From positions 1 to 30,492 of the forward strand of contig CANQVY010000001.1 of NCBI GenBank assembly GCA_947627405.1: a DNA stretch of 30,492 nt, given 5' to 3'. The number at the start of each line of letters is the position of its first letter. Positions within the stretch are counted from its first letter, which is position 1. Both the position numbers and the translations under genes were made by a program. The notes under the pieces are model-generated. The model had not been told where the DNA came from. It did no database searches and saw only the letters and a program-made list of their open reading frames with translations. This DNA is from an uncultured Bacilli bacterium. Lineage in GTDB: Bacteria; Bacillota_I; Bacilli_A; RF39; UBA660. Of the stretch, positions 1 to 30,492 are shown in pieces.

Positions 1-103
1 ATAATTACATTTTAACTATATCATATTGCTTTCTATTTTTTGTTTATTTTTGTCTCACATCATTTACAATTATACAATCTTTCATTTTTTATTACTTATT
101 CAC

Positions 104-234
104 TTATTCACAAGTATGTTAATAAAATTTATGTACTATGTGGATAATTAATTTCAAATTTGTGGATAATTAAAAAAATTGTTATTATATATATATAAAA
201 GTTGTGGATAAGTTTGTGAATTTCTTGTGAATAA
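104..234. promoter_or_regulatory. oriC upstream DnaA-box cluster
   Basis: Perfect TGTGGATAA at 139-147, 161-169 and 203-211. One-mismatch boxes TTATTCACA 104-112 and TGTGAATAA 226-234. Weaker boxes at 117-125 and 215-223. AT-rich, directly upstream of dnaA. Confidence 0.9.
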
Positions 235-327
235 TTCATTTATTATTTTTTTTCCTTTATTTTTCTGTTTATTTGTTTTAGAATAATGTTAATAAATCCT
301 TTTTTTCGGGCGGGGAGGTGTTTATAA

Positions 328-1704
328 ATGAACTATACAATCATATGGGATCATTTTTTAGAAAAAATCAAAGAGAAAATATCGACTTTATCGTATGAAA
401 CATGGTTTAAAGACACTTCTTTATATAGTATTGATAACGGTATTTATAGAATTATTGTTCCTATGTCTATTCACAAAACACATATCAATGATAAGTATAA
501 AGATATTATTGATGAACTATTATCCACAGAAGATAGTAACTACAAAAAGGTAGAATATTTTCTACAGGATGAAATTCAATCTTTAAAGGAAGAAGAAGAA
601 AAACAAGATGAAATTTTAGACAAAAAGGAAAGGGATTCTTCTTTTGATACGAATCTAATAAAAAAATATACTTTTGAAAATTTTGTTGTTGGAAATAGTA
701 ATCGCTTAGCGCATGCTACTGCGGTTGCTGTTGCTGAAAATCCTGGCAGTATTTATAATCCTTTATTTATTTATGGAAATAGCGGACTTGGAAAAACACA
801 CTTAATGCATGCTATTGGAAATTATATTCATGAACATTCCAATAAAAAAGTTTTATATGTTACAAGCGATAAATTTATAGAAGATTTTGTAGGCATTAAT
901 CGAAAAAATAATAATGATAATTTTGATGTAATTGATATTTTTAAAGATAAATATAGAAATATAGATGTTTTAATTATTGATGATATTCAATTCTTAGGGG
1001 GAACTACTCAGTCTCAACAAGAATTCTTTCATACCTTTAATTCTTTATATAATAGTAATAAACAAATTATTATTTCTTCTGATCGATCACCAGATGATTT
1101 AAAAAAGTTAGAAGATCGCTTAAAAACTAGATTTTGTTGGGGAATTACAGTAGATATTCAACCTCCAAATTTTGATTTACGAGTTGCTATTGTAAAAAAG
1201 AAAATTGCAGCTTCTATTATTGAAAAAAATATACCTGATGATGTAATTGAATATATTGCCTTTAATGTGAGTGGTGATGTTAGACAATTAGAAGGATCAA
1301 TCAATCGTTTATTAGCTTATTCTTCAATGATGGGAGGTTGTGATATAACAGTTGATTTAGCTATGGATGCTTTAACAGATTATGTAAGTAAAGGATCTTA
1401 TGAAAAAGATGATATTCATAAAATTCAACGAATTGTTTCTGAATATTTTAAAATTTCGATAGATGATCTAAAAAGTAAGAAAAGAAATTATAATGTAGCT
1501 TTCCCAAGACAGATTGCTATGTATTTATGTAGAACTTGTACGGATGAATCTTTTCCTAAATTAGGAATTGAATTTGGGGGAAAAGATCATTCGACAGTTA
1601 TTCATTCTTGTGATAAAATAGAAAGAGAAATCAAAGTAAATAATGAATTAAGTCAAATTATTGATATTTTGAAAAGAGAAATCAATAGTTGTTCAAAAAA
1701 ATAA
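328..1704 (+). CDS. dnaA: Chromosomal replication initiator protein DnaA
   Basis: YTFENFVVG, Walker A GNSGLGKT, LIIDDIQF, domain IV FGGKDHSTVIHS. SD GGGGAGGTG upstream. Confidence 0.99.
   Translation: MNYTIIWDHFLEKIKEKISTLSYETWFKDTSLYSIDNGIYRIIVPMSIHKTHINDKYKDIIDELLSTEDSNYKKVEYFLQDEIQSLKEEEEKQDEILDKKERDSSFDTNLIKKYTFENFVVGNSNRLAHATAVAVAENPGSIYNPLFIYGNSGLGKTHLMHAIGNYIHEHSNKKVLYVTSDKFIEDFVGINRKNNNDNFDVIDIFKDKYRNIDVLIIDDIQFLGGTTQSQQEFFHTFNSLYNSNKQIIISSDRSPDDLKKLEDRLKTRFCWGITVDIQPPNFDLRVAIVKKKIAASIIEKNIPDDVIEYIAFNVSGDVRQLEGSINRLLAYSSMMGGCDITVDLAMDALTDYVSKGSYEKDDIHKIQRIVSEYFKISIDDLKSKKRNYNVAFPRQIAMYLCRTCTDESFPKLGIEFGGKDHSTVIHSCDKIEREIKVNNELSQIIDILKREINSCSKK
520..528 (+). promoter_or_regulatory. 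Perfect DnaA box inside dnaA coding sequence
   Basis: TTATCCACA at 520-528. Confidence 0.5.
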
Positions 1705-1828
1705 ATTTATAGACATTTTATAAACAATAAAAATTTACAAAAATTGTGTTAAAATAAGAAGAAAAAGAGGTTATCAACAATTTCCACAGTAATAATAATA
1801 AAAATAAAAAAAAGAAAGAAGTGATAAT
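1705..1828. promoter_or_regulatory. oriC downstream part (dnaA-dnaN spacer) with degenerate DnaA boxes and probable unwinding element
   Basis: TTATAGACA 1707-1715, TTATAAACA 1718-1726, TTATCAACA 1771-1779 and ATTTCCACA 1780-1788, followed by (TAA)4 at 1790-1801 and A-tracts. Bipartite origins flanking dnaA are standard in Bacilli. Confidence 0.75.
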
Positions 1829-2947
1829 ATGAAAATTAAAGTAAAAAAAATTGTTTTATTGGAGGAGTTGAATAAAGTTTCAAAAGCTTTATCAAGTAAA
1901 AATATTATACCTGTTTTATCAGGAATCTGTTTTGAAGCGAAAGAAAATAAATTAATTCTTACAGCTTCTGATAATGATATAACTATACAAACCTATTTAA
2001 ATGAGGATAATGAAAATTTAGAAATAAAAGAACAAGGAAATATAGTTATTCAAGGTAAATATATCTTAGATATTGTTCGAAAATTACCAGATGAATATAT
2101 AAATATAGATGTAATTGATGATTCTAAAGTATCTATATATACAGATAATAGTGAATTCAATTTAAATGGAATTAATAAAAAGGAATATCCTACAATTCAT
2201 TTAGAAGAAAGTAAAAATAAAGTTATGTTAAGCAAAGATTTATTTAATGAAATTATTAATCAAACTTGTTTTGCAGCTAGTAATGATGAATCAAAACCTT
2301 CTTTAACAGGAATTAACTTTAATATTACGGGAAATATTTTAGAATGTAATTCTACGGATTCCTACAGATTATCAAGAAAAATAGTCAATTTAAGTGATAT
2401 TAATGAATCTTTTAATTTAATTATCCCAAGTAAAAACTTATTGGAATTTGCTAAAATATTAACGGAAGAGGATATGATTGAAATAAATATTTTTAATAAT
2501 AAATTGTTATTTAAGTATAATCATATTTTATTTCAAACACGTTTAATTAGTGGTACATATCCTAATACATCTAATTTAATTCCTGAAGATCCTATATTAA
2601 AAATAAATATTGATAAAGATTTACTTTATAATACAATAGATCGAACAAGTATTTTAGCTACAGATAAAGAAAAAAATATTATTACTTTAGAAATACAAGG
2701 AAATCATTTAAATTTAAAATCTTTTGTTGCTGAAATAGGAAAAGTAGAAGAAAAAATGATGATAAACAATGAAATGCAAGAGAATATAAAAATTTCATTT
2801 AGTTCGAAATATATGATGGAAGCTTTAAAAGCCTTTTCAACAGAAACTGTGGATATTTGCTTTTTTGGAGAAGTTAAACCGATTATTATTAATTCTACCG
2901 AGGATAAAACATTGACTGAACTTGTTTTACCTATTCGAACTTATTAA
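1829..2947 (+). CDS. dnaN: DNA polymerase III beta sliding clamp
   Basis: 372 aa. IIPVLSGI, STDSYRLS, FQTRLISGTYP and C-terminal LVLPIRTY. Follows dnaA. Confidence 0.98.
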   Translation: MKIKVKKIVLLEELNKVSKALSSKNIIPVLSGICFEAKENKLILTASDNDITIQTYLNEDNENLEIKEQGNIVIQGKYILDIVRKLPDEYINIDVIDDSKVSIYTDNSEFNLNGINKKEYPTIHLEESKNKVMLSKDLFNEIINQTCFAASNDESKPSLTGINFNITGNILECNSTDSYRLSRKIVNLSDINESFNLIIPSKNLLEFAKILTEEDMIEINIFNNKLLFKYNHILFQTRLISGTYPNTSNLIPEDPILKINIDKDLLYNTIDRTSILATDKEKNIITLEIQGNHLNLKSFVAEIGKVEEKMMINNEMQENIKISFSSKYMMEALKAFSTETVDICFFGEVKPIIINSTEDKTLTELVLPIRTY

Positions 2948-2964
2948 TTTTTTCATAAATCAAC

Positions 2965-3024
2965 AAAATTCTACAAAATGAAGTGTTATTTTAATGATAC
3001 TACATTTTATGTAGAATTTTTTTT
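2965..3024 (+). terminator. Long imperfect hairpin plus U-tract between dnaN and comK
   Basis: AAAATTCTAC (2965-2974) pairs with GTAGAATTTT (3011-3020), AAAATG with CATTTT, and AGTGTTATT with AATGATACT (G-U pairs). T8 at 3017-3024. Confidence 0.6.
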
Positions 3025-3035
3025 AGGGGGATTTT

Positions 3036-3500
3036 ATGAAAGATTATGAAATTAATGATGATACTTTAGCAATCATTCCAGTTGATAATAAAAAAACTAA
3101 AGTATTAGAAAAGGACTATGAGTATGTAATTGAACAAAATGCATATAAGGTAATGGATTATAGTTGTCAATATTTTGGTAGTACTTATGAAGGTAGAAAG
3201 GGTGGAAGTAAAAATATTTTAGGAACAGGATATAAAGTGCCTATTTTAATAAGAGAAGATAATTATATTATTTTTTTTCCAACTGAATCTCCATTATTGG
3301 ATACATGTATGTGGATATCATTACATAATATAGAAAGATTTGAAAGAAGCGATAATAATACCACTAAAATTTATTTTAAAGATGGTAAAAACATTATTAT
3401 AGATGTGTCTTTTCGATCTATAGAAAATCAAATTTTAAGATCGACTCGATTAGAATCTGTCTTACGAAATCGATCAAATTCAAAAAATAATATTAAATGA
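3036..3500 (+). CDS. comK: ComK-family competence transcription factor
   Basis: YEIN-DTLAIIP, SCQYFGSTYEGRK, KVPILI, IFFPTES, WIS, F-DG and SIENQILR align by eye with B. subtilis ComK (YEVNGATIAVLP, SCRFFGSSYAGRK, FLFPTLS, WIS, SFENQVYR). SD AGGGGG. Confidence 0.9.
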   Translation: MKDYEINDDTLAIIPVDNKKTKVLEKDYEYVIEQNAYKVMDYSCQYFGSTYEGRKGGSKNILGTGYKVPILIREDNYIIFFPTESPLLDTCMWISLHNIERFERSDNNTTKIYFKDGKNIIIDVSFRSIENQILRSTRLESVLRNRSNSKNNIK

Positions 3501-3511
3501 TAAAATATATT

Positions 3512-3540
3512 AAAAAAAGGACAAAATTGTTCTTTTTTTT
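3512..3540 (+). terminator. Intrinsic terminator after comK
   Basis: A7-GGACA-AAAT-TGTTC-T8. Confidence 0.6.
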
Positions 3541-3549
3541 GTCTATATA

Positions 3550-3558
3550 TGTTATAAT
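3550..3558 (+). promoter_or_regulatory. Extended -10 sigma-A promoter for recF-gyrB-gyrA
   Basis: TGTTATAAT (TGnTATAAT). No good -35 at 17 bp. Confidence 0.55.
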
Positions 3559-3586
3559 ATACTTATGTGTATAGGAGTATTACAAA

Positions 3587-3631
3587 ATGGTAAAAGGTGA
3601 TTTTATGAGCATTTTTATGGCAATAACGTGA
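3587..3631 (+). CDS. Putative leader micro-ORF MVKGDFMSIFMAIT (or MSIFMAIT from 3605) coupled to recF
   Basis: SD AGGAG before ATG 3587 and SD AAGGTGA before the in-frame ATG 3605. Stop TGA 3629-3631 overlaps recF GTG 3628. Confidence 0.4.
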   Translation: MVKGDFMSIFMAIT

Positions 3632-4737
3632 TTTTAAAAAAATTAAGCTTAATAAATTTTAGAAATTATCAAAAAATTTCTATTTCGTTTAATAATACAG
3701 TAAATATTTTTATAGGAAATAATGCTCAAGGTAAAACAAATATTCTTGAAAGTATCTATGTTTTAGCTTTGACTAAATCTCATCGTAATGTTAATGATGT
3801 TCATCTAATTAAATATAATGGGGAATATACCAAAATAGAGGGAAAAATAAAAAAAAACAATTTAATTGATACTTTAGAAATAAAAATAACAAAAACAGAA
3901 AAAAAAGTATTTAAAAATAAAAACAATGTAAAAAGAATATCTGATTATATATCAAATTTGAATGTAATACTATTTACACCTGATGATTTAGAAATTATAA
4001 AAGGATCTCCTTCTATTCGAAGAAATCTATTAAATATTGAAATAAGCCAGATTTCTAATCAATATATTACTATTTTAAATGAATATAACAAATTATTAAA
4101 AAATAGGAATGAATATTTGAAATTATTATATGTGAATCATTTTAGTGATAAAAAATATTTAGATATTATAACTGATCAGCTAATCGAAAAAGCAATATAC
4201 ATCTATAAGAAAAGAAAAAATTTTATTGATGATATAAATAAAAATATATCTAATATCTATCGTTTTATTACTGGAATAGACGGATTATATATTCGATATA
4301 TAAATAATTGTGATATAGATATTTTTGATGAAAATAAAATTAGAGAACAAATGCTTAAGAAATACAAAAATAATTATAAAAAAGAAATTTTAAATGGAAT
4401 GACTTTATATGGGCCTCATAGAGATGATTTTGAATTTCTTATAGGAGATGAAAATTTAAAGTTATTTGGTTCACAAGGACAGCAAAGGTTAAGTATTATT
4501 TGCTTTAAATTATCAGAAATTGATATTTTCAAAGAAAAAAACAATACAAGTCCCATTTTATTATTTGATGATATTTTTAGTGAAATTGATAAGATAAAAA
4601 AGAATAAATTAATAAAATTGATAAATAAGGATATACAAACAATTATAACTGCTACGGATTTAAGAGGAATGAGTAAAAATTTGATTGAAAAATCTTCCAT
4701 TTTTAAAGTAGCATCTGGAAAAATAGAAAGAAGGTAA
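3628..4737 (+). CDS. recF: DNA replication and repair protein RecF
   Basis: LINFRNY, Walker A GNNAQGKTN, GPHRDD, GSQGQQR and LLFDDIFSEID. GTG start. Confidence 0.98.
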   Translation: MILKKLSLINFRNYQKISISFNNTVNIFIGNNAQGKTNILESIYVLALTKSHRNVNDVHLIKYNGEYTKIEGKIKKNNLIDTLEIKITKTEKKVFKNKNNVKRISDYISNLNVILFTPDDLEIIKGSPSIRRNLLNIEISQISNQYITILNEYNKLLKNRNEYLKLLYVNHFSDKKYLDIITDQLIEKAIYIYKKRKNFIDDINKNISNIYRFITGIDGLYIRYINNCDIDIFDENKIREQMLKKYKNNYKKEILNGMTLYGPHRDDFEFLIGDENLKLFGSQGQQRLSIICFKLSEIDIFKEKNNTSPILLFDDIFSEIDKIKKNKLIKLINKDIQTIITATDLRGMSKNLIEKSSIFKVASGKIERR

Positions 4738-4740
4738 TTT

Positions 4741-6666
4741 ATGGAAAATGTCAAAATGGAATCTTATGATTCCTCATCAATTCAAGTATTAGAAGGGCTA
4801 GAAGCAGTCAGAAAAAGGCCAGGAATGTATATTGGAACAACAAGTTCTAGAGGACTTCATCATTTAGTATGGGAGATTGTTGATAATGCTATTGATGAGG
4901 CTTTAGCGGGATATTGTACTCATATAGAAGTAGAAATTGGAAAAGAAAATACGATTACCGTTAAAGATGATGGAAGGGGAATTCCAGTTGGAATTCATCA
5001 AAAAACAGGAAAGAGTACGGTAGAAACTGTTTATACGGTTTTGCACGCAGGTGGTAAATTTGGAGGAGGAGGATACAAAGTATCCGGAGGTTTACATGGT
5101 GTTGGTGCCAGTGTAGTAAATGCATTAAGTGAATGGTTAGAAGTAAAGGTATATAAAAATGGACATGTTTATTTTCAAAAATATAGTAATGGAGGACATC
5201 CAGAAGAAGAATTAAAAATAATCGATACATGTCCTGAAGAAAGAACTGGAACTACTGTAACTTTTAAACCAGATCCAGAAATTTTTACTGAAACCACAAT
5301 ATTTGATTATAGTATTTTGCGAACTAGATTAAGAGAACTTGCTTTTTTAAATAAGGGATTAAAAATAAGCCTATATGATTTAAGAGAGGATAATAAAAAA
5401 GAGTCCTTTCATTATGAAGGTGGATTAAATGAATATGTTGAAATGTTAAATAAAGATAAGAAACCTATTCATGAAACTATAATTTCTTGTAATGGAAATG
5501 AAAATGATATATCTTTAGAAGTAGCATTACAATATAACGAAACTTATAACGCAAGCATATATTCTTTTGTAAACAATATAAATACACCTGAAGGTGGAAC
5601 ACACGAAGATGGTGTCAAGAGAGCTTTAACAAGAATTCTTAACAAATATGCTAAAGAAGCGGGTATCTTAAAAGAAAAGGACGATCCTCTTAGTGGAGAA
5701 GATGTTAAAGAAGGTTTGACTATGATTGTATCTATAAAACATCCAAATCCACAATTTGAAGGACAAACCAAAACAAAATTAGGAAATAGTGAATGTCGAG
5801 GAATATCCGATAAGATTTTTTCAGCGGCTTTAGAAAGATTTTTGATGGAAAATCCAGATCAAGCTCGAGTTATAATTGATAAAGGTATGACTGCATCAAG
5901 GGCAAGAGTTGCTGCAAAAAAGGCAAGAGAATTAACTAGAAGAAAAGGGGATTTGGATATAACAAATTTTTATGGTAAACTTTCTGATTGTAAAAGTAAA
6001 GATCCTTCAGAATGTGAAATTTTTTTAGTGGAAGGAGATTCTGCTGGAGGATCAGCTATTAAAGGAAGAGATAGCATGAGACAAGCTATTTTACCACTTA
6101 GAGGAAAAATATTGAATGTAGAAAAAGCTAGATTAGATAGAGCTTTATCTAATGAGGAAATTCGAACGATTATAACTGCTTTTGGGACAGGAATAGGAGA
6201 CGAATTTAATCTAGATAAATTAAGATATGATAAAATTATTATAATGACGGATGCTGATGTAGATGGATCGCATATTCGAGTCTTATTATTGACTTTATTT
6301 TATCGTTTCTTTAGACCTATTGTAGAAGCTGGACATGTATATGCGGCTCAACCACCTCTATTTGTAATAAAACATGGTAAGACGATAAAATATGTTTTAA
6401 ATGAACAAGAAAGAGATGAATATTTAAAAACATTATCTCCAAATACAAAGTATGATATTATGCGTATGAAAGGTTTAGGAGAAATGGATGCAGAGGAACT
6501 AAATGAAACAACAATGGATATAGAAAAAAGAGTTTTAAGACAAATAACTGTTGAAGATGCAATGTCTGCTGATGATACTTTTTCAAAATTAATGGGTGAA
6601 GAAGTAGAACCAAGAAGAAAATTTATTGAAGAAAATGCAGTTTATGTACAAAATTTGGATATTTAG
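4741..6666 (+). CDS. gyrB: DNA gyrase subunit B
   Basis: [41 protein letters not shown] and DADVDG. Confidence 0.99.
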
Positions 6667-6676
6667 GAGGTAATTT

Positions 6677-9127
6677 ATGGACAGATTAGAGAAAAATAAT
6701 ATAGTTACGGAAGTTAAAGATTCATTTCTTGAATATTCAATGAGTGTTATTGTAGCTAGGGCATTACCTGATTTAAGAGATGGTTTAAAACCTGTGCATA
6801 GAAGAATATTATATTCAATGTATGAATCTGGTTATACTCCTGATAAACCTCATAAAAAAAGTGCAAGAATTGTTGGGGATGTTATGGGTAAATATCATCC
6901 TCATGGAGATTCTTCAATTTATGAAGCTATGGTAAGAATGGCTCAAGACTTTTCTTATAGATATATGTTAGTTGATGGGCACGGAAATTTTGGAAATATA
7001 GAAGGTTATGGGGCGGCAGCTATGCGTTATACCGAATCCAGACTTTCAAAAATTTCATTAGAATTATTGAAAAATATAAATAAAGATACTGTAGATTTTA
7101 TTCCAAATTTTGATGAATCTGAAAAAGAGCCAGAAATTTTACCGTCTCGTTTTCCAAATATATTAGTTAATGGTACGATGGGAATCGCAGTTGGTATGGC
7201 TACTAATATTCCACCACATAATTTAGGGGAAGTTATTGATGGATGTATTGCATATATAGACAATCCGGATATTGATTTAGATGAATTAATGAAATATATT
7301 AAGGGACCAGATTTTCCTACGGGAGGAATAATTCTAGGAAATAGTGGAATTAAAAAAGCTTATGAAACTGGAAGAGGAAGTATTACTATACGAAGTAGAG
7401 CAACTATAGAGGAAAAAAATGGAAAAAATTATATTATAGTTGATGAGGTTCCATATGGAGTTAATACATTAGAATTAAAAAACAAAGTAGCAGAATTAGT
7501 ACACAATAAAGTTATAGATGGGATTACCGATTATCATACAGATTTAAAAGACGGTGTAAAAATAACAATTACTTTAAAGAAAGATGCAAATCCACAAGTC
7601 GTTTTAAATAATCTATATAAGCACACTGCTTTTCAAACAAATTATGGGATTATCTTTTTAATGTTAGATCAAGGAGTTCCAAAAACTTTAGGTTTAAAAG
7701 AAATTATAGTAAAATATATTGATTATCAAAAGGAAATTATTATTCGAAGAACAAAATTTGATCTTGATAAAGATGAAAAAAGGGCTCATATTTTGGAAGG
7801 GTTAAAAATCGCATTGGATCACATTGATGCAATTGTAAGTTTAATTAGAGAATCTAAAAGCGATACTGAGGCCTTGGAAGGATTAATGTCTAAATTCTCT
7901 TTAACAGAGGCACAAGGACAGGCAATCTTAGAAATGAAATTAAGAAGATTAACTGGTTTAGAAAGAGATAAAATTGAAAATGAGTTAAAGGATTTACTAC
8001 AGGAAATTGATGAATTGAGATCTATTTTGGCTAGTGAGGAAAAGGTTTTAGAAATTATTAAAAATGAAATGATTGAAATAAAAAATAAATATGGTGATGA
8101 AAGAAAAACAAATATTGATATGACCGCTATTGATTATATAGAAGATGAATCTTTAATTCCAAATGATGATGTTATTATAACTTTAACCAATAAAGGGTAT
8201 ATAAAGAGGTTAAAATCTGATACGTATAGAACTCAAAATAGAGGTGGTGTTGGTATAAAAGGAATGTCGACTAATGAGGAAGATTTTGTTGAACATTTAA
8301 TATCTATAAAAACACATGACCATGTATTGTTCTTTTCTAATAGAGGAAGGGTATATAGAATTAAAGGATATGAAATACCAGAATTTAGTAGACAGTCAAA
8401 AGGTTTACCAATAATTAATTTATTACCATTGGAAAAGAACGAGAACATTAGTTCGATAATTGGTTTGTCAAAGAGCGATGATCTTTATAAATATTTGATA
8501 TTTATAACCAAATCAGGCCTTACAAAAAGAACTTTATTGTCTGAATTTGAAAATATAAGAAAATCTGGAAAGATTGCAATATCCTTAAAAGATGATGATG
8601 AATTAATAAGTGTAAGATCAACTACTGGAAACAATGAAATTATGATCGGTGCTAGCAATGGAAGAGTGGTTAGATTTAATGAAAAGGAAATTAGGATAAT
8701 GGGTCGAACAGCTTCCGGTGTAAAAGGTATTGATTTAAATTCTAGTAAAGCAATTGGAGGAGAAGTTGTTCAATCTGATAATAAAATATTGATTGTTACA
8801 GAAAAGGGTTATGGCAAACAAACTGAAATAGAAGAATATAGATTAACGCATCGAGGTAGTAAAGGTGTTAAAGCTTTAAATATAACTGATAAAAATGGAA
8901 TGATGGTATCTTTAAAAGCTATTGATAAAAATAAAAATTTAGATATTATGATAATTACTGATAATGGAATTGTCATAAAGATGCCACTTGATCAGGTTTC
9001 TACTTTAAGGAGAGCTACACAGGGTGTTCGTTTGATTCACTTAAAAGAAAATCAGAAAGTTTCTACAACCGCAGTCGTAGATCAAGAAGAAATCGATAAT
9101 TCTTTGGAAATAGTTGAAGAGAAATAA
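6677..9127 (+). CDS. gyrA: DNA gyrase subunit A
   Basis: [25 protein letters not shown] and the GyrA-box QNRGGVG, which distinguishes it from ParC. Confidence 0.99.
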
Positions 9128-9141
9128 AATTTCTCTTTTTT
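9117..9141 (+). terminator. Intrinsic terminator overlapping gyrA stop
   Basis: AAGAGAAAT-AAA-ATTTCTCTT followed by Ts. Confidence 0.6.
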
Positions 9142-9156
9142 ATTTCCCGGGAAATA
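9141..9156. promoter_or_regulatory. Noc-binding site (NBS)
   Basis: TATTTCCCGGGAAATA, an exact match to the B. subtilis Noc binding consensus. Confidence 0.85.
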
Positions 9157-9162
9157 ATTCAA

Positions 9163-9178
9163 TGTTTCACGTGAAACA
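9163..9178. promoter_or_regulatory. parS centromere site (ParB/Spo0J)
   Basis: TGTTTCACGTGAAACA, perfect consensus, embedded in a 38-bp perfect palindrome at 9152-9189. Confidence 0.95.
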
Positions 9179-9254
9179 TTGAATTATTTTAGAAACATAT
9201 AATTATATAAAATTAATTATGTATTGAACCTTCCAATCCACAATATTTTAATAA

Positions 9255-9270
9255 TGTTTCACGTGAAACA
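9255..9270. promoter_or_regulatory. parS centromere site (ParB/Spo0J)
   Basis: TGTTTCACGTGAAACA. The palindrome extends over 9252-9273. Confidence 0.95.
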
Positions 9271-9287
9271 TTAAAGTTTTAAAATTG

Positions 9288-9316
9288 TTGAAATATTTTA
9301 AAAAATATATTATTAT
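9288..9316 (+). promoter_or_regulatory. sigma-A promoter of ffs
   Basis: TTGAAA (9288-9293), 17 bp spacer, TATTAT (9311-9316). The predicted start falls at the RNA 5' end. Confidence 0.7.
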
Positions 9317-9322
9317 ATTAAA

Positions 9323-9396
9323 GACGCAATAAAAATGATTAGAACCAGGTCAGGACTGGAAAGTAGCAGCCTTAATAATTTCTTTTTATGTGCGTC
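9323..9396 (+). ncRNA. ffs: Signal recognition particle RNA, small 4.5S type
   Basis: Conserved helix-8 core CCAGGTCAGG-ACT-GGAA-AGT-AGCAGCC. Terminal stem GACGCA/TGCGTC plus ATAAAAA/TTTTTAT, followed by a T-run. Confidence 0.92.
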
Positions 9397-9415
9397 ATTT
9401 TTTATAGGTGATAAT

Positions 9416-9847
9416 ATGTGTGATAAATATTATATGAATTTGGCATTAATTCAAGCTAAAAAAGCATTAAAGAAAAATGAAGTTCCAGTAGGTGCAATTG
9501 TTGTTGATGAAAAAGGAAATATAATTGGTAAAGGTTATAATAAAAAGGAAAAACACAAAAGTGTTTGTGAACATGCAGAAATCATTGCAATAACTAAAGC
9601 ATCTAAAAAAATTAAAAGTTGGAGATTGAACAATTGTTCGATATATACTACATTGGAACCTTGCCCAATGTGTGCGAGTGCAATTGAACAATCTAGAATA
9701 AAAAAAGTATATTATGGAACTTCCAGAAAAGATGAGAATAATAAAAAAATAATAAATAATATATTAAAAAATATAGATATTCAAGAAAATATTTATGTAG
9801 AAGAATGCGCTAAATTATTATCCGACTTTTTTAAAAATAGGAGATAA
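9416..9847 (+). CDS. tadA: tRNA adenosine(34) deaminase
   Basis: EVPVGA, HAE and TLEPCPMC zinc motifs. Start moved from ORF-track 9335 (inside ffs) to ATG 9416 after SD AGGTGA. Confidence 0.93.
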   Translation: MCDKYYMNLALIQAKKALKKNEVPVGAIVVDEKGNIIGKGYNKKEKHKSVCEHAEIIAITKASKKIKSWRLNNCSIYTTLEPCPMCASAIEQSRIKKVYYGTSRKDENNKKIINNILKNIDIQENIYVEECAKLLSDFFKNRR

Positions 9848-9849
9848 AT

Positions 9850-9865
9850 TATTTCCCGGGAAATA
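9850..9865. promoter_or_regulatory. Noc-binding site (NBS)
   Basis: TATTTCCCGGGAAATA within a 28-bp perfect palindrome at 9844-9871. Confidence 0.85.
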
Positions 9866-9887
9866 ATTTATTATGTTTATTAAACAA

Positions 9888-9916
9888 TTTACAGTTTTAA
9901 CTACAAATGTTATAAT
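9888..9916 (+). promoter_or_regulatory. sigma-A promoter of the dnaX operon
   Basis: TTTACA (9888-9893), 17 bp spacer, TATAAT (9911-9916), with TG extension. Confidence 0.75.
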
Positions 9917-9945
9917 AATATTGTATTAATTATGGGGGAATGATT

Positions 9946-11595
9946 ATGTATCAATCATTATATAGAAAATATCGTCCCACTACTATTAATGATGTTGTGG
10001 GACAATCAATTGCATTAAAAATAATTAAAAATTCATTAAAAAATAATAAAATAGGACATGCTTATTTGTTTTCAGGGCCTCGTGGTACTGGTAAAACAAC
10101 AATGGCTAAAATTTTGGCTAAAAGTGTGAATTGTTTGAATTTAATTGATGGGATTTCTTGTGAGAAGTGTAAAAATTGTGTTGAAATTAATTCAAATGAA
10201 ACTGTTGATATTATTGAGATTGATGCTGCTTCTAATAATGGTGTTGATGAAATAAGGGAAATTCGAAATAGCGTTTCCTTATCTTGTTCTTCATTAAAAT
10301 ATAAGATATATATTGTTGATGAAGTTCATATGCTCACTATAGGCGCTTTTAATGCTTTATTAAAGACTTTGGAAGAGCCTCCGGAACATATTATTTTTAT
10401 ATTGGCAACAACTGATGTTCAAAAGGTTCCATCAACAATCATTTCTAGATGTCAATGCATTAATTTTGAAAGCATATCTGCAATCAATATCAAAAGAAGA
10501 TTACAAGAAATTTCAGAAAAAGAAGGAATAAAAATTGAAGATAATATTTTAATGAAAATTGCCGAAATTTCTAATGGTGGTCTTAGGGATGCCATTGGAA
10601 ATTTAGAAAAATTAATTGCTGCTTCTGATGAGAAAATGATTACACTTGATATATTTAATAGTACCTTTGGATTTGCTGATGATATATTGTTAAATGAATT
10701 TTTCAATACAATTATAGAAAACAATATAAATGGAATGTTGTCCCTTTCAGATACATTATATAACAGTGGAAAAAATTATATTATCTTTGTTAATGAAATG
10801 ATAACTTTTGTTAGAAACAAGATTAGAATATTTTATGAAAAGAACAATGGCATTTGTCCTTATTGCGATTTGGTTTTTCAATTGGATAAGTTATGTAATC
10901 AATTAAAAAATACAGATAATATCAAAGCTTTATTTGAAGCCGGTATAATTAATATAATATGTCATTTCAATGATTCTATAGATAATAATCAAGTGATTAT
11001 ACAAGAAAAAAAAGAAAATAATTCTAATCATTTAATTGATAAGAAAATATTTCATGAACAAGAAGTTAAAAAAAATAGTGAAAAGGAAAAAAATTTTTCA
11101 TCAAAAAAGGAAAATAGCGTTTTAATTGAAAATAATGAGATCATTATGAATAATACTTTTGCTTTAGCAAATAAACATGATTTACAAAAAATTAAGGAAA
11201 AATGGAATAAATTAAATGAATATTTATTAGATCAAAAAAATGGGTCAATTGCATGTTATTTATTTGATGGTAATATTCGAGCGTGTGGCAAAAACAATAT
11301 AATATTAAGTTATGAATATGATTCTATGGTAAATAGAGGTTTTGATATTTATGATTCTTTAATTGAATTTTTAAATGAGGTTTTTAACGAAAGGTATTAT
11401 TTATCTTTAATAACGGATGAGCAATGGAAAACTGCCAAAGATCAATATATACAAAATGTAAAAAATCATGTTGAATATAAAATTAAAGAATTGAAAACTT
11501 CAGAAACAAAAATAGATACGAAGCAAACACAAAATTTTGAAACCATGGATGAGGCTAGTTTATTATTTGGAGAAGATATTGTAGAGATAAAGTAA
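9946..11595 (+). CDS. dnaX: DNA polymerase III subunit gamma/tau
   Basis: LYRKYRP, HAYLFSGPRGTGKT, zinc motif C..CEKCKNC, EIDAASNNG, DEVHML and SRC. ATG 9946 is spaced best from SD GGGGG. Confidence 0.98.
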   Translation: MYQSLYRKYRPTTINDVVGQSIALKIIKNSLKNNKIGHAYLFSGPRGTGKTTMAKILAKSVNCLNLIDGISCEKCKNCVEINSNETVDIIEIDAASNNGVDEIREIRNSVSLSCSSLKYKIYIVDEVHMLTIGAFNALLKTLEEPPEHIIFILATTDVQKVPSTIISRCQCINFESISAINIKRRLQEISEKEGIKIEDNILMKIAEISNGGLRDAIGNLEKLIAASDEKMITLDIFNSTFGFADDILLNEFFNTIIENNINGMLSLSDTLYNSGKNYIIFVNEMITFVRNKIRIFYEKNNGICPYCDLVFQLDKLCNQLKNTDNIKALFEAGIINIICHFNDSIDNNQVIIQEKKENNSNHLIDKKIFHEQEVKKNSEKEKNFSSKKENSVLIENNEIIMNNTFALANKHDLQKIKEKWNKLNEYLLDQKNGSIACYLFDGNIRACGKNNIILSYEYDSMVNRGFDIYDSLIEFLNEVFNERYYLSLITDEQWKTAKDQYIQNVKNHVEYKIKELKTSETKIDTKQTQNFETMDEASLLFGEDIVEIK

Positions 11596-11607
11596 GGAGG
11601 AAAAAAT

Positions 11608-11904
11608 ATGAATATGCAAGCTATAATGAGGCAAGCACAAAATTTACAAAAGGAAATGTTAAAAACAAAACAAGAAATTGATAATACTAATTTTGAAGGA
11701 GAAAATTCATTAGTAAAAGTGGTTGTAAATGGAAAAAAGGAGTTAATAAAAATAACTATCGATAGTGATACAATTGAAGCTGATGATATTGAAATGTTAC
11801 AAGATATGATTTTAGTAGCTGTAAATCAAGCATTTAAAAAAGTTGATGAATATACTGAACAAAAAATGGCAAAATATGGAAATATGATGCCAGGATTGTT
11901 TTAG
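11608..11904 (+). CDS. ebfC: YbaB/EbfC family nucleoid-associated protein (YaaK)
   Basis: MNMQAIMRQAQ, VKVVVNGK and EMLQDMILVAVNQA. Lies between dnaX and recR. Confidence 0.95.
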   Translation: MNMQAIMRQAQNLQKEMLKTKQEIDNTNFEGENSLVKVVVNGKKELIKITIDSDTIEADDIEMLQDMILVAVNQAFKKVDEYTEQKMAKYGNMMPGLF

Positions 11905-12501
11905 ATGTATCCACAAAGTTTAAAAAACTTAATAGAAGCTTTTAAATTGCTGCCTGGTATAGGCGAAAAAACAGCCGAAAGATTAGCTTTTTCAATATTA
12001 GATTTAGAAGAGGAAAATGTAGAATTTTTTTCAGAAGAATTAAAAAAAGCTAAGCATAATATTAAAAATTGTTCAATATGTAATTCATTAACAGAAAACA
12101 AAATATGTGATATATGTTCAGATCAAACTAGAAATGACAATATACTATGTGTGGTTGAAGATCCCAAAAATGTTATTATTTTTGAAAAAACTGGTTTGTT
12201 TCATGGAAAATATCATGTTTTAAATGGTTTAATATCACCACTTGATGGTATAAACCCAGAAGATATTGGGTTAAATAAATTAATTGAAAGAATAAAAACA
12301 GAAAATTTTAAGGAAATAATTATAGCTGTAAAACCTAGTATAGAAGGGGAAACTACAGCATTATATATTAAAAGTGTTTTAGAAGGATTAGATATTATTG
12401 TTTCTAGAATTGCAAGTGGGGTGCCTATAGGAGCGGATATGGAATATATTGATGTTATGACTTTAGAGAGAGCTTTACAGGATCGCATTAAAATGGAATA
12501 A
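11905..12501 (+). CDS. recR: Recombination mediator RecR
   Basis: LPGIGEKTAERLAF, C4 zinc finger, VVEDPK, YHVL and EGETTA Toprim. Confidence 0.98.
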   Translation: MYPQSLKNLIEAFKLLPGIGEKTAERLAFSILDLEEENVEFFSEELKKAKHNIKNCSICNSLTENKICDICSDQTRNDNILCVVEDPKNVIIFEKTGLFHGKYHVLNGLISPLDGINPEDIGLNKLIERIKTENFKEIIIAVKPSIEGETTALYIKSVLEGLDIIVSRIASGVPIGADMEYIDVMTLERALQDRIKME

Positions 12502-12524
12502 AATTATAAAAACGATCATAATTT
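12496..12524 (+). promoter_or_regulatory. Putative sigma-E (mother-cell) promoter of bofA
   Basis: GAATAAA (12496-12502), N14, CATAATTT (12517-12524) fits the sigma-E pattern kmATAww-N14-CATAcawT. bofA is sigma-E controlled in B. subtilis. Confidence 0.6.
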
Positions 12525-12538
12525 AAATTGGTGATCGT

Positions 12539-12727
12539 GTGAAAAAAACAATAGTAAATATATTAAAAAAATTTATTTTTGGTTTTATTATATTATATGG
12601 TTATAATTTGATTGCTTCATCATTTAATATGACAATTCCCATTAATATAATTACAATAATATTAGTAAGTGTATTGGGAGCTCCAGCTTTATTTGCGCTT
12701 ATTATGTTACTATTAGTTGTTTATTGA
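12539..12727 (+). CDS. bofA: Pro-sigmaK processing inhibitor BofA family
   Basis: 62 aa, two hydrophobic segments, IPINIIT...LGAPA motif. Syntenic after recR. GTG start with SD GGTGA. Confidence 0.8.
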   Translation: MKKTIVNILKKFIFGFIILYGYNLIASSFNMTIPINIITIILVSVLGAPALFALIMLLLVVY

Positions 12728-12734
12728 GGTGTTT

Positions 12735-13553
12735 ATGATTCATAATAAATATTATAACAATTATTCACAATTTTTTGATTATTTTCATAAAATAATAAAG
12801 GAGGACAAGCTTTCTCACGCTTTTTTAATTGAATGTAGGAATGTAAATAATTATAAAGAAATTATTTTAATGATTATAAAGGAAATTTTAGAAAGTAATA
12901 AATATAATGAGGATTTGGCAATAGAAAATCTTGTTGAAAATAATAATTACCCTGAATTGAAAATCATAGAACCCATTAATCATGTTATTCGAAAAGAACA
13001 ACTTTTAAATTTACAAAAAGAATTTAGTGTCCAATCTATTTATGGGAGATATTTAATTTATATTATTGATGGGGCAGAATATTTAAATAAATCTTCAGCA
13101 AATACAATTTTAAAATTTTTAGAGGAACCGCCATCAAACATTATAGCATTCTTATTAACAAATAATAATTATAATGTGATTGAAACAATTGCATCTAGAT
13201 GTCAAAAAATTACTTTGGGAGAGATAAAACATGAGAATGCATTTTCACCTGATGTTCAAGCCCTTGCAGAAATCTTAGAAAACAAAAAAGATAAGGCTTT
13301 AGGATATATCGATAATAGTTGGTACTCCTTTGATCGGGAAAGTTTAATTATAAGGCTGAAAGAATTACAAAATTATTACTTATTTCAATTAACAAAGATA
13401 AAACAGTTAAGAGAAAGTAGTAATATCAAAGCCTTATCAAATATTTCTAAAAAAATAATAATTATAGATGATTGTTTAAATAAATTACGTTATAATGTTA
13501 ATATAAAGCTTTTAATTGATAAATTCATTTTATCTATGGTTGGGGTGATTTGA
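12735..13553 (+). CDS. holB: DNA polymerase III subunit delta'
   Basis: LSHAFL, SANTILKFLEEPP and TIASRCQ. Start set at ATG 12735 after SD GAGGTG. Confidence 0.9.
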   Translation: MIHNKYYNNYSQFFDYFHKIIKEDKLSHAFLIECRNVNNYKEIILMIIKEILESNKYNEDLAIENLVENNNYPELKIIEPINHVIRKEQLLNLQKEFSVQSIYGRYLIYIIDGAEYLNKSSANTILKFLEEPPSNIIAFLLTNNNYNVIETIASRCQKITLGEIKHENAFSPDVQALAEILENKKDKALGYIDNSWYSFDRESLIIRLKELQNYYLFQLTKIKQLRESSNIKALSNISKKIIIIDDCLNKLRYNVNIKLLIDKFILSMVGVI

Positions 13554-14338
13554 TGTACAATGTAGTAGGAATATCTTTAGAAGGAAGCAGTAAAATTTAT
13601 TTTTTCGAAACAAACAATATTGCTTTGAAAAAGGGACAATTTGTAATTACGGAATTAGATAGTGGATTAGGTTATGGAAAAGTTGTTATTGGTCCAAAAA
13701 ATGAAAAAAAAGAAAATTTGATTTTTCCATTAAAAAAAGTAATTCGTATTGCAACACAACAGGATATAAAACAGTATGATATGGCAAAAAAGGAAAGTAT
13801 AAAGGTTATTAAAAAAGCCAAAGCCATTGCTGATAAATTAAAGTTAGATATGAATTTTGTTGATGCACAGTTTACCTTTGATAAGAGCCAGTTGTATATA
13901 AAATATACAGCTGATGATCGAATTGATTTTAGAGAATTAGCGAAGAAGTTAGCGCAAGTTTATAAAACACGAATTGAATTGAGGCAGATTGGTGTTAGAG
14001 ATAAAGCAAAGCAAATGGGTGGATTAGGACCTTGCGGGCGAATATTGTGCTGTAATTCTTTTTTAAATGATTTTGAGAGTGTATCTATAAATATGGCCAA
14101 AAATCAGTACTTGTCTTTAAATCCTACAAAAATTAATGGAGTATGTGGAAGATTATTGTGTTGTTTAAACTATGAAGATGAAATTTATACAGAATTGAAA
14201 AAAGGTATGCCTGCGATAGGGGATAAATATAAAACAGAAAGAGGCTTGGCTGAAGTGGTGGAAGTGAATCTATTCAAAAAATATTTTTTTGTTGAAACAA
14301 GTGATAAAATAATAGAAAGAATAGATATGGAAAAATGA
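13553..14338 (+). CDS. ricT: RicT/YaaT (PSP1 domain) protein
   Basis: ADDRIDFRELAK, RIELRQIGVRD, GPCGRILCC, GVCGRLLCCL-YE. ATG overlaps holB TGA. Confidence 0.95.
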   Translation: MYNVVGISLEGSSKIYFFETNNIALKKGQFVITELDSGLGYGKVVIGPKNEKKENLIFPLKKVIRIATQQDIKQYDMAKKESIKVIKKAKAIADKLKLDMNFVDAQFTFDKSQLYIKYTADDRIDFRELAKKLAQVYKTRIELRQIGVRDKAKQMGGLGPCGRILCCNSFLNDFESVSINMAKNQYLSLNPTKINGVCGRLLCCLNYEDEIYTELKKGMPAIGDKYKTERGLAEVVEVNLFKKYFFVETSDKIIERIDMEK

Positions 14339-15081
14339 TGAAATTAGAACAATTTTTAAATTTTTCTCATATTAAAATTTATCAAGAGGATCACAGTTTT
14401 AAATGTACTTTAGATTCTATATTATTGGCAAATTTTGTATTAAATCATTATAAAAGGGGAACTATTATAGACTTAGCCACAGGAAACATTCCGATTCCTT
14501 TATATTTAAGTGGTTATTTAAAGCAAAAAATTATTGCAGTAGAATTACAAGATGATATTTGTAAACTGGGTAAAGCAACAATTAAATATAATCATTTAGA
14601 AAAACAAATTGAATTATTTTCCGATGATATAAAAAATTTAAAAAGTAGATTTTCCCAAAATAGTTTTGATGTAGTTATTTGCAATCCTCCTTATTTTTCT
14701 GTTCAAAATTATTATAAAATTTCTCCTACAAAGACTAAATCTATAGCGCGGCATGAATTATACTTTAATATGCAGGATTTAATTAAAATATCAAAATATT
14801 TATTAAAAGATAAGGGAAGTTTATTTTTAATTTACAGAAGCGAACGTTTAGTAGAGTTATTAACTTTGCTTAGTAATAGTCATTTAGAACCAAAGAATAT
14901 TCAAATGGTATATACAAATTCAAAAAAGAAGGCTCGATTGTTTTTATTGGAAGCTCGATTAAATGGTAGAAAAGGTTGTACTGTAGAACCTCCGTTATTC
15001 ATTTACAATGATAACAATCAATACACAAGAAAAGTGAAAAATATGTTTGGAGGTGATTGCTATGATTCAAAAAAGCTATAA
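14335..15081 (+). CDS. trmN6: tRNA1(Val) A37 N6-methyltransferase (YabB/TrmN6 family)
   Basis: DSILLANF, IIDLATG, VICNPPYF, ARHE and EPK. Syntenic after ricT. Confidence 0.85.
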   Translation: MMKLEQFLNFSHIKIYQEDHSFKCTLDSILLANFVLNHYKRGTIIDLATGNIPIPLYLSGYLKQKIIAVELQDDICKLGKATIKYNHLEKQIELFSDDIKNLKSRFSQNSFDVVICNPPYFSVQNYYKISPTKTKSIARHELYFNMQDLIKISKYLLKDKGSLFLIYRSERLVELLTLLSNSHLEPKNIQMVYTNSKKKARLFLLEARLNGRKGCTVEPPLFIYNDNNQYTRKVKNMFGGDCYDSKKL

Positions 15082-15901
15082 TGATAGTCCTAGTTTATAT
15101 TTAATTCCAACACCAATAGGAAATATGGAAGACATTACAATAAGAGCTATTAATACCTTGAAAAGTGTTGATTATATTTTATCTGAGGATACTCGAATTA
15201 CCAACCAATTACTTAAAGCTTTAGGAATTTCCAAAAAGACGATTAGTTGTCATGAACATAATGAAGATGAAATAAAAGAAAAGGTTTTAAAAGATATAAA
15301 AGATGGCAAAAATATTGGGTTAGTTACGGATAGGGGTACACCTATTATTAGTGATCCTGGATATAAAGTTGTTAAATATTTAATAGAAAATCATATAAAT
15401 GTAATTTCTCTTCCAGGACCTACAGCCTTTGTACCTGCTATTACAGGATCTGGAATACGTCCTTTGCCCTTTTTATTTTATGGCTTTCTAAATGCGAAAG
15501 CCTCAAGAAGAAAGGAAGAGTTAGAACAATTAAAGCATTGCCAATATACTCTAATATTTTATGAGGCGGTTCATAGGATAGAAAAAACTTTAAAAGACAT
15601 TTTACAAGTTTTTGGAAATCGCAACATCAGTATAAATAGAGAAATTTCCAAGTTGTATGAAGAAATCTATCGTGGTAAAATATCAGAAGTAATTCAGGAA
15701 TTGGATGTAATAAAAGGGGAATTTGTAATAGTGGTTGAGGGAAATTTCGAAAAAAAAAGTTTTACGTCAATGAATATTCTTGATCATGTAAAATTGTATT
15801 TGCAGGAAGGTATGAATGAAATGGATGCTATAAAGAAAGTAGCAAAAGAAAGAAATATCCCAAAATCTATTATTTATAAAGAATATCATACTAGGAAGTG
15901 A
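15062..15901 (+). CDS. rsmI: 16S rRNA C1402 2'-O-methyltransferase
   Basis: LYLIPTPIGNMEDIT, EDTR, ISDPG, FLFYGFL, RE-SKLYEE and KGEFV. ATG 15062 after SD GGAGGTGA. Confidence 0.96.
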   Translation: MIQKSYNDSPSLYLIPTPIGNMEDITIRAINTLKSVDYILSEDTRITNQLLKALGISKKTISCHEHNEDEIKEKVLKDIKDGKNIGLVTDRGTPIISDPGYKVVKYLIENHINVISLPGPTAFVPAITGSGIRPLPFLFYGFLNAKASRRKEELEQLKHCQYTLIFYEAVHRIEKTLKDILQVFGNRNISINREISKLYEEIYRGKISEVIQELDVIKGEFVIVVEGNFEKKSFTSMNILDHVKLYLQEGMNEMDAIKKVAKERNIPKSIIYKEYHTRK

Positions 15902-15905
15902 TTAT

Positions 15906-16475
15906 ATGAAATTAATTGTAGGTCTTGGAAATCCTGGAAAACAATATGATGGTACAAGACATAATATCGGATTTCGATTTATAGATCATTATTGTGATGG
16001 ACATGGACTTCTGATTAATAAAAAACGAGATAATGGCTTATATACAAAAGCAAAAATCAACGATCAGGATATTATTTTTTTAAAACCACAATCTTATATG
16101 AATTTATCTGGACAAGTTGTTGCGGACTATATGCATTTTTTTAAAATTCCGATAGAGGATCTTTTGATTATTCATGATGATCTAGATTTGTATTTAGGAA
16201 ATTATAAATTAAAACAGAAAGGATCTTCTGGAGGACATAATGGTCTTAAAGATATTGAAAACCATTTAAAAAGTGATAAGTATAAGAGATTAAAAATAGG
16301 TATATCTAATAATAAAACTATTGATACTAAGGATTATGTTTTAGGAAAATTTACAAGATCAGAATGCGAGCAATTGGATATTTTAGCAGCTACAGTTGAT
16401 CATATCATAGACGATTTTTTAGTAATGAGATTTGATGATTTAATGTCAAAATATAATAGTAAAAATGAACAATAG
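15906..16475 (+). CDS. pth: Peptidyl-tRNA hydrolase
   Basis: LIVGLGNPG, TRHNIGF, KPQSYMNLSG, HDDLD and GGHNGLK. Confidence 0.98.
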   Translation: MKLIVGLGNPGKQYDGTRHNIGFRFIDHYCDGHGLLINKKRDNGLYTKAKINDQDIIFLKPQSYMNLSGQVVADYMHFFKIPIEDLLIIHDDLDLYLGNYKLKQKGSSGGHNGLKDIENHLKSDKYKRLKIGISNNKTIDTKDYVLGKFTRSECEQLDILAATVDHIIDDFLVMRFDDLMSKYNSKNEQ

Positions 16476-16486
16476 GTGATTATCAT

Positions 16487-19400
16487 ATGAGCATATTTCA
16501 AAAACTTATTGAAATAACACATAAAGAAAACATCAGTATAACTGGTCTAACTGATGAGTTTTTTTGTGCTTATTTATATACTTATTTAAAAAAATACAAT
16601 CAGGATATTTTAGTTGTTGTCCCTTCTTTGTATGAGGCAAATAAATTATATAATTCTTTAGGAAATTATAGTAGTGAATGTTTACTATTTCCAATGGATG
16701 ATTTTTTAACCAGTGAAGCAATTTCTATAAGCCCAGATTTAAAAATTAGCCGTTTAGAATGTTTGAATGAACTTATTATCGCCAAACGAGAACCAAAAAT
16801 TGTAATTACACATTTGGATGGATATTTAAGATTTTTACCTTGCAAAGAAAAATATATCCAATCTATAATTGCATTGGAAAAAGATCAAATCATTGATCCC
16901 AAAAAATTGGTGTCACAGTTAATCCAAATCGGATATAAGCGTGAAACTCTTGTCACCACAACTGGGGAAATAGGAGTAAGAGGATTTGTGATTGATATTT
17001 TTCCTTTAGGTGAAAATCACCCCGTTCGTATTGAATTTTTTGGGGATGAAATTGAATCGATAAGATATTTTGATGAAAATACGCAAAAATCAATAGCGGA
17101 AGTTAAAAAGATGGTTATTCGACCAAATACAGAAGATATTTTTGATGATAATAGTTTTCAAGCACATAAATTTTTATCTATAACAAACAAACAGCTTGTA
17201 AATATAGAAGATTATCTACACAATTATACTGTATTCTACAAAGATAAAAATCAATTAGAAGCAGCATATGAAAAGATGGAAATGGAAGCGTTTGATTACA
17301 AGATTGAAAAGGATAAATTATTTTCTGGAATCTATTTTTTATCTTTTAAGAATCTATATAAAGACGATGCTATAAAGTATTATTCTATAGATAACTATTT
17401 TAATGATAAAAATGTTATTTCATTTGATTGTAAAGAGGTCCCTGACTTTCATAGTGATATTCATTTGATTGATGCATATATAAACAAACAGATAAAAAAT
17501 CAATACACCATTTGTATCTGTGTTAAAAAAAGCAAATTTAATAATATAAAGAAATATTTATCCTCTTCGTTATATGAAACGACTTTGGAAAATATTAAAG
17601 AGCATAGTATTAATTTAGTCGATTTTGATTTAAATAGTGGATTTATATATAAAAAATATATTTTTATCAGTGCTAAAGAGTTGTTTAAAGAAGTTAGTAG
17701 AATAAAATATAAAACAAAATTAAAATATACATCAAAAATTAATGATATTAATAAATTAAATATTGGAGATTATATTGTTCATAGTATACATGGAATAGGA
17801 ATTTATAATGGAATAACCTCATTAAAAAAGGGAGAATTAATTAAAGATTATTTGGAAATTCTTTATAAAGATAAAGATAAATTATATATACCTGTTGAAA
17901 AAATAGATTTCATTAGTAAGTTTTGTGGAAAAGAAGGTGTTGTTCCAAAAATTAACAAATTGGGCGGGAATGAATGGCATAAAACAAAAATGCGTATTCG
18001 TGATAAAGTAAGAAATATAGCCAGCACATTGCTAAATATTTATGCCAATAGAAAACTGAAAGAGGGTTATGCTTTTTCTAAGGATACGGATCTTCAGATT
18101 GAATTTGAACAGGAATTTCCATATGAATATACGCCTGATCAAGAACTTGTTACAAAGCAAATTAAACAAGATATGGAAAGTAAAATTCCAATGGATCGTT
18201 TGCTTTGCGGAGATGTTGGGTATGGAAAAACTGAAGTAGCATTTAGGGCCATGTTTAAGGCTGTTTGTGATTCAAAGCAAGTTTTATATTTATGTCCAAC
18301 AACCATATTGTCTAATCAAGTTTATGAAAATGCAAAGGAAAGATTTCAAAATTTTCCTGTGAGTATTGGTTTGTTAAATCGCTTTACTTCTGGGAAGCAG
18401 ACAAAAAATATAATTGATTCTTTGAAAAATGGTACCATTGATATTGTTATTGGGACACATAGGATTTTAAGTGAAGATGTTCAACCTAAAGATTTAGGAT
18501 TATTGGTTATTGATGAGGAACAAAGATTTGGAGTTCTTCATAAGGAAAAAATTAAGCAGTATAAATCCAACGTTGATGTTCTTACTTTAACGGCTACACC
18601 TATTCCTAGAACACTTCAAATGTCAATGGTTGGTCTTAGAAGTTTATCTATGATTGAAACTCCTCCTATTGACCGATATCCTGTACAAACATATGTAATT
18701 GAAGATAATGATCAAATTGTCAAAGACGCTATATATAAAGAATTATCACGAGGTGGACAAGTTTTTTTACTTTATAATCGTGTTGAATCCATTGAAACGG
18801 AGGCAAAAAAAATTGCTCATTTAGTTAAAGATGCTCGAGTTGTTTTTGCACATGGACAAATGAATAAATTAGAATTGGAAACAAAAATGCAATCTTTTAT
18901 TGATGGAAATTATGATGTTTTAGTATGTACAACCATTATAGAAACAGGTATTGATATTCCAAATGTCAATACATTAATTATTAAAGATGCCGATAAATTT
19001 GGATTGGCACAACTATACCAAATTCGAGGGAGAGTTGGTAGAAGTAATAAAATAGCTTATGCATATTTGATGTATGAGGGAAATCGTATTTTAACAGAAA
19101 CGGCTTTAAAAAGATTAAACGCAATCAAAGATTTTACAGAACTAGGAAGCGGATTTTCCATTGCAACAAGAGATTTATCTATTCGAGGAGCAGGAGATAT
19201 TTTAGGCTCTCAACAGGCAGGTTTTATTGATAGTATTGGTATAGATCTGTATATAAAAATTTTGAATGAAGAAGTTGAAAAGCTAAAAGGAAATTTTGTA
19301 GAAGAAGAAAGAGATGAACCGCCATTTGTTGATGTATCTACACATATTGATGATGATTATGTAGATGATGCAGATTTAAAAATAGAAATACATAAATTAA

Positions 19401-19765
19401 TTAATCAAATTGATTCTTTAGAAAAATTAAAAGAAGTAAAAGCAATAATCGAAGATCGTTTTGGTAAAGTAAATGAGGATTTATTAATCTATATGCATGA
19501 AGAATGGTTTGAAAAAATATCCAAAACTTTAGAAGTTGAAAAGGTAAATAAAACAAAGAATTTTATCGATGTTGTATTTAGTGAAAATATTTCTGGTAAA
19601 ATTAATGTTGAAAAATTATTTATGGATGCCTTTTCTATTTCAAAAATGTTTCGATTTCAAAGCAAAAATAATAAATTACATATTATTTTAGATACAATTA
19701 AGTTAGAAAAACATTATATTTATTATTTAACAAAATTAATGGATTCAATAGAATTTCTTGACTAG
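16487..19765 (+). CDS. mfd: Transcription-repair coupling factor
   Basis: RGFVIDIF, RIEFFGDE, VHSIHGIG (RID), GDVGYGKT, DEEQRFG, TATPIPRT and QIRGRVGR. Confidence 0.98.
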   Translation: MSIFQKLIEITHKENISITGLTDEFFCAYLYTYLKKYNQDILVVVPSLYEANKLYNSLGNYSSECLLFPMDDFLTSEAISISPDLKISRLECLNELIIAKREPKIVITHLDGYLRFLPCKEKYIQSIIALEKDQIIDPKKLVSQLIQIGYKRETLVTTTGEIGVRGFVIDIFPLGENHPVRIEFFGDEIESIRYFDENTQKSIAEVKKMVIRPNTEDIFDDNSFQAHKFLSITNKQLVNIEDYLHNYTVFYKDKNQLEAAYEKMEMEAFDYKIEKDKLFSGIYFLSFKNLYKDDAIKYYSIDNYFNDKNVISFDCKEVPDFHSDIHLIDAYINKQIKNQYTICICVKKSKFNNIKKYLSSSLYETTLENIKEHSINLVDFDLNSGFIYKKYIFISAKELFKEVSRIKYKTKLKYTSKINDINKLNIGDYIVHSIHGIGIYNGITSLKKGELIKDYLEILYKDKDKLYIPVEKIDFISKFCGKEGVVPKINKLGGNEWHKTKMRIRDKVRNIASTLLNIYANRKLKEGYAFSKDTDLQIEFEQEFPYEYTPDQELVTKQIKQDMESKIPMDRLLCGDVGYGKTEVAFRAMFKAVCDSKQVLYLCPTTILSNQVYENAKERFQNFPVSIGLLNRFTSGKQTKNIIDSLKNGTIDIVIGTHRILSEDVQPKDLGLLVIDEEQRFGVLHKEKIKQYKSNVDVLTLTATPIPRTLQMSMVGLRSLSMIETPPIDRYPVQTYVIEDNDQIVKDAIYKELSRGGQVFLLYNRVESIETEAKKIAHLVKDARVVFAHGQMNKLELETKMQSFIDGNYDVLVCTTIIETGIDIPNVNTLIIKDADKFGLAQLYQIRGRVGRSNKIAYAYLMYEGNRILTETALKRLNAIKDFTELGSGFSIATRDLSIRGAGDILGSQQAGFIDSIGIDLYIKILNEEVEKLKGNFVEEERDEPPFVDVSTHIDDDYVDDADLKIEIHKLINQIDSLEKLKEVKAIIEDRFGKVNEDLLIYMHEEWFEKISKTLEVEKVNKTKNFIDVVFSENISGKINVEKLFMDAFSISKMFRFQSKNNKLHIILDTIKLEKHYIYYLTKLMDSIEFLD

Positions 19766-19810
19766 AATTTTAAAACTTGATATCTTATTAATATAAGATA
19801 GGTGTTGTAT

Positions 19811-20377
19811 ATGAGTGATGCAGATGTAAAAATGATATTAAAAGAAAAGAATATTGAAATAACTAAAAACAAGTTAATACTTGATGTGGAAAATAATATT
19901 GATTCTTTAAAAAGAAATATAGAAAATATATTTTATTTAGAAATAAATTATATAGAAAAAATTTTATTAAATGATTATCATTTTGCTGATGAGAAATTCA
20001 TGGACAATATAAAAGAAAAGAGTTTACAATTGATTGAACCTACTGAACAAAAGTTTATCTCTTTATGTAGAGAATTTATTTATAAGCAATCTCTAAATAA
20101 GAATTTCTATATAAGGTATGAAAAATATTTGCACACATTAGATACTATTTTTGAAGAACCAATCTTAGGGTTTGTTCATGATCTTCGTTATTTAATAAAA
20201 AAATTTATCGATGATGAAGAAAAAACTCAAATTGTATATAAAGTTTTAAATAAAAAATATAAAGATCGTATTTTACTTAAAGTAAATATCCAAGTAAAAG
20301 AAAGAAATAATATTATTATAAATAATGCAAAAGAAACGTACAAAAAATATTTATTATTAGATAAAAATACAAAATAA
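19811..20377 (+). CDS. Hypothetical soluble protein (188 aa)
   Basis: Open frame with SD AGGTG before ATG 19811 and its own terminator. No motif recognised. Confidence 0.7.
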   Translation: MSDADVKMILKEKNIEITKNKLILDVENNIDSLKRNIENIFYLEINYIEKILLNDYHFADEKFMDNIKEKSLQLIEPTEQKFISLCREFIYKQSLNKNFYIRYEKYLHTLDTIFEEPILGFVHDLRYLIKKFIDDEEKTQIVYKVLNKKYKDRILLKVNIQVKERNNIIINNAKETYKKYLLLDKNTK

Positions 20378-20398
20378 GAGTTTCATACTCTTTTTTTT
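20376..20398 (+). terminator. Intrinsic terminator
   Basis: AAGAGT-TTCAT-ACTCTT followed by a T-run. Confidence 0.75.
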
Positions 20399-20484
20399 AT
20401 TTTAATTAACAAAATGGAAATATTTACCACAAGAATTCTCTACATATTAAGCTTATAATATATATGAAAGAAAATAAAAATCAT

Positions 20485-20514
20485 GTATAAAAAAAGATTT
20501 CAGTGGGAACATAA
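20485..20514 (+). promoter_or_regulatory. Possible forespore (sigma-F/G type) promoter of spoVT
   Basis: GTATA, N15, GGGAACATAA. One mismatch at the conserved T of the -10. Confidence 0.3.
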
Positions 20515-20536
20515 GATGTAGAAAGTGGTGATATAT

Positions 20537-21067
20537 TTGAAGGCAACAGGAGTGGTTAGACGTATTGACGATTTAGGCAGAATTGTGATTCCAAAAGAGA
20601 TGAGAAGAACGTTGCGAATACGAGAAGGAGAAGCGTTAGAAATTTTTGTAGATAATGACTTTGTAGCATTAAAAAAATATTCTCCTATGAATGATTTAGA
20701 GGATTTTGCAAAAATATTAGTAGAATCGGTATATGGCAGCATTAATAATAATATATTAGTAACAGATAGAGATAAATATATTGCTGTAGCAGGATCTTTA
20801 AAGAAGAAATATTTAAAAAAGAGCATAAGTTCTAATTTAGAAACCTTAATTGATAAAAGAAGTATTGCCATTGAAAAAGATTTAGAAGATTTGGAGCTTT
20901 CCCCAGGTGAATTTGAAAAAGGAAGTTATACAATTCATCCCATTATAATGAATGGGGATGCGATTGGATTAGTCATTATTTTCTCAATAAATAAGAATAT
21001 TACGGATACAGAGGTTAAAATATCACAAATTATTTCTCAAATTTTAGGAAAACATATTGAAGAATAA
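20537..21067 (+). CDS. spoVT: Stage V sporulation protein T (AbrB-like N-domain plus GAF)
   Basis: MKATGVVRRIDDLGRIVIPKE-RRTLRIREG, LKKYSP, VTDRD and PII-NGDAIG. TTG start at 20537 matches the family N-terminus. Confidence 0.93.
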   Translation: MKATGVVRRIDDLGRIVIPKEMRRTLRIREGEALEIFVDNDFVALKKYSPMNDLEDFAKILVESVYGSINNNILVTDRDKYIAVAGSLKKKYLKKSISSNLETLIDKRSIAIEKDLEDLELSPGEFEKGSYTIHPIIMNGDAIGLVIIFSINKNITDTEVKISQIISQILGKHIEE

Positions 21068-21085
21068 AAAAATATATGTTATACT
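21057..21085 (+). promoter_or_regulatory. sigma-A promoter of metG
   Basis: TTGAAG (21057-21062), 17 bp spacer, TATACT (21080-21085), with TG extension. Confidence 0.7.
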
Positions 21086-21091
21086 TTAGCC

Positions 21092-21316
21092 ATATTTAAA
21101 AGTTTTGAAGGAAAGAGTATATAAAAATTGCTATTATAGAGAGCTTTGTTAGGTGAAAGAAAGTATAGCATATTTATAGAACATGGTTCTGGAACTTACT
21201 TCTCGATATTTAGATTAGTACGTTAACTACGTTAAAAGTTTTAGAGAGTATGATTTTATATCATAAATTAAGGTGGTAACACGGTAACTCGTCCTTTTGC
21301 TAGGATGAGTTTTTTC
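21092..21316 (+). promoter_or_regulatory. Met T-box riboswitch
   Basis: AGAGAGC and GGTGAAAG stem-I motifs. Specifier ATG at 21183-21185. T-box AAGGTGGTAACACG at about 21270-21283. Terminator ACTCGTCCT/AGGATGAGT plus T-run at 21286-21316. Confidence 0.93.
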
Positions 21317-21346
21317 TTTCAAGACAATAGAACAGGAGAGGATTAA

Positions 21347-22870
21347 ATGAAAAAGAACACTTATTATATAACAACGCCAATCTATTATCCAAGCGCTAAT
21401 TTTCATATTGGACATTGTTATACAACAATAATTGCTGATTCAATTGCAAGGTATAAAAGAATGCAAGGATATGATGTTTGTTTTCAAACAGGAACAGATG
21501 AGCATGGTCAAAAAATAGCTACAAGAGCAAAAGAGGCGGGATTAGATCCAAAATCTTATGTGGATAATATTGTAGAAAATGCGAAAGATTTATGGAAATC
21601 TTTAAATATATCTTATGATAAATTTATTCGAACAACAGATAAATTTCATGAATTAGCTGTACAGAAAATATTTACAAAGTTATATGAGCAGGGAGATATT
21701 TATAAAGGAGAATATAAAGGATTATATTGTACGCCGTGTGAATCTTTTTGGACTTCTACACAATTGATAGATGGTAAATGTCCCGATTGTGGAAGAGAAG
21801 TACATGAAGTAAAGGAAGAAGCATATTTTTTAAAATTATCCAATTATGCGGATCAATTAGTAAAATATATTGAGATGCATCCAGATTTTATTCAACCAGA
21901 ATCTAGAAAAAATGAAATGATTAATAATTTTATTAAACCAGGCCTTGAAGATTTATGCGTTTCAAGAACTAGTTTTAGTTGGGGGATTCAAGTTCCATTT
22001 GATCCTAAGCATGTGGTTTATGTATGGTTAGATGCATTAACAAATTATATTACTTCTTTAGGGTATATGAGCGATGATGATACCGAATTCAAAAAATATT
22101 GGCCAGCGGATTTACATTTGGTTGGAAAAGAAATTACGCGTTTTCATACTATTGTATGGCCTATCTTGTTAATGGCATTGGATTTACCAATTCCTAAACA
22201 AGTTTTTGGGCATGGTTGGTTAGTTATTAATGGAGGTAAAATTTCCAAATCACTTGGAAATTATAAAGATCCCAGAGAATATATTAAAGAATATGGAGTA
22301 GATGCTGTTCGTTATTTTGTATTAAGGGAAGTCCCTTTTGGCAATGATGGTACATTTTCTGAAGAAGCTTTAATTCATAGAACTAATGCCGATTTAGCCA
22401 ACAATTTAGGTAATTTAGTTAATCGAACCATTTCAATGGCTAATAAATATTTTGATGGCCAAATAGCTAATAAACACGAGAAAGAATCTATTGATAAGGA
22501 ATTATTCGATGCAGTAAATAAGGTAAATCAAATAGTGAAAGAAAAGATGGAACTTTTGCATGTAAGCGAAGCTTTAGAATCTATATTTGATGTTCTTAGA
22601 CGAAGCAATAAATATATCGACGAGACTACTCCTTGGATATTAGCAAAGGATGAATCAAACAGAAATCGATTAGAAACAGTTCTTTATAATTTATTAGAAT
22701 CTATACGTGTTTGTGCTACTTTGTTAGCGCCTTATCTTCCTGATACATCAAAAAAAATTAAGGAACAGTTAAATAATTTTGAGTCAAGTGACAATTACTT
22801 AGAAAACAATCATTATCAAGTAAATATTCCTACTCCTTTATTTCAAAGAATTGATAAAAAGGTAGAATAA
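21347..22870 (+). CDS. metG: Methionine--tRNA ligase (short form)
   Basis: YITTPIYYPS, HIGH, TGTDEHG, CTPC/CPDC knuckle, YVWLDAL and KISKS. Confidence 0.98.
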   Translation: MKKNTYYITTPIYYPSANFHIGHCYTTIIADSIARYKRMQGYDVCFQTGTDEHGQKIATRAKEAGLDPKSYVDNIVENAKDLWKSLNISYDKFIRTTDKFHELAVQKIFTKLYEQGDIYKGEYKGLYCTPCESFWTSTQLIDGKCPDCGREVHEVKEEAYFLKLSNYADQLVKYIEMHPDFIQPESRKNEMINNFIKPGLEDLCVSRTSFSWGIQVPFDPKHVVYVWLDALTNYITSLGYMSDDDTEFKKYWPADLHLVGKEITRFHTIVWPILLMALDLPIPKQVFGHGWLVINGGKISKSLGNYKDPREYIKEYGVDAVRYFVLREVPFGNDGTFSEEALIHRTNADLANNLGNLVNRTISMANKYFDGQIANKHEKESIDKELFDAVNKVNQIVKEKMELLHVSEALESIFDVLRRSNKYIDETTPWILAKDESNRNRLETVLYNLLESIRVCATLLAPYLPDTSKKIKEQLNNFESSDNYLENNHYQVNIPTPLFQRIDKKVE

Positions 22871-22981
22871 TTGTAAACTTTTATGTAAATCTGAAAAATA
22901 ATTTGTATATTATATTTCCTTGTCTATTACTTTATGATATATTACTAAAGTAGTATAAAAAGCATTAGGAAAGGGAACTTT

Positions 22982-23137
22982 ATGAAAATCAAAATTAATG
23001 TAGTCTCGATTGCGTTAATTTGTGCTATTTTAGCTGTTGCTGTTTTATATTATGCTAAAAGAAATATTGTTGATTTAGTTTATTTAATATTTTTAATTAC
23101 GCAATTAATAAGATATATTCGTAGTGATTTAAGTTGA
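22982..23137 (+). CDS. Small two-TM membrane protein (51 aa), not in ORF track
   Basis: MKIKINVVSIALICAILAVAVLYYAKRNIVDLVYLIFLITQLIRYIRSDLS. Strong SD AGGAAAGGGA; fills an otherwise empty intergenic region. Confidence 0.7.
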   Translation: MKIKINVVSIALICAILAVAVLYYAKRNIVDLVYLIFLITQLIRYIRSDLS

Positions 23138-23157
23138 TATGAATATATCTTTTTTAG

Positions 23158-23166
23158 TGGTATAAT
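23158..23166 (+). promoter_or_regulatory. Extended -10 promoter of tatD
   Basis: TGGTATAAT. Confidence 0.5.
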
Positions 23167-23195
23167 AAGAATAGAGAAATAAGAGTGGTGAGAAT

Positions 23196-23954
23196 ATGTT
23201 TATAGATACACATTTACATTTATCAACTGAGGATTATCATATCGATGAAATCAAAGATATTTTAAGACAGGCAAGAAGAAATGGGGTAAAAAAATATATC
23301 GTTTGTGGATGTAGTAAAAGTGAAATTAAAAATGTGTTAAAAATCTATCCGCAGATGCGTAGTATTTCCTTTGCATTTGGATATCATCCTGAGTTTGCTG
23401 ATAGCATTACTAAGCAAGACTTATTAGAATTACAAGAATTCATCTGTCATGATCGTGTAGTAGCTATTGGAGAAATTGGATTAGATTATCATTATAACAA
23501 TGAAAATAGGCAGCAACAACAGAAAATATTTCGGGAACAACTCCAGTTAGCTGAAAAATTAAATTTGCCGGTAACTATTCACTCAAGAGATGCAATAGAA
23601 GATACTTATCAAATATTATCTCAATATCATGTGAAAGGAGTTATTCATTGCTTTAGTGGAAGTCTTGAAATGGCACAAAAATTTATTAAATTAGGTTTTT
23701 ATCTAGGTATAGGAGGAGTGATTACTTTTAAAAATAGCAAATTAAAAAACGTGATTGCTAAAATAGGACTTGAACATGTTGTTTTAGAAACCGATTCTCC
23801 CTATTTGTCTCCAGAACCATATCGGGGAAAGAAAAATGGCCCTCAAAATATTTATCATATTGCTTGTTTTCTTGCTGATTTATTAAATATTTCTATAGAA
23901 GAAGTAGCAAAAATAACTACAACAAATGCAATGTGTATATTTGACTTGAAGTAA
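23196..23954 (+). CDS. tatD: TatD family deoxyribonuclease
   Basis: IDTHLH, GYHP, AIGEIGLDY, IHSR, VIHCFSG and LETDSPYL. Confidence 0.97.
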   Translation: MFIDTHLHLSTEDYHIDEIKDILRQARRNGVKKYIVCGCSKSEIKNVLKIYPQMRSISFAFGYHPEFADSITKQDLLELQEFICHDRVVAIGEIGLDYHYNNENRQQQQKIFREQLQLAEKLNLPVTIHSRDAIEDTYQILSQYHVKGVIHCFSGSLEMAQKFIKLGFYLGIGGVITFKNSKLKNVIAKIGLEHVVLETDSPYLSPEPYRGKKNGPQNIYHIACFLADLLNISIEEVAKITTTNAMCIFDLK

Positions 23955-23969
23955 TAGATATGTTATACT
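23941..23969 (+). promoter_or_regulatory. Strong sigma-A promoter of the 3D-domain gene and first pilin-like gene
   Basis: TTGACT (23941-23946), 17 bp spacer, TATACT (23964-23969), with TG extension. Confidence 0.75.
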
Positions 23970-24001
23970 TTTAATAGTGTTATATAATGGATGGTGGTTT
24001 T

Positions 24002-24589
24002 ATGAAACAGCTTACTATTATGCTTAGTAAACGTTTTCTAATATTCCTATTTATAATAATGTGTATGTTTGTTATTTCAACTGGAAATAAAAGAACAACA
24101 ATTTTAGCGAATAACAAAAATAATGTAAAATCGGTACAGGCTGTACATATTGTTAATAAATACAATAGTCTTCTCGAAAATGCTAAGCCGGTTGAAGTAA
24201 AATCTTTAGCCGCAGCAGTTAAAATAGCACCAAAGAAATCGGTAGCATTTTCAGGAAGTATGACAGCTTATGGTCCAGATTGTCCAGGATGTGGGGGCAG
24301 AACGAGTTGTCCTCCTAGGCAAAATCTATCTAACGGGAATGTTTATTTTAAAGATAAGGATTATGGTACTGTACGTATTTTAGCAAGTGATTCTTCATTG
24401 CCATGTGGAACGATTGTTAAAGTTTCGAATATTTCTATAACAAATTCTTATATATATGGTGTGGTATTAGATAGAGGGTCTGCAATAAAAGGAACAGTAA
24501 TGGATATAATGTATGAATCAGAAAGGAAAGCTTTATCCTTTGGAAGACAATATAATGTAAGATATGAGATCGTGAGATGGGGCTGGTAA
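24002..24589 (+). CDS. 3D-domain cell-wall protein (YabE-like) with N-terminal membrane anchor or signal
   Basis: TAY..C..C, ILASD, LPCGT-V-V and VLDRG-AIKG--MDI (three Asp). Syntenic with yabE after tatD. Confidence 0.85.
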   Translation: MKQLTIMLSKRFLIFLFIIMCMFVISTGNKRTTILANNKNNVKSVQAVHIVNKYNSLLENAKPVEVKSLAAAVKIAPKKSVAFSGSMTAYGPDCPGCGGRTSCPPRQNLSNGNVYFKDKDYGTVRILASDSSLPCGTIVKVSNISITNSYIYGVVLDRGSAIKGTVMDIMYESERKALSFGRQYNVRYEIVRWGW

Positions 24590-24593
24590 AATT

Positions 24594-25226
24594 ATGAAAG
24601 AAAAAAAAGAAAGTGCAAAACGAATTGTTTTTACAATACTTGGTATTCTATTATTAATATGTAGTGTAATGATTGTTGGATTTGCTATTTTTGTATTTGA
24701 AGATACTTCAAATCATGATAATTCTATTACTACGGGGACAAATCCAGAGGGAACCCTTTCTTTTGCTTATAATGAAAATAGCAATGGAGTCGAGTTAATG
24801 AATGCAATTCCCATTGATGATGTAACGGGGAAAAAACTTACCAATAGTGATAAAGCTAAAGGAATTAACCAAGGTTATTTTGATTTTTCCATCAGGGCTA
24901 GTGGAACATCTGCAGGGAAAATAAAATATCAAATCTATGCTACATTAGAAAATGATAGTAATATGGATACGAAATACATAAAAGTATATTTAACAGATGA
25001 TAAAAATAATCCATATCGCGGGTATGATTCGGATGTTCCTGTTTTTTCCTCATTAGATAAATATAGTAGCCAAAAAAATTCAAAAATATTATATTCTGAT
25101 GAAATAAATGTTAAAGAAGATGTAATCAAAAGATTTCGATTGAGATTGTGGGTAGCTAAAGATTATTCAGATGGTGCGACTTCTAAGACATTTAAAATAA
25201 AAGTGAATGTAAGAGCGACTGCTTAA
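24594..25226 (+). CDS. TasA/CalY-like SipW-dependent secreted protein (pilin-like 1)
   Basis: Basic N-region and hydrophobic core, then GFA-IF...NSITTG. Beta-rich; clear paralog of 25287-25907. Confidence 0.65.
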   Translation: MKEKKESAKRIVFTILGILLLICSVMIVGFAIFVFEDTSNHDNSITTGTNPEGTLSFAYNENSNGVELMNAIPIDDVTGKKLTNSDKAKGINQGYFDFSIRASGTSAGKIKYQIYATLENDSNMDTKYIKVYLTDDKNNPYRGYDSDVPVFSSLDKYSSQKNSKILYSDEINVKEDVIKRFRLRLWVAKDYSDGATSKTFKIKVNVRATA

Positions 25227-25231
25227 ATAGG

Positions 25232-25253
25232 AAAAGTGGTTGCTTTTTTTTTT
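25232..25253 (+). terminator. Intrinsic terminator after pilin-like 1
   Basis: AAAAGT-GGTT-GCTTTT plus a T10 run. Confidence 0.55.
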
Positions 25254-25268
25254 AATATCATGTATTAT
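25240..25268 (+). promoter_or_regulatory. sigma-A promoter of pilin-like 2
   Basis: TTGCTT, 17 bp spacer, TATTAT. A further TATAAT lies at 25269-25274. Confidence 0.6.
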
Positions 25269-25286
25269 TATAATAGGTGATGGCAC

Positions 25287-25907
25287 ATGAATACAAATGA
25301 AGAAAGAGAATATAAAAACGATTCAAAAAGTATTTTATTAATGGTTTTAGGAGTAGCTATTTTAGTTGTAGCGGTTATTGGTGTTTCTTTTGCAGCTTTT
25401 GCCGCCTCTAAAGCAACAAGTAATGTAAATACACTTACAACAGGAGCAATTTCTATGGCCTTTCAAGATACGACTTATATTGATATACATAATGCAATGC
25501 CAATATCTGATAAAGAAGGGATGGCTTTAACAGGTGATTATAACACGATGAAATTTACTGTATCTGCAAATGTATCAGGTAGTACTACAATTGATTATGT
25601 AATTTCTGCAGTTGATGTGACCGATCAAAATGGAAATAAAATTCCTGAAAAATATTTAAAAATCTATATGACGGGTGAAGGCTCTATTATTTCCACACCA
25701 AAATTATATAGTGATTTGGAAAATGTTCAGCATGAAGATCAAGTGGATAAGGTATTAGCGCATAGCTCTTTTGTAACAACTGCTTCTTCAGCACAAGAGT
25801 ATAAAAAAGATTATGAATTAAAAATGTGGATAGATGAAAAGGCAGTAATTGGAAAAGATCCAATGACATTTAAAATAAGAGTTAGATTAGATGCTGAGCA
25901 AAAATAG
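25287..25907 (+). CDS. TasA/CalY-like SipW-dependent secreted protein (pilin-like 2)
   Basis: IGVSFA-AF...NTLTTGAISM resembles TasA GTWA-AF...TFASGTLDL and CalY NNTFAAGTLDL. Adjacent to sipW. Confidence 0.75.
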   Translation: MNTNEEREYKNDSKSILLMVLGVAILVVAVIGVSFAAFAASKATSNVNTLTTGAISMAFQDTTYIDIHNAMPISDKEGMALTGDYNTMKFTVSANVSGSTTIDYVISAVDVTDQNGNKIPEKYLKIYMTGEGSIISTPKLYSDLENVQHEDQVDKVLAHSSFVTTASSAQEYKKDYELKMWIDEKAVIGKDPMTFKIRVRLDAEQK

Positions 25908-25921
25908 ACTTAGTCTTTTTT
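25901..25921 (+). terminator. Weak intrinsic terminator after pilin-like 2
   Basis: AGAC-TTA-GTCT flanked by A and T tracts. Confidence 0.35.
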
Positions 25922-25960
25922 GTTTTCATATTATATAAAAGAATAATTTGGGGTGAGTCT

Positions 25961-26599
25961 ATGGACAAAACAATGTTAAAAAAGATAGGCGATATATTAC
26001 ATTTCGTTGCTAAAACACTATTATATGTAGTCTTTGTTTTCATGGTTTTTATCATTTTTGTAATTGCTTGTTATGTTATAGGAATTCAAAGAAATTTAAA
26101 AAATAATAATTATGAGGCACCATTATATAGTGCATACGTTATTGTCAGTCCTAGTATGCATCCAACAATCAAAGTAAATGATGCAGTTATTGTAAAAAGA
26201 ACAAGTGCTAAAAAAATAAAAGAGGGAGACATTATTACGTTTGTTTCTAGTGATACAAGAACTTCAGGAATTACCATTACTCATCGAGTTATAGAAGTAT
26301 TAAAGGATAGTGATGGAAATCGATTGTTTCGAACAAAAGGGGATAACAATAATGTTGCGGATTCCTCTTTAGTTAAAGAAAACGATTTATCGGGAAAAGT
26401 TATTATGAAAATTCCAAAAATTGGTTATATTCAATATTTTATTTCTAGAAAATATGGATGGATCATTGCGGTTGTAATTCCATGTTTGGGTATTATTATT
26501 TATGATATATTAAAGATCATTAAAACGATTTCAAGTGGTTTTATTCCGAATCAAAAAAAAGATAAAAAATATAAAGGTAAGAAGGAGAAGAATTTATGA
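25961..26599 (+). CDS. sipW: Signal peptidase I, SipW (ER/archaeal, Ser-His) type
   Basis: N-terminal TM, VIVSPSMHP (Ser), GDIITF, ITHRV (His), FRTKGDNN--AD, IPKIGY and C-terminal TM. Confidence 0.93.
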   Translation: MDKTMLKKIGDILHFVAKTLLYVVFVFMVFIIFVIACYVIGIQRNLKNNNYEAPLYSAYVIVSPSMHPTIKVNDAVIVKRTSAKKIKEGDIITFVSSDTRTSGITITHRVIEVLKDSDGNRLFRTKGDNNNVADSSLVKENDLSGKVIMKIPKIGYIQYFISRKYGWIIAVVIPCLGIIIYDILKIIKTISSGFIPNQKKDKKYKGKKEKNL

Positions 26600-27126
26600 A
26601 AAAGAATCGAGTATGTTTATGTATAGCTTTAGCGTTTTTAATTATTTTATTTACTTTTTTCTCTACATTCATGTGGTATAAATTCTTTGATAAGAATACT
26701 GAAGAAAAACCAATAGTAAATCAGTTATATATAAGCAACAATGCACAACAAGTAGTAGAACATGTTGGCGTTGATGATGAAAATGATATCAATAATGCTT
26801 CGGATGCTTATTCTTTTTCTGTAGAGAATACAAGCAAAAGGAATCTTACTTATCAATTAAAAATTAATGAAATCGCTCCTTCTTTGTTAACAGATGGATG
26901 TATGCAAGAGGATTTATTAACAAGAGATCAATTAATCTATCAATTGAAATGTAATGGAAGCGTAATTACAAAGGAAAGTATGACAAATATCAAAGATAAT
27001 ACAATTGATATTAAAACAATAAAAGCGGGTGCGGTCAATAATTATGAATTAACTTTTTGGGTAGATCATAATCAAAAAGATTATTTGAATAAGCATTATC
27101 ATTATGAAATAAATTTATCTGTATAG
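26596..27126 (+). CDS. Divergent pilin-like protein 3
   Basis: N-terminal hydrophobic helix. YSFSVEN, LTYQLKI, YELTFWV and terminal YHYEINLSV match the strand pattern of the two paralogs. ATGA overlap with sipW. Confidence 0.55.
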   Translation: MKKNRVCLCIALAFLIILFTFFSTFMWYKFFDKNTEEKPIVNQLYISNNAQQVVEHVGVDDENDINNASDAYSFSVENTSKRNLTYQLKINEIAPSLLTDGCMQEDLLTRDQLIYQLKCNGSVITKESMTNIKDNTIDIKTIKAGAVNNYELTFWVDHNQKDYLNKHYHYEINLSV

Positions 27127-27136
27127 GGGTGATTCG

Positions 27137-27832
27137 ATGAAACAAATTGCAAAGGAATATGCAAAAATATTTTCTTATACTATTACTGGAATTGTATTTG
27201 TTTTTGCTTCCTTTTATTTAATTATTAATATATATCATATGGAAGAAATCGCAGATACATTTACTTTTTCTTTAAGTGAGGATTCAAATTATAATGAAAT
27301 TAAGAATCGAATATCTAATATTGAAAAGTATACAAATGTTAATATTAATAAAAGTAAGGGAAAAGCAAATAAGCAATTTTTAAGTTCATTAAATACAAAA
27401 TTAAGTTATTGTAAAAATGCTTTAAACAATGAGACGTTTAAAGAGTTAAAAAACAATAAAAAAATTGGAATAAAAGATGTTTATAATTTACGAAATACAT
27501 TAAATTCAAATGTTATTAATGGTTGTTTAATAGAACAATTGCATTACCTTACTTATTATAATGATAAAGATGGAAATTCGGATGGATTATCCAATTATTC
27601 TGATTATATAAAACTCAACATAGACATTATTAGTAGTAGGCTGAATTATATTGATAAAGATTTATTAAATAATAGTAGTTATTATTATAACTCTAGTAAT
27701 GCGTCCACTGCAGTGATGAATAAAACAAAGGATATGTATGATGACGTTATGACAACTTATAATCAATCTGCAACATTGGTTGAAATGCTTTCAAAATGGT
27801 TATACACGGAAGTAGGTGTTACAAATGATTAA
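27137..27832 (+). CDS. Hypothetical membrane-anchored protein (231 aa)
   Basis: One N-terminal TM, then an Asn/Lys-rich probably helical domain with two Cys. SD AGGGGTGA. Confidence 0.75.
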   Translation: MKQIAKEYAKIFSYTITGIVFVFASFYLIINIYHMEEIADTFTFSLSEDSNYNEIKNRISNIEKYTNVNINKSKGKANKQFLSSLNTKLSYCKNALNNETFKELKNNKKIGIKDVYNLRNTLNSNVINGCLIEQLHYLTYYNDKDGNSDGLSNYSDYIKLNIDIISSRLNYIDKDLLNNSSYYYNSSNASTAVMNKTKDMYDDVMTTYNQSATLVEMLSKWLYTEVGVTND

Positions 27833-28256
27833 AATGATTAATGGATTGTTGTATGGTATAAAATATTTTTTACTTATTCTTAGTTTTGCTTTTGGTAGTT
27901 ATATTATTTTATATATGTATCAGAGGTTGAATAAGTCTTTAGTGGATTCTATTTATATTGCTTTACCTTTTGTAATTTTATTTATATTATTTGCCATTAA
28001 TATGTTGGCTAATCAAAAAAGAGTAACATCAAATTTGTTTTATAATTTAACTTGTTGTCTTGTATTTTGTGTAATTTTATTTATAGAGTATCGAGCATTA
28101 TTTGATACAAATATGATAGCAAACAGCAAATTGGGATACAACATTAACTTTAATTATTTTGCTGATAATATTAATGCAATAAAAGTAATGATTGTTGGCC
28201 TTATTTTAGGAGATCTATTATTTATGCTGCCAAATAGTGATGATAAGAAAGCCTAG
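27825..28256 (+). CDS. Hypothetical integral membrane protein (about 4 TM)
   Basis: Four hydrophobic segments. ATG 27825 after SD AGGTG; overlaps the upstream gene by 8 nt. Confidence 0.75.
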   Translation: MIKMINGLLYGIKYFLLILSFAFGSYIILYMYQRLNKSLVDSIYIALPFVILFILFAINMLANQKRVTSNLFYNLTCCLVFCVILFIEYRALFDTNMIANSKLGYNINFNYFADNINAIKVMIVGLILGDLLFMLPNSDDKKA

Positions 28257-28267
28257 TGCTTTTTTTT
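28248..28267 (+). terminator. Weak intrinsic terminator closing the sipW operon
   Basis: AAAGC-CTAGT-GCTTT plus a T-run. Confidence 0.45.
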
Positions 28268-28297
28268 GTTTTGTGCTATATTAGTTTTGGTGGTTTT

Positions 28298-29095
28298 ATG
28301 GATTTACATGAATTTCAATTTAAAAAAGCATTTGGACAAAATTTTTTGAAAGAAAAAAAAGTTATTCACAATATTGTGGATAAAGCTAATATCGCTGAAA
28401 ATAGCTTAGTTATTGAAATAGGTCCTGGAGCAGGTGCTTTGACGCAAGAATTAGTTAAGAAAGCCTCTTTTGTGTTAGCCTATGAAATTGATGAAAGATT
28501 AAAGGAACCTTTAAAAGAAAAATTTCAACATGAGGAAAATATTCAATTTATATTTGATGATTTTTTAAAACGAAATATAAAAGAAGATATTCAAGGTTTT
28601 TCTTATGAAAATCTATATGTTATAGCCAATCTTCCTTATTATATTACTACCCCAATTATCACAAAAGTAATAGAAGAAAAATTAAATATAAATAAGCTAG
28701 TTGTTATGGTTCAAAAAGAAGTTGGTGATCGCTTTGCTGCGAAACCTTCTAGTAGAGAATATAATTCTTTGACTGTTTATCTAAATTATTATTTTGATAT
28801 TCATAAATTATTCTTTGTTTCAAAAAATGCATTTATTCCAAAACCAAATGTAGATAGTGTGGTGGTTGAATTAAAACGAAAAACAAATTTAATGCAATTA
28901 AATGATGAAAATTTATTCTTTAAATTGGTAAAAGACAGTTTTCAATATAAACGAAAAAATTTGAAAAATAATTTAAAAGGCTATGATTTAGATATCATAG
29001 AGAATGTTTTGGGTGCATATGGATTAAGTTTGCAAGCAAGAGCTGAACAATTATCATTAGAAATATTTGTTGCGATCAGTAATGCTTTAGCATAA
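28298..29095 (+). CDS. rsmA: 16S rRNA A1518/A1519 dimethyltransferase (KsgA)
   Basis: KKAFGQNFL, VIEIGPGAGALT, YEID, ANLPYYITTPI, MVQKEV and F-PKPNVDS. ATG 28298. Confidence 0.97.
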   Translation: MDLHEFQFKKAFGQNFLKEKKVIHNIVDKANIAENSLVIEIGPGAGALTQELVKKASFVLAYEIDERLKEPLKEKFQHEENIQFIFDDFLKRNIKEDIQGFSYENLYVIANLPYYITTPIITKVIEEKLNINKLVVMVQKEVGDRFAAKPSSREYNSLTVYLNYYFDIHKLFFVSKNAFIPKPNVDSVVVELKRKTNLMQLNDENLFFKLVKDSFQYKRKNLKNNLKGYDLDIIENVLGAYGLSLQARAEQLSLEIFVAISNALA

Positions 29096-29117
29096 ATAAT
29101 AAAAAAAGGCATATAAT
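29090..29117 (+). promoter_or_regulatory. Possible mother-cell (sigma-E/K type) promoter of yabG
   Basis: GCATAAA, N13, CATATAAT. The -10 also contains TATAAT, so the sigma assignment is ambiguous. Confidence 0.4.
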
Positions 29118-29134
29118 TTGTTGGAGATGATTGT

Positions 29135-29917
29135 ATGCCTTTTCATATTGGGGATATTGTTAGTAGAAATTCCTATGGGAATGATATTCTCTTCAAAGTT
29201 GTTGCCATTAATAATAATGATGTAGAACTTAGAGGAATTGATGTTCGACTATGTGCTGATAGTAATATTGGTGATTTAAGAAAAGAGGATCCATCAAAAT
29301 TAAAAGATGATAAAGAACTTTTCGATCGGTTTGGAGGAATCGTTAGTTTAGATAGAGATGAATATTTTTACATGCCAGGGAAAATATTACACATTGATTC
29401 TGATGGGGATTACCTTAATCGATGTATGCGGTTTTATAATAATGCTGGAATTCGTGCTTATGGGCTGAATCTTCCTGAAAATAAAGTGTATACGGAAATA
29501 GAACAATACTTGAATGATTTAAGGCCAGATATTGTAGTAATAACTGGGCATGACTCCTATTTAAAAAATAAAGGCAATAAAAACGATATTCATAACTATA
29601 AAAATAGCGAAAATTTTATTCGAGCAATCGAGAGTGCTAGAAAATATGAAGATAGCCCAGATAAACTTATTATCATTGCAGGGGCTTGTCAATCGAATTA
29701 TGAAGAATTAATCAAAGCAGGAGCTAATTTTGCCTCAAGTCCAAAAAGAATTAACATTCACGCTTTGGATCCTGCTATTATTGCTGTTTCTACAGCTCTT
29801 TCTGATCGTAATAAATCTATTGATTTAATTGATATCTTAAATAAAACAAAATATGGTCCTGAAGGAATAGGGGGAATTATTACAAATGGTGCTATGTATA
29901 CGGGGTATCCTAGATGA
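29135..29917 (+). CDS. yabG: Sporulation peptidase YabG
   Basis: GDIVSRNSY--DILFKV, PGKILHID-D, ITGHD, AGACQS, GANFASSP and IHALDP. Confidence 0.96.
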   Translation: MPFHIGDIVSRNSYGNDILFKVVAINNNDVELRGIDVRLCADSNIGDLRKEDPSKLKDDKELFDRFGGIVSLDRDEYFYMPGKILHIDSDGDYLNRCMRFYNNAGIRAYGLNLPENKVYTEIEQYLNDLRPDIVVITGHDSYLKNKGNKNDIHNYKNSENFIRAIESARKYEDSPDKLIIIAGACQSNYEELIKAGANFASSPKRINIHALDPAIIAVSTALSDRNKSIDLIDILNKTKYGPEGIGGIITNGAMYTGYPR

Positions 29918-30129
29918 TTGAAGATATAAAAAAAATAGTAGAATCTAAAAAAGGAAAAAAGTTAAAATTTAAATACAATGGGGCTAGAAATCAGGTAGAG
30001 GAATTTGATGGTGAAATTGTTGATGCTTATCATTTTGTTTTTACAATTCGAACGGGAGAAGAAATTGAATTAATAAAATCCTTTACATATAGTGATATAT
30101 TAACTGAAACTTTGGAAATATTTGACTAA
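29914..30129 (+). CDS. veg: Veg family protein
   Basis: IKK---SKKGK-LKFKYNGAR...G-IVDAY-FVF-I...SFTYSDILTETL. Follows yabG as in Bacillus. Confidence 0.92.
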   Translation: MIEDIKKIVESKKGKKLKFKYNGARNQVEEFDGEIVDAYHFVFTIRTGEEIELIKSFTYSDILTETLEIFD

Positions 30130-30205
30130 ATATTGTTGCTTTTTGCCATTTATTGTTATAAAATATTATCATAAAGTATTAAACTTTAAGAGGGAGGAAT
30201 AGACG

Positions 30206-30481
30206 ATGAAAATAACATCAGTAAATGTTCGTAAGATTGAAAAAGAAGGTTCACGTATGAAAGGAATCGCATCTGTTTTAATAGATGATAGTTTTGCGGT
30301 ACATGATATTCGCATTATTGAAGGTGATAATGGATTGTTTATTGCTATGCCTAGTCGTAAAACGGCTACAGGTGGGTATAGAGATATAGCACATCCAATT
30401 AATCCAGAAGTTCGTTCTATGTTTGAAGATGCAATTATTGAAGCTTATGAAAAAGCGGATGATGCAGAAACAGAAGAGTAA
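30206..30481 (+). CDS. spoVG: SpoVG family nucleic-acid-binding protein
   Basis: [37 protein letters not shown] and RDIAHPIN. Confidence 0.97.
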
Positions 30482-30492
30482 TCTTCTGTTTT
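30468..30492 (+). terminator. Intrinsic terminator after spoVG
   Basis: AAACAGAAGA-GTAA-TCTTCTGTTT followed by T (window edge). Confidence 0.75.

Follow-up and report, generated by a model that had tools for sequence, protein, structure and literature searches.

A single-copy ComK-family gene kept beside the replication origin in a lineage of uncultured Bacilli, with a promoter region of predicted Spo0A type

ComK is known from textbooks as the bistable switch that controls competence in Bacillus. In that genus the slot between dnaN and recF, beside the replication origin, holds yaaA, and the comK gene of B. subtilis lies far from oriC, whereas the stretch of DNA studied here carries a ComK-family gene in this very slot. 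This stretch, referred to as the window, comprises 30,492 nucleotides of the MAG of an uncultured Bacilli bacterium (1,197,693 bases in 148 contigs, 87.8% complete, 27.8% G+C). The locus raises the question of what controls a comK gene placed beside oriC and what such a gene would serve. The explanation that we favour, with confidence somewhat better than even, is that of a functional, single-copy and insulated comK fixed beside oriC, subject across the family to a Spo0A~P-type control that has decayed in the genus of the window, and serving something other than canonical transformation. The features on which the argument draws are collected in Table 1.

Table 1. Genes and sequence elements of the window that bear on the comK locus.
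Feature	Position	Strand	Basis or remark
DnaA-box cluster, oriC / dnaA promoter region; 3 perfect TTATCCACA and 2 one-mismatch boxes	104..234	.	Box scan
dnaA	328..1704	+	Pfam Bac_DnaA, Bac_DnaA_C, DnaA_N
dnaN, sliding clamp	1829..2947	+	Pfam DNA_pol3_beta domains 1-3
Degenerate tandem pair CAACA-N4-TCTACA (TTCTACA at 2969-2975)	2961..2975	+	Spacer alignment
Long imperfect hairpin with a run of 8 T, terminator-like	2964..3024	+	Folding; genus-conserved
Invariant TGTTATTTTAA, possible extended -10	2985..2995	+	Apical part of hairpin
ACTACA	2999..3004		Within spacer hairpin
Inverted TGTAGAA	3010..3016		Within spacer hairpin
comK Shine-Dalgarno AGGGGGA	3025..3031	+	Sequence; about 1 base past the U-run
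comK, 154 aa	3036..3500	+	PF06338 profile match, single copy
Terminator-like hairpin after comK: A-run, GGACA/TGTTC stem, T-run	3512..3541	+	Centroid structure
Predicted recF promoter, extended -10 TGTTATAAT	3550..3558	+	Conserved across genera, comK-recF spacers
recF leader: conserved GTGTATAGGAGTA element and 8-codon uORF	3567..3631	+	Read from sequence
recF, GTG start	3628..4737	+	Pfam SMC_N
gyrB	4741..6666	+	Pfam
gyrA	6677..9127	+	Pfam
holB	12717..13553		Precedes ricT
ricT (PSP1 gene)	13550..14338		After holB

It is clear that the open reading frame at 3036-3500 is a true, single-copy gene of the ComK family. In a Pfam profile search it matches PF06338 with 150.1 bits (E 5e-44, against a cut-off of 22.3), and the alignment runs end to end, with residues 2-147 of the protein set against positions 2-151 of the 152 in the model, which bears out the assignment made by an earlier reading of the sequence alone (the sequence-only reading). 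A profile search of the contigs found this frame to be the only ComK match in the whole MAG. The ComK of B. subtilis belongs to the same family over the whole PF06338 model, and its host likewise bears Spo0A; it is 192 aa long, with a C-terminal extension of about 40 aa past the core, whereas the protein of the window is shorter and ends 7 residues past the Pfam core. At E <= 1e-10 a protein search returned 785 relatives, of which almost all are metagenomic and 144-157 aa long and a few carry the name ComK from their source; blocks such as SCxYFGSxxEGR, FFPTxSP, CxWISL and RSTRLE are conserved among relatives. The NCBIfam scan of the protein gave no family match, and a sequence search of the PDB returned no solved relative, only chance matches to L6. 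Among close pairs the dN/dS of comK is 0.13-0.15, and the gene is therefore under purifying selection; its reading frame is intact in all 24 genomes of the same family.

The gene order at the locus is dnaA-dnaN-comK-recF-gyrB-gyrA. Across the window 23 matches to the DnaA box were counted, against 11.7 expected, and five of these are clustered upstream of dnaA, about 2.8 kb from comK, so that the comK locus is origin-proximal. The neighbours of comK are confirmed by Pfam, and a profile search for S4_2/yaaA (PF13275) found no match anywhere in the MAG, at its completeness of 87.8%; the proposal that comK occupies the slot of yaaA between dnaN and recF is upheld. The sequence-only reading had also noted ricT in the window. 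This gene is indeed present, but the place next to holB is its ordinary one in B. subtilis, and it is therefore not evidence for competence.

The placement is not particular to this MAG. All 24 genomes of the same family (0.8-1.3 Mb) carry ComK. So does the one genome from a sister family of the order, and 6 of 15 further families in the class have it as well. In 20 of these 24 genomes, and in that of the sister family, the gene order is dnaN-comK-recF-gyrB, and dnaN-comK-recF recurs in 13 further representative contigs from gut and rumen, which bear the labels uncultured Bacilli, Tenericutes or Erysipelotrichaceae and include a closed chromosome of 1.5 Mb, as well as in 5 metagenome contigs of the same genus as the window. 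The exceptions come from three genera in which comK follows pcrA-ligA (G010, G017) or lies elsewhere (G019), and from one genome with a partial ComK match only (G009). Given this recurrence, the placement is neither due to chance nor an artefact of assembly, the latter being the possibility that the sequence-only reading had itself raised against its case. A literature search on comK beside dnaN and recF returned nothing relevant. The distribution suggests that an ancestor of the order, in a line of Spo0A-bearing gut Bacilli with genomes of about 1 Mb, would have fixed comK in the dnaN-recF slot beside oriC.

The gap between dnaN and comK measures 88 bp and its flanking genes are co-oriented. 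A consensus scan of positions 1-5000 counted 45 promoter-like sites against 46 expected, which is uninformative, and the corresponding terminator scan, whose GC-pair rule misses AT-rich stems, gave none; folding and comparative alignment were used in place of both. Most of the gap is taken up by a long imperfect hairpin (2964-3021) with an outer stem AAAATTCTACA/TGTAGAATTTT and an apical stem GTGTT/RAYAC, after which comes a run of eight U. Its folding energy is -25.2 kcal/mol, compared with -10.3 +/- 2.5 for shuffled sequences (z -5.85), and none of 200 shuffles was as good. The hairpin and its U-run are kept in 8 genus-level sequences with invariant arms and zero covariation, and this conservation of the arms could accordingly reflect the binding of a protein and not RNA structure. 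The ribosome-binding site follows, and AGGGGG is the top enriched hexamer in 28 orthologous dnaN-comK spacers. On the other side of comK a second terminator-like hairpin precedes the predicted recF promoter, and relatives carry elements equivalent to it. In other genera the dnaN-comK spacer is longer, and a canonical dnaN terminator is followed by a box-bearing region with a TATAAT-like -10; in these a small hairpin often lies just before the Shine-Dalgarno sequence of comK, after the box-bearing promoter region. Taken together, folding and alignment suggest that comK is an insulated, monocistronic unit with its own Shine-Dalgarno sequence and predicted terminators on both sides, the position of its promoter being a prediction as well. 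Such a stand-alone gene would be set off from dnaN by the terminator of the latter, be expressed from its own promoter region, and end at a terminator placed ahead of the recF promoter.

The spacers point to a candidate regulator. Box statistics were computed on 28 non-redundant orthologous dnaN-comK spacers, with expectations taken from genome 7-mer frequencies. The heptamer TTCGACA occurs in 19 copies in 16 of the 28 spacers, against 0.08 expected, an enrichment that is in part shared ancestry given that these loci are kin. All copies lie on the strand of comK, with a spacing of exactly 10 or 20 bp. The core TCGACA is found 23 times in forward and never in reverse orientation in the 28 spacers, and has no occurrence in the comK-recF spacers. 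The DnaA core TCCACA is missing from all 28 dnaN-comK spacers, which speaks against the read-through from a DnaA-controlled transcript that the sequence-only reading had proposed. A reading of the repeats upstream of comK as DnaA boxes was also considered and rejected, with TCCACA absent there and the perfect TTATCCACA boxes sitting upstream of dnaA.

TTCGACA is the reverse complement of TGTCGAA, the core of the Spo0A box (0A box). Spo0A contacts G2, C4 and G5 of this core, which is recognised alike by the Spo0A proteins of C. difficile and B. subtilis (PMC3485338). For B. subtilis, direct binding of Spo0A~P to PcomK has been described, with three sites that activate and two that repress (Mirouze et al. 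2012, PMC3297582). Every one of the 31 family genomes has a match to Spo0A_C in the profile search. The spo0A of the MAG itself, on contig C8, encodes a receiver and a Spo0A_C domain; throughout the family the recognition helix reads SRVERAIRHAIEVSW without variation. The exact tandem TCGACA-N4-TCGACA occurs at 23 sites in 15 of the 31 family genomes, compared with a single site for the reversed control. Three genomes have them ahead of comK and five ahead of an orthologous orphan membrane histidine kinase of about 410 aa (HisKA and HATPase_c); others precede spo0A itself or a few other genes, and in one genome they fall in the dnaA-dnaN spacer. Those inside the start of an rbgA-like coding region in three genomes were taken as chance. 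The MAG has one consensus box roughly 50 bp ahead of spo0A and a second ahead of an orphan kinase. Single copies of TTCGACA are less telling there, with an intergenic enrichment of only about 2.4-fold, and several precede unrelated genes; leuS, recU and a LytTR regulator are among the genes preceded by such boxes. Where comK was relocated, degenerate boxes with a 10-bp phase accompany it.

The best reading of these patterns is that comK, in the family, would be a member of a small core Spo0A regulon. In most genera the spacer carries two to three helically phased TTCGACA boxes, and direct control by Spo0A~P would be the most likely mode, as at PcomK of B. subtilis. Compared with the latter (PMC3297582), several boxes of the 0A type are found at comK in both, but those of the family form a compact same-strand array, phased at 10 or 20 bp beside the -10, and the family promoter is without the layers of ComK, Rok and CodY. 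The boxes of the window differ further in being degenerate (TTCTACA) and placed inside a terminator hairpin, and the binding of Spo0A is here a prediction. It could also be argued that the phased boxes bind another regulator, namely DnaA with a variant site, ComK, or some repeat-binding response regulator. The form TTCTACA, found in the genus of the window and several others, differs from the 0A core at a base that Spo0A contacts, and TTATCGACA in some genera is one mismatch away from a DnaA box. Nonetheless, the invariant core TTCGACA has G where DnaA boxes have C, the TTAT prefix specific to DnaA is not conserved and its core is lacking in the spacers, the arrays do not match the AAAA-N5-TTTT box of ComK, and these tandem arrays are also found ahead of spo0A and of a candidate sporulation kinase. 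A regulator other than Spo0A is, for these reasons, the most improbable of the alternatives that were weighed.

In the genus of the window this control is less certain than in the family. The tandem pair ahead of comK is positionally equivalent to the TCGACA-N4-TCGACA arrays of Spo0A type in other genera, but the consensus 0A box TGTCGAA was not found upstream of comK in the window, where the boxes read TTCTACA, ACTACA and TGTAGAA. They are invariant in 8 sequences of the genus, with T in place of the consensus G in every box. In terms of the 0A core the change in TTCTACA is C4 to A, and the mutation of C4 strongly lowered binding in vitro (PMC3485338). Moreover, the terminator hairpin has an outer stem that consists of the outermost boxes of the window. 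It is on account of both the changed contact base and the location inside the hairpin that Spo0A control is held to be less certain here. Input from Spo0A to the comK of the window is probably weak or of high threshold, and binding at these boxes may be poor or lost. The drift of the boxes at comK was observed alongside an unchanged recognition helix of Spo0A and a retained consensus box at spo0A itself. As for the promoter, it may lie within the hairpin, around TGTTATTTTAA; a transcript that started there would plausibly not be terminated, since it would not include the 5' arm.

What ComK would serve was approached through the gene inventory. Profile searches found ComEC in all 31 family genomes, and the comEA-comEC operon is present in 20 of 20 relatives, the two proteins having the domains SLBB and HHH_3, and DUF4131, Competence and Lactamase_B, respectively. 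In the MAG, contig C16 encodes a prepilin peptidase as well as a platform protein that resembles PilC/ComGB, and the gene for a PilB/ComGA-like ATPase lies on contig C110, which is cut at the 5' end of this gene; there are also about nine prepilin-type genes and two Tad-like ATPases. No comG-like operon order was seen among these type IV pilus genes. DprA (PF02481) was detected in only one of the 31 family genomes. In the set of relatives none of the 24 family genomes and not the one sister-family genome had a match over the cut-off, compared with 8 of 16 other families. ComFC (TIGR00201) had no match over the cut-off in the 31 genomes, the best reaching 38.8 bits; the absences of DprA and ComFC are those of HMM searches in MAGs that are 81-98% complete. 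The 38.8-bit match adjoins the single DprA on one short contig of the same genome. MecA (PF05389) was not found in the MAG, at 87.8% completeness. With regard to the late com genes that the sequence-only reading had named as a check, those for ComEA/ComEC, pilus ATPase, platform protein, prepilin peptidase and pilins were thus recovered, while ComFC was not.

The same reading had called for K-boxes upstream of the com genes, and none of Bacillus type was found there. The query, paired AAAA-N5-TTTT motifs at a spacing of 8, 18 or 31, is of this type and may not be the motif of the lineage; it had no exact match in the 510 upstream regions of the MAG. With up to 2 mismatches there was none at comK, recF or pilC, and the near-matches listed included none at comEA, pilin or pilus genes. 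Upstream of comEA, many genera carry AAGGAAAT followed 12-14 nt later by GAAT, a pattern that resembles a sigma-H promoter. The equivalog model for SigH (TIGR02859) gave only weak, generic sigma-factor matches, so that this sigma-H-like reading is without the support of a cognate sigma factor. No link from ComK to comEA/comEC or to the pilus genes was found. The natural competence suggested for this lineage is therefore doubtful: ComEA/ComEC and parts of a type IV pilus speak for it, and the scarcity of DprA, the failure to find ComFC and MecA, and the lack of K-boxes speak against it. Compared with B. subtilis, where ComK governs competence and the K-state as master regulator, MecA, DprA and ComFC were not found here and no Bacillus-type K-boxes occur at comK or the com genes. 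As far as these profile searches reach, the uptake half of a competence system appears to be present, while the half for processing and recombination of single-stranded DNA was not found, and ComK probably does not drive canonical recombinational transformation.

Com machinery is known to serve other ends. The com homologues of E. coli consume DNA as a nutrient, and the ComK-dependent Com system of Listeria monocytogenes serves escape from the phagosome. The family studied here likewise keeps ComEA/ComEC and pilus genes without a complete recombination branch, but the parallel is inferential, with no link between ComK and the com genes and with a sigma-H-like sequence upstream of comEA. Markers of de novo nucleotide synthesis were missing from all 31 family genomes, both for purines (the AIRS domain of PurM/PurL) and for pyrimidines (OMP decarboxylase, OMPdecase), whereas 14 of 14 control genomes have both. 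That ComEA/ComEC and the pilus are kept when DprA, ComFC and the markers of nucleotide synthesis were not found fits the uptake of DNA as a source of nucleotides. If ComK controls DNA uptake at all, nucleotide supply would be a more plausible purpose than recombination. A fuller scheme can be drawn up, and we regard it as speculative and rather improbable as a whole: a short, Spo0A-wired ComK beside oriC would govern an uptake independent of DprA and ComFC, by type IV pilus and ComEA/ComEC, with the main purpose of supplying replication with nucleotides ahead of sporulation or in its place, its placement at the origin tuning its dose to the state of replication.

Three other accounts of the position beside the origin deserve to be weighed against that of an insulated comK under Spo0A-type control. 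According to the sequence-only reading, transcription from dnaA-dnaN reads through into comK and couples competence to the initiation of replication in a transformable lineage. The five genes are indeed co-oriented and the gap is as short as 88 bp, no strong sigma-70 promoter was scored in it, and the hairpin fills the place where a promoter would be expected, so that leakage would be the simplest source of comK expression if there were no internal promoter; the presence of ComEA/ComEC and of pilus genes is also in keeping with transformability. This account is nevertheless hard to sustain. A strong hairpin with eight U, conserved in the genus, stands just before the Shine-Dalgarno sequence, other genera have separate dnaN terminators and box-bearing promoters, the core of the DnaA box occurs in 0 of the 28 spacers, and the searches of the family recovered no ComFC and, one genome excepted, no DprA. 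Read-through from dnaN into comK is unlikely, though some leakage of the terminator is possible, and we give the account as a whole only a slight chance. A simple replication-coupled competence switch is, in the same way, unlikely.

A second possibility is one of gene dosage, in which the place beside oriC is kept since replication stress or fast growth raises the copies of comK and trips a threshold switch. In the pneumococcus, origin proximity couples the competence regulator comCDE to dosage, and in B. subtilis the placement of phosphorelay genes at the origin or the terminus shapes the pulses of Spo0A~P (PMC5034851). These precedents, the 2.8 kb between comK and the DnaA-box cluster, and a position kept in 20 of 24 family genomes and in the sister family favour such a role. 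On the other hand, three genera relocated comK, two of them behind pcrA-ligA, and retained both gene and boxes, which means that the place at the origin is not essential; the origin cluster is among the regions most resistant to rearrangement and its conservation may be passive; and a dosage-sensitive switch would need feedback, of which comK, having no K-boxes, gives no sign. A functional role of the origin position is possible, but the dosage account in its full form is unlikely, if less so than read-through. Somewhat better placed, and still well short of the account that we prefer, is an accident of history, by which comK came to rest in a slot that is hard to disrupt, or displaced yaaA from it; its location would then carry no regulatory meaning, and ComK would regulate something unrelated to DNA uptake. 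The predicted terminators that insulate comK on both sides, promoter boxes that travel with the gene, the failure to find DprA, ComFC and MecA, the lack of K-boxes at com genes and the fact that ComK and DprA seldom co-occur across 16 other families are all compatible with it. It is less easily reconciled with the purifying selection on comK and its universal retention in genomes of 0.8-1.3 Mb, and both contexts of the gene are made up of replication and repair genes (dnaN/recF and pcrA/ligA), which hints at more than chance.

The preferred account, that of an insulated comK under Spo0A-type control, makes the locus a lineage-level variant of a known system, set apart by the unusual place in which comK is fixed and by an incomplete set of competence genes; what the window adds is a form in which degenerate boxes and terminator are fused, along with the context of the gene inventory. 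As with comCDE of S. pneumoniae (PMC5034851), a competence-type regulator is found within a few kb of oriC throughout a lineage, but the regulator belongs to another family, three genera moved comK away, and there is no sign of feedback. A short ComK is universally kept in some of the smallest genomes of gut spore-formers, and it sits in the gene cluster that is the best conserved on the chromosome. Should the proposed wiring be true, the link between Spo0A and ComK would predate Bacillus and outlast extreme genome reduction, and the lineage would offer a natural test of Com machinery kept for nucleotides and not for recombination. Given that the lineage is uncultured, everything past the sequence is inference. 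Downstream of comK, the uORF in the leader of recF spans 3605-3631, and its stop codon overlaps the GTG start of recF.

The comEA-comEC operon is present in all members of the family UBA660 (at C31:2350-3042, locus L055, in the genome that carries the window, and at loci L103-L122), often with an ftsW/spoVE-like gene on its 5' side. In many genera, the region upstream of this operon contains AAGGAAAT, followed 12-14 nt on by GAAT, a pair of motifs that, judged by its sequence, may be regarded as sigma-H-like. In Staphylococcus, com operons are driven by SigH, and the upstream region found in these genera recalls such operons. A search with the SigH equivalog model (TIGR02859) detected no SigH, its matches being only weak and to generic sigma factor.

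The type IV pilus set of the genome carrying the window is far richer than a minimal comG operon. Two very large proteins of 571 and 599 aa with an N-terminal prepilin (N_methyl) motif are encoded at C84:644-2359 and C84:3577-5376, and three pilins of approximately 190 aa are found on contig C113.

In the set of relatives G001-G040, co-occurrence of strong ComK and DprA is rare among the 16 other families of the class, with both found only in family f5. ComK and Spo0A are present in the small-genome families f1, f2, and f7, which lack DprA. Given that kin are not independent, this comparison describes a pattern and does not serve as a test. The sole UBA660 genome with DprA is G042 (C13:1-3478, L046/L047), where a ComFC-like gene adjoins it on the same short contig. 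The contamination of this genome is 3%, and the pair may be a contaminant or, alternatively, a comF-dprA module that was acquired anew. Neither AIRS (PurM/PurL) nor OMP decarboxylase (PyrF) was found in any of the 31 family genomes and, therefore, de novo synthesis of both purines and pyrimidines seems to be lacking in the lineage.

Consensus Spo0A boxes also occur 5' of the gene for an orthologous multi-pass membrane histidine kinase of approximately 410 aa (HisKA and HATPase_c domains; L068, L072, L078, L081, L087, and C45:6120-7397 in the genome carrying the window). The boxes are tandem or triple in five genera and single in the genome carrying the window, and no response regulator was seen beside the kinase at these loci. 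This protein may be a sporulation kinase that forms a positive feedback loop with Spo0A. In one genus (L070, G012:C4), tandem TTATCGACA boxes lie just 5' of dnaN in the dnaA-dnaN spacer, each having a perfect 0A core (TGTCGAA) and differing from a DnaA box at just a single position. This arrangement recalls the oriC of B. subtilis, where Spo0A and DnaA boxes overlap.

In many genera, the comK 5' leader has a small hairpin directly 5' of the SD (dnaN-comK spacers L029-L041, L011, L037, and L016). Its sequence is variable, and its recurrence suggests a conserved structural element, either an mRNA stabiliser or an attenuator. The recF leader contains an extended -10, TGTTATAAT, and a GTATAGGAGTA element that is nearly invariant across genera and in many cases makes up the 5' arm of a small stem-loop. 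The overlap of the uORF with recF suggests, from the sequence, that recF may be under translational coupling or leader control.

Leader and RNA features of the window
Feature	Position	Remark
recF leader	3550-3631	conserved across genera
uORF MSIFMAIT	3605-3631	stop overlaps GTG start of recF
SRP RNA	9315-9411	
T-box leader	21096-21299	

An ORF listed at 9335-9847 overlaps with the SRP RNA and is unlikely to be a real gene. In L041 (OZ006970.1, a closed 1.5-Mb MAG), comK and the recF promoter are set apart by a 1.9-kb insertion that contains a reverse-strand ORF, is flanked by repeated sequence, and is probably a mobile element.

Follow-up and report, generated by a model that had tools for sequence, protein, structure and literature searches.

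The window, a stretch of 30,492 nucleotides from an uncultured Bacilli bacterium, represents an oriC region in which the genes dnaA, dnaN, recF, gyrB, and gyrA are followed by a cluster of palindromic sites and then by the gene of the small SRP RNA, tadA, and dnaX (Table 1). One further open reading frame (ORF) is located between dnaN and recF, and ybaB-like and recR-like ORFs follow the dnaX-like ORF, the designations dnaX, ybaB, and recR being based on the gene order of B. subtilis. The cluster starts 14 bp downstream of the gyrA stop codon and contains a Noc-binding site (NBS-1, TATTTCCCGGGAAATA) and a parS site (parS-1, TGTTTCACGTGAAACA), both letter-perfect and with centers at 9148/9149 and 9170/9171, i.e., 22 bp apart. 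The coordinates agree with an earlier interpretation made from the sequence alone (the sequence-only reading), which had described a perfect NBS and a perfect parS with this center distance and a 6-bp gap, followed by a second parS 92 bp further on; NBS-2, the 38-bp palindrome centered on parS-1, and the location in the gap behind gyrA, 9 kb from oriC, had escaped that reading. The palindrome around parS-1 covers the last five bases of NBS-1. parS-2 is located 18 bp upstream of the −35 hexamer of a promoter-like sequence of the SRP RNA gene (TTGAAA-17-TATTAT, positions 9288–9316), and NBS-2 is located 3 bp downstream of the tadA stop codon and 23 bp upstream of a promoter-like site of dnaX (9888–9916). 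According to PMC7383237, the NBS differs from parS in having A instead of G at position 1 and C instead of A at position 6 of the half-site, and the NBS 16-mer as already given in the sequence-only reading fits these differences. The gap between gyrA and the SRP RNA gene and tadA, which harbors NBS-1 and both parS sites in the order NBS-parS-parS, lies about 9 kb from the DnaA-box cluster of oriC. The short hairpin with a T-run that precedes NBS-1 is likely the gyrA terminator, as judged from its sequence.

Table 1 Genes and sites of the oriC region discussed in the text (positions refer to the window; a dot denotes features without strand assignment)
Feature	Position	Strand	Basis and remarks
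DnaA-box cluster upstream of dnaA, part of oriC	104..234	.	5 boxes, 3 of them perfect TTATCCACA
dnaA	328..1704	+	TIGR00362, 519.8 bits, above cut-off
gyrA	6677..9127	+	NF004043, 1152.9 bits; ORF
A/U-rich short hairpin AGAGAAAT-AAA-ATTTCTCT, then T-run	9118..9141	+	Read from sequence
NBS-1	9141..9156	.	Sequence match; perfect 16-bp Noc-binding-site palindrome TATTTCCCGGGAAATA
Spacer between NBS-1 and parS-1	9157..9162	.	Sequence; ATTCAA, 6 bp
parS-1	9163..9178	.	Perfect TGTTTCACGTGAAACA, center of a 38-bp perfect palindrome (9152–9189)
parS-2	9255..9270	.	Perfect TGTTTCACGTGAAACA, 22-bp palindrome, 92 bp past parS-1
ffs (small SRP RNA)	9315..9411	+	Rfam RF00169, 61.9 bits
tadA (tRNA adenosine deaminase-like)	9416..9847	+	NF008113, 121.4 bits, below the cut-off of 150
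NBS-2	9850..9865	.	Second perfect NBS, within a 28-bp palindrome (9844–9871)
dnaX-like ORF	9940..11595	+	Named from gene order; order kept in relatives

Number and position of the sites in the genome

When up to three mismatches were allowed, the NBS pattern matched twice in the window (9141 and 9850), both times perfectly, and the parS pattern three times, two of the matches being perfect; shuffled sequences gave 0.28 and 0.13 matches, respectively. The entire assembly (1,197,693 bp in 148 contigs, GC content 0.278, i.e., 28%, 87.8% complete) contains the perfect 16-mer of the NBS four times and that of parS twice. Copies of either site with one or two mismatches were not found in the whole assembly, and degenerate copies were not enriched. 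The same numbers, four and two, were obtained with the 14-mer cores at up to one mismatch, and the reversed control gave none. Based on base composition, about 3e-4 copies of each perfect 16-mer are expected by chance in 1.2 Mb, and four of the six CCCGGG sequences in the assembly are NBS cores. The occurrence of the sites is therefore real and far beyond chance. Since the assembly is 87.8% complete and split into 148 contigs, additional NBS or parS sites could be located in its unassembled part.

All four NBS are found on contigs of the origin region. The two that lie outside the window are located on contig C47, one upstream of mnmE and the other at the mnmE/mnmG junction inside the 5′ end of mnmG. 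This contig shows the order mnmE-mnmG-rsmG-noc-soj and ends within soj, the 3′ part of which is found on contig C94 followed by parB, so that the two contigs fit the combination of rsmG-noc-soj with soj-parB. As neither C47 nor C94 is joined to the contig of the window (C1), the map of all four sites relative to oriC was taken from a genome of the same genus, G001, in which a single contig shows the order recR-ybaB-dnaX-NBS-tadA-three parS-NBS-gyrA-gyrB-recF-dnaN-dnaA and, about 2.4 kb further on, NBS-mnmE-NBS-mnmG. Mapped on this contig, the four NBS flank oriC at roughly −3.9, −2.4, +8.8, and +9.5 kb, and NBS and parS together span distances of 2.4–9.5 kb to dnaA.

The two ParB-family proteins

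The assembly contains exactly two genes for proteins with a ParB_N domain, which comprise 294 and 450 amino acids. parB and noc, whose presence the sequence-only reading had left to a search of the genome, are hence both encoded, and their specificity residues differ, being R-M-N-S in the shorter and Q-K-T-R in the longer protein. PMC7383237 gives the specificity sets as RTAG for ParB and QKKR for Noc, and it assigns the reading of adenine 1 to Q173 and that of cytosine 6 to R201, with a permissive lysine at position 179 or 184 being required for NBS binding. The 294-aa protein has its best match in B. subtilis Spo0J (6SDK, 215.1 bits) and contains the LGRGL motif for the contact with ParA in its N-terminus (RRALGRGLEDLF). 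The features of a Firmicute-type parS/ParB centromere, that is, perfect parS near oriC, R173, a small residue at position 201, and the N-terminal ParA motif, are all present, and SMC is also encoded. The residue at position 201 of this ParB is a serine; as serine or threonine at this position was frequent among the variants with dual specificity that the deep mutational scan of PMC7383237 yielded, some cross-reading of NBS by this ParB is conceivable.

The 450-aa protein (PF02195, 122.4 bits) is most similar to proteins of known structure that belong to Noc (7NFU, 211.8 bits; 7OL9, 183.7 bits), with Spo0J (6SDK) reaching 167.6 bits, and the alignment with 7NFU and 7OL9, which includes B. subtilis Noc, shows conservation of both CTP-binding motifs, GERR and ENLQR. 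The position of its gene corresponds to the order rsmG-noc-soj-parB. In a maximum-likelihood tree calculated with IQ-TREE for 35 sequences, taken from the family itself and from genomes belonging to its class, the Noc and ParB sides (Q-K-x-R and R-x-x-G/S clades) were separated with 100/100 support, and the long proteins of the family formed a monophyletic group (100/100) inside the Noc side. The Noc subclades form a polytomy in this tree, so that the anchorless Noc may be either ancestral or derived. Both noc and parB are kept in 27 of 27 sampled genomes of the family.

With 286.2 bits, the 450-aa protein stays below the curated cut-off of the Noc profile TIGR04285 (315), of which positions 1–195 of 255 are covered, because an insert of about 200 residues interrupts the match. 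All sampled family members, whose reading frames range from 351 to 611 codons' worth of amino acids, likewise score below this cut-off. The insert, a low-complexity sequence that abounds in E, N, Q, S, and P and carries a net charge of −26, separates the DNA-binding domain from a short C-terminal tail, which presumably resembles the C-terminus of B. subtilis Noc.

The second peculiarity concerns the N-terminus. In B. subtilis, membrane binding of Noc is determined by its first ten residues, which are required for function (PMC8429893 and PMC4331003), and PMC4331003 reports this N-terminal motif to be extremely conserved throughout the set of Noc homologues studied there. Canonical Noc proteins, for which sequences from genomes above the NCBIfam cut-off were used (the best 120 homologue matches were all long proteins of the lineage), start with MFNIFSRDD or MFSFFSKDD, 27 residues before the PNxxQPR motif. 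The 450-aa protein instead starts with MFMNNSNEQNE, has no lysine or arginine within MFMNNSNEQN, and reaches PNxxQPR after 21 residues; its alignment begins 16–18 residues into the chains of Geobacillus and B. subtilis Noc. The hydrophobic moment of its N-terminus is 0.13 compared to 0.27–0.54 for canonical Noc. Among 30 distinct Noc N-termini of the lineage, which comprise 14–41 residues, all are polar or acidic and share no common motif; the conserved N-terminal amphipathic membrane helix is thus absent from the 450-aa protein, as judged by alignment and hydrophobic moment, and from these N-termini. Because of the missing helix, the acidic insert, and the score below the cut-off, the protein is classified, by sequence, as a Noc-clade paralogue and not as a canonical nucleoid-occlusion Noc. 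Tethering of the site cluster to the membrane by Noc, as considered in the sequence-only reading, is unlikely since the N-terminal amphipathic helix is missing.

The mixed cluster in related genomes

Public genomes, one per species, were scanned for NBS14-N(0–30)-parS14. An NBS within 30 bp of a parS was found in at least 120 stretches, and all those listed originate from assemblies of uncultured Bacilli, Tenericutes, or CAG bacteria. Among the listed stretches, 73 are flanked by gyrA and tadA, and another 38 (giving 111 in total) have gyrA or tadA on one side and the end of the locus on the other. Co-clustering of NBS and parS at the gyrA-tadA locus was observed in 16 sampled genera of the family. 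The genomes of this family have sizes of 0.7–1.5 Mb, and one to five clustered copies of the NBS 14-mer are present in 16 of 18 of them and, in a second sample, in 24 of 27. Mapping of the genes in 20 regions showed that parS is always located in the gyrA-tadA gap with NBS interleaved. Besides this gap, NBS occur between tadA and dnaX or within dnaX itself, in front of mnmE, and some kilobases past recR. In 14 family genomes in which noc and NBS are present on the same contig, all 25 perfect NBS are located 15–26 kb from noc and therefore across oriC. The sequences flanking the sites vary between species while the 16-mers remain perfect, and those families of the class that possess only one ParB-family gene have parS and lack NBS. 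Of 86 mixed gaps that are complete, 73 have an NBS as the first or second site counted from gyrA (permutation p < 5e-5, the related genomes not being independent of each other). The window, with its order NBS-parS-parS, shows the minimal version of this anatomy and is a small but typical instance of the mixed arrangement.

The dispersal of NBS that the sequence-only reading took as normal is seen in the model organisms; in this lineage, by contrast, every perfect NBS is near the origin. In complete genomes with canonical Noc, NBS-like sites are degenerate and distributed chromosome-wide when mismatches are allowed, with a modest excess over the control. The perfect NBS 14-mer is absent from most genomes of canonical-Noc families, and counts of this 14-mer were for that reason dropped as a measure of the contrast. 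In one comparator genome (G129), where three perfect parS occupy contig positions from 18.5 to 23.4 kb, the NBS closest to them at up to one mismatch is found at a distance of 290 kb.

The distance between the two kinds of sites is variable. Within the genus, NBS and parS centers are 22 (window), 67, 27, 21, and 26 bp apart, and among the 120 loci listed, the spacing starts at 17 bp, exceeds 44 bp at its upper end, and peaks at 26–27 and 36–37 bp; the value of 22 bp belongs to the short end of this range and occurs at five of these loci. A conserved spacing of 22 bp, or two helical turns, was thus not observed; the centers are separated by 21–67 bp within the genus and by no less than 17 bp in the lineage as a whole. 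A Fourier analysis with similar spacers collapsed was weakly positive at periods of 10.5–12 (uncorrected permutation p of 0.02–0.03), a signal too weak for helical phasing to be claimed. NBS and parS 16-mers never overlap among the listed loci. We infer that the exact distance of 22 bp is incidental and that non-overlap, with a minimum of 17 bp seen, suffices. At 22 bp, Noc and ParB dimers would abut, and simultaneous occupancy may be feasible because the duplexes in the co-crystals comprise 20 and 22 bp and the minimum spacing in relatives is 17 bp. The proposal of a composite hub in the sequence-only reading consequently fails in its strict form with fixed spacing, as the spacing is not conserved, whereas its broader form, a hub based on co-clustering, stands: both proteins are encoded, and a composite loading region is a reasonable interpretation because the co-clustering recurs at the same locus in at least 120 stretches and in 16 genera.

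Proposed function, alternatives, and comparison with known systems

The combined evidence makes it probable that the cluster is a real composite loading region for two clamps, i.e., a mixed centromere that represents the sole parS cluster, lies about 9 kb from oriC, and is used by an anchorless, origin-restricted Noc. According to this model, which is derived from sequence comparisons, the 294-aa ParB would nucleate on the two parS sites and the Noc-clade paralogue on the NBS located 6 bp from parS and on the three other perfect NBS, so that both clamps would load adjacently and spread over a shared origin region of about 15 kb. As the four NBS flank oriC, Noc would coat oriC provided that it spreads on the kilobase scale, which suggests a role at the origin and argues against chromosome-wide membrane tethering. 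Noc thus probably acts at the centromere and not as a nucleoid-occlusion factor that tethers the whole chromosome to the membrane; as a second origin or centromere protein, it might contribute to origin organization, segregation, or the control of replication initiation. A more far-reaching version, which we put forward only tentatively, is that the Noc of this lineage is an anchorless, CTP-gated clamp of a second centromere that forms a hetero-clamp origin complex with ParB and is no nucleoid-occlusion factor. Such a complex could serve origin organization, SMC loading, or initiation control, and the lineage may have kept or regained the state that followed the duplication of parB to noc, before the membrane helix and the dispersed sites were acquired.

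Alternatively, the protein might perform classical nucleoid occlusion with a minimal set of sites, reaching the membrane via a partner or via its insert and keeping the Z ring off unsegregated origins, in which case the closeness to parS would reflect a shared preference for the origin. This is compatible with the true membership of the 450-aa protein in the Noc clade, with the presence of FtsZ in 39 of 40 family genomes, and with the fact that no MinD above the cut-off was found in the assembly of this bacterium, so that another regulator of the division site would be useful. FtsZ itself is missing in this assembly; given its presence in 39 of 40 genomes, this is attributed to an assembly gap and not to the biology of the organism. 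We nevertheless regard classical occlusion as unlikely, since the N-terminal helix that is required in B. subtilis according to PMC4331003 and PMC8429893 is absent here and lineage-wide, four sites that all lie no more than about 10 kb from oriC would leave nearly all of the nucleoid unshielded, and an acidic insert with a net charge of −26 is an improbable ligand of anionic lipids.

NBS-bound Noc might also act as a roadblock, boundary, or transcriptional element that limits or steers the sliding of ParB loaded at the neighboring parS or insulates gyrA, ffs, tadA, and dnaX against the spreading of ParB. Tightly bound proteins stop ParB sliding, and the two NBS of the window bracket both parS together with ffs and tadA; NBS are found at both edges of the parS cluster also in G001 and in a further genome of the family (G016), and the preference for the first two positions on the gyrA side (73 of 86 gaps) points in the same direction. 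Such bookends are, however, no general rule: the site next to tadA in the gyrA-tadA gap is an NBS more rarely than expected (16 observed versus 28.4), NBS being favored at the gyrA edge and depleted at the tadA edge, and in many arrays NBS and parS alternate throughout, which is not the layout of a boundary. Moreover, a CTP clamp that leaves its loading site once closed would presumably be a poor static barrier. A boundary function is therefore considered quite improbable.

An explanation of the palindromes as RNA or DNA hairpins, such as terminators of gyrA and tadA or cruciforms, or as products of chance, instead of protein-binding sites, could refer to the location of NBS-1 and NBS-2 directly behind stop codons (14 and 3 bp) and to the folding of parS-1, which as RNA would form an 18-bp hairpin within its 38-bp palindrome (the 81-nt stretch 9120–9200 folds with −25.9 kcal/mol, z = −7.2). 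Extended palindromes are also far more common across the lineage than predicted from the AT-rich flanks, with a peak at 24–26 bp for NBS. A consensus terminator scan of the site region, for which the gyrA hairpin at 9118–9141 is too weak, revealed no terminator, and a hairpin with T-run after gyrA and before the first site is present in all four genomes of the same genus, so that the NBS and parS palindromes were rejected as gyrA terminator and a terminator role is at most secondary. The 16-mers match, letter by letter, the NBS and parS defined by experiment (PMC7383237 and PMC8429893); they are conserved across genera with variable flanks, the genome encodes the cognate protein of each, the 5′ end of mnmG includes one NBS, and the chance expectation is about 3e-4 per genome. 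Judged by this conservation, the hairpin or chance explanation is largely refuted and has a very low probability. Hardly credible, too, is the alternative offered in the sequence-only reading that one ParB-family protein reads both sites, which could appeal to S201 of the ParB and its frequency among dual-specificity variants (PMC7383237) but is unnecessary because two paralogues are present, which carry opposite diagnostic residues (Q/R in Noc, R/S in ParB) and are both kept in 27 of 27 family genomes, the ParB having M and N at positions 179 and 184 in place of the permissive K or R that accompanies NBS binding in the same study.

The proposed mixed centromere with its anchorless Noc can be set against three known systems; full-text literature searches yielded no account of NBS interleaved with parS or of a Noc clade without the anchor. 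The divergence of DNA-binding specificity after gene duplication has its textbook case in Noc and ParB, and the function of Noc is currently defined by membrane tethering from numerous dispersed sites. The Noc of this lineage retains the NBS-type residues and perfect NBS, lacks the helix, and has its sites beside parS at the origin. The combination of a helix-less Noc with NBS restricted to the origin points to a second, origin-centered task of Noc, which perhaps is ancestral. In addition, the cluster is a naturally occurring case in which sliding clamps of two kinds would load a few base pairs apart, and a natural DNA segment of 150 bp is suitable for studying clamp traffic, roadblocks, and cooperation in vitro.

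With the Noc-NBS systems of B. subtilis and S. aureus (PMC4331003, PMC8429893, and PMC5540599), the lineage shares the 16-bp NBS, the clade of the protein with Q173, K179, R201, and intact CTP motifs, and the gene order rsmG-noc-soj-parB. It differs by the absence of the N-terminal amphipathic helix for membrane targeting, by the acidic insert of about 200 residues before the C-terminal tail, and by the number and location of the sites: four NBS are present here (one to five in relatives), which are perfect, near oriC, and interleaved with parS, whereas the model organisms have tens of degenerate sites in the origin-proximal half to two-thirds of the chromosome. With the Firmicute ParABS system (Spo0J/Soj, 16-bp parS, and SMC loading), it has in common perfect parS near the origin, the LGRGL motif, R173, soj beside parB, and SMC; in contrast to the scattering of parS around the origin in Firmicutes, all parS (two sites) are located in a single short gap, and the cluster additionally contains loading sites for a second clamp of the ParB family. 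The third comparison concerns S. aureus Noc at replication, for which PMC5540599 describes a regulator of replication initiation with 41 ChIP loci, a single one of which lies outside ±700 kb around the origin, spreading over 8–10 kb at each, and minor ChIP peaks flanking dnaA. Here, too, Noc would act at or near oriC, which a spread of 8–10 kb from the four NBS would cover, and a role in initiation control, if it exists in this lineage, would be comparable to that in S. aureus.

Tandem arrays of paired sites in relatives

In a genome of the same genus (G001), locus L123 (G001:C2) contains, at approximately 5077-5373 in locus coordinates, tandem repeats at intervals of about 115 bp, with parS start-to-start distances of 116 and 113 bp. 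Both full repeat units contain one perfect parS and one NBS-like sequence, ATTTCCTGGGAAAT, which deviates from the Noc-binding palindrome by one mismatch, and a degenerate NBS is thus present within the array in close relatives. In a further genome of the family, three tandem 66-bp units are located immediately 3' of gyrA (locus L130, G007:C24; 4934-5106 in locus coordinates), the array running off the end of the contig, and each of these units is an NBS-parS pair with a spacing of 27 bp.

Palindrome length, ParB residues and distribution in the class

Perfect palindromes extend beyond the 16-bp sites in the window (see table). Among the loci of the lineage (L003-L142), palindromes centred on NBS are most often 24-26 bp long, far longer than expected by chance from the AT-rich flanks. 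The longer palindromes may reflect extended recognition, or use as a hairpin or cruciform. Position 201 of the organism's own ParB is a serine, as in some relatives, and in a deep mutational scan serine or threonine at this position was common in dual-specificity variants (PMC7383237).

In the class-level sample, the perfect NBS 14-mer was found in none of the genomes of the canonical-Noc families f5, f6, f9, and f11. In family f24 of the same sample, the Noc frames are long, at 372-681 aa, and NBS lie near noc and parB; therefore the origin-restricted arrangement may be common to this family, too.

Other features of the window and the assembly

Coordinates of features in the window and of parB in the organism's own assembly (G000)
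Feature	Location	Details
ORF between dnaN and recF	window 3036-3500	
Palindrome around parS-1	window 9152-9189	perfect, 38 bp
Palindrome around NBS-2	window 9844-9871	perfect, 28 bp
T-box leader	window 21096-21299	RF00230, 112 bits
parB	G000:C94:380-1264	specificity residues R-M-N-S

A search of the whole assembly did not detect ftsZ, which is present in 39 of 40 family genomes; its absence is probably due to an assembly gap (completeness 87.8%). The T-box leader is located upstream of the ORF at 21347-22870. An NCBIfam search with the ORF between dnaN and recF gave no match; the gene at this position in Bacillus is yaaA.

Follow-up and report, generated by a model that had tools for sequence, protein, structure and literature searches.

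Within the window, that is, the whole stretch of 30,492 nucleotides that was analysed, six open reading frames, all on the plus strand, occupy positions 24594–28256 between a gene for a 3D-domain (YabE-like) protein and rsmA, just as the initial annotation had described them, and every motif quoted there is found in the translations. The genes are as follows.

23987..24589, plus strand: 3D-domain (YabE-like) cell-wall protein gene (PF06725, 28.9 bits at a cut-off of 23.8), context only
24594..25226, plus strand: subunit A, 210 aa, N-terminal signal/transmembrane segment ending in G-F-A, then a single beta-sandwich domain
25287..25907, plus strand: subunit B, 206 aa, signal ending in S-F-A, then A-F, then a beta-sandwich
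25961..26599, plus strand: SipW-class (ER/archaeal-type, S26B) signal peptidase I (TIGR02228)
26596..27126, plus strand: C, 176 aa, divergent family member, profile-profile match to the A/B family
27137..27832, plus strand: D, 231 aa, orphan single-pass membrane protein, predicted extracytoplasmic helical bundle with two invariant cysteines
27816..28256 (ORF), plus strand: E, about 143-146 aa, orphan polytopic membrane protein, likely start ATG 27825

Subunit A starts 4 nt past the stop of the 3D-domain gene, as read from the junction sequence, and the start of C overlaps the stop of sipW by 4 nt. The start of E is most likely ATG 27825, judging from the alignment and an upstream AGGTG, and overlaps the stop of D; the stop of E, in turn, overlaps the ORF of rsmA (TIGR00755, 254.8 bits). 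No terminator-like site was found between the cassette and its housekeeping neighbours; such terminator-free junctions would fit a constitutive role in the envelope no less than a fibre.

The subunits A and B are clear paralogs, as had been proposed (BLASTP, E 2e-14, 25% identity in 216 columns). BLAST detects no similarity of C to either of them; C is nevertheless a real third copy, divergent as the initial annotation had it, because the profile of its 16 orthologs matches the A/B family profile with an hhalign probability of 98.65% (E 4.9e-16, 167 columns). On the family profile A scores 195.5 bits; none of its 28 homologs carries a Pfam domain, B has 1716 representative homologs at E<1e-3, and no source provided a family name or Pfam domain for these proteins. 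Conservation extends across the whole sandwich, N48, G53, P72, G78, F90 and W181 being present in at least 90% of the family each. The AF2 model of B (pLDDT 90.7) consists of a helix (residues 12-41), which is not packed on the sandwich, a linker of lower confidence (41-50) and strands spanning residues 46-205. LPXTG is absent from the C-termini of A, B and C, which agrees with the subunits having been called sortase-independent; since, moreover, all five sortases of the genome are encoded on contigs other than that of the cassette, an assignment to the sortase-dependent pilins was rejected.

The peptidase gene was described as an intact sipW, and indeed its product passes TIGR02228 (104.9 bits, cut-off 51.85), the Ser (SPSM), His (THRV) and GDNN boxes being visible in the translation. 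With NF046067, the equivalog model of Bacillus SipW, it reaches 96 bits, below the cut-off of 190; it therefore belongs to the SipW class without being the ortholog of the B. subtilis enzyme. It is the only SipW-type match in the genome, two LepB-type signal peptidases being encoded elsewhere. In an alignment of 89 family members the predicted cleavage site is nearly invariant: position -3 is S, T, G or A in all 89, position -1 is A or S in 88, and position +2 is F or Y in 82. The site reads [ST]-[FY]-A, and the motif is also present in all six further paralogs of the same genome that were examined. The signal ends of A and B and the motif behind them were correctly likened to those of TasA and CalY, with small residues at -3 and -1, then x-F, then an N/T-x-x-x-G-T-[LI] strand. 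The check with the HMM of the SipW-cognate signal peptide (TIGR04088, cut-off 19 bits) gave a mixed outcome: A, B and C had no match at E<=1, while one paralog of the same genome (C33:754-858) passed with 22 bits; among the 89 members, three matched at E<0.1. As for C, only 6 of the 16 orthologs have a small residue at -1, as against 88 of the 89 A/B-type members. The lack of a conserved cleavage site implies that C probably keeps its membrane helix, and it may act as an anchor.

For the analysis of synteny we picked 21 loci from genomes across the order, selected for having SipW beside family genes. All of them share the gene order metG-tatD-(3D)-[1-5 subunits]-SipW-(C)-D-E-rsmA-yabG, the 3D-domain gene being present in 12 and C in 15, and in all of them tandem short copies without a cargo domain adjoin SipW. 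Among 121 genomes of the order, 84 of the 85 that encode the family also encode SipW, and 14 of the 15 SipW-negative ones lack the family as well. The gene-neighbourhood check thus turned out in favour of the link between the subunits and sipW, and the idea of a dedicated SipW-class peptidase tied to a multi-paralog secreted family stands. The near-invariant site, the co-occurrence and the adjacency together make the dependence of the family on SipW well supported, as far as sequences allow, and we infer that the peptidase of the cassette cleaves the family; probably this single SipW serves the whole of it, both in the cassette and outside.

The notion of three subunits forming a self-contained system had to be abandoned. 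About ten further proteins of this genome begin with the same N-terminal module, as do dozens in relatives, and many of these proteins have adhesin-type C-terminal domains; the fusion partners are LRR, DUF285, cadherin-like, Big_2, Flg_new and DUF6273. The copy number is about 13 in this genome of 1.2 Mb and at least 26 in relatives. A, B and C are the core copies within a family that is very large and spread across the lineage.

The description of D and E as novel membrane accessories is consistent with our searches, in which neither of them matched any family of Pfam, NCBIfam, PDB or ESM Atlas, and with their presence in 21 of 21 cassette loci each. In D, six residues are invariant across 46 sequences (F26, N31, H34, C92, C130 and Y208); its AF2 model (pLDDT 84.9) comprises a transmembrane helix (2-38) and five further helices, and gave no informative fold or sequence match. 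The invariant residues of E are P51, N77, R93 and D97, and its matches to YibE_F are weak (E 0.017 and 0.005). A sister lineage has the subunits and SipW but no C, D or E, which indicates that the system can do without these three.

A distant relationship to TasA, also suggested initially, found weak support. With PF12389 (TasA/camelysin, cut-off 22.5 bits) B reaches 13.3 bits and A and C give no match; the best genome-wide score with this model was 11.7 bits. NF046066 (TasA) is the commonest weak match among the family members (8 of 89, best E 0.0016), and when the family was compared by hhalign with 12 TasA-like proteins of Bacillaceae, the probability was 7% (E 0.005), the alignment being colinear over 192 columns. 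The proposed Foldseek comparison did not recover TasA from the PDB and Swiss-Prot libraries. When the model of B was compared by VIA-align with 48,161 PDB chains, the TasA fibre 8aur_A came first (135 residues, the longest aligned stretch among the matches, rmsd 4.2) with a Z of 7.1, which lies inside the range that the tool reports for models without a true match, values under 8 being common by chance; weak matches to the pilin domains of PapG, FimG and CsuE followed (Z 5.3-5.8). Over its entire length, a bridging protein (L074:2645-3220) aligns with the family profile (E 6e-16); it also passes the gathering score of PF12389 (25.8 against 22.5), although only over residues 12-68, so that the bridge to PF12389 spans only the first 60 or so residues; it also matches Bacillaceae TasA-like proteins at both termini, with a separate match to a C-terminal motif. 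Taken together, the bridging protein and the first-ranking fold match speak for the relationship, and the PF12389, hhalign and Foldseek results speak against it. These data give weak support to a remote kinship, whose chief signs are the N-terminal signal/first-strand module and a best fold match of modest score, and we infer that the family belongs to the TasA superfamily.

The cassette resembles the TasA/TapA/SipW operon of B. subtilis and the CalY/TasA genes of B. cereus (PF12389 'Peptidase_M73', NF046066) in that a SipW-class peptidase adjoins its substrates. Besides the signal ends and first strand, the likeness to TasA/CalY includes a single beta-sandwich domain of about 170 residues without LPXTG, and, as in the B. 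subtilis operon, there is a divergent accessory paralog (TapA there, C here). In contrast to these systems, the sequence similarity of the cassette family lies below every curated threshold, the membrane helix of C is putatively retained instead of being removed as a cleaved signal, neither D nor E has a counterpart, the cassette stands in a housekeeping operon context, and the module has multiplied to tens of copies and occurs in fusions with adhesin domains.

TasA and BsaA polymerise by exchanging N-terminal donor strands, the oligomers of BsaA are anchored in the membrane, and sipW operons with multiple paralogs are common (PMC9674648, PMC11580942). The sipW-bsaA-bsaB-bsaC operon of C. perfringens, like the cassette, combines several remote TasA paralogs with sipW, and its BsaA oligomers are reported to be held by the membrane and not linked by sortase (PMC11580942). 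Considering that multi-paralog TasA/BsaA operons with sipW have already been described (PMC11580942), the composition of the locus is less unprecedented than the initial annotation, which knew of no characterised counterpart, had supposed. The family shares with BsaA a conserved Asn in the N-terminal strand (N48, 94%); unlike the bsa operon, the cassette includes neither a vWA protein (BsaC) nor two-component genes. The isopeptide triad of BsaA (N35/E56/K74) can be likened, by residue type alone, to N48/E61/K79 (E61 and K79 being conserved in 75% and 62% of the family); A has N, E and K at these positions, and in B the second and third residues are D and M.

In PMC9245690 and related papers, archaeal threads and cannulae are reported to assemble by donor-strand complementation, chaperone-free in the case of cannulae, and archaeal bundling pili (AbpA) are presented as TasA-like; our searches with this family gave no sequence or fold match to bundling pili, threads or cannulae. 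The logic of a multi-subunit operon (major, minor and anchor subunits) is common to the cassette and to sortase-dependent Gram-positive and chaperone-usher pili. Unlike the former, however, A, B and C have no LPXTG and the cassette has no sortase, and unlike the latter, it has neither chaperone nor usher.

Considering all this, we lean, with restrained confidence, to the view that the cassette is the core of a SipW-dependent surface-protein system, likely a fibre or coat, in reduced-genome gut Bacilli of the RF39/RFN20 type. A and B would be exported via Sec and cut by the ER-type signal peptidase of the cassette after the near-invariant G-[VI]-[ST]-[FY]-A motif, and the cut would free a conserved N-terminal segment (x-[FY]-x-[YF]-[ST] … N-[TS]-I-x-T-G) ahead of a single beta-sandwich, presumably a very distant relative of TasA/CalY/BsaA. 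Polymerisation, the step that would follow, is conjecture, and so are the parts given below to C, D and E. If TasA and BsaA are a guide, the freed strand most likely enters the sandwich of the neighbouring subunit, which would give a sortase-independent fibre or coat; C, having the same fold without the conserved site, would probably be a membrane-held base or nucleator in a TapA-like role, and D and E might form a membrane platform for assembly or anchoring.

The most serious competitor, though an unlikely one in our estimation, is a SipW-specific export/retention module without polymerisation, where A, B and the long paralogs would be secreted or displayed on the surface as monomers, the N-terminal region would act only as the determinant of SipW recognition and cleavage, perhaps with non-covalent wall binding, and the short copies would be a simple coat, decoys or variable antigens. 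Such a module would accord with the variety of unrelated C-terminal domains fused to it (DUF285/LRR, cadherin-like, Big_2, Flg_new, DUF6273), with a number of copies (up to 26 or more per 1.2 Mb genome) more befitting a generic leader or stalk than a pilin, and with the concentration of the TasA similarity in the signal and first-strand region. However, the family is conserved far past the cleavage site, at the six sandwich positions listed above; the cargo-free tandem copies beside SipW at every locus are typical of structural subunits, and the nearest characterised relatives polymerise (PMC9674648, PMC11580942). Quite improbable, in our opinion, are archaeal-type type IV pilin-like subunits, whose helix would be retained as the filament core and which would be assembled by PilB/PilC/PilD encoded elsewhere in the genome. 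The helix plus beta-sandwich architecture of the B model and weak matches of the family profile to the archaeal type IV pilins 6NAV and 8TIB (E 0.02-0.04, helix and first strands) point that way, yet the modelled helix is detached from the sandwich by a linker of low pLDDT, no conserved class III motif precedes the hydrophobic stretch, and a near-invariant -3/-1 signal-peptidase-I site ends it. A prepilin peptidase and PilC are encoded on contig C16, 6 kb from two family members, and PilB/PilT-type ATPases are present in the genome; but the C16 genes are separated by unrelated genes, one of them on the opposite strand, and PilD occurs in 119 of the 121 genomes regardless of the presence of the family. 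With the conserved site lying after the helix and not before it, and with SipW in all 21 cassettes and pil genes in none, the type IV pilin assignment was rejected.

A spore- or septum-associated envelope role, where the subunits would be laid on spores or on the wall during division instead of serving adhesion or biofilm formation, also appears improbable to us, if less so than the pilins. It would fit the location of the cassette amid tatD, the 3D-domain wall protein gene, rsmA, yabG, veg-like and spoVG genes, a position fixed across the order and free of terminator-like sites; this neighbourhood, however, is the general metS-yabD-yabE-ksgA-yabG arrangement of Bacilli, and taken as a whole that arrangement is not specific to sporulation. 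The first description of TasA was as a spore-associated protein (PMC9674648), and RF39-type lineages are predicted to sporulate (PMC10868615). Against this, the adhesin-type domains fused to the module speak for interaction with the host or with surfaces.

Returning to the SipW-dependent fibre or coat, we put forward as a speculation, itself rather unlikely to hold in full, that the SipW signal and the TasA-like sandwich make up a universal handle. Once cleaved, any of the dozens of paralogs, whether short or bearing LRR, DUF285, cadherin-like or Big_2 domains, could then join one donor-strand fibre, nucleated and membrane-held by uncleaved C together with D/E; such sortase-independent, chaperone-free, combinatorial display would be the main route by which these gut bacteria with reduced genomes expose variable adhesins. 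N-E-K isopeptide bonds like those of BsaA might, moreover, lock some of the subunits.

Bacilli of the RF39/RFN20 type are common gut bacteria with genomes of about 1 Mb; to our knowledge, they have never been cultured. The family described here fills a notable share of these genomes and is tied to a dedicated SipW. It merits a domain model of its own, as the curated models of TasA and of the SipW signal miss most of its members. If the TasA/BsaA-like polymerisation is true, donor-strand fibres would reach a new and very divergent branch, and two new accessory proteins (D and E), along with a possible membrane-anchored base subunit C, could explain how the fibre is retained on the cell.

The six open reading frames that the initial annotation had placed between a yabE-like gene and rsmA are indeed present, in a window of ~27% G+C where every gene lies on the + strand and the order is metG, a 51-codon ORF, tatD, a 3D-domain gene, the six ORFs, rsmA, the gene of a YabG-type peptidase and spoVG. 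The features that matter here, the cassette and its two neighbors, are as follows.

23987-24589, +, 3D-domain (yabE-like) gene; PF06725 above the cut-off
24594-25226, +, A, family subunit
25287-25907, +, B, family subunit
25961-26599, +, signal peptidase (SipW); TIGR02228
26596-27126, +, C, divergent family member
27137-27832, +, D, orphan single-pass membrane protein
27816-28256, +, E, orphan polytopic membrane protein
ORF listed from GTG 28256, +, rsmA; TIGR00755, 254.8 bits

Only 4 nt separate the stop of the 3D-domain gene from the start of A, the SipW and C genes overlap by 4 nt, the D and E ORFs also overlap, and E stops within the rsmA ORF. The likely start of E is ATG 27825, with AGGTG upstream. 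As to rsmA, its ORF from GTG 28256 carries a hydrophobic N-terminal extension of 14 residues (28256-28300), and the true start may be an internal Met (MDLHEF, ~28298). From the end of metG to the far side of rsmA (22800-29300) there are no terminator-like (intrinsic) sites, and promoter-like matches in the same interval are not enriched over shuffled sequence; the best of them, TTGACT-17-TATACT with TG (23941-23969), stands immediately 5' of the 3D-domain gene. A query for RNA sequencing runs of this locus came back empty. The 51-codon ORF between metG and tatD (22982-23137) encodes a hydrophobic peptide.

The claimed paralogy of A and B was borne out (25% identity, E 2e-14). C shows no similarity to A and B by BLAST; its description as a third, divergent copy was upheld by comparison of a profile of 16 C orthologs with the family profile (98.65% probability, E 4.9e-16), and a C ortholog in a relative carries the family motifs ALPMSD and YELRVW. 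The family, i.e., secreted proteins with an N-terminal signal and a beta-sandwich module, is far bigger than the sequence of the window alone could reveal. An exhaustive phmmer search with B retrieved 1716 cluster representatives at E<1e-3, including 368 at E<1e-10, most of them ~200 aa long, while many others, of 300-1500 aa, begin with the domain; most have no Pfam domain and a few have Big_2 or cadherin-like repeats. A structure-based query of the ESM Atlas recovered this domain (TM ~0.7, rmsd ~2 Å), exclusively in Bacillota, preceding DUF285/LRR, cadherin-like, Flg_new, and DUF6273 regions. In the genome of the window (assembly of 1.2 Mb, 88% complete, 148 contigs) the family profile matches 13 times, and the family is present in 85 of 121 genomes sampled from the order (0.6-1.6 Mb each); in G077, G029, G106, G016, G096, and G105 (~1.1-1.5 Mb) the copies scored reach at least 26. 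The G077 copies are mostly open frames of 640-710 aa with the N-terminal module in common. Homologs bear either no name in their sources or that of "hypothetical protein," and among the papers searched none joined SipW with RF39, Tenericutes, Erysipelotrichales, or DUF285.

In our reading the family belongs to the TasA/BsaA superfamily, as a branch that has diverged very far. The arguments on both sides are as follows. The AlphaFold2 (AF2) model of B (pLDDT 90.7) comprises a helix (residues 12-41), a lower-confidence linker and a beta-sandwich (46-205), and its comparison with 48,161 PDB representatives put the TasA fibre (8aur_A) on top, with Z 7.1, a level that also arises by chance, and with the longest alignment of all, 135 residues; the next ranks went to RbmA, a scaffold protein of biofilms, and to several pilin domains of the donor-strand type. 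The Foldseek check of the supposed TasA fold went the other way: TasA was not retrieved with the B model from PDB and Swiss-Prot, no PDB match fell below E 1e-3, and TM was ~0.25 in both databases, the sole addition after re-alignment of Foldseek's list being RbmA (Z 6.4). Sequence searches of PDB chains with A, B, and C gave nothing useful. Since PF12389 was found in only one of the 301 genomes of the phylum sample, the TasA-like sequences for hhalign comparison were drawn from sipW loci of Bacillaceae (12 sipW-adjacent proteins, some of which pass PF12389 themselves); the family aligned with them colinearly from the signal to the C-terminus, but at a probability of only 7% (E 0.005). An intermediate sequence is provided by the sipW-adjacent protein of a relative, L074:2645-3220, which aligns with the family from end to end (E 6e-16). 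Its residues 12-68 alone give 25.8 bits on PF12389, above the gathering cut-off, and it resembles the Bacillaceae profile in two places, the N-terminus and the "W-x-D … x-V-x-x-x-Q" strands near the C-terminus; PF12389 also stands in the precomputed annotation of its 90% and 81% relatives. The best-kept TasA-like part is the N-terminal module of the signal and first strand, and the family as a whole is not assigned to PF12389.

The same module bears on the claim that the signal ends resemble those of TasA and CalY, which held for the motif. A, B, and C pass none of the curated TasA-type and SipW-cognate signal models; a paralog on contig C33 of the same genome passes the signal model outright. 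When 89 family members were scanned singly against NCBIfam, TasA was the commonest weak match (8), and the SipW-cognate signal model was matched by 3. In A/B-type members (n=89) the hydrophobic segment ends in G-[VI]-[ST]-[FY]-A, with a small residue at -3 in 89/89, A or S at -1 in 88/89, and F/Y at +2 in 82/89, followed by N-[TS]-I-x-T-G; judged by these residues, it is a predicted classical signal-peptidase-I site with the TasA/CalY pattern. The other paralogs of the window's genome share this signal end in 6/6 examined. Among the C orthologs, a small residue at -1 occurs in only 6 of 16 and W-Y-x-x-F is conserved past the helix, and C probably retains its membrane helix.

The cassette peptidase was correctly recognized, as it passes TIGR02228 (ER/archaeal-type signal peptidase I; 104.9 bits against a cut-off of 51.85), while its 96 bits do not reach the cut-off of 190 of the Bacillus SipW equivalog model. 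It is the only SipW-type enzyme of its genome, where two LepB-type peptidases are encoded elsewhere. Within the sample of the order, SipW (TIGR02228, E<=1e-10) occurs in 106 of 121 genomes, including 84 of the 85 family-positive ones, and the family is absent from 14 of the 15 SipW-less genomes; as related genomes are not independent, this co-occurrence is descriptive and carries no statistical test. Many relatives possess additional SipW-domain genes with open frames of ~370-420 aa. The cassette SipW L030:3668-4906 has 412 aa with a long low-complexity C-terminal tail; such tails of some SipW orthologs were considered as a clue and rejected as uninformative.

The predicted neighborhood of family genes and sipW was found in all of the 21 loci surveyed, which come from different genomes of the order and were selected for a SipW match beside family matches. 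All 21 have the arrangement metG-tatD-(3D)-[1 to 5 A/B-type genes]-sipW-(C)-D-E, with the 3D-domain gene in 12, C in 15, and both D and E in 21; the 3' flank is rsmA in 19, usually with yabG as well. In a sister group (L053, L057, L064, L068, L073, L095) a simpler cassette occupies the equivalent metG-tatD…rsmA position and consists of three family genes, sipW, and then rsmA (~1900-4600 of each locus), the family genes 1 and 2 being without the canonical [ST]-[FY]-A signal end. Since C, D, and E are absent there, the invariant core is formed by the subunits and SipW, and C, D, and E are additions particular to one clade. The novelty of the membrane proteins D and E was sustained by searches of Pfam, NCBIfam, PDB sequences, and ESM Atlas, all without a match, and feature searches of the ESM Atlas led only to unnamed clusters. 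D is modeled (pLDDT 84.9) as a single-pass protein whose ectodomain has five helices, and two of its cysteines are invariant; its fold search returned only generic helical-bundle matches, rhodopsins and designed bundles, with Z ~10, which is noise level for helical proteins. E is polytopic, with invariant P, N, R, and D.

In TasA, cleavage by SipW releases an N-terminal strand (residues 28-38) by which the sandwich of the following subunit is completed, and TapA may provide the first strand (PMC9674648). BsaA of C. perfringens also polymerises by donor strands, with an additional N35-K74 isopeptide lock, and its oligomers are membrane-anchored; TasA/BsaA relatives are highly divergent, often with several paralogs per putative operon, and signal-peptidase genes are among their neighbors (PMC11580942). 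By analogy, A and B would be structural subunits whose donor strand may be the predicted mature N-terminus with its alternating conserved aromatics, an uncleaved C would act as membrane base or nucleator, and a platform for assembly or anchoring could be made up of D together with E. In the family alignment (A2, numbering by B) conservation is 94% for N48, 75% for E61, and 62% for K79, a trio that recalls the N-E-K isopeptide triad of BsaA as a candidate likeness; the three residues read N-E-K in A and N-D-M in B. The label "sortase-independent" holds for the locus, where no gene ends in LPXTG, but not for the genome, which encodes five sortases, and is therefore restricted to the cassette locus.

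The module might instead be a non-polymerising leader or stalk, as the many fusions would allow; however, such a role explains less well the tandem copies without cargo and the conservation of the whole sandwich. Another view, that the subunits are archaeal-type type IV pilins, draws on weak matches of the A2 profile to 6NAV (6nav_A, E 0.02) and 8TIB (8tib_A, E 0.04), which extend from the hydrophobic helix into the first beta strands, and on PilB, PilC, and PilD being encoded in the window's genome. Against it, the helix precedes the conserved site instead of following it, pil genes occur in no cassette, and PilD is found nearly throughout the order, with or without the family. On contig C16 (L012) PilC-like and prepilin-peptidase genes (3986-6221) lie 6 kb upstream of two family members of 321 and 324 aa (12050-14004). 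The intervening genes, namely a cysteine-rich ORF of 312 aa that runs on the opposite strand, ORFs of 472 and 231 aa, and one for a RecG-like helicase, are apparently unrelated; considering these genes and the near-universality of PilD, we rejected this linkage as coincidental. Finally, the cassette's fixed setting among its operon neighbors suggests housekeeping duties connected with spore or wall, a matter of biological role and not of mechanism.

Taken whole, the reading of the A/B system as SipW-processed, belonging to the TasA superfamily and polymer-forming seems to us slightly better than an even bet. The cassette would then work, by analogy, like tapA-sipW-tasA and sipW-bsaAB, from which it differs in the extreme sequence divergence of its subunits, the apparently uncleaved paralog C, the addition of the two new membrane proteins D and E, a fixed location among housekeeping genes, and the spread of its module over dozens of surface proteins.
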